Program-made: the position numbers and the translations under genes
In this document: positions 1 through 64,000 of the stretch, one piece after another
How positions within the stretch are numbered: position 1 is the first letter of the stretch
How the letters are laid out: each line of letters opens with the position of its first letter
Notes under the pieces: model-generated
What the model was told of the DNA's origin: nothing
Seen by the model: the letters and a program-made list of their open reading frames with translations, nothing else
The model's database searches: none
Assembly: GCF_000143415.4 (NCBI RefSeq)
Contig: NW_003314261.1
Location: 5,792,360 to 5,856,359 of the forward strand
DNA length: 64,000 nt
Origin: Selaginella moellendorffii
Taxonomy: Eukaryota > Plantae > Lycopodiophyta
Reading direction: 5' to 3'

Positions 1-2662
1 TCCCAAATCCAAGCACTCCCCAGGGACAATCAAAGTTGCCCCTCACCTCCACCAATGTGAGTGCATGGAATATGGAAAGGGAATACAGAAATGTGCATAT
101 CAATTAACCCAAAAACCCTAGCTTATATACAGGAGCGAGTGGTCCGGATTGAAACCAATCCGACGGCTACCAAAATCCACTACGCTAATATTAGTATACG
201 GCATTGTAGCCGTACACTTGGCCCTCACAGTTTTAAATTGTTTTATGTTTTTTTTAAGATTTGGTGTATATTTATTATTTGTATATTTATTTTATTATTT
301 TATTGTCAATTATGATCTAGGAGTTTAACAAAGTTTTTTCCTATAGCTTTTAAATTAGTTTTGTGATGTTTACATTTAGTTTCAGAATAAAACTTATTGC
401 ACAGTTTTGATTTTTTCCATAAATTATTTATAAATAAATTTTAAAAATTCTAATCACTTTTTACCATTTTTTTCTAACCATTATACACCTTACCAAATCC
501 CTATATTATTTATTAGCTCATTTCTCCTTTATTGCATTATTTGCTTATTTATTAATCCTATTTTGAGTTGAGTATATAATCTGGTAAACTTATTTTTTTA
601 GTAAAATTAAATATAATTATTAGATTAATAAATATATAAAATTATTTTTATTTTCTTATAGTTCAGTATATATATAATTCCATCTGTGGTGGAAAATTGT
701 GAAAAATAACTTCTATAAATATTGTTTAAATATTTTAAGAATTATGTTAAAACATCATGTAATTAGAGCACTAGATTTACCCTATTATAAGATGCCTTTT
801 GTTATATACAAAAGGTTAAAACATTTTTAAAAAAAACGTTTTTTTTTTTTTGCAACGTTTCAGTACTTCTTTCAAATTTCTAAGTTAATAATGCTTTTAA
901 TACATTTATGATTGGTTAGTTTGCACTTAGTGAATTATCATTCATTCATTCATTAGCTGTTTATGAGGTTTTATAATGTATGATACTGACAGATTATAAT
1001 CTTTTGAGCCATTCATTTGCTGAACTCCTTGAAGTCTTATACCACCAAGCCTTCTGTCCTCACCCTAGGCTTCGCTGATCTACCTGCCGTACATCATGGG
1101 TTCAAGCCTGAATGCAATCCTGAGGTGTACTCACCAGTTTATCAATTTGAATGTTAATGTTAATCAATTTCCACTGTTTCTGATGATGTTGTAAATGTAA
1201 ATTTTATCAAGTGTGTTAAATAAAATACATCAACAACATCATGCATGCCACGCTGCAGATTGCTACGTCATTAATCCATGGTGGCACAGAATGAATAGTG
1301 AAAGCTATGCCGTGATAGGTTGTGGGTATACTATACACCATGTGCTGTCCTTGAATGCATACATTTACACAAGCCAACGTGCCGAGGAAGTGATAGTTCA
1401 AATACACACAAGTCCTCCTGGCACAAGAAATAACAAACATGGCATCAAAAGATCTCTTGATCTTTGCGGATCGGTGTCTATTACTGGAAGCGCGTATCGA
1501 TTGATTCAATCCAATGGATCTAAACAAATGAGCATGTAGATTTTGGAGAGTTTCACGTGCCTTTGCGCAGTCGTACGATATAATCTCATATCCTCACGCG
1601 AGAGTCCCTCTCGATCAATCAAACTCCTCTCCTCTCTTAGCTTTCAAAACCAGAGAGTTTCTGCTATTCCAGTAGCGAGAAAGAGGCTTTGAATCGATAC
1701 ATGGTTTCGTCGTCTTTCATGGATATATATGAGCTTGAAGAGATTCCTTGATGATTCCATCAGCCAGCGCGCGTAGAATAAAACCGTATACAAAGTGGGA
1801 AGGAGTGCCCCTGTCGACTCCATTAAATTCCCACACAGCTTGGCATGAAAAGGAACGTCGTTATTTGCTTGGACCCGCTGGAAACTTTAATGCTTTCATC
1901 TCACAAACGGGGGCGCGCAGAAAGTCAGGGACATGAGAAGGAAAGAAAGAGGAAGAGATTGATTTTCTTCTTAAATCTCGTGCTTAAAACCTTTCAAAGC
2001 TTGCAGCCAGCCGGCTATGGCAGAAAGACCAGCTAAAACTTCAGCAAGAAAACTGTAAGTTTTTCCACCACCAGAGGCTGGTACTAGCGTATAAATTGTC
2101 CCTGCTGGTCACCGAGCGAGAGCGAGAGGTTGGCTCCTTTAAAATCTCTCCCTTGCCAGTACAGCGTACAGGAAGGAAAAAAACAGTAAAAAAAAAGTAA
2201 GCTTCATGTGTGTCTGATCCAGGGCACTCAATGCTCGCAGGACTCCAGAGAGTGTTTTTCGCTCATCATGCCATGCAAGCTTATGGAATCAAAACTCGAG
2301 AGGGAGAAATCAAACTCCAAAATCTCTCAAAACTCCAAAAACGATTCAATCTTTGAAAACCATATGAAGTAGTAATCTGTGCACTTCATCATCAAGCCGC
2401 ACCAAGGTCAAGGAAAACTAAATGAAATGCGTGCCAGCACCACCTCCACCACCCTCCTTAAAAGAGAAACACGTAGACAGCAAATAAACGAAGGAAAAAA
2501 CGAATTTTTCTGTGAGTAAAGGAACCGAAAGAAGCGTCCCCGAGTATAAGAACATAAGGCACTCTCAGTTGTACCCTTGTCTTCCCTCCAGGTCTTCCCT
2601 CCAGAAACAAAAAAGAGAGAGATATCTTCCTCTTCTTCGTTCTTGGCGATCGATCGTCTTTC

Positions 2663-3100
2663 ATGGCGAGCTTAAGCTCCCTCCTCGTCATCGCCTGCAT
2701 TGCTTCGGCGGCGCTGGCCAATGAGTTCCAGAGCTACGAGCAGCAAGAGCGATACTTTCAGCCCCAGAACTTTGGTGGCTACGATCAGTCTCTAAGCTAC
2801 TCTGGATCATCCGGCTCCAGCTCCGGCTCTGGCAGCGTTCCAAGCAGTGGCAGTTCCAGCGGCGGTGGTGGCAGTCCCAGCTCCGGCTCCGGCTCCGGCT
2901 CTGGCTCTGGCTCCGTCCCAAGTACTGGCGGTGGTGGCGGTGGCTACGGTGGTGGCAGCCCCAGCTCCGGCTCCGGCTCCGGCTCCGTCCCAAGCACTGG
3001 CGGTGGTGGCGGTGGCTACGGTGGTGGCAGCCCCAGCTCTGGCTCTGGTTCTGGCTCCGTCCCAAGCACTGGCGGTGGTGGTGGTGGCTATGGAAATCCT

Positions 3101-3143
<43 letters not shown>

Positions 3144-3822
3144 TCCCAAGTTACGGTGGTAGCCCAGGCGGCGGTAGCGTTGATCCAGGCAGTGGTAGCA
3201 TTCCAACCGTGCCTTCCAGCGGCGGCATTCCCTCTAGCGGCGGCATTCCTACTGTTCCTTCCATTGGTGGTGGCACTGGCGGCATTCCTTCCACTGGAAC
3301 TCCTTCCTCCGGTTGCTCTTGCGAGTAAGTTTTCATGGTTTTCATGAGCTTGGGCTTGCTTGTCTTGCTCGTTTCCTTCGTGGCCTTTGCTCGTTTGTTC
3401 CATCTTTCACTCCTAGATCTTCTGTTTGTCTCGTTCTTGATATCGATATTGATATTCTATGGTCTGGTGGTTGTGATATGGACAGCTTCTGGGCTGCTCA
3501 CGTTAACTCGTGGCCGGATCCACTCCAGCTGATCTCCACCGTCTCGGCCGTGTTCGGGGGTCTCGCCGGGAACACTTTCGGACCCAGCACCACGCTTCTC
3601 ACTGCGCTGGAGACGAGGAGGTCGGATCCTTACAGCCAGCTCCTCCGCCAAGGCACCGCAGCCATGCTCAACGCCTACTCTCGTCCAAACTTCCAGTACA
3701 CCCCTCTTGCCGTTCGCAACCATCTCAACGCCGCACTCGTCTCTCCCCAGGCCGCCGCCGTGCAAGCCGCCAAGTTTGCCAACGCCAACCGAGGATATGG
3801 CGTGAATACCGTCTGCACATAA
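2663..3822 (+). CDS. PDF1: Protodermal factor 1 (PDF1)-like secreted Gly/Ser/Pro-rich cell-wall protein; 2 exons (2663-3324, 3486-3822)
   Basis: Signal peptide MASLSSLLVIACIASAALA and a repetitive G/S/P body. Splicing GT 3325 to AG 3485 gives CSCDFWAAH...LLTALETRRSDPYSQLLRQGTAAMLNAY...AAVQAAKFANANRG, which matches the PDF1 C-terminal domain (CDYW...LSNTRSD..GALYREGTAS.LNS...QA..F.LANEG). Confidence 0.85.
2860..3150 (+). repeat. 72-bp (24-aa, GSVPSTGGGGGGYGGGSPSSGSGS) tandem repeat plus (GGCTCC)n within the PDF1-like CDS
   Basis: ctccgtcccaag recurs at about 2911, 2983, 3055 and 3139. Confidence 0.9.
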
Positions 3823-4688
3823 AGAGAGACACCAAGGCTCTTCGTCCTTTTTCTCTTCTCTTCTCTTTTGGAACTCTTGTTCTCAGTATCTCCTCGGTGG
3901 TTTGGATATAGTTGTATTGGTTTTTGTTGGCACAGAAAGATTCACTAGTAAAAGGCGTGCTAGTTCTTGAATAACGTCGATAGTTTCCTCTTGCCACATG
4001 CATCGTTTGTCCAAATCCTATCTAAGAAATCGTGATAAGATCTCTATTCTTTTCTCTTATGAAATGTCCAAGAGTTTCAAAGCAAACCCAGAGCTTCAAA
4101 GCAAACCAAGAACGTTGCATGCACCATAAAATCCTACAAGAATTCAATCCATCTCAGTCCACATTTTCAATCAATGAATTTGCGACTCCACGACGCTGAG
4201 TCGTGCCCAACCGACCAAGTTCTAGTGCTTTCAAGGACACGATTCTTTTCTGTCTGTTCTAGTTGCAACTTGCAAGCAAATCCCTTTCTGAAAGAGAAAG
4301 AAAAAGGAGAGTTTTTAAGACTTATCTGTTGCACGGCTCTTGGACAAGCTGGGAAATGAAGGCAGCTGCCGGAGCAACATCACCTAACGCTTCTGCCACA
4401 CAAATTCCAATCTGGTCAGGCCTTGAATGAACGGAAAAAAGGCCTATACCACTCAGTCCATATGTGAGCTGTCGCCTCTTGAGGAGTTTTATCGCTTTGT
4501 TGTTGTTTTGTTCCTGAGGATTTTTCTGCGTCGAGTTTCATTAGGCTGCGAAGATCATCTTACAAACAAATTTCTCGATCCTTATTTGGTCAGCAAGTAA
4601 TGGAAGATCATAAATCAAGCTGCTAAAAGATCGAAACCATGAAGCTCTTGGTCTAAATTTTGTCAAAGAAAGAGTCACCTTTTGTGTT

Positions 4689-6729
4689 TCATTGTGGTAG
4701 AGTTTTGATACCACTTAGTATATATCCACCTGTGGAGCTCATTTGCATGTGGGGATGCGTGCGGGATGGAAGAACCTGCGAGAAAAGATTAAACATTTTT
4801 TCTTCAGCACCGGTAGTACAAACCTGGTACTCTCTCATCCATGGCTCCGAGAGCTGCAAACTGACTGCCGTGCGTTCCTTTTGCAAGGCAAACATGCAGT
4901 CCGCAAGAGGCTGTCGCAAAAGAACGATTTTCTCAAACAGCTGAATCTAAGAAAGAAATACTTACTTGCAGGTAAGTATGATAGATGACAAAAGGAGCGG
5001 AGGGGGCTAGAAGCGGAATGAGTTGCTGCAAAGTCTTCAAAGGATCGGCGTTTAAAGCCCCGACTATCAGACTGCATAGATAAGGACGAACACATTACGC
5101 GTTGTAAGAGCACGAAAACGGCAGAGAAAGATAGAAAACCTTACCTCGAGAATCCAGTTTTCACCCAATCAGAAACGTCTTCGTTCGATGGTTGCTGTAT
5201 CAGTCGTTGCTTTGTTGGATTCGTAGAGGCCGGTTCCAAGTTCTCGGAGATCTGGGACACGCTTGTTTGTGATGCCTCGGTCACAGCCTTTTCCGGTTGC
5301 ACGTCCATCGATGGGTCGCTTTGCAGTGGTTTGCCTGTGCCTGAATCATCTTCCATGTCTTTCGCCTGTTCTGCCTCGGTAACAGCCTTTTCCGGTTGCA
5401 CATCCATCGGTTGCTCGCTTTGCGGGAGTTTGCCTGTGCCTGAATCATCTTCCATGTTTTTCTCCTGTTCTACGACAAGAGGTGCTGCCTCTCCGTTTTG
5501 TAAACCAGAATTGTAGCTTTCTAGAAGCGTAGAAAGCCGAACTCGAAATATCCTACACCATCCCAGTCACTATATGAGGTGTATCGGAAATAACCATTTA
5601 CCTACTAGATGTTGCGGAGTCAAAGTTAAAGAGGCCCACAATGTCCAGAGATGGAGCTTTTGGAGTATAGTAGACACTACAAACCGTGCCAAAGCCTGAA
5701 GTGAAAGGATAAAGGTTTCACATCTTTTAAAGAAACAAATCACCTTACCGCTCAAACGTTCTGCGACTGCAGCCGTCAAGAGTCCTCCGACCATATCTGA
5801 GACCAAAACGTTGGACATCTCGCCTACATTGGCTAATGACAAGATCATTGACAAACTATCAACTCTTATAAACCTGCAACAAGTAGAAGAAAAGTCACAA
5901 CAAATGAAAACTTCTATCGTTTAGTTTACCCGATCTTCGCTGGAGTTTTAGAAAAATATGCCTCACAAACACTGGAAAAAATAAAGAAAAACGTTTAGTG
6001 CCACGCCAACGTCAAAACTAGAAACAGATTCAACCTTTTAGCAGTAGGACACCTGATTATGACCCGAGGAGCGTACTTTTTCTGCTTTTTCCGCTTGTAC
6101 TTCTCCTGCAAAAGTAAAAGTGTAAATAGGTTGTAGTTGAGCTTGGCTAAAATGGAAGAAAAACCTGTGAGAAAGTAGTCTTTGACTCAAACGACGCGCT
6201 ATTTGCAATCAACGCATTCACAATCTCTTGTCCGGAGGAGCCTTCTCTACAAAGCTCATGATCTTAGAAGATAAAAACGAAGATGAAAAGATAAGAACCT
6301 TTTCATGCTATGGATCTCCTCGGCCGAGAGTGTCTGCGCAGTGTTATCATCGATGAGGTTCCTGTTATCCTTCGTTGCAGCATTTTCTTCTTCCTCCTCT
6401 TCCTCTTCGCCAGCGTTATTGTCCTCTGAAACAATACCAAATTTTCAGACCAGCGATCCCAAACCTTCCCATCACCAGCGCGAGACGATCGTTCCAGCGA
6501 CGAGGACTTGGGCTCGAATTGCGATCCAAACGGGCATCCAATGACCGGCGCAAGAGAATACTTGGCCTTGCCAAGCTTGACAGTGCTGAAAGAAGGGAAG
6601 AAATCTTCGATATTGCAAGAAATACACAAGGATTCACGCTTACGCGGCCGGGGTAAGACGCGAGAACACGAAATGCTCGCCATTGTTGATGTCGAGCAGC
6701 ACGCACGATCCCGCCTTCACGACTTCCAT
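4689..6729 (-). CDS. TRM6: tRNA (adenine58-N1)-methyltransferase non-catalytic subunit TRM6/GCD10, multi-exon
   Basis: Exons translate MEVVKAGSCVLLDINNGEHFVF, VKLGKAKYSLAPVIGCPFGSQFE, KDNRNLIDDNTAQTLSAEEI, RVDSLSMILSLANV..SNVLVSDMVGGLLTAAVAERL and LQLSEPWMREYQ|VLPSRTHPHMQMSSTGGYILSG, all Gcd10-family motifs. Confidence 0.92.
5273..5471 (-). repeat. 99-bp (33-aa) tandem duplication inside a TRM6 exon
   Basis: tgcctcggt..agccttttccggttgcac..tgcctgtgcctgaatcatcttccatgt occurs at 5273 and 5372. Confidence 0.9.
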
Positions 6730-6860
6730 AGAACCCTAAACCCAAACTTTAGGGCTATGGGGAGTTAACCGTTCGTGGTTGGACGGCTGGGATTGCGAGC
6801 TAGGGCATATTTATTTCCTTTAAATCTCAGCTAACAGTCAAAAAAAGTCAAGCTACTTAC

Positions 6861-6869
6861 TTAGGGTTT
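6861..6869 (-). promoter_or_regulatory. Telo-box (AAACCCTAA) in the TRM6/MTHFR divergent promoter
   Basis: ttagggttt at 6861-6869; a near-match gaaccctaaa lies at 6731-6740. Confidence 0.45.
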
Positions 6870-7017
6870 TCGTACCTCACAGTGTCTACCGTACTGTTGT
6901 ATTTTAGTGGCTGAGGGCGCGAGGGCGCGAGGCGCGCTTCTCGATCCAGGTAGGGATCCCGATCCACGCAGTATCTCACCTCAATCTCAATGCAGATCTT
7001 TGCTCGCAGCGCCTACA

Positions 7018-9460
7018 ATGCGGATTGTGGACAAGATCAAGGATGCGCAGCGGGAGAATCGGACGATCTTCTCCTTCGAGTACTTCCCGCCCAAGACCGA
7101 CGAGGGTGTCGAGAATCTGTTCGAGCGGATGGACCGGATGGTGATGCACCAGCCTGCATTCTGCGACATTACATGGGGCGCCGGTGGCTCCACCTCGGAT
7201 TTAACTCTGGAGATCGTCAACAAGATGCAAAACATGGTAAGATCTTTTTTCGGTTGCCACAATTTTCTGTTTTCCTTATTTCTTCTTCCAGATCTGTGTG
7301 GAATCCATGATGCACTTGACTTGCACAAACATGCCAGTGAGTAAACTTGACTTTGCTCTTGAGAATGTGAAAGCCAATGGCGTCCAAAACATTCTGGCTC
7401 TGCGTGGAGATCCTCCGCATGGCCAGGACAAGTTCGTTCAAGTGGAGGATGGATTCTCTTGCGCTCTTGATCTGGTTAGCTTTTTTTTCTTCTTCGTCCT
7501 GCTTTTCTCGGGAATGGAATGATTCAAGCTTTGTATTTTTGCAGGTGAAACACATACGCAAAAAATATGGTGGCTATTTTGGCATCACTGTTGCTGGATA
7601 TCCTGGTTAGTATTGCTGTTGCTTGCTAGTTTTCCGTTGTGCTTACACGGTTTCATCATTTAGAGGCTCATCCCGACGTGATTTCTGGTGATGCTGCAAC
7701 TCAAGAAGCATACGAGAAGGATCTCGCTTACCTCAAGGAAAAGGTAAGATCATGAAGAGTGATTTGTACGTGATGAAGAATTCTTTGTCCACAGGTGGAT
7801 GCTGGAGGTGATTTTGTAATCACGCAGCTCTTTTATGACACAGACTTGTTTCTTCGGTTCGTTAACGACTGTCGCGAGATTGGAATCACTTGTCCTATCG
7901 TTCCGGGGATAATGCCGATCAACAATTATAAGGGGTTTCTTAGAATGACTGGGTTCTGCAAGACAAACGTACGTTTAAAGCATAACAGATTGGAGAAAAC
8001 TTTACTTTGAGTTGGATATGACAGATTCCTGCAGACATCACCGCCGCTTTGGAGCCGATCAAAGATAACGACGAAGCAGTGAGATCTTTCGGCGTCCACC
8101 TTGGGACAGAGATGTGCAAAAAGATTTTGGCTTCGGGGATCAATGCAGTACATTTGTACACGCTGAATATGGAGAAGTCTGCCATTGCAATTCTTCAAGT
8201 AACTTTGCAACTTCGCGACATCTGCCATTTGTTTTTTTTTTTTTTTTTTTCTAACATTTTATGTTTGATATTTTTCGACAGAACCTCGGACTGATCGACA
8301 TAAGCCAAGTAAGACGATCACTTCCCTGGAGGCCTCCAACAAATGTAAGGCGAACAAGGGAAGATGTCCGACCAATTTTTTGGTAAGCTTTGGAAGTTTA
8401 CTTGTCAAAAGAGAGCTCTTATTTTCCTTGGCAGGGCCAATCGTCCCAAGAGCTACATTTCACGAACAACTGCTTGGGACCAGTATCCAAGTGGTCGATG
8501 GGGCGACTCTCGCAGCCCTGCTTACGGTGCATTGACAGACTATCAGGTAGAGGAAGTTATGTGTTTTGTGAGCTTGTAATAGAGCGGGTTTTTTTTTTTT
8601 TTTTCAGTTTTTGAGACGACGCTCCCGGAACAAGAAGATTCAAGAGGAGTGGGTTGTTCCTCTGAGTTCCGTCGAAGATATTGCAGAGGTAATTCACATT
8701 CGTTATTCCAACTTTCTTCTGAATCGTTATGTTTTCACCCGACCAGAAATTTGCCAACTATTGTGCTGGAAAACTAAAGAGCTTTCCCTGGTCCGAGCTG
8801 GAAGGTCTCCAGTTAGAGACCAAGAAAATCAACAGCGAGCTCGTAAAGATTAACAAAGACGGCTTTTTGACAATCAACAGCCAGCCTGCTGTCAATGGCG
8901 AAAAATCGGACTCTCCTGCTGTTGGTAAGCTCGACAAGCCTTTGAATTTCTAAAACTAAAGACGTGTTTTTGTACAGGTTGGGGAGGCCCTGGAGGATAC
9001 GTCTATCAGAAGGCCTATGTCGAATTCTTTTGCTCTCCAGAGAAGCTGGAGAAGCTCATCCGAAAAGCCGAAGAGTTTCCTTCGCTCACCTACATCGCAG
9101 TGAATTCCGTGGGAGAAACAAAGTCGAACGTCGGGCCGGGAGACGTGAATGCAGTCACTTGGGGAGTCTTTCCTGCCAAGGAAGTGATCCAGCCGACGGT
9201 GGTGGATCCGATAAGCTTCATGTCTTGGAAGGACGAAGCCTTCCAAGGCTGGGAAGACGAATGGGCCTCGTTGTACAAAGCCCAGGACGATCCAGCAAAG
9301 AAAATCCTTCACGAGGTAATCAAGCATTCGAAGCTCTCTCTCTAAAGTTCTAAAGCTTTTTGCGTCCTTGCTCCAGATCAAGGAGAGCTACTATCTAGTA
9401 AGCTTGGTGGACAACGATTACATTGGTGGTGATCTATTCGCGTTCTTCAGTGGCATCTAA
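7018..9460 (+). CDS. MTHFR: Methylenetetrahydrofolate reductase, multi-exon
   Basis: [124 protein letters not shown]; stop 9458-9460. Confidence 0.97.
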
Positions 9461-9904
9461 AAGTTTTTGCTACTACAGCGATAATTCTTTGACAGAAAAA
9501 TCATAAGCTTGTGTGAGCTCTTTGACCGTTGATGCAAACCAGATAAGATGCCATCCTGGCCATTGGATCATTTACGTGCCCTAATTTATGATTTTGGGCC
9601 AGATATTTTCCCTTACATGGCCATTTGTCGCCGTCGATGGCCATCAGCGGACGGCCCAGATACCGCCACGTCTGCATGACCCCGACGCCTTAAAGCCCTG
9701 CTTATCCCCTAGAAGGCATTTTGTTCTTCCCTCTTGGTAGAGGGCGCCAAGGGTTTTGAGGCGCTCGCGTAACGCCGGCGACGATTCCATTGCGAAGGTA
9801 AGAAGGATTGTGGAAGGATTTAGATGCATTGTGTAGCTGGAGGCCGGATTGGAAAATGCGAGCCTGATTTTGGTGTTGTTCCTGTTCTAGAGAGGAAAAG
9901 AGCT

Positions 9905-11019
9905 ATGGCGGCCTCGTGTATTTCGCTCTCGTCTACGGCCATTGGCGGTGCCGCGGCTCTGGCGGCGCCTCCCAGAGCCATGGCGCTGTGCATCGCTGGG
10001 GTTTCGGTGCCGTCGAGGCCCCTTTCTCTCTCGCTGGGCGAGACCTTCCATCTCGGTGCCGTACTATCCAGGAGAAGACCCCTAGAATTTGTGGCCAAGT
10101 CGTATGGTGGGTACGGAGCCGAGTCGATTGACAAGGAGGATTGGGCACCACCTCCGCCCAATCTCAGTGACTTGCCCCCGGAGCCATCGGAGCCAGTGGA
10201 CAAGGAGTTCGTGGTGCCAGAGCCCGACGAGAGGGACTTTGGGAGCTTTCGCAGCGAGCCAGCGCCCAACACCAAACTTTACGTCGGGAACATTGCATGG
10301 AACGTCGATAGCAAGATGCTGGCAGACTGCTTCAATGGCGTGGGCATCACAGAACTGGAAGAAGTCAATGTGAGTACCCTTTTCTCTGTTCCTTCCATCG
10401 TTTTCATTCAACTTAGTTGCTAAGATCTTTCTTTCTCTTGTGCTTTGTAGGTGATGTATGATCGGATGCTTGGAAAGAGTCGCGGTTTTGCCTTCGTCAC
10501 TCTCTCCACGGAGGATGCTGCGAAGACTGCCATCGAGAAACTTGATGGTCATGTAAGCGCTTATCATTGCATCTCAGTTAGAGCAACTGCGTGATCCTTC
10601 TTCCAGGAACTCGAGGGGCGGCCTTTGAGAGTAAACTACCCGCAAGTTCCCCGAGGAGGCGGAGGCTTTGGCGGTGGTTTTGGGACCAGACCGAGCATCC
10701 CAGCGAACCCGGCCAAGTGCTTCGTCGCCAACATCCCGTGGTCCGTGGACGACCAAGGCCTGCAAGAGTTTTTCAGCTCGCACGGAACGGTGGTAGACTG
10801 CCGGATTCTAACCGATGCCGAGAGCGGGAGGTCACGGGGGATTGGGTTCGTCACTTTTGCCACCCCAGACGAGGCCAACAACGCCATCAGCGCTTTGGAT
10901 GGAGCAGTAAGTTCGATCGATCTTTCCTTTGGTTTGTGAGTTCTCTTGGCTCACTCGTTTTGCTCCAGGAATTGGGAGGTAGATCGATTCGCGTGGCTTT
11001 GGCGACTGGAAGGCAATGA
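9905..11019 (+). CDS. Chloroplast ribonucleoprotein (cp29/cp31/cp33 type, two RRM domains)
   Basis: Ala/Ser-rich transit peptide, acidic region, RRM1 KLYVGNIAW...KSRGFAFVT, RRM2 KCFVANIPWSVD...RSRGIGFVTF...LGGRSIRVALA. Confidence 0.92.
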
Positions 11020-11273
11020 GCGACGATCACAACCAGCTGACAATGAAGGAAAGATGGAATGGCGCATTTCCATGCAAGAGGAATGGATCGAGTTTTAGTG
11101 AGAAAGTGTCTTAGAGAAAGAGCATGTCTACATTGCTATGATGGTTTGTAGATTTTTTTGGGATCAAAAACAGTCGCAAATGGTTTTCGGTTAGTCAAGC
11201 GTAATCTTTAAAGGTAAATGAAATAACTAATTAAAAATACAAATTAAAACTATGACGATGCATTAAAGTTAAT

Positions 11274-11347
11274 CGCTAGAAGGAGGGCTCGAACCTCCGA
11301 CCTTGTGGTTAACAGCCACACGCTCTGACCAACTGAGCTACTCCAGC
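11274..11347 (-). tRNA. trnN-GUU: tRNA-Asn (GTT), nuclear plant type
   Basis: Reverse complement GCTGGAGTAGCTCAGTTGGTCAGAGCGTGTGGCTGTTAACCACAAGGTCGGAGGTTCGAGCCCTCCTTCTAGCG: intact cloverleaf, A and B boxes, GTT anticodon, T-runs downstream. Confidence 0.97.
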
Positions 11348-11365
11348 ACATTTGAACAAGCGTGA

Positions 11366-12078
11366 ATGGCTATGGAAAAAGAAGAAGTAGGGCGCATCGT
11401 TGGTTATGGCGACAAACTCTCGCCATGCTCGCTCCATCATCTTCCCTGTAGCATCGCGCACAACGGGCCAGCTAATGTCTCGGCGTATTTCGGCAGCAAG
11501 AGCACTGGTATGATGGATTGCGTGGAAATTTTTGCTTTCGGCTAATGCAAAGAAATGGCGAGGAAAGGCGCGAAGGCGGATGGAATGGAGATCCAGGAAG
11601 CAGCATTTCGGGGCAGGAGGCTGGTGGGATCGACGCTGCCGCTGCCGCAAAACCACCGAGGTTTGAGCAACCAGAATCAAAAGTTCTTGGATTTCTTTTC
11701 CCTGTTAATGTTCTTTCTATGTAGGATTTGTTCTTGAGAAAGCTCCAAGCAACCCTGATGATCCAGACGAGTGGGTTGTGAGATCGGAGTTTCGCGAGAT
11801 CACGTACTGGAACCACGATACCATGCCATCGCTTTGCGATTCTCTGCCTCGCTGCATCGATTGGCTCAACATTTCTGCCGCGGTAAAGTAAATCATCGCT
11901 CCTTTCTTCCCGTCTCATTGTTTCTTTGCAGATCCACAAGCCCGTCACCACTGATCAAGTTGCGAGTGTTTTTCCAGGTAACCATTTCTCTTTTTTTTGT
12001 TTCGCGAAGTTTGCCGTACGATCAATCACTTCCTTTCCAGGAGCGATGGCCAGCAAAAGAAAATCCGAAGTAGCGTAA
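11366..12078 (+). CDS. RNASEH2C: Ribonuclease H2 subunit C; 5 short exons, not recovered as one ORF by the track
   Basis: Spliced translation MAMEKEEVGRIVGYGDKLSPCSLHHLPCSIAHNGPANVSAYF...QEAAFRGRRLVGSTLPLPQNHRGFVL...EWVVRSEFREITYWNHDTMPS...IDWLNISAAIHKPV...SEVA*. It carries the HxLPC.I...GPA.V..YF, FRGRxLxG and YWNHD motifs. Confidence 0.9.
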
Positions 12079-12269
12079 AATTTTCTTTGTTTCATCGTTC
12101 TTTCAATCACAATGCCAGGAACTCATCACAAGTTCTTCCTTAGAGATAGATCCCTGGAACAGCGACGATGAATCAAACGTCAGGATTTTCAAAGATCAAT
12201 CGCGAAACAATCATCGTCCGTGGTATATATACACACTTCCACAACCACGACGCGACAGAAGAATGTGTC

Positions 12270-13864
12270 TCACGAAACTTTCATCGTCACCTTCATCCAC
12301 TCGTAGACGAAGTAGCTCAAGGCCGCCGACGGAAGAACCTGGAGAACGCAACACATGAGCAAAAGAGAAATCAAAGAGCTCCCAAACCTGGAGTGTGCTG
12401 GGAAATATTCCAGCGTAGAGAGCTCCAACACCACCCCGATTCACCAGCCCCTGGATCGTTGGCATCAAACCGAGCCTGCTCGCTGCGCTTTGCAACTGGA
12501 GATGCCTCCTCACGACTTCCAGGGGATAGGTCACCGTCTCGGCACAAGCACCAGCGATGGCACCGTAGAGCAGCGTTCTCAAAGGCCCGAGCTCCATCTG
12601 GTCACTCCCTTTGCTGCCACTCATCCTCCTTCGCTGCTCTTCCTGGCCAGCAGGAGACGCAAGATAGTTTGTCTTGAGGATGTCGTAGACACCGTAGAAC
12701 ACCGCACCAGCCGGGGCCATGCTCACGATCGCCGGCACAATCCCAGCGTAGAGGGAAGTGAAGCCTTGGCTGGTGATTATGTGGCGGAAGCAGCCGGAGA
12801 TCCCTCCTAGTGCGTCGCCTCCCTGAGCAACAAGTCTTGTTCGAATCTGGAAGAAAGACCGATCAACTCAATCCAATAAAAAACTAGACTTCGAGCGAGA
12901 AGAACTTACAGTGTCCATTGGGAAGCAGACTATGGTGGCAAAGACCCCGGCAGCGGCCCCAGCCGCCAACTTCTCAAGTGGCGTCACGTCTTTTCTCCCA
13001 GTCACGGTCGTGATTCTCTTGCGAATCGTGTCGTACGCATAGAAGTTGATGGACTTGAAGGGCGCTGTCCGGATGAGGTTGACGAGGTTGCCCTTCCAGA
13101 AGCCTTGGACTCCCTCCGACGCAAGAATCGTCCTCACCACATCCATCGCATCAGACGTGGCTCCACGTACGATGTACTCGAGCTTTAGCCTCTCAAGTGG
13201 CGCCACGAGAGTTCTAGAAGACAACAAAGACCAAGAAAATCGCGAAGTTAGAAAGATTCAAGTAGGAAAAGTATAAGGAAAACTGAGGAGAAAAACCACA
13301 CCTGGAGATACACGCTGACAAGGCTCCGGCCAAGAGATGTTTGGACGTCTTCAAAGACCCGGCCTTCAAAGACTGGGAGTAATCGCTGCTGGAACTTCTC
13401 TTCTCTTGCCGCTGGGTGGTGGTGGCGATGGAGATGGATTCATCCGCGCTGTGCTCCAAGTATTCCAGAGATTTTTCCAGAGATCTTTCCTGCGCTTGAT
13501 GAGCGTTGATCCTCCTGCCAAGCTTGCTGCTACCGTGGATAGCAAACCCCAATGCCGATGACCACGCGCTGGAATTCGCCCTGCTCGAGAGCTGGCGCTT
13601 GCCGGATTCCGCTATGGACACCGATGCCAGGCAGTAGCTGGCGGAGCTGGCGGAGCTGGCGGGCATGGATGGAAGCAGGGACGATAGCGATGACGCGGAG
13701 AATGGCGATGGCAGGAAGCATTGCAGCGGATCGCAATCGCGGCCGGGGAGGAAGCATCGCCACGACGGATCGTCGGCCCCGCTCAGCGTGATGAATGCGA
13801 GCTCGGACGATGCAAAGATCGATGCCGATCGGCTTCTGGCGCAAGAATCTACATCGTAGCCCAT
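12270..13864 (-). CDS. Mitochondrial carrier family protein, BT1-like adenine nucleotide transporter (BTL2/BTL3 type)
   Basis: KHLLAGALSACISR|TLVAPLERLKLEYIVRG, GFWKGNLVNLIRTAPFKSINFYAYD, GAVFYGVYDILK, ELGPLRTLLYGAIAGACAE..TYPLEVVRR, last exon VLPSAALSYFVYEWMKVTMKVS*. Confidence 0.9.
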
Positions 13865-15724
13865 CGAAATATTGCCCGCCCGGCCACTTGGGGTGGATCA
13901 CAGCAGAGATCGAGGGAATGCTGCCGAGACCCAAGGAAGAACCCTAAAGATCATACCCGAGGAGCGCCGCGCGGAGAGAAGAAGGATCTAAATTCTGCCA
14001 AGACCAGCCGCCACAACCGACGCCATCGCGATCGCCTTTCCCCATTCTCTGCCCGCGTGGGTTCCTCGCATATGGAACACATGGGATACTTTAATCGGCC
14101 ATCGCCGGGCCCTCCTCGCCCTAACGGCATATCCCACGCGCGGCATATTCCGCTAGCGCGCAAAAGTGGTATAATTTTCATTAGTGATGGCGGGCCAAGA
14201 ACCCTAGCGCGAGGACGCCGTCGCGACAGCGATGGATGATTTTCGCGTGCCGGGCGCTGGCACGGACAATGCCGCCTCGGATCCAAGCCACTGGCGCTGC
14301 TGATTTGAGGTATGTTGCTCTTGCCACATCTCTTGTCGCGTTGCAAGGCTGCGATGCAGTGATTTCGCTCTCGAATTCCTGGCTGATAGCATGGGGAGGG
14401 GGAAAGAGACCGCTGCCTGGTCAGTCCGTCGTGTGTTTTCTTTCCTCCCTCTTGTTTGACTCTTCCTCTCTTGTGCGTCCTTTTCCTTGCCTGCCAAACT
14501 TCCAGTTGCGAGGCTCTGAGAGACATGATTCCATGGGCAGCGCCAACCAGATACGAATTAATCAATCCCTTCTCTGCCGATGCCGCCGCCACAGCAGGAG
14601 CTGACTTGGGCCACCTCGGCGGGATGTGTCCGCATCCATGGAGGAGAGAAAGGATTAAGAAACGCAGGCATGCCAATCAACCCCCCGGTCTGGCAGCAGC
14701 GACCAAGCGCGAGGAAAAGAAAAATTTATGGCTGCCAACCAAGCAAGCGTCAAACAAGAGGTTTTTTTTTTGCTTTTGTTCTTGGTGTTCTTTTCGAGCT
14801 CTAAGTTTCTTGTTTCTTGTTTCTACTTACTTTCCTTCGTCTTGTCTCTCTGTTCACAGCTTCTCGGATCCAGGAGAGAGAGAGAATGGCGCTTCCTTTT
14901 CTCGGTCTTTTTATATATATAGTCTACGGGCTACGTATGACTCTCCTCCAGCAAATTGGTCCACCCTGTGCTGAAGCCAAAAGGGAAAACAATTGCTATA
15001 GCATATGGCAGGCATGTTGTGGCTCGGCTCCTACAGGGATTTAAATACTCGCAGCCCCAGCTTCTTTATTGGACGGACAAGAGGTGCGTGGTTTGTATGG
15101 CACTAGAGGCAGCGATGTGGTTCCTTTTTGTTGTTTTACGAAGAGGTCTCAGTCTCTCTTGCTTTTCTTTTGCAGGAGAGGGGACGGGCGGAGCCTTCTT
15201 TCCGCATAGATACGCGCAACTTTCAATAACTTGGTGAGTGCTACAGCTCTGTTCTTGACCAGGAAGAAGCTAAGTTAGCTCCTGCTTCTTGCATAGCCTT
15301 TAAGCATTTTTTTTTTCTCCATTCCATTATCCGTGTGGACTGCAACAGTCTTTTGGTTTGCTTGCGAGGTACCAGGGGCAGGGAGCTATATATTGTGCTC
15401 TAGGCGCGGATATGATAATGGCCTAGTCCAGCGTATTGTGCGAGTTTCGGCTGGTGCCGCTCAATGGGCATGCCTTCCAATCCTGGTACACACTGTGGGT
15501 CTTGGGCAACTCTTCATGTGCTCGGGGATTAAACAAGCGCTTAACAAACGCCGAAAAGTTGACAATGACGAGGAAGGAACAACGACTGGTAATCTTGCGG
15601 TACTAGCGCCATCTGCGACCGGGAATTCATATCTGAGGAGCTGGGAACTAGCTGTTACCGCAACAGTTTCTCCCTCTTTATAAGGCAGCCCGTGCTGTCT
15701 TCTCCACTTTGCTCGGGTCGGGTT

Positions 15725-17429
15725 ATGGAAGAAGCAGCAGCAGCAGCAGCAGCAGCAGGAGCAGCTCAAAGGCAATCCTCTCTCAAAGCTCGTCGATCAG
15801 TGAAGCCCAGGAACAGTAGCAGCAGCAGGAAAAGCGGAAGAAGGAACGTCCCGCTAAGTACCTGTGATTTGGCAATCCCGAATGTGTACGCCATGGCAAT
15901 CTACGCATTCAAGGCACCCACCAGGCCTGGTGTGGTTGAGGAGCTGGAAAGGGGTCTGGCAGAGGCTTTGGACGAGTATCCGGAATGGGCAGGCAGGCTG
16001 TGCAAGGACTCTTCGTCCTCATCTTCATCATCATCGTCTTCTTGCTCCTCTGGTTTGAGCGGCAGCGTCGGCTCTAGCAAGGTGGTTATTGATCTCAATG
16101 ATGACGGGGTTGCACTAATGGAAGCAAGCATGGACTGCTGTCTCCAGGATTTGATGCCTTTTAACCCATGTCCCCTGCTTTTCCAGCTGGTTCCAGCTAC
16201 GAAATCTGTTGAAGAACTGCTCCTTGTCCAGGTACTAGCATAGATTCTCTGTCTGCTGTTTTAGCTTACCGCTTCTAGACTAATGCTTCTTGCTTGCTGC
16301 TCAATGCTTGCTTGCTTGCTTGCTTTCTTGCTTGCTTGATTGATTGATTGAGGAAAAGAATGCATCAGACCTGCATTTGATCTTTTGTTTTCTCTCATCG
16401 AAGTTGCAAAGTTTTTCTTTTTCTTTTCTCTGGCTGTTGGTTATCTCTGACGCTTGTGTTTCCTCTGTTTTCTTTTTTTGTTTCCAGGTGACCAGCTTCA
16501 AATGTGGTGGCATAGTTCTCGGCGTTGCCTGGCACCACCGTCTCGCAGATGGACAGGCTTTCTTCAGCTTCATGGACAACTGGTCTCGGCTCACCCGAGG
16601 CGCTCCACTGGCTTGCAGCCCGTTTCGCGATAGAAGTGCATTAAATGCCGGGGAAACTGCTCAGCCGCTCCAGGATGACTACTTGCTGCTGTCGCCTCCT
16701 CAGGCTCCAGCGCCGGCTCCGGACCCAGGTGCTGCCAAAACTCCTCCTCTCGCGGCGAGGAAGTTCCACTTTAGCATGGATTTGCTCCAGAGGATCAAGA
16801 GAAGAGCCGGGGGAGACAGCTCTACGGACGAGCCGGCCTCCTCCACCACCAGAGGCGTGACAACTTTCGAGAGCCTGACGGCTCACTTGTGGCGGTGCAT
16901 CACCAAAGCCCGCGGCATCACCGGCGACACCAAGACGCAGATAATGATCCCCATGAACGGGAGGAGCCGGCTGGAGCCGGCCATCCCCGAGAGCTACTTC
17001 GGCAACGCGACTTTCATGCCGTCGTCCGGGACCGAGGCCGGGGAGCTGACGAGCCGGCCACTGTGCTACGCAGCGCAGCTCGTCCACGGTGCCATCATCA
17101 AGGCCGACAGTAGCTACTTGCGCAGCGCGCTGGAACTTATGGAGCTCCAGAACAGGATGATGAAAGACGAGGAGGTGGCGGAGGTGGTGGTGCCTCCCAG
17201 CATGTCTCCTCACGTCGTGGTGACGAGCTGGGTGAGGTTCCCGCTCTACGACGTGGATTTCGGCTGGGGGACGCCTCTCTACGTCGGCAACGTACTGGAT
17301 CTGTACGAGGGGATCATGATCTTACTGCCATCGCACACGCAGGACGGGAGCATCGATGCGGTGGTGGCTCTTTTCGAGCCGGAGATCGAGACGCTCCAGG
17401 AATTGTGCTATCGTGATGATCTTCTCTAG
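15725..17429 (+). CDS. BAHD acyltransferase, agmatine coumaroyltransferase-like; exons 15725-16231 and 16488-17429
   Basis: HxxxD (HHRLADG) and DFGWG motifs, EWAGRL motif, conserved intron after LLLVQ. Confidence 0.9.
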
Positions 17430-17564
17430 CGGCATTCTCGGCGGAGCGAGGGAAGGACGAAGAGCTCCAGCCCAACGAAGAATCGTGCCACCAGCAATCG
17501 AAGAAAGAAGAAGGATCAAAAACGCTTTGGCTTTGTATACTAAACTTTTGTTCTTTCGAATGAA

Positions 17565-17850
17565 GCAGGGCCGTCGATGCAGTGCCATCGGGACCGCACG
17601 TTTCTAAGTTTGTTTTGAATCCAGCATATTCGTACGCATCTCTTCGCGGGGCCGTCGATGCAGTGTCATCGGGACCGAATATAGTTTAAAAATTCTCTAA
17701 ATCTAAAAATGTTTAAAGTTTTTATATTCGGGATATTCGTCCGCATCTTGAATGTTTATCAGGACCGTCCGTTTCTAAAGCTTTTTTTAAAATTTAGGAT
17801 ATTCGTTCGCATGCTCGCGGAGCCGTCGATGTTGCTGCATCGTGGCCGTG
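17565..17850. repeat. Degenerate short tandem array between the BAHD and GUX genes
   Basis: gggccgtcgatgcagtg(c/t)catcgggaccg at about 17568 and 17648, with a variant at about 17820; atattcgtNcgcat at about 17627, 17733 and 17799. Confidence 0.7.
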
Positions 17851-18079
17851 CATTTGAAAATTTTGGGCTAGGGCTTTTGGTGCTCTGTTTCTAGGGTTCT
17901 TGCGTGACAGCACGATCGTGGTCGTGGCAGGATGGAATAGTTTTGGCGGGCCATGGAATTCTAGGGATACATTATCCTTTTCCGTAAGCTGGTACGATGG
18001 CCGGAGCGTGCCCGCACGTCGGCGCGCAACAAAAGCTTGGCGATTCTCGTCGGGTTTTGTTCTTTTGGTGGCGGCAACG

Positions 18080-20063
18080 ATGAACGAAGCTCGGCATCGC
18101 CAGAGCGGGTACGTGGTTGGATTGAGCGAGATTTTGTTCTTGAGAGTATTCTTGATAGCTTATAGCCTTGATCCAGGGACGAACTTCATGAATTTCTCTC
18201 GGGTTCGAGAGACGAGAAGAGGCACCAAAGAAAAAAGGTGGGATGCCACGAGAAGATTGGACCGAAGGCGCAGCTACTTTCGAGCGCATTCTTGTTTGCG
18301 TTCCTCGTTTTGCTGTTTCTAGGTACGTTCTTCAACAGAAAGATCGTTCTGGACACTCCATTGCCGAGGTACTTTACAAACTCAAACTGAAATGATGAAA
18401 GATTGATTGATCCACAGGCACGGGTCGCACAAGAAGCTCATCTCGTCGGAAGATGAGCAGCGCACGAAGCTTGTGCCGAGCAGCGACAAACAAGTGCTCA
18501 AATTCCTCCAAGGGTCTCCGGAGATTGATTCGATCAAGTTGCAGAACAACGGGTTCTTGAGGATCGGGCTGGTGAATTTTCCAAAGCCGGATGTTGCAAA
18601 GTGGAAGGCTCTTGGCGGAGGCCGAAAGCCGGTACTTTTTAGCATCGACAAAAAGAGAGATTTTTCCTGGTCGGCTTTTTTCCCCGAGGCCATCGACAGA
18701 GACGAAGAAGTCCAGAACAGAGAGTGCCCGGACATGCCACTGCCATCGGTTCCAGAAGATCTCAAGCTCGACTTTGTTGTGGCGAGAATACCGTGTGGCG
18801 AATCCAACTTCAGAGACATCGACCGCTTGCAGGCTGCGGTTTCTGCTGCTCATATTTCTCTCAAAACTGGCGCCTCGCACATCATTGGAGTAAGCGATTG
18901 TATGCTTGATCCAAACGTTTTTAAGTGCAAGGAGCTTGTCCGGCAAGAGAAAGGTGTTGGGCTTTACAAACTCGATCTGGAAAGGATTGGAAAGCTACTG
19001 AGCTTACCAGTTGGCTCTTGCAAGACTGTTCAAGTTCCAACGCTGACAAGTAAGCAAGCTTTATTTGTCACTCTTAATTTTGTGATTCTGATTCTCTCGT
19101 CTTTGTTTGTAACTCAGGTGAGCATACTGTTTCTCGAGAAGCTTATGCGACCATCCTCCATTCCGTCAAGTCTTACGTGTGTGGAGCGGTGCTTCTCGCT
19201 CACAGCATCCGAAAGACCGGCTCGACTCGAGATTTAATTATGGTTATAGACCAACACATAAATCTCGAAGACAGGCAGGGGTTAGAAGGTGCTGGCTGGA
19301 AAATCCATCACATTGAAAGGATCAGGAACCCGAGAGCTCGTCCAGACGCTTACAACGAGTGGAACTACAGCAAGTTCCGGCTATGGCAGCTGACGCAGTA
19401 TGACAAAGTGGTGTTCATAGACGCGGACGTGGTGGTGACGAGAAACATGGACTTCCTCTTCGACTTACCGGAGCTGTCCGCGGCCCGCAACCACAAGAGC
19501 GTTTTCAACTCCGGAGTGATGGTGATAGAGCCGTCCAACTGCACTTTCAACTTGTTGGTGGATGGGATCTCTCGGATCAAGTCGTACAACGGCGGGGACC
19601 AAGGCTACCTGAACGAGATCTTTACGTGGTGGCACAGGCTTCCCAGGAGCATGAACTTTCTCAAGCACTTTGACGACGATGCCGAAGAGAACGAGTACAA
19701 GATGGAGCTCTTTGCCGCCGAACCTCCGGTGCTGTACGCTGTGCATTTCCTGGGAAGAAAGCCGTGGCTCTGCGGGAGGGGCCCCGACTGTAACGCGAAG
19801 ATCTCGTCACAGAGGATGTTTTCCAACGATTTCGTGCACTCCAAGTGGTGGAGCTGGCATGATGAAATGCCGGTGGAGCTACAGCGGCTGTGCCGGATCA
19901 ATCCAAAGAGAAGATTGTCACCACCGGCTGTCCATCAGGTTTGTTCTATATTTCTTTCATTTTGTAAACCTGAGAGCTCTGTTCGCAGGCACAAGCATCC
20001 AGCGAAAAGAGAAGATCAAGTTTTTCGAGATTTAAAAGGAAAACACACCCGGTTACACAGTGA
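18080..20063 (+). CDS. Glycosyltransferase family 8, xylan glucuronosyltransferase GUX/PGSIP-like, paralog A (divergent C-terminus)
   Basis: Exon 1 MNEARHRQSG, TM helix in exon 2, LPVGSC, REAYATILHS..YVCGA, AYNEWNYSKFRLWQLTQYDKVVFIDAD, FNSGVMVIEPS, SYNGGDQGYLNEIFTWWHR. Confidence 0.9.
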
Positions 20064-20207
20064 AGGTTCTTCCCCTTTAAATCCTTTTTCCCTCTCTCGC
20101 TCCAATTCAATTTTCGGAGCTCTAGAACAGTAGGATCATCACCAAGAGGGGTAAAACGTCCCTCTCTTTTTTGACTCTATATATTCTTTCTTTTTCCCCG
20201 ATTTCCC

Positions 20208-20693
20208 CGAGAAAGAGCTTCGTTGCTACTTCCTCGAGACGCTCATGGAGAACGCGAGAAGTGGGAACATTGAGGAGTTCATGTCCGAGATGGATGTTGT
20301 TGAATTTGAAACCGTGGCCTCTTCCATGACCTCGTTGCTGCGCTCATGCAAATGAAGTCGAAGGCTACTCTCCTGTTTCTTCCTCTCTACTAGAGATAGT
20401 GAGATGGCTACTTAGCTTTTCTGAGGAAGGAAATCGCATCGGGTGACATGCCTTTGCAAGAGACTTTCGTTGCCGTCACGGGACTGCTTGGACGTGCTGG
20501 ACTTCGTGATCCAGCGTAGAAAATTCTCGGAGCTATTGAAAGTGCAAACCTGGATACTTGGGGTACGTATCTCATTCTTGCGGACTTTGTAGAGAAGTAG
20601 ATACATTTGCTTTCATTCTTCGCTATCTCTTTCGTTGTTGACTGGTGCTGGATGCTGCGCAGAGGAGATTTTCAATGCTGGATACTTGAACGA
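20208..20693 (+). pseudogene. Decayed fragment copied from pTAC3 (donor about 46390-46910), introns retained
   Basis: gagaaagagcttcgttgctacttcctcgagacgctcatggagaacgcgag...ggatacttgaacga aligns to the donor with indels. Confidence 0.9.
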
Positions 20694-20696
20694 TGG

Positions 20697-20965
20697 CAGT
20701 AGGACCACGCTGACGCATTCATCGAGTTAGATCCACGATGACAGAGTCAGTAGAGGGATTACACTTGCCAAGACTAAGTCCCCGAAGCACGCTGCTCAAC
20801 GCTGCCGCCAAGCAAACGATTAGATGAAAGGAAAACCGAAATTTCGAGAACATGATTTTACGCCTTTATCCTGCGCTCTATAAGAATATTCCACATTTTA
20901 AATTTGAAACTTTTTTTGGCGCATTGTTCCATTACAGGGCGATCTTTCTTTGATTCGCGATTTCC
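20697..20965 (-). other. Inverted, heavily deleted copy of the upstream/5' region of GUX paralog B (donor about 25757-26422)
   Basis: Blocks such as ttgccaagactaagtcccc, aaaccgaaatttcgagaacatgat and gatctttctttgattcg are reverse complements of 26288-, 26143- and 25764-. Confidence 0.85.
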
Positions 20966-22341
20966 AGCTAATGCTTACAGCGCCAGAGAAAACTCCGGGA
21001 AAAAAATCGGGACGATGGCCATGGATGGCGATTGCTTGTACGCGGATGCCTAGCTCTGACTCGACGGCGAAACTTCTACCCCGGGCAGTCGAGTGCAGCT
21101 TGCAACTTCGAGCGGAGAAGAGGATTGAGAACCGAAGTCAAAAAAGGGGGTATTTCCCAGTTCCTGCGACAAAAGCTTTAGAATCTCTCCTAGAACAGAT
21201 CAAATGTTGCGAGCTCACCACTGATGTAGCTCGTCAAGAGGCTTTAGCCTTAAAATAAAAGTAAACAAGCTAGATGGAAGCTAATCTTTCAAATTCTTGC
21301 CTCCTCAAAAACGCTTTCCTCGCGCCATCTGGTGACCAATATAACACTTTGTCGCCCATCTGCAGCATGCCCTCAATGAAAGCTCATGAAGATCGATTGC
21401 TCAAGTTGTTGGCCCCGGGGAGATCATGCCACTACAAACATCCGATTAGCAAGCAGCAGCTAACAAATGACAAGACATACTTCGTCATTGATGTAGAGAT
21501 CCCCAACTAGAAATAATTTTTTGAAGTACTACTTGCTTGATAAACCATGCTAGTATTTGAGTTTATGCAAGCCACTGTTCAACTGTGCCATTAACATTTC
21601 CTCTTTCAAAGGATGCAAACTTCTTTCCTTATAGGATTCTTTAAACATAAAGCGTTGGCAAAACATAGAACATAACTATTATATACCAATACCTTTGTAC
21701 AAGTTGTAGTTGATTTGGTTGCTTTGAATGTTTGCTATAGCATGTATGTTGAGCATAGTGTATGTAAACTTCGTACCACCAAAAACAAGGAGGTACATCC
21801 AATTGTAGTATCTAGAGGAGATGTTCTTTCGTATGTCTACTTGGGCATAGTTGAAGTTCTGAAGACGAAACTCACACCTTACTTGCATTCTGCAATAAAT
21901 GCACAGAACAGCTTATTCCTCACACTGAGTGAAGAGTCTTTGCACTTTAGTGTTCTGAACTTGATATCAGTCCTAATTGCTTCCATGTTGTCAATCACAT
22001 TCACCTCGTGGTCCACAGTGAACCCCTGCGAGAAGAGGTGTCCTGCCAGAAAAATTAGGACACAACTACAATGAGAAAACTTAGTTTAATACACTAACTA
22101 AGTTGCCGTCATTGGACTCTGGTTGAGTCTCCCTAGACGGGCTCCAAGATTGACTGCCACCACCACCCGAGGATGGCCCCTCTTCCATCTCATTTCATGC
22201 AGTACCCTGCATTACAAAATGAGGAAATTACAAATCAATCAAACTGTGGCAAGAACTACTTACCTCGTTGCATTCTAAAAACCTTCCAAGTCGGTGGCCT
22301 AATTCTCCTCTTGCAAGCGCTTCAAAGCAAGCAAACTCTTT

Positions 22342-23128
22342 GAGAGATGGACTCTAAGAGCCTCAGGGTGTGGGAGCTGTGCCAAGAGCTTCATTGGTGA
22401 CATCTTGTCATGACAGGGTCTATCGTACGCTTCTTTTTTAATCTCTTGACATGCATGTTCGATCTCTGTTTAAAGTGGGTCTACAAACACGCCAACTTTG
22501 CTGGGTGTAGAACAGGTAAGCTACACCTGGGATGTCTAATTATAGATTTCATGGAATTTGAGTCTTTTTTCCTTTGTAATAGTCACCATGCTTGGTAATG
22601 CGATCAGTGAGTTGCAGCGAGGCAGTTATAAGCGCAAGACCAAGAGCAGCAAACTGGGAAATGAGGGGATTAACATGATCAGGAAGAGCAGCAAAGTCGC
22701 AAAAATGGGCGAGAGCAGCAAACCGGGGATCAGGGCAATCAGGAGGAGCAGCAAGGTTGCAAGAACGGGCGAGAGTGGCAAATTGAGGATTAGCGTGATT
22801 AGGAGGAGTGGCAAGGTCATAAGAACAGGCGAAAGTGGCAAATCATTGTTCTTGTGACTTTGCCATTCCTCCCAATCGTGCTAATCCCCTCATTTCCTGG
22901 TTTGCTGCTCTTGGTCTTGCGCTTACAACTGTCTTGCTATAGCTCATTAATTTCATTTGTCGATCCTGGTGACCTATTACAAGGGAAAAAAGCTGATCAC
23001 AACTCAAACGTTATAAAATTTGTAACTGGACATTACTAATTCAGTCTTGCACCCCATTGTAACAAAATGCCACCAACAAAGCTCTTGGCATAACTCCCAC
23101 ACCCTAAAGCTTTTAGAGTCCATCTCTC
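22342..23128. repeat. Nested foldback: outer arms about 22342-22419 and 23051-23128; inner arms about 22600-22702 and 22852-22957; loop built from three 60-bp tandem units
   Basis: aagcgcaagaccaagagcagcaaac pairs with gtttgctgctcttggtcttgcgctt; gagagatggactctaa pairs with ttagagtccatctctc; at(c/t)aggaRgag recurs at 22678, 22738 and 22798. Confidence 0.85.
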
Positions 23129-23171
23129 TCGAAGCTCTAGGGTTTAGTAGAGAAAACCTAAAAGGAAACTT

Positions 23172-23893
23172 GCCATTGGATCATTTTGTCCCCTTTTATT
23201 GCCATGTAAACGGACGGCACGTCTGCATGAGCGGTTCTTCCCAAGGGGTTTTGAGGCGCTGGTGTGACGCCGGCGACGATTCCACTGCGAAGGTAAGAAG
23301 GATTTAGATGCATTGTGTAGCTGGAGGCCGGATTGGAAAATGTGAGCCTGATTTTGGTGTTGTTCCTGTTCTAGAGAGCTATGGTGGCCTCCGCTCTCTC
23401 GTCTACAGCTATTGGCTGCGCCTCCCAGAGCCGTGGCGTTGTGCATCGCTGGGGTTGTCGAGGTCCCTTTCTCTCCCATCTCGGTGCCGTACTATCCGGG
23501 AGAAGACCGGCCAGTGGACGTGGTCGAGAGGGGCTTTGCCAGCGCCCAACACCAAGCTCTACGTCGGCAACATTGCATGGAACGTCGATAGCAAGATGCT
23601 GGCAGACTGCTTCAATGGCGTGGGCATCACAGAACTGGAACAAGTCAACTCTTTTCTCTGTTCCTTGCTAAGATCTTTCTTTTTGTGGTGCTTTGTAGGT
23701 GATCTCTTGGAAAGAGACGCGGTTTTGCCTTCGTGACTCTCTCCGCAGAGGAGGCTGCGAAGACTGCCATCGAGAAATTCAATGGTTATGTAAGCGCTTA
23801 TCATTGCATCACAGTTAGAGCAACTGAGGCTTTGTGATCCTTCTTCCAGGAACTGAACTACCCGCAACGTCCCCGAGGAGGAGACCGAGCAAC
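23172..23893 (+). pseudogene. Decayed copy of the chloroplast RNP gene with its upstream region (donor about 9559-10700)
   Basis: MHCVAGGRIGKCEPDFGVVPVLE and PAPNTKLYVGNIAWNVDSKMLADCFNGVGITELE are shared; introns are retained; there are many deletions and frameshifts. Confidence 0.92.
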
Positions 23894-23896
23894 CCT

Positions 23897-24309
23897 CATT
23901 CCTACCGTGCCTTCCAGCGGCTTCCGTTGGTGGCGGCATTCCTTCCACTGGAACTCCTTGCTCGGGATGGTTTCCTGCAGCTTGGGCTTGCTTGTCTTGC
24001 TCGTTTCCTTCCTGGGCTTTGCTCGGTTGCTCCATCTTTCGCTCCTAGATCTTCTCTTTGTCTCGTTCGCAGCTTCTGGGCTTGCTCACGTCAACTCGGC
24101 CGTGTTCGGGGTTCTTGCCGGCCACACTTTACCACGCTTTTCACTGCGCTGGAGACCAGGAGGTCGGATCCTTACAGCCAGCTCCTCCGCCAAGGCTCCG
24201 CCGCCATGCTCATCCAAACTTCTTGTCCGTAACCATCTCAACGCAGCGCTCGTCAAGCCGCCAAAGTTTGCCAACGTCAATAATCTGAGGATATGGCGTT
24301 CTGCACATT
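23897..24309 (+). pseudogene. Decayed copy of the 3' part of the PDF1-like gene (donor about 3198-3820)
   Basis: TALETRRSDPYSQLLRQG is shared, as is the intron sequence gcttgggcttgcttgtcttgctcgtttccttc. Confidence 0.92.
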
Positions 24310-24699
24310 CCAGAATTTTGTTTGTCTTGATTCGACCACCAATTCATTTGCTAATTGTCTGTCCCCTGATTCAATGTTTTAGTGGGATGATCTTCCTACT
24401 GCCGCGAACATGACCCATCCGACTTCACGCAGGGCATGTTGCGGATCGTCGTGGGTGACAAAGTGCTGTCTTGGTCACCTGATGATGCAAGAAGGAAGCA
24501 TTTCGAGGAGGCAGGAATTTCGAAGATTGACTCGTGATGCATACTCCGGCTGATTCATTGCAGCGTCTAAGGTGCAAACTTTCCGTTTCTGCATTGATGC
24601 TTTTCCTTTTTTCAGGCAAATGTCTGGTGTGTGAGGAGATCAAAGGCTGTTCCCAAGTGAGTGGTATGTGGCGAGAGGAGTTTATTGGTCTGGAAACTC

Positions 24700-25697
24700 A
24701 TCCGAAAGCCGGTACTTTATAGCATCGACCAAAAGAGAGATTTTTCCTTGGTTGTGGTGAGACGAATCCAGCTTGAGAGACATGCTCTCAACACTGGCTC
24801 CTCCAAATTCACGCACATCGTTGGAGTGAGCGAGTGTATGCTCAATCCAAATGTTTTTAAGTGCAAGGAGCTTGATCGGCAAGAGAAAAGCTGGGCTTTA
24901 CAAACTTGGTCTTGGAAGGCTACTGAACTTACTGGTCAGGTGGCTCTTGCAACTGTTCAAGTTCCAACACTAACAAATAAAGCTTACTCTTAATTTTGTG
25001 CTTCTTCTCGTCTTTGTTTTCAACTCAGGTGAGCATATTGTTTCTCGAGAAGCTTACGCGACCATCCTCCATTCCGTCATTGCTTCTCGCTCACTCACAG
25101 CGAGATTTAATTCTGGTTATAGACCCGAGCTGCGGAAGTACAGCAAGTTCCGGCTGTGGCAGCTCAAAGTGGTGAAGTGGTGTTTGTGGTGGTGACGAGA
25201 AACATGGACTTCCTCTGGAGCTGTCCGCGGCCCGCAAAACCACAAGAGCGTTTTAACTCCGGAGTAATGGTGATAGAGCCATCCAAGTGCACGTTTAACA
25301 TGCTGGTCGACGGGATCTCCCGGATCAAGTCGTACAACGGCGGGGACCAAGGCTACCTGAACGAGATCGTTTCAACGATTTCGTGCAGTCCAAGTGGTGG
25401 AGCTGGCATGATGAAATGCCGGAGGAGCTACAGAGGCTGTGCCGTGTCAATCCAAAGAGGAGATTGTCACCACCGACTACTGTTCATCGGGTTCGTTCTA
25501 TATTTCTTTCATTTGTAAACCTGAGAACTCTGTTCGCAGGCACAAGCATTGATAGAAAAGAGAAGATCAGATATAAAAAGACAACTCACTTTAACCGGCT
25601 ACACAGTGATCAAAGGTTCTCTTCTTTTAAAGTTTTATTTTCCTCCTCTGTCGCTCCAATGCAACTATCTGGACCATCACCAAGGGGTCCCTCTCTA
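24700..25697 (+). pseudogene. Decayed, multiply deleted copy of GUX paralog A (donor about 18620-20167)
   Basis: FNSGVMVIEPSKCTFNMLVDGISRIKSYNGGDQGYLNEI, SKWWSWHDEMPEELQRLCRVNPKRRLSPP, plus the last intron and 3' region of paralog A. Confidence 0.92.
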
Positions 25698-26748
25698 ATT
25701 TCCTCGCAGTGGTGGTACTTCATTCTCTAGCGTTATATCTCTTTGATCGAATGATAGAAATCACGAATCAAAGAAAGATCGAGGCGTTGGAACATCTCCC
25801 TCGAATGATACTCCGATCGATGATAGAGAACCACCGGCAAAAGATTCCATTCTCCCCAAAAAAGGGCGCTAAAAGTTTCAAATTTGAAAAGTGGAATATT
25901 CTTATAGGGCTCCTTTTCCCGGCCATGGCACTTTCGCGTTTGGTGGCCTTTACGGCCCCATTCAAGCCCTAGCGCGGAGCTGGCATTTGTCGAGCAGCGC
26001 GGGGGTAGCTGCGGCATCGTCGTCGTCACAGCGCCATTGTTTTTCTAGGGTTTCCTGGCACGGCCGCTCGACGGCTATGTCGCGCAGGATGGGGCGTCGC
26101 CATCAGGTAGGCACGGGAAGCAAACAAAAGCAAGGAATAGTGATCATGTTCTCGAAATTTCGGTTTTTCTTTCATTGTTTCGCTCGATCGCGCACGCGTT
26201 GATCCGGTCGATGCCCTGGAAATCTTCATCTAATCGTTTGCTTGGCCCCACGGCAGCCACAGCGGCAGCGTTGCTTGCGTGTTTCAACGGGGACTTAGTC
26301 TTGGCAATCAAGGTAAGTGTGATCTCTCTACTATTTGACAAAGAATCTCTCGTCATCGTGGCTCACTAACTCTCTTCTTTTTGGATTTTAGGCTCGATGA
26401 ATGCGTCAGAGTCGTCCTACTGTAGTAGCGTCACTCCAACTCTACCAGGTACTTCCACTTCTCGCCTCCAACTTTTTCTTCTTGGATCTTCCTTCTTCCT
26501 TCTTTTCTGTTGCTGTTTTTTACGTCGGTGAAGTCTCCTGTCGGTGTCACTCGTTTGTTCGATCGGTCCCTCATTTGCTGAAAAGAAAAAAAAAGCATGG
26601 CTGGGAAAGGGGCAGCGGCCCGCATTGGCTGAAAGTCTCTTGGGTTATAAGGTTGGCAATTACTACTTGATTGATTCAATTCTAGAAGCTCGAGCGATTA
26701 TCCTTTTCGCTAGAGCTGCCTACATTTGCATTTTTCGGGATTCCTGAG

Positions 26749-28869
26749 ATGAGGATTTCCAACACGGTGGCCGAGCCTCGGCATCGTCAGACTGGGTAGA
26801 GTTTTTCGCTGCTTTCTCGGTCTCTTGCTCGCACAATTCTAGCTGACTGCGCGTCTTTAGTTTCAAGATCTTTGTTCTCTCAGCGGCTGTCTCCAATTCA
26901 TGTCATACTGATGATAGTGTTCTGTTCTTTCGTTCAGGGAGGGTGACGATCTTTCGCCAACCAATTTGCTGTCGAATTGGGATGAGAAGAAAGTTCGAAA
27001 GGATGCGGAGAAGAAGAAACTTGAGGAATCTGGGTCATTCAGCTACACATTCCTGGAACGGAAGAGGAACAAGGCCTTCACAGCTCTGGTATTTGCCGCA
27101 GCCTCCCTAATTACATTGCTGCTGCTCACAACTTCTCAGAGCGATGTTGTTCTACAGAACTTGAGGTAATTGGTTCCTTTCTTTCGCCAAGGATCTCCTC
27201 TCTAAATCGCTGGACCGGCATTTCCTTCTTTCCTCCAGATCCCAGGATAGAAGACAGTTGGATCAAAGGCCGTATTCGACTTGCAACGAGGATGGTGTCT
27301 TGAGATGGCTGCAGTCGTCCAAGGAGATCCGAGCGTTGAAGCGGACTAAAGAAGCATTGCAAGTTGGTCTGGTTAATTTCAAAAAGCCCGAGTCTATCAA
27401 GTGGGAGCTCTTCAGTGGCGGGGACGAGAGCCCACACTTATTCAAGTTCAAGACGGTAAAGAAGAGGCTCGACTGGTCCTCATTTTTTCCGGAGGATATA
27501 GACGAAAATGATCCAACAAACTCGAGCTGTCCGAACATGCCGATGCCGTCAGTGCCGAAGAACCTGACTCTGGATCTTGTCGTCGCCAGCATTCCGTGCG
27601 ACTCGCCGAGCAACGACTGGGCCAGGAATGTGAATTGCTTGCAAGCTTTTCTCGCAGCAGCCAAGGTGGCAGCTAACACAGGGACAGATTTCGTCTACGT
27701 CGCCTTGTGTGGGAAATGTAGGCCGATCCCAAACCTCTTTGTCTGCCAGGAACTCATCGAACATCAAGACGGTTACTGGCTATACAAGCTTAATCTTAAA
27801 AGAGTCCGGGGACTGCTCGCGCTACCAGTCGGATCGTGCCAGTTAGCGATGCCACCAAAAGCCAAAGGTAGACCTCCGTTTTCTCTACACAGCAACTTAA
27901 GCTCTTTTTGTGCGTGATGTGATGATCACAGTGGAGCACGTCGAGTCGCGGGAGGCGTACGCAACGATCCTTCACTCGGCCCAATCGTACGTATGCGGTG
28001 CTATCAGTTTGGCTCACAGCATTAGATCGACCGGCTCGACTCGGGACTTAGTTCTTCTCGTGGACGAGAGCATTAGACTGGATCAGAGACAGGGGCTGGA
28101 GCTGGCAGGCTGGAAAGTTTTCACCATCCAGAGGATCAGGAACCCAAAGGCCGAGCCTTCGTCCTACAACGAGTGGAACTACAGCAAGTTCCGGCTCTGG
28201 CAGCTCACGCAGTACGACAAGATCATCTACATCGACGCCGACATTGTTCTCCTCCGCAACCTCGACTTCCTGTTCGACTTGCCCGAGATCACCGCGACGA
28301 GAAACGACCAGAGCCTGTTCAACTCGGGGGTGATGGTGATCGAGCCTTGCAACTGTACGTTCGAGTTCCTGGTTGACAACATCGGCAGCATCGATTCTTA
28401 CAATGGTGGCGACCAGGGGTACCTGAACGAGATCTTCACCTGGTGGCACAGGCTCCCCGGGACCGTCAACTTTCTCAAGCACTTCGACAACAACACGGTG
28501 GAGAACCGGCGCAAGCTCCAGCTCTTCACGGCCGAGCCTCCGGTGCTGTACGCAATGCACTTCTTGGGGATCAAGCCGTGGCTGTGCTTCCGGGACTACG
28601 ATTGCAACTGGAACCAGGACCAGCTCCACATCTTCGCGAGCGACCCCGTGCACGCGATGTGGTGGAAGATCCACGACACCATGCCGGCGGAGCTCCAGAA
28701 GTTTTGCGTGCTCCAGGGGACGCAGAAGTTCTTGCTCGAGTGGGACATTATCAAGGCGAAGAGGAAGCGCTACCCGGACGGGCACTGGAAGATCAAGATC
28801 GAGGACCCGAGGTGGCACGGAGTGAAATCGCAGAGCGTGAGAAAGAGGAGGAGATTGCTGGAAGATTGA
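26749..28869 (+). CDS. Glycosyltransferase family 8, xylan glucuronosyltransferase GUX-like, paralog B (canonical)
   Basis: Exon 1 MRISNTVAEPRHRQTG, TM helix, LALPVGSCQLA, REAYATILHSAQSYVCGAI, IDAD, KPWLCFRDYDCNWN, LEWD...YPDGHWKIKIEDPR. Confidence 0.93.
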
Positions 28870-29023
28870 AAAAAATTTGGAAGAACTCGTGGAGGGGAGG
28901 ATGATTAGAAGATTGTTTTCTCGTAACGCTGTAAATGAATGGAAAAAGAAAGAACGAAAGAACAACGCCCAAGTATTAAGAGAGAAGAGAAAGAAAGAGA
29001 GAGATCTAACCTAGGTGAGAGAA

Positions 29024-29310
29024 ATGGGGGAGGAAGAGGGCATCGGCAAGGCGCTAGCTCCTGCGCAAGGGCGCATCACACTGCTCCAGTACCGCGATTG
29101 GAAGCAGCGCAAGGTAGACTCCCCTCTTCATTGGATCGAGCGATCGATCGATCGATTCTGCCTTGGTTCCAGGATGCGGAGGCGGCGGCAGTGGCGGCGG
29201 AGCGATCGCGCAAGCGGCGCGAGGACATCGCCGCCGGGCGCGCGCGGATGAATGGGCGAGAGCTCTACGAGCGAGAGCCCTGGGTGTTTGACGACGGGGA
29301 ATATGCCTGA
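29024..29310 (+). CDS. Conserved 75-aa plant microprotein resembling the DFRP region of ZC3H15/Tma46; exons 29024-29113 and 29173-29310
   Basis: Spliced MGEEEGIGKALAPAQGRITLLQYRDWKQRK|DAEAAAVAAERSRKRREDIAAGRARMNGRELYEREPWVFDDGEYA*; GT-AG intron in phase 0. Confidence 0.8.
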
Positions 29311-29627
29311 TTCGGGAATATATTGCGGATATCCTTCTCACGGAATATCCACCTTTAAAACATCGTCACCGCCGTGCGCGTACGGCACCGTCCTTTCTTT
29401 CAACGCTAGGGGCAGACGGGATTGAAATTTAGGGTTTGGCGCGAGCAGCAAGCCAATCGAGGGAGCGTAGCGCGAGCCCCGGGGTGCCAGGGAATGCGGT
29501 TGCGAGGTGAGTGGCGCGCGCGCTGCTGAGATTTCTGGTAGCGCGGGCAGCGCGGCCGGATTTGGATTTGGCGGAGATAAAATTCTCTTCCCTGGATTGC
29601 CAGTGCCGGCAGCTCTAGGTCTTGTTC

Positions 29628-31550
29628 ATGAGAACCAGGGCGCAGGCTTTGCTGTCCGATGACGCAGAGGTGGAGCCGAGGAGGACAGGGACAGGCACAG
29701 GGAAATCCTCGTCGCCAGGGTTGATCAAGAAGATCAAGCTCAAGATCAGCAGCAATGGTCGGTATGGCACGCGTAGCGAGTCGCTGAGGGAACGGCAAGC
29801 GGCCGCCAAGAGGGAGGGGCTAAAGATCGTCCTCAAGAGAAAAGCTCCAGAAGCACAGGAGGCACTGGTGATCAAGAAGCACAAGAGGGGAATTCACAGG
29901 CAGCAGCGGCTCCATGGAGAAGAGAAGAGAGATGAGGAGGAGGACGAGGAGGAAGAGGAGGAGCGAAGTACACCCGCGCCCGAGACCAAAGCTCCTCCCT
30001 CGGCTGTGAAAAGCAAAGCTAGTCCGGCCACCGAGAATGCGTCACCTTCTCGCGAGGAGACCAACCACACGGGTGGTGTTTTGGAGGAGGAGGCCACGGC
30101 TGTGAAGGAGGAGGTGGCTGGATCGGCGGGGCGGTTTTGCTGCACCGTCAACACGGATATGGTGGCCGATCGCTCCGAGGCGAGCGTCTCATCCGAGCCT
30201 TCGTGCTCGGCGGACTCCAAGAGCTCCAAGAAGCGTCATGCCGACGAGGAGCGGGCGATGGACGGACAAACTTTAGTTGCGGTGACGGCTACGCGGACAC
30301 CGTTGTTTGTGCCTGCGAAACGATCGCCGCTTCCGTTTCCTCTGCCGGCTGCAGTGCCTCCGGTCATCACCGCGACGCCTACAGCAGCTCCTCCGGCCGT
30401 GAGATCGGCGTTGCCAGCTCCGCCCGCAGTGCGCTCCGCGCTTCCGCTTCCCGGTGGAGACGAGACGGCGGATGCCGATGAAAAGGCAAGCTTTCCTCGT
30501 AGCTCTTCCTCTTTTTCTTCTTTTTTCCTTACCGTTCGTGCTGTTCAGGTGGTGTTTGACGAAGTTGACATCCACGGCTTCTCGTCGGCAATCACAGGCT
30601 CAGAAGTGCTACGGTTACGTCACGATGGCCTGGTCGCTCAATCCAGTGAAGAAGATGGCCTCTCGCTGCCGGAAGAGGAGATGCTGTCTCCAATGTTCTT
30701 CGGCAACCCATGGCACGACGATGGCTCCATGAGCTGCTTGCCGGAGATGAGAAAGAAAGGCGGCCCTGGTTCCCGTGCGATTTACCGGTGTAGCAGATGC
30801 TTGGCACCAAAGAAAGGACACAGGTGTCCGTTCGAGACCGAGTCGCCGGTGGAGGATGCCAAGCCAGAGCAGGTGCCACGACACGGTTCACATAAGAAAG
30901 CGTCGGATACCAGCACCTCAAACGAGCTAGAATGCCAAAACACTGACCGTGCTAGTCCCTCCAAGTCGAATGACACCCCGCCGGCTGAGACGTCGATTCA
31001 GGAAGAAGAGACTTCCAAGCCCGGGAAGAGTAAGGCGGCGGCTCCTCCTCCGCCGGATCCGGTGGTGAAAGAGTTCACTGTGTCGGCGAAGTGGCTGCTC
31101 GAGTCGGGAGTTTTGGAGGGTCTCACCGTGCGGTACATGCCACGGCCGGGAGAGGTATGGTATCTTGTTTTTCATCTCGTGATCTTCAGTTTCTTTTTTA
31201 CGACAACCACCTTGTTGACGCTTTGTCCAGGTGTTGGGAAGTGGAGTTGTCAAGAGCGGTGTCATTCTGTGCAATTGTCGACATTGTAAAAGCCACCAGG
31301 TGAGGGAGTTCACGTTTGTTTGTTTCTCTCGAGTCCTAGCCATGTCTTTATTCTAATGCAGGGCTTCAACGCGTCCTCGTTTGAGAAGCACGTAGGTAGC
31401 ACTGCCCGGCACCCGAGCGACTTCATCTTCCTAGACAACGGGAGGCGGCTTAGAGAAGTTTTGGAGGACGGGTCGAGGTTTAGAGACAAGCCAAACATGA
31501 TGGGTGCGCTGCGCAAGGCCGTGTCCATGGACTGGGAGGACGATTCCTAG
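29628..31550 (+). CDS. Nuclear protein with a CxxC..PKKGHxC zinc knuckle and a C-terminal Tify-domain-binding (TDBD/Jas-type) domain
   Basis: YRCSRCLAPKKGHRCP; spliced SAKWLLESGVLEGLTVRYM...GVVKSGVILCNCRHCK...FNASSFEKHVGSTARHPSDFIFLDNGRRLREVL. Confidence 0.75.
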
Positions 31551-32199
31551 AGAAACAATGGAGTTTCAAGCGTGCGCGTGTCAGTCTACTCTCAGGTCTG
31601 TAATCTCCTCAGTAAAGAAACGGTTTTCTTTTCTTGTTTTGTTTTGTTCTGTGACCAAATCTGAAAGCCGTGCTTCTTCCAGGAAACGAGAAAGCTAGGA
31701 TTCGAGCCCCCCCTTACCTTCTTTAAGAGCCACCCGTGCAAAGAATTTCGTTTGGTACGTTCCCTCCAGTTTTCTAGCTACGAAAGAGAGTGAGAGCTGA
31801 TTTTTCTTGCTGGAACTTGGATCGATCGATTAGATGATCAAACTTCCAAAGTACTAGATATCGTTTTCCAGGACCTGAGATGGCGACTGAAGTGTGGATC
31901 CCAGCCTTGGAAGAAAAAAAGGCGAGAGAAGAGGGAGAAGAGATTGATCCTTCTCCACCACCACCATCGCCACCACCATCGCCACCAGCAAGGCTTTAGT
32001 GACGTCAAACACACAGTGATGTCACCGCTAGAGGAGAAATTCAAAGGTCGTATGATATGGATGGACGGAAAAATAAGAAAAGATTTCCTTTGCCAGGCAT
32101 TGCGGGACCCAAGATCATTTTGAGAATCGGATTGGTCCATACTCCATTCATGGTGGTGGTGGTGACAAAGACAGCAGCTCAGAGAAAAAAAAAGAGGGT

Positions 32200-34113
32200 T
32201 TAGACAAATCCTCTCTCCCGTACACCATAACACTCGTGCCCGTACACCTGGACGTTGCTACTGTGGTTACCGCCGGCGGCGGCGGTGGTGGCAGTGGCGG
32301 CGGCGGCGGCGGCGGCGTACCGCGCGGTACCGCCGCTACCGACGTTAAGGTTGAGCTTCCAGACGAAGAGGCTCCCCAGGTGCTGGTCGTCCAGCCGCCG
32401 CATCTCGCACGGCACGCCGCTTAAGTAGCAGCGCTTGACGCCCTCCATCCAATCCACTCTCGCCTGCCCGACCAAGCTCACGGCCGAGTAGGGGCTCCGC
32501 TCGCTCTGGAAGGTGACGCATACGTCCGGGGTGGGCGTGGAGGCCGCGGCCACCACCACCACCTCGGGCTGGACGGTGGTGGCGATGGCGCCCGTGGTGG
32601 CAGCAGCGTTCATGCTGTTGCTACTGGCCGAGTCCTGCAGCCCGATGCTACTGCCGCCCGACGAGGAGCGCACGAGCTGGTTGTAGGCGGCGTTCACCCA
32701 GCGCACGCGGTTGCTCCTGTCCGTGACGAACGCCGGGAGGCCGTCCTTCTCCAGCTGCGACTCCACCGTCTCTAGGCTCCCGGAGAGGTAGCCCGCGTAG
32801 GAGTTCACCTCGGTTATGGAGTCGAGGCACACGTTGGAGCCGACCACCAGCGGCACTGGACGGACCGGCTGTGGAGCGATCACCCTTTGCTGCTGGTGCT
32901 GGTGCTGGTGCTGTTGTGGGATCGAGCTCGAGCTTTGCTCCACAAACTCAGCCCTGCCACCCGGCTTGGACGAAGAAGAGCTCGGGAGGCCAGTGTGCAT
33001 GAACTTTTTGAGGAATCCCCACAGCACGGCATTGCACTCCGAGTCCCGCATTCTATACCGGAAGCATCCCAGCTGCGTAGGGAGGCCCAGCGGATCGATG
33101 TACGGCCCGGCGGCGCGCTGCGGCTTACCGCCCAGCCTCTCCGACACCACCTTGTCGTAGCTGAGGTTGGACCAGAGCACCACGGAGCGGGTGCTGGATG
33201 CGCCACCGCCGAGATCCTCCGTGAGGGCCACCGGGTCGGACGATCCGCCATAGGCCTGCTCCAAGTAGCTCGAGTCGATCACCATCCCGGCGCGGTGCTG
33301 CTGATGATGATTCTGCGGGTGGAAGGCATCCTGGCGGCTTTGTTCTTGTTGCTGTTGTTGAGGAACCCTTTGCTCGTGTACCGCGGCGGTACGTGGCTGC
33401 GCCGCCGCGCCATACCGCCGCGCCGCCGGCGACGCCGAGCTGCCCGAGCACAAGCTCAGCTCCAGCCGATTGGAATCGTCCCTGTATCTATCCCGGTCCC
33501 GCCGCCCCAGCAAATCGATCGATGACACCACCTCCGGGACTGGATTCGCGAGCTGATGCTGCGCTGGTGTGTCTGGCAGCAACGACAGCGTCACAAGCTT
33601 GGGCCTCTCGTCATCGCCATTGCCATTTTCCAAGGCAGCGATGGGAGCTGGAGGAGAAGCCTGGCGAGGCGGCGGCGGCGGCGGCGGCGGCGGAGGTAGT
33701 GATGATGGCGGCGGTGGAGGAGGAGGAGGAGATACTTGCTGTACGTTGGAGCCTAGATCACTCACCAGCGATCTCGAATTGCTGCTGCTGTTCTTCCGGA
33801 GGCTATAGCCACCGCCGCCGCCGCCACTGCTCGCCAGCGTGGCTGGCGGCTTGGCCGCCACCATGACGCTGCTGCCCGCGTCCTCGAGCACGACGTTAGG
33901 GCTCCTGGCGTACGACTGTGTGCTCGTGTTGCCAATCGATCCTCCTCCTACTGCCACTGCGGGCCTTATGATCTTCCACCCGGGCAATGCCTGGGCGTCC
34001 GACAGCATCGATACGGACGTGGTGACCGTGGACAAGCTCCCGGCGATGTCCACCATCACTGGCACCATCTGCTGGCTCTGGTGGTGGATTTGCTGCTGGA
34101 TCTGGAGCTGGAT

Positions 34114-34152
<39 letters not shown>

Positions 34153-34428
34153 AATCTGCTGCTGCTTGCTGCGATTGTTGGCCGCCGATCGCTTGTAGCT
34201 CCGGGGCGAGCCGAGCGAGGAATCGCCGGATCTCTTGCGCCCCTTCCTACACCCTGGCGACACCGAGGAGGAGGATTGCGTCGGGGCATCGGCGGGCGCT
34301 GGGGCTTGATCGGGCTTGGCGCTGCCGGTGGCGCTGGATGGCGCCGAAGGGGGCTTGGGCGCAATTGGACGATAGCGCGACAAGATCTGCTCCGCCTTGG
34401 ACGAATACATGTTGAAGAAGGGAAACAT
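32200..34428 (-). CDS. AITR/DIG-like (ABA-induced transcription repressor-related) protein, intronless
   Basis: KAEQILSRYRPIAPKP, RKGRKR, LVTLSLLP, LELSL (LxLxL), IAPQPVRPV..VGS, LPAFVTDRSNRVRWVNAAY; poly-Q and poly-P tracts. First ATG is 34428; the track start at 34479 is GTG. Confidence 0.75.
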
Positions 34429-35599
34429 GAGGGAAGAACACCACGATCTACCGCCGCGCGCTAGTGAAATATCCCCCACCTTCTTCCTCCTCGCCTCCCC
34501 ATTCGTGAATCATGCCCCCTCCTCCCGATTCTCACCTCCCCCGCCCGAAATATCGATCCATCCCCAGGAATTCGGCGCTCCATCGCGATCTTGCCCGCAT
34601 TCCAATCCGGGCGCTCCTCCTACCCTAAGAGATCCCGCCCCCCGGGCGAGCTCCTCTCATGAAATCTGTGCAAACCAAACAGCCACCGGCACAGAAAAAC
34701 TCAGAGATTCCCCCGGGAGCCGATCGATCCGGCGCTGGCCTCGCGGATTCCAGACACCGAGCCCTAAAACCACAGCCCTCGCACGCAATCGCTCGGTTCT
34801 TGGCCAAGGCAGTGGAGACGACAGCGCGAAGAGAGAAAACGAAGAGAACAAAATGAAGAACAGGGTAAAAAATCGGATATCAAAGGGTTAAAGTATAAGT
34901 CACCTAGAGTTAAGAAAATTTGACGAGAAAAAAAAAACATTATTGACGGTACTGGAGTGTATCAAATGGAGGGCGGTAAGGGGATCGATGGCAGGCAAGC
35001 CACCACAGCCACAGATTTTGATATCGTGCCCAATTACCTACGACAAGAAAACTTCCAGCCCAGACAACCAGGTCCGGCACCATACCTACCAGCTTTCCCC
35101 GCACCACCACGAACAAAACACGCGTCGCGGCCTGGGCCCCACGCCTCTGGGTGGCCCACGCTGCTTCGGAGCCGTACCCCATTGGGCAAAATGGGACTTT
35201 GGACAAAATATTTTAAGCCCTTGTTTCCGGCGAGCAAATTTTTTAGGGCTTTGCTATATTCTTACTATGTATAGTGCACGGGAGAGATTTGCTGATCCAC
35301 TACAGCTGGACAAAGCATATAAGAGTGATTAAAGCATTTAGGGAAGAATTTTAATAGCCTAAGTGGACCCAAGCTTCAGACAACATTGATGCCGTACCAC
35401 CAACCGATTTTCAGCACCAATTTAGAAGCAAAGGAAAAAGAAGAGTGTCGCGCTGGCGGGTGGCCACTGGCTGTACGAAATATCTCCCGACCCCGTGGCC
35501 AAAGGCAGCCGATTGGTCCAGAGTCTGGTGGCCATTACTCCCACGAGGGGCCATCACCCCTTAACCAGGACCGATTTAAAATAAGGTTACAAGCTACTT

Positions 35600-35775
35600 A
35601 TAAACGGCCAATGAGGTACCTGGATTTGACGTCAGCCCTCTTTCCAGCCGACGCGTGGCGGTGGGCCCCGGCCGACGTGGCTGCAAGGCCGTCCAATGAA
35701 GCACGTGGACCCGGCAACGAGAGGCTGGTTTTGATTGGCTGACGGGGCGGAGGAATGGCATCCCATTGGCCGGCG
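35600..35775. promoter_or_regulatory. Cluster of bZIP/ABRE-type and CCAAT motifs
   Basis: TGACGTCA 35627, ACGCGTGGC 35651, ACGTGGC 35675, CACGTG 35702, and several CCAAT/ATTGG boxes. Confidence 0.5.
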
Positions 35776-36529
35776 TGCTTGCGAAAAGATCCCCATGTAT
35801 CCACATCCACGATTCCTTTGTTTATAAATAAGTAAAGAATGAAGCAAGCTTTTGATGGAGGAAACCATGCAAACCCAATTCATGTTTATACTATACGTCG
35901 CTATCAACACCACCACCACCACCGCCTTGTAAACAATGATAGTGCATGTCTCCCAATGGCATTAAGGTATATGGTCTCGTCCAAAAGGATTGGCCGCGTC
36001 TATGATACCTAGTCCAAAGTGCCGGCTTGGAACACCCATTTGTTTTTTGGGCTCCCGATGATCACGGATCGACCATACTCGGTGACCGATCAGTGGATCT
36101 CTCATGGCTTAATCACTGAAAACCGAGCGAAACACCATTTATACAATGGTTTGTGGCTGGATCTGTCGGCACAAGCCTATAAAGCTTTGCCTCCCACAAA
36201 ACCCACAACTCCCACTCATAAAATACGAAAGCTTCTCCCCCTGCGCGAGACCCCACCAAAGTCAGCAATTCTCCACAAGCCCCTGCTAGGAGGCATCCAT
36301 TCAAGTCCCATCGCACCGATTCCTTTTCATTAAGCTGTGTGTAGAGCCCCACAAGTTAGTGCAAGAGATGCTCCTACAAAGTTTTCCTTCCAGATCAAAA
36401 CCAATGCTACAAAGCTTACTAAAAACTTCAACAGAAACCCATCCTTTTCTATGCTACCTTATGAGAGAGAGAGAGAGAGAAAAGAGAGTTGGAAAAGAGA
36501 GAGAGAGAGAGAGACAAAGAGAGAGATAT

Positions 36530-38786
36530 TCACAAGTAAGCTGAGAAGTCCACCCTACGTCGATTGCTGTGTGTGGGGAACCATACCGCCGCAGCTGTCG
36601 CGTAGCCGTCGTAATTCCTCCTAAAGGCTGATGACGACTCCGCGGTGGAGTTGACATCACTGTCCATCATCTCGACCGCCTGCTGATGCTGCTGCTGGGG
36701 TTGCTGCAGCTGCAGCTGAGGGAATTGCTGCTGCTGGGGATGCTGCTCCTGTCTGTGGTTGGCGGGATGAAAATCTTCCCCCGGCCCCGCCAGCGCAAAG
36801 TTGTGCTGCTGCGGCTGAAGATGGTGGTGGTGGTGGTGGTGGTGATGATGGATCCGGCTGGACCCGGACCGCAGCGTGTTAAAGTCAGGGAGGAGCGTTG
36901 GAACGATCTGATCCGGGTGTGAGGTATCCGAACATCGGTCTCGCTGCTGCTGCTGCTGGTTTTGGCGCTCCATCACCATCTGGTCGTTTGATCGTCGCTG
37001 GTGCCCGTTGCTACCGCCATAGTCTCTGATCTGCTGCTCGCCATTGTCACTGTTTATCTCCGGCGGCTCCGGCGTCCCACTGCCGCTGCTGATACTGTTA
37101 CTGTTGTGCTCCCACATGTCCCGCAGCCCCCGCTGCAGCCGCTCCCGCGCCGCCGCGATCTCCACCACCGGCCTCGGGTAGTTGCAGCCCAGCTCGATCC
37201 CCGCCGCGCACAGCACGCTCGGGGGCGCGTTCCACGGCTCGTGGATCCACTCCGTCGGCAGCCTCGACAGCTCCGGCAGCCACTTCCGGACGTAGTTGCC
37301 ATCCGGATCGAACCGCCGCCCCTCGACCTGCACAAAACCCCGGGTTTGCTCTTAGAGAGAGAAAAGATGGCGGGCAATGGAGGCTTACGTGTGGGATCTC
37401 CATGCGGTCCAGCTCGTGGCCGTCCGGGAGGCTCCCGGAGATGTACTGCCACCCGAGGATGTCCGACTCGAGGTCCGCGTCCAGCAGCGTGTCCCAGAAG
37501 TACTTCATCCCCCAGCGCCACGGGAGCTGGAGGAACTTGACGCAGAAGCTCGAGACGATGACGCGGATCCGGTTGTGGAGCCAGCCCGTCGCCCAAAGCT
37601 CGCGCATCCCGGCGTCGACGAGAGGATACCCAGTTCGCCCCTGCCGCCACGCCTTGAAGAACCCCTCGTCAACTCTCCAGGGGAAGTGTCTCAGGTGCCC
37701 CAGCAGCGATCGCTCGTGAGTGAAGGGGAAGTGGAAGCACAGGTACCTCGAGTACTCGCGGTAGCCGAGCGCTCGCAGGAACAAGCTCGCGCTGCGCTCC
37801 GCGGGCTGCCTGCCGTCGGTGATCCACAGCAGCTGCTTGCTGCGCACGGCGTGGAACACCTTCCGGATGCTCAGCTCGCCGTAGTGCAAGTGCGGCGAGA
37901 GCATGGACGTGGTGCCACCGTCCACCTTGCCGCGGTTGTCGCCATAGTCGGCCAGCGGCCCGGCCAGGAACGCGTCCAGGGCCTTGTTGGCGTTGCTCCA
38001 GCCGGGCGTCCAAGTCCGGGCCAGCATCGCGTTGCTGCTCTTCTCGAAGTCGTCCTCGAGGCCGAGCTCCTCGGCTGGGAGGCCAAGGTGGCCGAGCCCC
38101 GGCTCGGCTGGCGGGGAGAGGCGCTTTGGCGGGAGTAGTGGGCCGTCGGGTTCGTGGTCCATGCCGAGGTAGCGCTGCCAAAACAATTGAAAGTGTGTAT
38201 ATGGATTGCCTCGCGCGTCGAAGAGCTCCCACGGCTCGTAGAGGAGATCCGCGTTGAAGGTCTGTACGGTGATGCCGTACTGCGAGAGCCCGTGCTTTAC
38301 GTGGTGGTCTCGGATGAGCGACACGGGATCTGTGGAGGAACAGGAGCGAAAGAGTTAGATCATAAGAGAAGTTGGCTATCGAAAGACAACTTGGAGGAAC
38401 TGGAGAGAACTCGAGGAACTATAGGCTATACAAAGTTTCTACCTAGGAAAGATGGAAAATCCATGGTGCTCACCATAGAGGTGATTGTAGAAAACCTGAG
38501 TAGCTTTGGTGTCCCTGGCGATCTGGAGCAGTGCGTTGAGGCTGCTGCCGCGGGACTTTTGCATCAAGAGCGGGCAGCCGAGCTTGGCGAGTGAGGAATT
38601 CAGGTGCATCAAGCTTTGCTTGAGCCACCATCGCGACACTCTCCCCGGGCGGAACTCTCCCTCCTCCTCAGCGCACCAGATGAACAGCGGAACCACGGCC
38701 CCGGCCTTGGACGCCGCCGCCAGCGCCGGATTGTCCTCCACTCGCAGATCTCGCCGAAACCACACGATGGTTGTGCTGCTACCCAT
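36530..38786 (-). CDS. CRY: Plant cryptochrome (blue-light receptor), 3 exons
   Basis: IVWFRRDLRVEDNPAL, PGRVSRWWLKQSL, TSMLSPHLHYGE, WRQGRTGYPLVDAGMRELWATGW, ADLESDILGWQYISG; CCE domain with DQIVP and STAESSS. Confidence 0.96.
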
Positions 38787-40695
38787 CTCTTTCTCTTTCT
38801 CTCGCACTCCCTCTCTCTTACGTTAAGCTTGGTCTCACTCTCTCTCTCTCTCTCCCCTCCCCTGTTTTAGCGACTGAAAGCGATGATCAGCGACCTGGGC
38901 GGTGAAATGCGAGCGCGATTTCAGTCATGCTCGGCTCCCAGCCCCGAATATGGCATTGGGCAGAGGCCGATTAGAGATTCCCCGGCCCAGCGGTGCGCCA
39001 TACCTTGTCTTCTCACTCCAGGTGCTTTCCTGGCTCCTTTTGCCTCGCTCTCTTCTTGGGTCGCGGAATCCATAGCTGTTCCAGCTGCCCAGCTAGCGCA
39101 TTCCGTGCCTTCTTTCTCTTTTTTCGCTTTTCCACTGCCTCGCCAATCCACAAGGAAGAGAGAGAAAGAGAGGGAAAGAAAAAAAAAGGCTTATCTCTTC
39201 CACTGCTTTGTCCAGTTGCTGAGCCAGCTTGTGGATAGTAGTAAGAAGATGGGTCTGCCAAACAGCGCATTAGGGCACACTGTGATCAGCGCCACGTCTA
39301 CGTCCCTATAGCGCCACACCACCGCGTGCAGTGCCACGGCTAATGTTACTCTCCACTCTTTGCTCGATGATTTAGAGATATTCTTCCTGTCGCCCTTGCA
39401 TGGGGCATTTTCTGGTACATGGATTGGAATATGCCATTCATGGAAGAGCAGTCACCCGTGGACGAATTACGAGGCGCCAGGTGGACGGACCAGTGGCGAT
39501 TCACGCGCAGCCATGTCGGAGCTTTTGTACAATGACGAGCGCTGCCGTCATCTCTAAGCGGGAGGTGAGCCTATCGTCTAGAATTTGCGTCTTGCTAGGC
39601 CTATCTCGCACTCTTTGCGATCGATCTTACCTCGTTGGAGGAGCTCCGCTTTTTATTCATTGCTGTTCATATGAAACCACCTTCTTATTTTCCTAGTTTT
39701 TCTCTTTATCTATAGTATTTTCTTTTCTTGGCACATTAATTATTTGTGACTCTTATAATTCTCATTTCCAGTCTGGTGGTCCTTTTTATCTTAATGCTAA
39801 GCATATGCATAAAGTTGAGAATTTTATTTAATTTTTTGTCTTTGATCAATTTTAATGTTGAGTATTTCCCTATTCCAAAAGTTAAATCACTTTTAAGTTT
39901 TGGGTTGATTACATATCATTGGTTATAAGTGTGAGTTCATGCTGAAATCTATCAGGAAAGAACAAAGGTCGATCAAATAGTAATCTAAGTTAAAATTTTG
40001 ATATATTACTAAAAACTTAAATTTAGTTGAATAAAATTTTAATCCTCGGGATCTAATTTTATAATAAAAACTTTATGCTGACCAAGCCACCTTTTTCGAT
40101 TATTATTACATGGGTGACTGGCGCTCAAATGGAGTCATTAGACCACAGTGCAATGGATGCAAATGTAAACCTCAAAGGATTGAGAAGTCAAAGGCCCGCC
40201 ACCTCCTACTATTAAAAGAAGATCAATAAAAAAGAAAGCCTTCAATGCAAAAACAAGAAAATAAATCAATCTAAGTCACAAGATCTCGTCAAGAATGCCG
40301 TGTCAATGTTGTTTTCGATTGCATGATTGTGCTGTGCAGAGCTGTCTATGAAGTGAGAGTCTCCCCGCGGTTTCTTGCTTCCAAAGCGTAAAACGAATAT
40401 ACCCAGCGCCAGCGGAATATGCTGGGGCTTAGCTGAATATTCGCAACCTCTTTTTCTCTTAGCAGACCCTTTGAGAGAATATGCCGGCGCGATGACAAAA
40501 ATGGCGTGAAAAAGGTAATTCCTTTGTCTAATGGGACGTGGCACGTTAGTGTTTAAACGATCGCTAGGCTAAACCTCTTTTTGTAGGTGAGGGAAATTCT
40601 AGGTAGCGCGCGAGCGAGAAATCGGCGAGAGGGAGAGCGCGAGGAGAAGATCGACTTGAGATCACGGAGAGAGTGTAGCTAGGAAGAGAGCGGCT

Positions 40696-43077
40696 ATGGC
40701 GCCAGCAGCTGCCGTGGATTCGTCGCCGCTCCAGGATTGGAGCGACGAGATGGAAAGCAATGGAGATTTCGAGCTTGCGAGCAGCAGCGGGAATGGATCG
40801 GGGGCTCCTGGCGCGCCGGATCACGGCTGGCACAAGGTGACAAACCCTAAGAAGCAGCGGCTGCGGGAGAGGAAGCTCAAGGCCGAGGGGGGAGGAGGAG
40901 GCGAAGGGGGCGCTGGGTTAGGTCAAGATGGGAAGAACTCCTCCAAGGCGTTTGAGGCGCTGGAGAAGGAGGCGGAGGCGCGAACCGAGCGGCGCAAGTC
41001 GAGGAAGGCTGCATGGAGCGCCAGTGTCGCCGCCGCTGCCATCCCCGCCGCGAATGGCGTCCATCATCCTCACGGCAGCGACGATGAGGAGCAAGGTAGC
41101 GATGTTGAGTCTAAGAATGCCGCTGTAGGAGGCAGTGCCAATGGAGGCGAGAAGAAAAAAAAGGCAAAGAAGCCAAAGGTTTCTATTGCCGATGCTGCGG
41201 CTGCAATTGACCCAGTGGATCTGGCAGACTATCTCGCCACCTTGTCGGTATGTTCTTCATCGTTTTTTCTTCTTTAGTTTTTCTTTTTTCGAATTCCATG
41301 CATGCTGACACTTGGTTTTCTCCTCCAGGCGTCTTACGACGATATTCAATTGATTCGTTGCGTGGATTACTTCGTCAAGATTTTCTCGCCTGTAAATACG
41401 GTAGAGATCGCGTGGGACAAGATGTCGAGGGATCCGCTGCTCAAGAGCGTCCAGGTGAGAGTTTAAATGCTTCTCGTGATGCTTAGAGACTAATGCTGGC
41501 TGTTTTCCTTCACATTTCAAGGTTCCTATCGGGGATCTTCCTGACAAAGTGTGTAGAGCCACAGCTAACTGGCTGGGACAGAAGTCCGTGGACTCTTTGT
41601 CACAATTCGTCTCCTGGGCCCTGAACGATGTTTTGTTCGAGGCTCAGCCCCAGCAAAAGGGTGGGAAGAGTGGTCCTACGGTTTCCAACAGCACAAAGGT
41701 AGCTAGCCCATGACATTTTGTGGCGCTATTTCTTTATCTCTACACATATATCCTGACCGGTCGCAACCAACTTGCGCGTGTCTTTGGCAGATTGCTGTGC
41801 TCGTTGTTGTGGCCATACTACTGAGAAGAAGGTCCGAAGTGCTACTGGGAATGATGGAAACGCTTCGACAACCGAAGTTTCAAGCTCCACCGAAGCTTTA
41901 CGTACTGGCCTGGATGTACGGCCAGGTTGGTGTTTGATACTGTCCTGTGCTCCGAAGGTTTTAACATTTATCGCAGGTAGCTCGTGAGGATCTGCTTGCT
42001 GGATTATATCTGTGGTCCCATAATCTTCTCCCATTGGCTGTTGGTAGCTCCAGCACTCCTGTTACTCGGGACATTGCTCTCCAGTTTTTTGAGGGGTACG
42101 ATAGCTCTTGTTTATCTCATGACTGATGGTTTGCATTTATTGCAGCTTTGTGATGAAAGACCTCGCTAAGAACCGCCCCTCTCTCTTGACTGGTGCTACA
42201 AGGAAGGAGAGGTTGATTTCTCCTCACGCGCTCATTGCGTGCCTCCATATGGCGTATCCACCCGAGTCGTCTAGAACTAAGGTACAACTACTCATTTTTG
42301 GCGGGCAAGATATTGACATTCGCGTGCAGGCAACGCAAAGGTATTTGGCGATTTATCCCACAGTGAAAGAAATTTCTCTTGGAGGCTCTACTCGCACTCG
42401 AGCACTAAAGACTGTGGCTCAGCAGCTTCTTCCGATGTCCCTTACCGTGGCCGAAGAAGGTAAACTATCTGCATTATCTGAGGGCCTCCCTCATCTAAGC
42501 TTGTCCTGGCAGATGATCCCGAGTTGTCCCTTGAAGGCTGCGATCTATTCAGGTGGTGTTTGTTTCAGTCACCCGACAGCTACAAGCAATGGGTGAGTCC
42601 TGCTTAAGGTTTCTTTGTGACAGACCTTGAACTCTTGTGTCTATCGAACTTGTACTATTGCAGGAGAAGCTCTATCCGGAAAGGTTGAAAGGCAGCGTGC
42701 GTGTCCTAAAGTTCCTTAGGGGCACTTGGAGGGAATCCCAGTCCATGCTCTCGCCACTCAAAGAGTTACAGAGCACGGTGACATCACTAAAGCTCCAGGT
42801 GAGAGCTGGAAATGCCCTTTCCTTTGAGATGTTCGCTAACTCTTGTTTGTATGTGCAGAGTCTCAAGATGAAACAAGATCCCAAGCTGGAAGCCGAGTCG
42901 ATCAAGGCTTTGGATCACTGCAAGTTTCTCCAGAAGAAGATGAGCTTGTGGAATGCGTGCTTGAGCGCGAGCGTCGCTCTGGCGTGCACGGCGGCTGCTG
43001 GCTACGCGTTCTATCTCCTGAGCCCCGACAAGAACCCATGGAACTGGGACGGTAAGATTCTTCTCAGCAATCTATAG
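40696..43077 (+). CDS. Transmembrane protein 214-like (DUF2359), multi-exon
   Basis: DHGWHKVTNPKKQR, KKPKVSIADAAAAIDPVDL, ATRKERLISP, ATQRYLAIYPTVKEISL, C-terminal TM followed by PWNWD. Confidence 0.8.
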
Positions 43078-43340
43078 TTTCTCTCTTCTATCTCGATCGC
43101 AAGCTACCATTGACGACAGCAACACCAAAAGCCAAAAAAAAGGTTCTATGCTCGACGTGATTCAAAGACAAGTTCTTAGATCTTAGAGACGGTGAAGAAA
43201 AAAAAAATTGATCTTTTGGAGTAGAATAGGCGCTTCTCTCTTTTTTTCCTCACCGTTTGTTTCTTCGTAATAATAAGGAATGGAAGTCTTTGCCTTCTGA
43301 GAGGGAAAATTTCGAAATTTTAGGGCTCTTTGTGCTGGTT

Positions 43341-45805
43341 ATGGAGAAGCCGGGGCATCTCAAGGCGGTGGACGTGGTTTGATCGTCGAGGGCTTGATTC
43401 TCGTCTCATTCTTGCTCGATTTGATGCCAGGTGCTGCTTACAGCTCATGAGGCGGAGCACATTGTGGAGAATCTCAAGTGTTTCTCGGTGAAAGAGGCAT
43501 GGATTGTCTTGCATTTCGTTTTTCTGTGAAGTTTTGCTGTCAGGTGGGATGTCCTGCGTGGATGAAGCAACACCGGAAGCTAGAAAAGCTTAATCTCCAG
43601 GTTTGTCTAGATCGCGATCGTTCTGACGCGTGATTCTTTTTGTTTCTTTTGATCAGGCCCATTATAACACTATAGCTCACTGTGACGAGTTCATTATGGA
43701 GGTGAGATCTCGATTCTTGTGTAGATAAACACTTGTTTGATCGTCTTTTCTTCTTTCTTTGTGCTACAGGCTTTGCTTTCGTTTGAAAAGCTAGGAGTTT
43801 TGATTCATGAGCTTCTTGTTATCGAGGTAATACAAATATCTATCTATCTATGGAGCTCACTCGATCGTTGTGACAAGCGTAGATCTGGAAAGAGAAGGTC
43901 TTGCCTCATATAATGAAGCACTTGGCTGGAATGTCATCTACAATAAGGCTGAGCCTGATTTTCTATCAGGAAGTAACAGTTATAAAGTTGTTTGAGGTGC
44001 GATAGACGAAATTTGGAAGCCCGTAGTGTTAACAAGAGTTAGTTTCCCTCGCAGATCATGCTCTTTCACAAGGAAGCGTGTAAAGCACTGGGTAGCAGCA
44101 ACCTTCTTGAGGTATGGTTTCCACTTCTTCTTTTTTGTTGTTATAACTTTTTGTTTCTCGCAGCTTGTTGATTATTGCTATCGAAAACTGGTGTATCTCA
44201 ACACAAATGCTTCAAAAGACGCCGCTTATAAAGGTTTTGCTTAGATCCTTCAAAAAATGCTGAGTCTTAAGAATGGATATTTACCTTTGGATCTTTGGAT
44301 CAATAGAAAGAACTGCCCAGCAAGTCATGTCTCTAAAGCCAGAACTTGAGATGGAAGAAAAGGTTAGTGTCGATTTTACGCAATTCGCTGCCATAGTTGA
44401 ATTGACTTAGAGAGCTTCGGTGACTTCCAGGCTGGCGAGATAGAGTTTGGCTGTGCCATCGCGTCCTTGACAATTTTGCGGTACATGCTGTCTGCTGTTG
44501 CTGATAACATAAAACGTGAACGTTTCTAATCAAAGGCATGAGCTGATTCACTCTCTGACTTTTGATCATTTCTTTTTCTTGTTTTTGTTTATCTAGGTAC
44601 TTCAGCGATTATGTCAATGATCTTCCTCCAGGAGTGATGGTTAGATCGACAATCAGGTGTTATTATATCATTCTGAGCTATGAATGCACAGGCCCGGCTG
44701 ATTGACACGCATGATGTGATTATGGGGCTTGTCAACCTTGTGGAGTCCCCCCCATGGGAAAGACGAAGAAATCTTAAAGCCAAAGTCGTGGTACGTTTTA
44801 CAAAGTATCAGCTCAGAACATTTTTCTTCTTTTGAATTTGGAATACTAGACAGAAAAGTATGAGGAAGGAAAATGGGTTGAGGTTCCTCCACAAGATCGG
44901 TTCAGGATTTTCAAGTCTGAAGCACAAGTAATTCTTAATTCCTCTCGAATTGTCAAGGCGATTGAGTGTCGATCTCTGCAGGTCTGGCTGGCATTGAATA
45001 ATCTTGTTGCAGACATTCAGTGCCGTGCTAGATACACCTACGATGATTTCCGCCAGGCTCAAGTCTTGAAGGTAGAAGGTTCTCTTCCTTGTCTTCTGTC
45101 CTGCCTGACACTGGGATCCACTCCAGCTGCGAAAGTATCTGAATGAAATGGTGCTGGAGCAGCTGCCGGTTTTGAAGGATTTACAATGGGTAACACTGTA
45201 GCTGAAATCACCGATTCAGCATTTGTGTTTATACAGGCTTTAGAAGAAATTTCTCTCAAAGTGTTTGCGACGGAGGAGGACCGAAGAACTGCACACTTGA
45301 TCATGGAGGAGGTACGAATACCAGAGATCTCGATGTTACAAAGGCGTTGACATTGACGACATTACTTCAGATACCGGAAATGAGAACAGCGCTGCTTGCC
45401 AGACGAGACTGGAGTAAGCTTAGTTTTCGAAAAAAGAAGTTGGCAAATGCTCGTGTCCTCTTGTTTTCTCAGGACAACTTGCTGAAGATCAGATAGAGAT
45501 GATACGATCCGACCCACGATTGAGTGGCGATTCCCCGGCAGAGCTGGACGAACTAATGCGGATGTTCCAGTTTGGCGAGTCCATGGATACGCCCAAGTGC
45601 GCAGCTTGCGGCGCTCCAGCGGAGAAACGATGCTCACGCTGTAAAAATGATTGGTGAGCTTGCAAAATTCGATCGATTCCAAGAGAAATTTGTAAAACGT
45701 TTTTGCTCTTCCAGGTATTGTGGTCGGAGCTGCCAAGTCGCAAACTGGAAGATCCACAAGAAGATATGTGACTTGGTCTCAAGCGCTAACACGAAGAGCT
45801 CCTAG
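43341..45805 (+). CDS. ZMYND10: Zinc finger MYND domain protein 10 (axonemal dynein assembly factor), many micro-exons
   Basis: Spliced exons EAEHIVENL..|VGCPAWMKQHRKLEKLNLQ|AH..DEFIME|..EKLGVLIHELLVIE|IWKEKVLP, LVDYCYRKL, LVESPPW, EAQ|VWLALNNL, LNEMVLEQLPVLKDLQ; MYND finger KCAACGAPAEKRCSRCKNDW|YCGRSCQVANWKIHKKIC. Confidence 0.9.
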
Positions 45806-45903
45806 CCTAGCGACGCTTTAGCGCCAACGTTTGAATTTAAACGTGGAGCTGACGGGGCTGCTGACGTGGATCCTACGCGGGTGCTGTCCCCAAAACCCTG
45901 GCT

Positions 45904-48900
45904 ATGGCCGCGCTAGCGAGCTCGTGCTGCTGCGCGTTTAGGTTCCGCCGGGAGAAATGCCGCGCGGTTCTCGGGTGTGGCGAGCGGCGCCTGGCGCCTG
46001 GCAATGCCGCTGGATTGATCGTATTGATGGGATGCGTTCCTTGCGAAATAGGCGCCTCGCGGCTTGTTCTTGTGAAAGCGTCGGCGGCAGGGGCATCCAG
46101 TGATGAGCCACTACCCGCTGGTAAGTAGTTTCGATTCGACTGCGCAACGATCTTACTAGTCATAGTTCTTGGATTTAAGATCCAGCAGCTAAACGCTCGC
46201 GCTCGACGAAGAAATCCAATGTGGAAGGGGGAACCCAGGCTCCAAAGAAGGCTTCTGCGAGGAAGAAGAAAACCACCGATTCTTCGGAAGAACAGGCTGA
46301 GTCGCTAGGGGGTGGTGGAACTTCTACCATCCAGCGAGACAACGAGTTTGCTGCGACCAGGAGCTTGTACAGGAAGGTGATGAATGCCGAGGAGAAAGAG
46401 CTCCGTTTCTACTTCCTCGAGTCGCTCATGGAGAACGCGAGGAGTGGCAACATTGATGGTGTGGAGGAGGTCATGTCCGAGATGGACGTTGTTGGATTGA
46501 AACCGGGGCCTCGATCCTTCCATGGCCTCGTTGCTGCTTACGCTCAAGCGAATGACGTTGAAGGAGCGGTAAGTTTCTCTCCTTTTTCTTCCTCTCCGCT
46601 AGAGATTACGAGATGGCTACTTATCTTTTCTCTTTTCTTTCAGTGCAGCTTCAGGCTTTGAGGAAGGAAATCGCGTCGGGAGAGACGCCTTTGCAAGAGA
46701 CTTTCGTTGCCGTCGCGAGGCTGCTTGGACGTGCTGGCCTTCGTGATCGAGCGGAGAAAATTCTCGGAGCTATTGAAGGTGCAAACCTGGATACTCGTAC
46801 TGCTTGGGTGGTGACTTGTGGTACGTTTTTTATTCTTCTTTATCTTTTCCGTTGTTGAATGGTTCTGGATTCTGCGCAGAGGAGCTTTTCAATGCTGGAT
46901 ACTTGAACGAAGCAAATGACCTTTTTATGAAAGGTGCAAATGGTGGTTTCAGAGCCAGTGAGCATTTGTACGACATATTGGTCGAGGAAAACTGCAAAAC
47001 CGGCAAGCATGGTGTTGCCATAAATATTTTGAGGTCGATGGAATCAAGAGGAAGGCTGGCCACTACCTTCCATTACAATTGTTTGCTTCTTGCTCAGGTA
47101 AAAGTTTTTAAAATCTTGGTTTCTATTTACACTTTTGACAGGGAAATGCCAATTTTCCAGACATTGCAGAAGACACTTTTGAAGAGATGCAGTACCTAAG
47201 ACGTGAGTCCATACGTTTTACGTGCTCAATGACTCACAAAGTGCCTTGTGCTTGCAGCGGACACGAAACCCGATACCGAGTCATTTAACCTTATGATACA
47301 AGCTCAAACACGTTGTGACAACGGAGAAAGGTGTGTTTGGTCACGCGTATAGAGATGCTAACGTCCTTCCATTCACAGGGTTCATGAAGTCATAGTGCTG
47401 ATAGGACACATGACGGAGCTGTATCCTCAAGTGAAGCCAAATGCTCGAACATATGCGTAAGTGAGTCTAATCATTATAAACATTTCCTGTTTCCTACGTT
47501 CGATATGCAGACTGATCGTTGAATGCTACGTGAAATTTAACTTCATGGACGAGGCAATGCGTCATTTTCGGGCTCTCACAAAATTATTCCCAGGTTCTCT
47601 ACACGTTCTCCATTGTGATGGGAAGCACGGTGATCCTCTCTCGCTGCTGATACGCTCGCTTTGCTTGGAAGGTAACTTGGAAAAAAAATGGATTCTGTGT
47701 TCATTGCTATTGCTTAAGCAGGTAGAATTGTACAGCTTGTCGAAGTTTTGGATTTGATGCTACAAGAAGGCCTGAAATTAACTCCAAGAGCTATGTTTAT
47801 GAATCGAAAGGGACGCACGTTGGTAAGCTCGTGGATTGAGCCCATGCAGGAGGAAGCAGACATAGGATGCGAAATTGATTTTGTTGCACGGTCAGTTTTC
47901 TTTCTTACAGTTTATTTCATGCTCTTGATACGAAGCTTGTAATTTGCAGTTACATAGCAGAAGGTGGTCTAACTGGCACACGGAGAAGATGGACGCCCGC
48001 TGCTCGTAAGGATCCAAACAGGATTCTACCCGATTATGATGGCTACAGATTTTCACCTCCAGTGGAGAAGTCTTACAAACAGTACTGCAGCATAAAGCGA
48101 CAAGAATATAAGCGAAAGCTGATCCATTTGTTGCAATTTGAAGGCGTCTATGCCTTGGGGGAAAATGCCAGGGAAGAAGAGTACACTGCAATACTAGAGA
48201 GGCTGAAAAAAGAGAACGTCCGGAAGAGACTTAGTGACGTTCGCAAGCCCAAGGCAGCAAGTAAGCTTTCTGTTGCTGAAATGAAGGAAGAACTTGAAGC
48301 TCAGGGACTTCCAACGGACGGGAACAGAAGGCTCCTGTATCAAAGGGTTCAAAAGGCGCGCAGGATAAATCTGGCCAAAGGAGCGCCTTTGTGGATGCCA
48401 CCGGAAGAAGAAACTATCGAAGAGGTCTGTCTTCTCAAGCAATTTTTTAAAATTCTTTTTCTAAGGCTTCCATCGTTGTATTGCAGGTAGATGAAGAGTT
48501 TGAAACAGTCTTGGCTAAAATAGATCTGAGAAACCCGAGACAACAATATCGACGAAAATGCTTTATTGAAGGAGTGGGACTTGAAAACTTGTACAAAGAA
48601 AATCCACGAATGGTGATCGAGGAGTCGGACAGCGAGATGGAGGAGGACGCTGAAGCAGAGTCACGAGAGGTAGAAGGACATGTAGTCAGGGAAGACGAAG
48701 AAGAGATTATTCAACCCGTTGACGGTGGTGAGGTTGATGAAACAACAGAAGCATCGAAAGCAACAGACGACGAAGACGAAGAAGAGGAGGAAGTCGTGGT
48801 AAGTGCTCCAAGATTCCTTCTACATTTGTGAGGATCACATTTTCGCTTTTGTAGGAGGTGAGCCCTGCTGTAGTTGGCAATGAACCAGCGTCGGACAACA

Positions 48901-49487
48901 TCGAGGGAGCCTACAAGCCATTGACGCTGGAAGAGAAGCGTGCGGAGCTTGCTGCAATGAAGTTCGACTTTAGAGAAATGGACGAGATTGAGGAGATATG
49001 GGGATGGACCTGGGAGAGAGATCTACAAGCTCAACCTCCGGAGATATGGACGCGCAAGCGCGAAGTTGAGCTGAGCATTCAGCTGCTGGACAAGGCAAGT
49101 TTCGTCCTTACGATTTTTCGAGCTTTGGAGGTGCTAAATACTTTGTCTCCTCAGGTTCTCGAGCTGGGAGGAAGTCCTACGTTAAGCGACTGCGCCATGC
49201 TTGTCCGGAACGCGATGAAACTCCCATGGCCGGAATCAGTCGTCACGCTGATCAGAAAGTCTCACAAATGTGGACACAAATTTGGAAGGCAAGTGCTTAG
49301 CTTCTAAAGTTTTTGTTCTTCTCAAAGTTTTTGCTCTCTCTCTCGCAGCAAGCTCTACGAGGACGCGGTTATGTCGTGCTTGTCCGTCCAAGAGAACGAT
49401 GCCGCCATCGCCATTCTCACAGACATGGAAGAGTCGGGAGTTAGCACTCCAAACGAGCTGCTAGGCCGGGTCCTTCCAGATAACTAA
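45904..49487 (+). CDS. PTAC3: Plastid transcriptionally active chromosome protein 3 (PEP-associated; PPR-like repeats and SAP domain)
   Basis: GLKPGPRSFHGLV, GRLATTFHYNCLL, RKGRTLVSSWIEPMQEEA, KPKAASKLSVAEMKEELEAQGLPTDGNRRLLYQRVQKARRIN, WGWTWERDL, LELGGSPTLSDCAM. Confidence 0.93.
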
Positions 49488-49540
49488 TCTAAAATCTCCC
49501 ATTAGACACGTGGCATAAGCTAGGGTTTTGGGGCTTGGCA

Positions 49541-51619
<2,079 letters not shown>

Positions 51620-51625
51620 CGTAGT

Positions 51626-52195
51626 TTAGAGGGACCGAAGGAGGACTGTAAGAGACATGAATAGGACTACGGATGATGCAGCTGTGACAGTTGAGAGCAG
51701 GGACAAGATTATAAGAACTTTGCTCGGCCTCATATTCAGCAGCTGTTCGTGTAGGAGTCCCAGAAGTAGCGATATCTCTAGTTGGATAGCAGGATAGCAG
51801 TTCTTCTCCCAAGGCATCCACTCCGACTTTGAAGCTTCGTCAGAATTAGCACCATCTTCTCGCAGCTGGACCTGGCGAATCCTTTCTCTCAGCAGCAGCA
51901 TGTCACTAGCAAAGTTTGTGCTACTGAACCCGTCTACGGCTGAGTACTCACCGCGACTTTCCGACACCTTTACCTCACGGATTCGTTCACTCAGCAGCCG
52001 CATCTCCCTTTTCAAACCATCTGCACTGAAGCGACTATCGGAAGAAGAAAACGAAGACGAACTAAAGTCTAGAGACATCTGGACTCTGGCACGCCTAGTG
52101 CGATGGAGAACGGGCCTAGAACGGCACAGGTTTTTCCTCAGCGTCCTAGAATTCACAAGGAGCAGAGCTGATGAAGAGCTACTGAGAAGATCCAT
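51626..52195 (-). CDS. Uncharacterised conserved plant protein, likely plastid-targeted, with a C-terminal TM segment
   Basis: 189-aa intronless ORF; M..LRERI...EWMPWEK...LLNMRPS motif; S/R-rich N-terminus. Confidence 0.7.
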   Translation of the reverse strand: MDLLSSSSSALLLVNSRTLRKNLCRSRPVLHRTRRARVQMSLDFSSSSFSSSDSRFSADGLKREMRLLSERIREVKVSESRGEYSAVDGFSSTNFASDMLLLRERIRQVQLREDGANSDEASKSEWMPWEKNCYPAIQLEISLLLGLLHEQLLNMRPSKVLIILSLLSTVTAASSVVLFMSLTVLLRSL

Positions 52196-52968
52196 GGCCG
52201 AAGATTCAGAGTGCGATGTTGGAAAAGCCTAGCAGCTTAAATGAGAGACCATTCAAGCTCCAGGACAAGAACAGGAAGGCTGCGGAGAAGGTTCGTTGTC
52301 CGCGGCAATTTACAACTGTTTCTTAGCGTTGTCTGGACATTTCTGCCGTTCCGTATCCAGATAGCTTCGAAGTAGTCATCAAGAACAGGAAGCCTGCTAG
52401 CAAACAAAGCTGGGTAGAGCTAGCTACCTCTCGGACGGCTCTTCAGAAGAATGTGGGTCAGTCAGCGTGCTGTCGTCTTCTCGGGTAAGTGCGAGTTTTA
52501 TGCTTCACGTTTTAGTTTCTTTTCAATTTTTTACGACTTCTGGAGTGCAGATCTCTTGCTTTATTCTCGAAAGATTGGCCAACAAGAAGGAAACTGTTTG
52601 TCTTCTGACGAGGTAGCTATCTAGCTTCTTTTTTTTTCAATTCGATCGTGTTATCGTGACGGAACTTCTTCTCTTTGACAGGACTTCTATCTTTGGCAAC
52701 TACTGTGCAAGAATCAATTTCTGTTGTATTTACAGGAGGGAGTGAGTATATGGTCTCTGGAGCTACCATACGGAGTCATGCTGAGACACTTGTTGGTGCG
52801 GGTTCATGAACGGGACAGGAGCAGAATAGTGTGGGTGAGATACCACCAGCCGTATTATCGGGTCGATCACCTCGTCATTGTCACTGCTCCATGTCGGTGA
52901 ATTGCCTGCTTTGACAAACTATATCGGTAAGCCTCTTCATTTCATCCGCTAACTCAAAGCTTACTCAC

Positions 52969-54228
52969 TCACTGTGTACCTTTAGGAGCCGGGTAGAAAT
53001 CGTTGTTTCGCTCTGGAGCCATTAGCAAGCAGTTACCTTCATCCTGAACGATACGCTCTTGTGAGGAAACTGGCTCAGCAGTCTGCAGCAGCTCCAGACA
53101 CAGCTTGAGCTTACTGTGGTCCGCTGGTGCTCCACCTTCCGACGCTAAAGTCAGTGCTTGGAACACATGACTTTGCACCATGTCCAGAGCGGTGGTTCCT
53201 GCTGGAGAACGTACGTGTGGGCTCGCATGGTGGTCGAGCAAAACCGCTATCATCTCTGGATCAGCGAGTTCTCCAGCAATGTGTAGAGGTGTCCTTCCTT
53301 CGACATCGACAGCGTTGACATCGGCGGCTCCGAGCTGTAGCAGGATGCTCACAACTTTTCGGCTGCAGTGCGCGACAGCATAGTGAAGAGCGAACGTTTT
53401 GTCGAGGCTGAGGCCTTCCTCCATGACCAGAAGCTTCACCAGCTCAACATCCGACGAATCCAGTGCCTTTTGCATCCTCCGTGTCCGTTGCTCGTCCAGC
53501 GAGTCGCTGCAATCGGCTCTGGAGGCATTGTAGTAGCCACATTTATGTCGGATGGCTTCTATCTCGGCAGCTATCTCCACCGGTACATGTTTCTCTAGCG
53601 CTTCCGTTGACAGGCCAGACTTGGCTATAAGCTTGGAACACACTGACCACAGTTGGAGCAGGTCCTGCTTGCGAGCTGTGACAAGGATTCTCATGGCGTC
53701 CTCGATCGATGCCTTCTCAGCCATCGCAGCCAGCTCCTTCTGTTGTAAAGGTAAAGAAGTTGGATTACTTAAATCATTGGCTTCTCTCTCTCTCTCTTTC
53801 TTACAGACCTGTACCAAGACGGAGAGCTCGTCAATGCCAAACATTTGAGCGGCATGAAGGGCTTCCAGCGCGAAGTCGACCGCGGCTCTACATTGTGAAT
53901 GCCAACAAGAGCTTTCCTTGCACCCTCTGTCAGGCTGAGAATTCGAAGGTAGCAAACATAGCTGACCACTGTAGAGAAATCGCAACGTGAGCATGAAGGC
54001 GTCGTGGCCGACTGCCGAGACCGGCATAACCAGGGGGGCTTGCGTTGGTCCATTGCTAGTCAGCACCATCCGGAAGAATCGACTCCGAGCAGCCAGGACA
54101 CACTTGTGAGCATAGACGTGCCTCCCGTCGATTGCAAATGCAACGTCACTGAAGGCCTGGCCATTATCTAGGAGGTTCGAGAAGTCCTCTGCCAGTTGCT
54201 TCAAAGGCTCCGAATCCTCGAGACTCAT
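52969..54228 (-). CDS. BOP: BLADE-ON-PETIOLE (NPR5/6)-like BTB/POZ-ankyrin protein; one in-frame intron about 53740-53808
   Basis: NLLDNGQAFSDVAF, AHKCVLAARSRFFR, LRFLYSGQ, CWHSQCRAAVD, ASIEDAM, CSKLIAKSGL, RRMQKALDSSDVELVKLLVM, ALHYAV, LLDHHA. Confidence 0.92.
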   Translation of the reverse strand: MSLEDSEPLKQLAEDFSNLLDNGQAFSDVAFAIDGRHVYAHKCVLAARSRFFRMVLTSNGPTQAPLVMPVSAVGHDAFMLTLRFLYSGQLCLLPSNSQPDRGCKESSCWHSQCRAAVDFALEALHAAQMFGIDELSVLVQVCKKEREREANDLSNPTSLPLQQKELAAMAEKASIEDAMRILVTARKQDLLQLWSVCSKLIAKSGLSTEALEKHVPVEIAAEIEAIRHKCGYYNASRADCSDSLDEQRTRRMQKALDSSDVELVKLLVMEEGLSLDKTFALHYAVAHCSRKVVSILLQLGAADVNAVDVEGRTPLHIAGELADPEMIAVLLDHHASPHVRSPAGTTALDMVQSHVFQALTLASEGGAPADHSKLKLCLELLQTAEPVSSQERIVQDEGNCLLMAPERNNDFYPAPKGTQ

Positions 54229-56327
54229 TCCGGGAAACCTTTCTCAGAACAAACTAGCAGCGGAGCCGGGACTGCGAAATACCGTGTGAAGATCCTGAAG
54301 CAAAGCTGTGCAAGGATTCATCTCATGAAGAACTCTATGGTCTTAGATGGCAAGAGATGGGGCGGGAAAAGTCTAAGACGATTTTAAGAACTCAGCACTC
54401 AACTGGTCGTGATCAGCGAGATCAAAAAGGTGAGAGGCTTCATACCTTTGAATTCTTTCTTCTGATTACACATCTGCTGATTCGATCGCTACAGGGATGT
54501 TTTGTGGCCGCGAAAAGGCAACAAGAACGCTGTTTGTCCATTCATGGTGCTGTTCTTTCATTCTCTCCATTTCACACTTTTTTCTGTGCCTAGGAGTTGA
54601 CTCCAGAGCTCTCTTTTTCTTTCTAGGAAGGCCGCTACCGCTCCTTACATTTTTTTTAGTATGGGGAATTGATGACTCGGTCTTTTCCTTATGCTAGGAA
54701 ATGGACGGGTAAACGCTACTCCAGTTTTTTTCTTCGCGTTTGGTTTGTCTCGGTTGGATGATTGGCTTGGTCTTATTAACTTTCATATTTGCAGCTACCC
54801 GCCATTGGAAAGGGAAGAACCGGTCAAGGGGGCCCGATGATTGGGACTCTAGAGGTACACATCCAGTGCACACTTTTGTCTAGCACTTTGCTTTCACAGG
54901 TATGACTGGTTCATCAAGAAAAAGAATTTTTAAAGTTGGAAAAGATAACAAAAGGATGCGGTACGGAGACTTACGTTATCTCAGGTGGGGGTGTTAAAAG
55001 CCAGAAAATTAACTTCCAAGCCAGCGAACCAGCCAGCGAGCGGAAGCTTTGGGTGCTGCGACCTTTTACGAGCAGCACAAACGAGGTCAAAAGCTCCGCT
55101 CACCGTGACGAGACTTATTAGGTAAGCGTCCGTTTCTTTTCTAAGAGGAGATTTTCTCTTGATTACAGCTTCTCTTTGGCAGACAACGGGATATAAAAAA
55201 GATGTTTGCTTGCATCGACAAAAAGGGGCACTAGCATTACGTTGTAGGATCATCCTGGATCTATGCGAGACAGTTGAGCTGTTCCGGGGCTTGTTTCACG
55301 AGGCAGCATTGGGACGGTGAAAAATGCCTCTCCTAGTTTTTATTATGGGCACTGACATTCTCTTTCATTTGGCTCTCAGAGGCGGTACACATATTCGGAA
55401 CTCCAGCCTCGAAAAGCTTTCTGGTAATCTGTGCCTGTCCCCTCTCTGTTTTTCTACCTAGTGATTCTCTTGTTTCTTTGCTAATGTGATGTTTACACTA
55501 TACAGATATCCGACTTTTAAAGGGGGACCATCTCGCCCTGCACGTACAGTGTGTCGACATTCTGGAATGACATGGCGACACTCCCACCAAAGCTTTCGAG
55601 CGAGTTGCCGGACGCGAGTTTAGCAGCGGGAGGCGAGCATGTTGTCATCTGCCAGTGGTATGGAGACATCTCTTTTTCTTTTGCCGATTTGCAGTGGCCT
55701 CTCCGTGTATAAAAATCCGTCCCTGTGCTTGTTTTTGCAGCAGCCAAGGATTGCAGGTTTCGGTGGTGCTGGTTCCAATTCAGGTCGCGGCTGCGTTCCC
55801 TGTTGCTGGGCTCTGAATTGAAATCAGCGCCCTTGAAACTTTGCGATCCACACAGGGGGATATCGGTTCTATTTTCTCTCGACGTCTTTGGTGAGGTCTT
55901 TGTTTCCTCATGGTGTGGGAGACTAATAAGCTTTTGGCTCCTTTGGCAGCACTGGAACAAATACGTTACAACGCGTGAGGCAAGATGTTCGTCGTGGATC
56001 AATCAGGTACTAGGTTTTTTTATTTGGCGCTCAAAGCGTTAACTATAGTGGCAAAAAGTACTTCTTTTACAAGCAGTGTTAGCTGGCCTGAAATCTTCGT
56101 TCCTAATAGTTGCATGGCTTCACAAACTTGTCCTTGGTTGTCCACTTGAAGACATGATACCAATTTAAGCTAAAACATAAACTAAGATTAAGTTTGACTG
56201 TTCTCACCTTCATTGACAATGAAGTGAAAGAAAGAGATTGATCGCAACAGAAACACCACCATGCTCCCCTTTGTGCGAATTGGCATGGTATTTTTTTAAT
56301 GTAAACAAAGAAGAAAAGCCTGGAACA

Positions 56328-57201
56328 TTAAATCTTGGTGGCGATGTCGAACGCACACACTGGGCGGGGCCAACTCGAGCTGGGGTGTGTATGGCAGCAT
56401 ATTGGCCTTGAGCTCCCTTATCATGTCCAGTTCTACGTTAAGCGCTGTCGCAGTGGACCTGTTGGGAATCATCAACAGAGCACCACCACTTGTCTGTAGA
56501 AACAGACACACAAAAACTATTATGAAAAAAGAATAACGTAAATAACTTCAGAAAAAAAGTAAGAAGGAAGCTGGCGATGTTGTTTTGTTTACCAGAGTTC
56601 CTGGGTTTTGGCTGTTCAGAGCCGAGATGTAAATCGCAGGCTTGGTCCCAACGTTGAGCTGAAAGTGCATCGTTCGTCACAGGAAAACCATGAGATCGCC
56701 TGGGTACAAAAGGTTAATGCGTGATACTTCTGGAAAATCACATCGTATTCAAAGATCTTTACGAGATCAAGATCGAGAGATCGGTCTTATTTCCTACCGC
56801 GTGTATCAACGAAGCCAACTTGAAGCTCGAAGCCAACGACCACCGGAGACCATGGTCGAGTGCTCCGAACCTCGAGGATGCGTGTGTGGGACATTGACTC
56901 CACAAGGAACCACATGAAACTGGACATAAGTTAATCCTTGAGACCTTCGTAGAAACAAACGAAAGAACAAGCCATGAGTTTTGAGAACTGAGAAAAGAAT
57001 ACGTGATTCCTAAGATTGTCGTGTTGATTGCAGCCACGAACACCACCGGGTCTATTGCGAACATCCCTCTTAACATCTCGTAGCACGAAATCGCAAAGAG
57101 CTCCCTACCCCGCGAAATCTCGCAGTGGATCGGGATTGGCCGCGACTAACACATTCAAGCACCCAAGATCACCACTGCCAACAAAGCTTCTTGAAATCCA
57201 A
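56328..57201 (-). pseudogene. Germin-like protein pseudogene, copy A
   Basis: ANPDPLRDF, CGVNVPHTHPRGSE, TMHFQLNVG. The start codon is lost, there is a 10-nt frameshifting insertion at 56828-56837, and there are in-frame stops. Confidence 0.85.
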
Positions 57202-57260
57202 CGGTAAAGAAAAAAAGTATCCAAATGCGATCAATGTCTCGTTGTGCTTGAGAAACAATA

Positions 57261-57296
<36 letters not shown>

Positions 57297-57780
57297 TAAA
57301 AAGGAAAAGTAAGAACGAAATGAGGGAAGAGGGCATCGAGCTTGCATGCATGCATTCAAGAGAACGTGTGTTTTTGGAAAAAAATCTAATTCAAATTCCT
57401 TACAGCCTTCGAGTAACATATCTCGACTTTTCTCGTAGAAAAGGTTTTTAACCATTTGAAAAAGTCAGTTGGGGCATTGCAGGAATCCCAACGGACCACT
57501 AGCCATTACATTTGCTCCATTAAGTCAAGCTTCGGTGACACAGCGATCAAGTCGCTCACTACTCTCATCCTCTACCTAGTGGTTTTTGCAATAGAAACCA
57601 CTTGATCAACCACTACCCAAGCAATTCGCTGCAATGAAATCAGTAGGTACGAGACTTGGACGCGACCATTCTCTTGCTTCGAAACAAAGTCAGCCTTTAA
57701 ATATAAGTGTTCCCATCAAAAAGCCAAACAAGTCAAGGATGGATCACTTTAGTTACAGTGGTCAATGTAAACAAAGGACC

Positions 57781-58454
57781 TTAAATCTTGGTGGTGATGT
57801 CTCGGCCGGGAACGCACACGGCGGGTGGGGCCAACTCGAGCCGGGGCGTATATGGCAGCATATTGGCCTTGAGCTTCCGGATCACGTCCAGCCCTACGTT
57901 GAGCGCATTTGCAGCGGACCTGTCCGGGATCATCAAGAGAGCACCACCACTTGTCTACACACACATCAGAAAAACGTTAAGAGAAAAGCCGAGATAAGTT
58001 TTTTGTTTACCAGAGTTCCTGGGTTTTGGCTGTTGAGAGCCGAGATGTAAAACGCAGGCTTGGTCCCGACGTTGATCTCAAAGTGCATCGTTCCCCCGTG
58101 GGAATATCGTGATATCGCCCGGGTTCAAGAGGTTGATGCGTGGTACTCCTGGAAAATCACCCCATATGTTCTTTATAAGATCGAGAGAGAGAATCTTATT
58201 TTCCTACCAGCTGTATCCACGAATCCAACTTGAAGTGGCCCGCCAGAGATCATGGTGAGGAGCTCGGAAGCTCGAGGGTGCGTGTGTGGGAGATTGACTC
58301 CACAGGGAACCATGTTAAAGTGTACATAAGTTATCCCTTGAGACCTGCAAAGAAAACCAAGGAAAACCTCGATTGGGATCTCCAGAGGCAAAGAGTTAAG
58401 AAAAGCACGTGCGCCCAGGATCATTACCACCAGCATCAACTTCTTGGACTCCAT
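57781..58454 (-). pseudogene. Germin-like protein, copy B, apparently disabled
   Basis: CGVNLPHTHPRASE, LNPGDITIFPRG/TMHFE, ALNSQNPG. Most of exon 1 is deleted relative to copy A, and there is an extra G in the run at 58093-58097. A TATATAAA lies at about 58540-58547. Confidence 0.8.
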
Positions 58455-59104
58455 CGCTCGAGATCTCAAAAGAAGATTGTTCTTCAGAAACTTCGATTCA
58501 GGAAGAGGGGCGAACGATGATAAGTCTAAGAGTGTGGGGTTTATATACTGTGGCAAGTCTCAAAGTCAGAGATTAAAAACTCTTCAAGCTACCGGTTACG
58601 TTTCTAAATCTTTTCTTTACGAAAAAAAATAAGGTAAAACTATTTTGACCTGACCAGTTCCAAATCCGCCATTTACGAATGCATACATACTCACAAGTTC
58701 TTGCAAACCAATCCTTTGATTGTTTTAGATGGAAACTTCCACAAGAAAAAACATGTCGTAGAGTTTTTGGTACATACAAGGGGACCTCACACTTGTGAGA
58801 TACGGGAAATATTTTCTCCTTATTTTTGTTCGCTCGATGTGCTGTGTCTTTCATAATCTATAACAAGTGGAAGAAGTATTGCGAAAGCAAACAGAGAAAA
58901 AGAAAGCTACGCAAGAATCGGGCTGAACTCCTCCACGCAAACCTGGAGAGAAACTTTAGCTTTACCTTTTCCCCAGGATACACTGTCTTGGATGACGCAC
59001 TTCTCTTGAGTTCTAGAACAATCAGATTTTTCTCACGACAAGGAGACGTTGCTGAATCAGTGAAAATTAGACCACAGATCAATCTCAGCTTAGCAGCTTC
59101 TCCA

Positions 59105-60189
59105 TGTTAGAGGTAGAGATGATGTGGCATGTAGTTATGCCCACGTGGCAGTAGTTCCATGTATATGTATCATCTATATACAATTGAATACAGAGAGAGA
59201 AAGTTCTTCCTCCTTGTGTGTGTCTCTCCGCTGCTAACATGGTATTGGAGCAATTGGCTCCGGCATGGCACTTGCTGGCTAGGAGGCCAGTGACGAGGAG
59301 GAAGATGAGCCTCCTGATTGCAATCACTCTTTTTGCAATGCTTGAAGCTTTTGTTAGATGCGCTAGATGCTTGAGGCATTGCATCAAGGCACCAGGCCGT
59401 GCAGAGGCGCTGAGCAGCAAGCAATAGCAAGCGGAGCATAAAGCCAGTGGGAGCTTGAGAGATTTCAGCAACCCACATCAAAAATTGGATCAAACAAGAT
59501 TCAAGAACATTGCATAACAATTCTTTGCAGGAATTTCCAGCAATTGGGAAGGATGCTTATGGAGATTCAAGTGCCTGGTAGCAGTAGAAGTGAGAGCGTG
59601 GCAGTTCATAGCCAAGACCACATGCTAGTGGCAAGATTGAAGCCATAGCAAGGAGTAAAGAGTGTGCAAGCAAGTTCAAGACCAAGCAGGGTTTTATTCA
59701 AAGCTACTTTTTGGCATTTTGAATAATTATGACCGTTTAATTAAGCATAACTTTTGAACCTTTAACCCTGCCGGAGAAAAGATTCAATGGTGATTCGATG
59801 CATATTCAAGTTGTCAGGGTTATTACTAACATTGATATTGTTGATTTTAGGCTACTTAAAGAAATTGTTAGCTCGGCCACTAACAGCAATTGATTTTTCA
59901 AATGGCACTAATTTGTATTATAGCTTAACATTTTCTCTGCCAAAAAACCATTTCAAATGGCTTTTTGACGGCCGAAATAAAACACTGAGACCAAGAACCA
60001 AGTTTTGGGTAGTTGATGAGTTTTTCATATATTTTCTTATCAACTCTCCATGCTCATCATCTCAGACTAACTAGACAGGATTCAGGCTTAGATTCAGACT
60101 TGGATGGGAGTGTTAAAGGTAGAGATGATGTGGCATGTGGTTCCATGTATATGTACTATCCATATACAGTTGAATACAGAGTGTTAACA
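59105..60189 (+). mobile_element. Non-autonomous LTR retroelement (TRIM-like), about 1.1 kb
   Basis: 5' LTR 59105-59239 (TGTTA..TAACA), PBS-like TGGTATTGGAGC 59240-59251, PPT GGATGGGAG 60102-60110, shortened 3' LTR 60111-60189, TSD CTCCA at 59100-59104 and 60190-60194. Confidence 0.9.
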
Positions 60190-60199
60190 CTCCAGCGAT

Positions 60200-63100
60200 G
60201 GATCTTTCTTACAAAATCCAATGACAGATCACCCGGAGAAACTCCACTACGTCGGACTTTGGAGAGCACATCCGCCACATCCAAAGAAGTGCCATGATTC
60301 TTAAAGTGCCCTTCCCTTTCGAATATTCTTGTAACGCGGAGGGTTTTGTGAGTTTTGCAATGGTTTTAGCTCATACCAGTGAATTTCTTGGAGATTTGTG
60401 CTGTCGGGTGGATAGAGGAGCTTGATCAGGTCACACAACAGAATGGTTTTGAAACGAACAAGAGAGCGAACCCTAGGCCAACCTCCCAACCCTTAAGGCG
60501 TTATGGCCTTAAATCCCACATGCCATAGAATATTCTTGGAATATTCCTGTGGTTCGTGTCATTTTCCCCTCCCTCATGACCCAGCCACATATGGTAGCCT
60601 TGAGAAGCTAAACGAGCCTAAATGAAGGGAGTCCAATGCAATACGGCCATGGAGAAAAGATGTGCAAACGGCAACACCAACGTCGCGACAAACAGCCATG
60701 AAAGAAAGAAAGCAATACGGCTTTCTCACATGACAATACGGTCATGGAAAAAAACGGCTCAAATCATATAGCAATACGGCTATAGAACTCAATTCTCCCC
60801 TTCCTCAGGAATGTCATCCAAGTCATAACCAAAACTCAGAAACACTCTCTTCATGTCATCCTCAATTTCCCATGTAGCTTCGTCCATGGAATAACCATTC
60901 CACTGAACTAACAACTCCCTAGTTGTTTTCCGGCGTGTTTTCACCAATCTTTGAGCAAGAATATTGGCCGGACCAGCCTTCTCTGCATCAATCTCTGGAA
61001 CCTGGATGATGGACTGATCCACAATATCACCAGAGTGCAAATACACTTTAAGCTTGCTCACATGGAACGTTGGATGAATCTTCGAACTAACTGGCAAATC
61101 CAAAGTGTATGCAAGATCCCCCACACGCTGTAAAATTGTCCAAGGCCCACAATACCGTGGGGACAACTTAGCACTACCACTTCCTTTTAGAGATTGTTGT
61201 GCATCCGACAGCTTAAGGAAAACTTTGTCACCAACTTTGTACTCTTGATGACGACGATGCTCATCAGCCAATTTTTTGTCTCGTTCTTGAGCTTGCCTCA
61301 TGTTCAATTTTGCCAACTCAAGCTTGTCTTGCATATCCTCCAGGAAATCACAAGCATGAAGAACCCGAACCAAAGCCAAATTCAAACTCACAGGAGACCT
61401 AGGCTCATAGCCATACATCACCATAAAAGGAGACATGCCAATAGCCGATTGATGAGCGCTATTGTGAGCAAATTGAAGCAAAGGCAAGTATTTTTCCCAT
61501 ACTCCTTGTCGAGTCAAGTTTCCCACAAAAGACCGTAGCATATCTTCTAATAGCTGATTCATGCGCTCTGTCTACCCATCAGATTGTGGATGCTCACCAC
61601 TACTCATGCTCAGTTTAGTCTCTAGTTTTTCAAAGACCGTTTGCCAAAACTTGGACGTGAACTTAGGATCCCGATCACTCACAATGTCACCCGGCAAACC
61701 ATAGAGACTGAATAACCGGTCTACAAACAACTGAGCAAGTTCAGAAGCTTTTATCGTTGTCTTCACAGGGAAGAAGTGAGCCATCTTCGTCAAACGATCC
61801 ACAACAACCCAAATAGCATCATTTCCTCGAAAGGTTTTGGGCAAACCAGTGATAAAGTCCATCGAGATGCTATCCCACTTATTCTCGGGTACACGTAAAG
61901 GATGATAGAGGCCAGCGAGCTTCTGATGATCAACTTTGACCGCCTGGCAGGTCAAGCAACCACATACGTACTTCTCAACATTTGACTTCATCCCAGGCCA
62001 AAAGAAATGCCTCTTCACCAACATATACGTTCTCAATACCCCCGGATGCCCAGCACTTGGCACATCATGACACTCAACCAAAATCCGTTTGATGAGTTTG
62101 TCAACACGAGGAACCACTACACGTCCCTTCTTCACCAGGATTCCATCTTGTATTTCGAATGACGCAAACTTGTCACCCTTTAAATCTGTAGAGGCGTCCC
62201 TCAACAAAACCTTCGCGCGAATATCAGTGATAAAGGAGTCGAAGTCAACAAACTCCTTAAGCTCATCCAAGAGATCACTGGATAACTTCACGAATGAGAT
62301 AGAATTTACCATCCTGGATAACGCATCAGCCACCTTATTGTCACCTCCATGCTTGTACCGGATCTTAACAGACATTTCCTGCAGGAACTCTTGCCAACGA
62401 GCAAGGCGGCCTCTGTAGTGCACCTTATCTCTCTCCCCTTAAGCCAACTGGAAAAGGGGCAATTGCTTGATGAGAGAGCCCTTAGTGGCTATTTTATCCC
62501 CATTTATCCCCCAAGGTTCCAAGGATCCACGGTGACAGTATATCCAAATCTCATCCCATGTATATCCAAATCTCATCCCATGATCGCATGCGCTACACTC
62601 ACCCCCCCTTCAGAGATGTCAATGTCCTCATTGACTATTGACTAACAACCCCTACTGAGCCCTCATTGACTATTGACTAACAACCCCTACTGAGCCAAGG
62701 GAAACTAGCACCTCCATTTCCACACTCAATCTACCAATCCTTCCATTGTGTAGACCAGCTATTCCATGTGAGCCAACTAGTCATCCACCCGTACCGCAGT
62801 CCCACGGTGGATACCTTCGTCCGTGGATACTCCACACAAGAGGAAGGACATATGCACCTCCATTTCCACACTCAATCTACCAATCCTTCCATTGTGTAGA
62901 CCAGCTATTCCATGTGAGGCAACTAGTCATCCACCCGTACCGCAGTCCCACGGTGGATACCTTCGTCCGTGGATACTCCACACAAGAGGAAGGACATATG
63001 CATGGATGCCCAATACGTACGATTTCAAATTTAGGGGTAGGAATATACCTTGCTCAAGGGTATATTATATTTTTAAGTAGCCACTAATCAATGGGAATCG

Positions 63101-64000
63101 AACCCGTGCCATTTGCTCCAATACCAACTGTAGCGCACCTTATCTCTCTCCCCTTAAGCCAACTGGAAAAGGGGCAATTGCTTGATGAGAGAGCCCTTAG
63201 TGACTATTTTATCCCCATTTATCCCCATTTATCCCCCAAGGTTCCAAGGATCCACGGTGACAGTATATCCAAATCTCATCCCATGATCGCATGCGCTACA
63301 GCCTCGAAGATCCACATCTGGAGAGACTGATGATTTGAAACTACATGGAAGTCCGATCCATATAGATAATGTTGCCATTCTTGAGTAGGTCAATTTTGCT
63401 GTGTGACATGAAACTTGTGGCTCATAAAGGCAAGAGAATGCCTAACTTGAAGCAATACGGCCCCAAAAGCACTATCACTCACATCATTGCTTATAATTTC
63501 CACCACAGTCACCTTATCATTCATTGACCCCTTCAGAACAATCCTTGCTCTGATGTCCAGCTCTATGGCAACGAAAACAATTGCCCTCCGCCTTGTCTTT
63601 CTGTCGCTGGTCCAAACAAAGTTTCTTAGCTTCACTGCCATCTTCATGCTTCGAGCCACAACGGAATAATGACCATTTCTTCCCCGAATATGAAGAATTA
63701 GCAAGCTGGTCATCACGTTGACTACTCCGTGGACTATTTCGTTGACCAGAGTTGACCAAGTTGACTGACGGTTCGGGTGAAAAGATCTGAGCCTTAGTGA
63801 TAGCATCAGTCAATGTTGCTAGAAAATTCTTCTTGACCTTTTGCTACACATCCACCGAGCTCAATCCTTTGATGAAACATTGCACCTTTAGCAGCTCATT
63901 GTAGGTGCCCGTGAGACTAAGGCAAAGATCACGGAACTTGCGGGCATATGCATCCAAATCCAAAGTCCCCTGCTGGATCTCTAACAACTGATTCACGAGA
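60200..64000 (-). mobile_element. Decayed Ty3/gypsy chromovirus: gag, RNase H end, integrase, chromodomain; runs off the window. The 3' LTR boundary is uncertain.
   Basis: Gag knuckle CFRCHRAGHQSKDC; RNase H EWQHYLYG..RLARW; integrase H..GHPG..C..C, SMDFITGLP, IVSDRDPKF; KLSPRYCGP; HPTFHVS; chromodomain LVQWNGYSMDEATWE; in-frame stop at 61572; purine tract at about 60793-60807. Confidence 0.92.
62414..63300 (-). mobile_element. Second TRIM-like element nested in the gypsy RNase H
   Basis: LTRs 62414-62597 and 63129-63300 (TGTAG..CTACA), TSD GCCTC at 62409-62413 and 63301-63305, PBS-like TGGTATTGGAGC on the minus strand at about 63116-63127, PPT 62598-62610, internal 35-bp and 146-bp tandem duplications. 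Confidence 0.92.

Follow-up and report, generated by a model that had tools for sequence, protein, structure and literature searches.

A mosaic of local copies between two GUX genes

Positions 20208-25697 of the 64,000-nucleotide window that we analyzed, part of Selaginella moellendorffii scaffold GL377565.1, lie between the cell-wall enzyme genes GUX-A and GUX-B and hold a mosaic of about 5.5 kb. It is real, old and dead, and consists of pieces copied at the DNA level from five or six genes nearby, together with a core for which no donor was found in the DNA compared (Table 1). A preliminary description had it stitched from five loci of the window. All five blocks named there (pTAC3, the inverted GUX-B upstream region, cpRNP with its promoter, PDF1-like and GUX-A) match local donors. 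The main pieces have BLASTN E values between 1e-115 (pTAC3) and 1e-38 (PDF1); the spacer copy is heavily eroded, and its short pieces reach 1e-4 to 1e-9. However, that count missed a sixth, small donor, a zf-MYND gene, whose piece reaches an alignment score of 58-70 against a shuffle maximum of 30-35, and local donors account for only 2966 of the 5490 nt (54%). For X, Y, U and the palindrome with its flank R, no donor was found in the window, in its haplotype-B equivalents or in the 7 kb further left in haplotype B.

Table 1. Features of the mosaic and its donors (window coordinates).
Feature	Position	Strand	Remarks
Donor, intact PDF1-like gene, 3' part	3199-3820	+	Name from the preliminary description; Pfam search without hit
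Donor, intact 28-kDa chloroplast RNP (cpRNP) gene, promoter and 5' part	9556-10701	+	
Left bracket	18622-20205	+	3' two-thirds of intact GUX-A and downstream DNA; donor of GUX-A copy
PPR+SAP (pTAC3-type) dead copy, 5' part	20209-20693	+	Donor 46392-46910 (46177-47000 counting haplotype B)
GUX-B promoter/5' UTR spacer copy	20697-20964	-	Inverted, heavily deleted; donor 26422->25757; third spacer copy
U	20965-21150	-	About 190 nt, in both haplotypes; no donor in the DNA compared
zf-MYND piece (last intron and exon)	~21150-21225	-	~80 nt, inverted; donor 45643-45754
X	21225-22470	-	Nearly complete broken gene with introns; uncharacterized LOC112344805-type family, S. moellendorffii only
Palindrome (fold-back)	22532-23040		Arms 80% complementary, carrying a 60-nt (20-codon) tandem repeat
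R	23051-23128	+	Inverted duplicate of 22342-22419 (5' part of X); lengthens the fold-back
cpRNP dead copy: promoter, 5' UTR intron, first exons	23169-23895	+	Donor 9556-10701
PDF1-like dead copy, 3' part with intron	23897-24308	+	Donor 3199-3820
Y	24309-24701	+	Decayed fragment of the X family, on the opposite strand to X, with ~79% identity to X 21283-21470; haplotype B has lost it
Right bracket, dead GUX-A copy	24702-25696	+	Donor 18622-20167; continues directly into spacer
Conserved spacer, GUX-B promoter/5' UTR	25700-26422	+	Donor of two further copies
Donors, zf-MYND 3' end and PPR+SAP (pTAC3-type) 5' part	45643-47000	+	

Donor locality was judged by identity, introns and promoters included, and by protein look-ups, in which the cpRNP cluster consisted of the two alleles only. 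Because the copies keep introns and promoter DNA, capture was DNA-based, as had been proposed, and processed (retro) copies are ruled out. All six donors are intact and collinear in both haplotypes, so each template was gained as a copy with its donor still in place. The main blocks represent 0.6-1.5 kb of donor DNA, taken from donors 7-26 kb away.

Block-to-donor alignments bear out that the order of the blocks is not that of the donors. Along the mosaic the donors run spacer, pTAC3, spacer, MYND, then cpRNP, PDF1 and GUX-A: the right-hand donors come first and the left-hand ones second, a strict order with a 1 in 10 chance under independent jumps. In the left half, pieces in both orientations alternate between only two sites, one at 25.7-26.4 kb and the other at 45.6-47.0 kb, a clustering with a chance of about 0.03 given five independent donors. 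The GUX-B upstream spacer is present in three copies, and about a dozen genes that intervene between the donors have left no trace in the mosaic. A direct duplication of GUX-A and spacer, more than 1.5 kb long, brackets the mosaic with one copy on each side. In haplotype B the left bracket is followed directly by a GUX-B upstream spacer copy (L001 4434-4525), decayed there and lost altogether from haplotype A.

Age, erosion and rearrangement across two haplotypes

The gene blocks fall into one age class as far as the data resolve. Substitutions relative to the donors amount to 6.6% in the inverted spacer copy, 7.1% in the cpRNP copy (with 19 deletions), 7.4% in the PDF1-like copy, 8.4% in the GUX-A copy (24 deletions) and 10.2% in the pTAC3-type copy (6 deletions), values that are homogeneous (chi-square p = 0.33; pS 0.11-0.14) at a resolution of about 20% of the age. 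The comparison of divergences that had been suggested as a check finds the blocks equally old at that resolution. The copies evolved neutrally from the start, dead on arrival: their overall pN/pS is 0.48, as predicted if the copy alone, and not the donor, is free. Together they differ from their donors by 8% substitutions and 94 indels, 75 of them deletions and 19 insertions. The deletions span 1-197 nt, most with 0-2 nt of flanking repeat, and small deletions took away about 38% of each block. What had been called a compressed record of the neighborhood is thus mostly ordinary deletion erosion, and 46% of it does not come from the neighborhood compared.

Haplotype B (GL377577.1) carries the mosaic too, in a different arrangement and with deletions in common with haplotype A. 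The mosaic differs by 2.6-4.7% between the haplotypes, the conserved GUX-B spacer by 0.8%, and neither haplotype has an N. The mosaic is about 3.6 times older than the haplotype split. Changes after the split include at least two inversions, several deletions and kilobase losses. In haplotype B, the pTAC3-type copy contains an 80-bp inversion, the cpRNP copy is mostly gone and the PDF1-like copy has been lost. These later inversions and losses make the present arrangement, junctions included, partly secondary. Erosion has left 0-3 nt at the old junctions (40 nt at one), with no clear microhomology. Later junctions in haplotype B have 2-5 nt of microhomology, and one has a 46-nt filler with a 13-nt local template. 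A young patchwork in haplotype B (L005) comprises more than ten pieces of 17-160 nt with templates within 1.5 kb, and the two pieces of a young inverted insert (L006) are joined by a 3-nt overlap.

Gene X and the palindrome

Gene X and the palindrome are both C-to-T hypermutated, and the mutation pattern of the core resembles that of methylated transposon DNA. The breaks in X are mostly private to one haplotype, with one shared stop in 251 codons. X was nearly intact at the haplotype split, died later than the gene copies and is far less eroded than they are, so the locus does not have a single age. Between haplotypes X differs by 9.7%. Paralogy of the two is ruled out, because transversions (1.4%) are as frequent as between alleles and C-to-T changes make up the excess. 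Its intact relative LOC112344805 is ruled out as its donor, being too distant (DNA identity 56-62%).

Considered as a candidate MIRNA or hairpin siRNA locus, the palindrome folds well (z -19), with a weak G-U excess on the + strand (44 vs 25), and matches no Rfam family at gathering score. It is not a MITE with TA ends, since its arms reach into X-derived flanks and carry the 20-codon repeat.

Origin of the mosaic and known systems

The mosaic is what erosion has left of a local duplication accident. Such accidents are of a kind already known, and this one was reshuffled further afterwards. As for the form of that accident, we tentatively favor a single old replication or break-repair event with several template switches inside one 45-kb neighborhood (a cycle with local templates, or local n-jump). 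Synthesis would have traversed GUX-A and entered the spacer, switched from there to the boundary of MYND and pTAC3, returned to the spacer on the other strand and gone on to cpRNP and PDF1. A return upstream inside GUX-A would have re-replicated GUX-A and spacer, which now bracket the string. Small deletions would have followed, the X gene and palindrome in mid-mosaic would have been silenced and hypermutated, and later inversions and deletions with microhomology or filler would have altered the order, as shown for haplotype B. We infer both the dating of the non-collinear joins to the first event and the enzymology.

Several observations argue for such multi-template copying: GUX-A and spacer are directly duplicated on both sides, the gene blocks share one age and a pN/pS of 0.48, and young events of like kind occur in this genome (the haplotype-B patchwork and the L006 insert). 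Furthermore, the left half is drawn from two sites in both orientations, the spacer occurs three times and the intervening genes are absent. The architecture corresponds to the definition of cycles of templated insertions and local n-jumps by Li et al. 2020 (PMC7025897) from 2,559 cancer genomes. Against it, the old junctions are eroded and lack clear microhomology, and post-split inversions scramble the order; at that pace, we estimate that about three more would have preceded the split. All right-hand donors precede all left-hand ones, and seven or eight templates equal the longest strings in the cancer genomes. Moreover, young local patchworks draw templates from within 1.5 kb and not from 7-26 kb, and an X nearly intact at the split makes the locus one of mixed age. 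Serial template switching, as the preliminary description proposed, stands as the best single explanation, but one qualified by the erosion of the junctions, by inversions and deletions since the split, and by a polarity that a tandem duplication explains equally well. Polymerase-theta fill-in, put forward alongside it, fits the young 13-160-nt fillers of haplotype B and less so the 0.6-1.5-kb blocks from 7-26 kb away.

Multi-template copying fits the data about as well as the eroded seam of a 44-kb tandem duplication, an origin that we regard as possible but doubtful. The locus would then be the seam of one duplication of at least 44 kb, with breakpoints inside PDF1 (~3.2 kb) and pTAC3 (~47.0 kb). 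Copy 1 would have kept the left genes and copy 2 the right ones. Between them, at least 38 kb of dead DNA would have been whittled down by many small deletions and a few large ones, and later inversions and small duplications would have scrambled it. This accounts for right-hand donors preceding left-hand ones and for the outermost donors being cut as predicted, with only the 5' part of pTAC3 and only the 3' part of PDF1. It predicts equal age and neutral evolution as well, and since the haplotype split the locus has undergone kilobase losses and inversions. Plants commonly carry tandem and proximal pseudogenes (PMC7935947), and S. moellendorffii is rich in tandem duplicates (PMC5750206). Yet the remnants are neither collinear nor co-oriented within each half, the observed order is four signed reversals from that expected, and extra duplications of the spacer and of X/Y/R are needed. 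The 19 kb that separate spacer from MYND have no remnant in the mosaic, nor do the genes lying between PDF1, cpRNP and GUX-A, and X, U and the palindrome go unexplained.

We consider it unlikely that the mosaic was built by several separate local copy events close together in time. In that case GUX-A and spacer would first have undergone a small tandem duplication, and the resulting dead zone would have taken up templated insertions singly or in pairs, with X and the palindrome as the latest arrivals. The lesser erosion of X and its haplotype-private breaks agree with this, as do young local insertions in two haplotype comparisons and the slightly higher divergence of the pTAC3 copy. However, a series of events should leave a spread of ages and some haplotype-specific blocks, whereas the block ages are indistinguishable and no large block is haplotype-specific.

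It is distinctly improbable that X was the cause, as an REase-fold nuclease (Crinkler/CR-type) or mobile-element passenger whose arrival or activity cut the locus, repair then pulling in the neighbors, a course of events comparable to transposition-induced re-replication in maize. X does sit at the seam of the right-donor and left-donor halves with the fold-back alongside, was nearly intact at the split, and lies in a core that mutates like methylated transposon DNA. Its family has a D...ExK motif, Atlas structure neighbors that are weakly HSDR_N-like or fungal kinase-linked (TM 0.38-0.46) and a weak Pfam match to RE_Bpu10I (E 0.25). Land plants have CR proteins that contain REase domains, and these proteins are linked to mobile elements (PMC5289972). 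Against this, no Pfam, PHROG or PDB match supports a nuclease fold, X being read unspliced and as it stands (stops written as X), and two single-sequence AlphaFold models reach pLDDT 32-34. No Pfam domain was found on the intact relative, a CR header and an NTPase or kinase partner included. That relative, LOC112344805, occupies matching positions in the two haplotypes, and no large patchwork lies within 10 kb of it. Element ends and a target-site duplication were not found, and the DNA that received X may simply have been dead beforehand.

Capture by a Pack-MULE/Pack-CACTA element or Helitron is very unlikely. Such elements carry DNA-level fragments of several genes, local hopping can capture neighboring DNA (PMC8903248), and the inverted spacer copy and its donor resemble long terminal inverted repeats. 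However, no inverted repeat joins the two ends, the seeming right arm being the conserved GUX-B promoter, and the donors lie on both sides of the insert. Inspection of the ends in both haplotypes agreed with the earlier report of no TIR/TSD or Helitron terminus: there is no short target-site duplication, the bracket of more than 1.5 kb standing instead, and the one weak hairpin-CTRR match, in haplotype A, lies inside the GUX-A copy and not at an end. Note that age could have erased short inverted repeats of a Pack element. An assembly artefact has practically no chance: both scaffolds come from one assembly project, but the copies differ from their donors by many substitutions and indels, and the second haplotype, proposed as a check, has the mosaic with shared deletions and a divergence of its own.

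In itself the locus is dead DNA. What makes it valuable is that it shows, in a dated case, how local copies arise and are erased in a compact plant genome prone to deletions, with the steps visible across two haplotypes: copy, loss of 38% in small deletions, inversion and kilobase loss. A broader reading, which we think rather improbable, is that long-range local template switching is a regular route of break repair in S. moellendorffii. It would assemble multi-gene patchworks from donors tens of kilobases away, with lineage-specific nuclease-like genes such as X triggering it or riding along, the locus being one fossil of a genome-wide shuffling not described in plants. Should the bracket and the local-donor bias recur in other patchworks of this genome, Selaginella would lend itself well to testing whether cancer-type multi-template copying acts in plant germ lines, and whether lineage-specific nuclease-like genes play a part.

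Among known systems, Pack-TYPE transposons and Helitrons (PMC8903248, PMC13317346) likewise combine DNA fragments of several genes with introns kept and order shuffled, but the mosaic lacks terminal inverted repeats, target-site duplication and Helitron end, and its donors are flanking genes. Transposition-induced re-replication in maize, which yields Composite Insertions (Zhang et al. 2014, PMC4270019), similarly joins a tandem duplication to a kilobase insertion of flanking DNA from both sides. Those insertions have Ac/fAc ends, 8-bp target-site duplications and two segments, whereas the mosaic shows neither of the first two and has six or more segments. SDSA and polymerase-theta filler DNA (PMC3706897, PMC10923293) resembles the young haplotype-B junctions and the small patchworks L005 and L006; the main blocks are far larger and more distant than such flank-templated fillers.

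Cycles and local n-jumps (PMC7025897), like FoSTeS/MMBIR, share with the mosaic a string of copied segments in mixed orientations, copy gain, a re-replicated host bracket and templates from one region. Unlike them, the locus is a fixed, old fossil of a plant germ line with eroded junctions and a part without local template, and that erosion keeps a single-event origin and microhomology from being demonstrable at the mosaic. Tandem or proximal duplication with fractionation (PMC7935947; Woodhouse et al. 2010, PMC2893956) differs in that the order and orientation of the mosaic are not collinear and most deletions have 0-2 nt of flanking repeat. It agrees in leaving neutral copies beside their parents under a strong deletion bias, and the deletions of 5-178 nt reported for maize fractionation (PMC2893956) are close to the 1-197 nt of the mosaic.

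Local copies older than the haplotype split

Self-BLAST of the window recovers copies for all five blocks that the preliminary description had named between the two GUX genes. In gap-tolerant alignments, substitutions relative to the donor amount to 10.2% for the pTAC3-type copy (443 sites), 6.6% for the inverted copy of the spacer (the GUX-B promoter and 5′ UTR; 256 sites), 7.1% for cpRNP (717 sites), 7.4% for PDF1-like (406 sites) and 8.4% for GUX-A (946 sites). Divergence is thus alike across the blocks, a comparison proposed at the outset (chi-square test, P = 0.33). Together, the five copies carry 75 deletions (1731 nt) versus 19 insertions (119 nt). The block copying was DNA-based, as had been claimed, because introns and promoter DNA were kept. 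Stitching of the whole stretch from five loci is not confirmed: a sixth small local piece comes from the zf-MYND gene, a neighbor of pTAC3, and blocks with local donors make up only 54% of the 5490 nt. No donor for the remaining DNA was found in the window, its haplotype B equivalents or 7 kb further left.

The window is haplotype A (GL377565.1 from position 5,792,360). Haplotype B (GL377577.1) was compared over the window-equivalent 0.2 to 38.8 kb and 42.8 to 60 kb, plus 7 kb leftward. The window contains the XP_002960604.2 locus without a single mismatch, and GUX-B matches SELMODRAFT_91619 at 99%. All donor genes are intact and identically ordered in both haplotypes. The mosaic is also present in haplotype B. 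Differences from the donor common to both haplotypes number 26 in pTAC3 (versus 7 and 8 private) and 25 in the GUX-A copy (versus 12 and 6), which shares 408 nt of deletions (versus 10 and 19 nt in one haplotype). Because most differences are common, the copying predates the haplotype split, being about 3.6 times older, and the mosaic is no assembly error. In coding parts, pS lies between 0.11 and 0.14 for each of four genes, and the overall pN is 0.062; the ratio of 0.48 would be expected for a copy that was free from the start while its donor changed mainly at silent sites.

A core that died later

The core of the mosaic died later than the gene copies. It contains a broken gene, X, that aligns with LOC112344805 with few gaps, and only 1 stop among 251 codons checked is common to both haplotypes. 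Thus, X was nearly intact at the haplotype split, being either long-lived or late-arriving. Indels that separate the two alleles of X are necessarily private, and one candidate frame break falls where haplotype B is deleted. LOC112344805, which belongs to an S. moellendorffii family in which no Pfam domain was found, was rejected as the donor of X because it is too distant. A D...ExK motif, weak Atlas structure neighbors (HSDR_N-like and fungal kinase-linked; TM 0.38 to 0.46) and a Pfam match at E = 0.25 hint at a putative nuclease fold for the X family, as a lead only.

Between haplotypes, X and the adjacent palindrome differ by 10 to 17% transitions and only 1.4 to 3% transversions, with the excess alike at CG, CHG and CHH sites, whereas transitions and transversions are about equal in the gene copies. 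Methylation is linked to C-to-T change. The core-only excess therefore suggests that cytosine methylation was confined to the core. The palindrome has a strong predicted RNA fold, with only a weak strand bias in G-U pairs and no Rfam family at threshold.

Features of the mosaic, the window and the compared stretches
Feature	Sequence	Position	Strand	Remarks
X	window	21225-22470	minus	introns present; homologous to LOC112344805
Y	window	24309-24701		also homologous to LOC112344805
U	window	~20965-21150
R	window	23051-23128		inverted duplicate of 5′ X
Palindrome arm	window	22562-22850	both	open frame of 20-residue repeats
R/cpRNP promoter copy junction	window	23129-23168	both	40-nt filler; telomere-like or telo-box motifs
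Stretch in pTAC3 copy	L001 (haplotype B mosaic)	4565-4748		~185 nt; no donor found
LOC112344805 (product P0177)	L006	10001-11701		intact spliced gene; spikemoss-only family; D...ExK, weakly like restriction-endonuclease-fold domains; putative fold
Inversion in LOC112350944 (other allele of LOC112344805)	L007	11337-11412		76 bp; product shortened to 359 aa
tRNA-Asn(GTT)	window	11273-11348	minus	behind cpRNP
Germin/cupin tandem copy	window	56325-56964, 57778-58365		decayed; 74% identity; haplotypes differ strongly
Gypsy-type integrase/chromodomain remnant	window	60789-63300		not at corresponding place in haplotype B
Young exact duplications in remnant	window	62413-62597 vs 63128-63300		also 146-nt tandem at 62708-63002
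Germin-cluster patchwork	L005 (haplotype B), reverse complement	13858-14750		window-equivalent ~56667
Inverted insert	L006	7784-7914		2 kb upstream of LOC112344805

Rearrangement and possible origins

Relative to haplotype A, haplotype B has 20823-23441 inverted, 23441-25063 lost and 80 nt flipped within the pTAC3 copy. It retains 430 nt lost in haplotype A, namely, a decayed spacer copy immediately after GUX-A and additional sequence from the 5′ part of pTAC3. The haplotype A orientation is the older one because its cpRNP copy is unbroken across 23441. Young haplotype B junctions show 2- to 5-nt microhomology; at one of them lies a 46-nt filler, 13 nt of it nearby spacer. Old junctions have 0 to 3 leftover bases (40 at R/cpRNP), and no clear microhomology was seen at them. 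Given the haplotype B inversion and loss and the eroded old junctions, neither today's order nor its junctions can be taken as an unaltered trace of a single event. The simple patchwork first described is real but more complicated, with later rearrangement and a later-dying core.

When the two haplotypes are combined, the old arrangement reads GUX-A, spacer(+), pTAC3(+), spacer(−), U, MYND(−), X(−), palindrome, R, cpRNP(+), PDF1(+), Y, GUX-A copy(+), spacer, GUX-B. The preliminary description lacks two features: the string is bracketed by a direct duplication of GUX-A plus spacer, and right-hand donors all precede left-hand donors. We tentatively favor a first event in which copying would have made several template switches among local DNA. 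In its left half, the string goes back and forth between just two sites (chance ~0.03). Only slightly less likely is a single switch, with the string being the remains of the seam of one tandem duplication spanning 3.2 to 47.0 kb. Such a seam would account for the donor polarity, which independent jumps yield 1 time in 10, and for the truncation of the outermost donors as predicted for 3.2 to 47.0 kb, but reaching the observed order from it takes four reversals plus two or more additional duplications. The sole difference between these readings is the number of switches in the first event. Pack-TYPE capture (PMC8903248) and maize Composite Insertions (PMC4270019) are unsupported, since both require element ends: inspection of the mosaic ends found no inverted repeat joining them and no short target-site duplication, and the sole Helitron-like signal falls within the GUX-A copy, in keeping with the original reading.

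Young patchworks and known systems

Template switching is active in S. moellendorffii at small scale. In the haplotype B germin cluster, a young patchwork of 0.9 kb, specific to this haplotype, combines more than 10 pieces (17 to 160 nt) from within 1.5 kb, in both orientations and 94 to 100% identical, with 1- to 6-nt overlaps and short fillers at the junctions. It offers a clean case for junction study. The haplotype-specific inverted insert near LOC112344805 joins, with a 3-nt overlap, a 91-nt and a 43-nt piece of the neighboring gene, taken from 1 kb away. Both resemble filler and polymerase-theta products (PMC10923293; PMC3706897); they demonstrate the existence of the pathway but not a 26-kb reach.

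Erosion of the mosaic matches short-deletion fractionation (PMC2893956) and the "bloat and purge" of S. lepidophylla (PMC5750206). The locus is real, old and dead: a complex local duplication that belongs to a known class and has since been eroded and rearranged. A direct-duplication bracket defines a cycle of templated insertions (PMC7025897), and the same bracket is found here, formed by GUX-A plus spacer.
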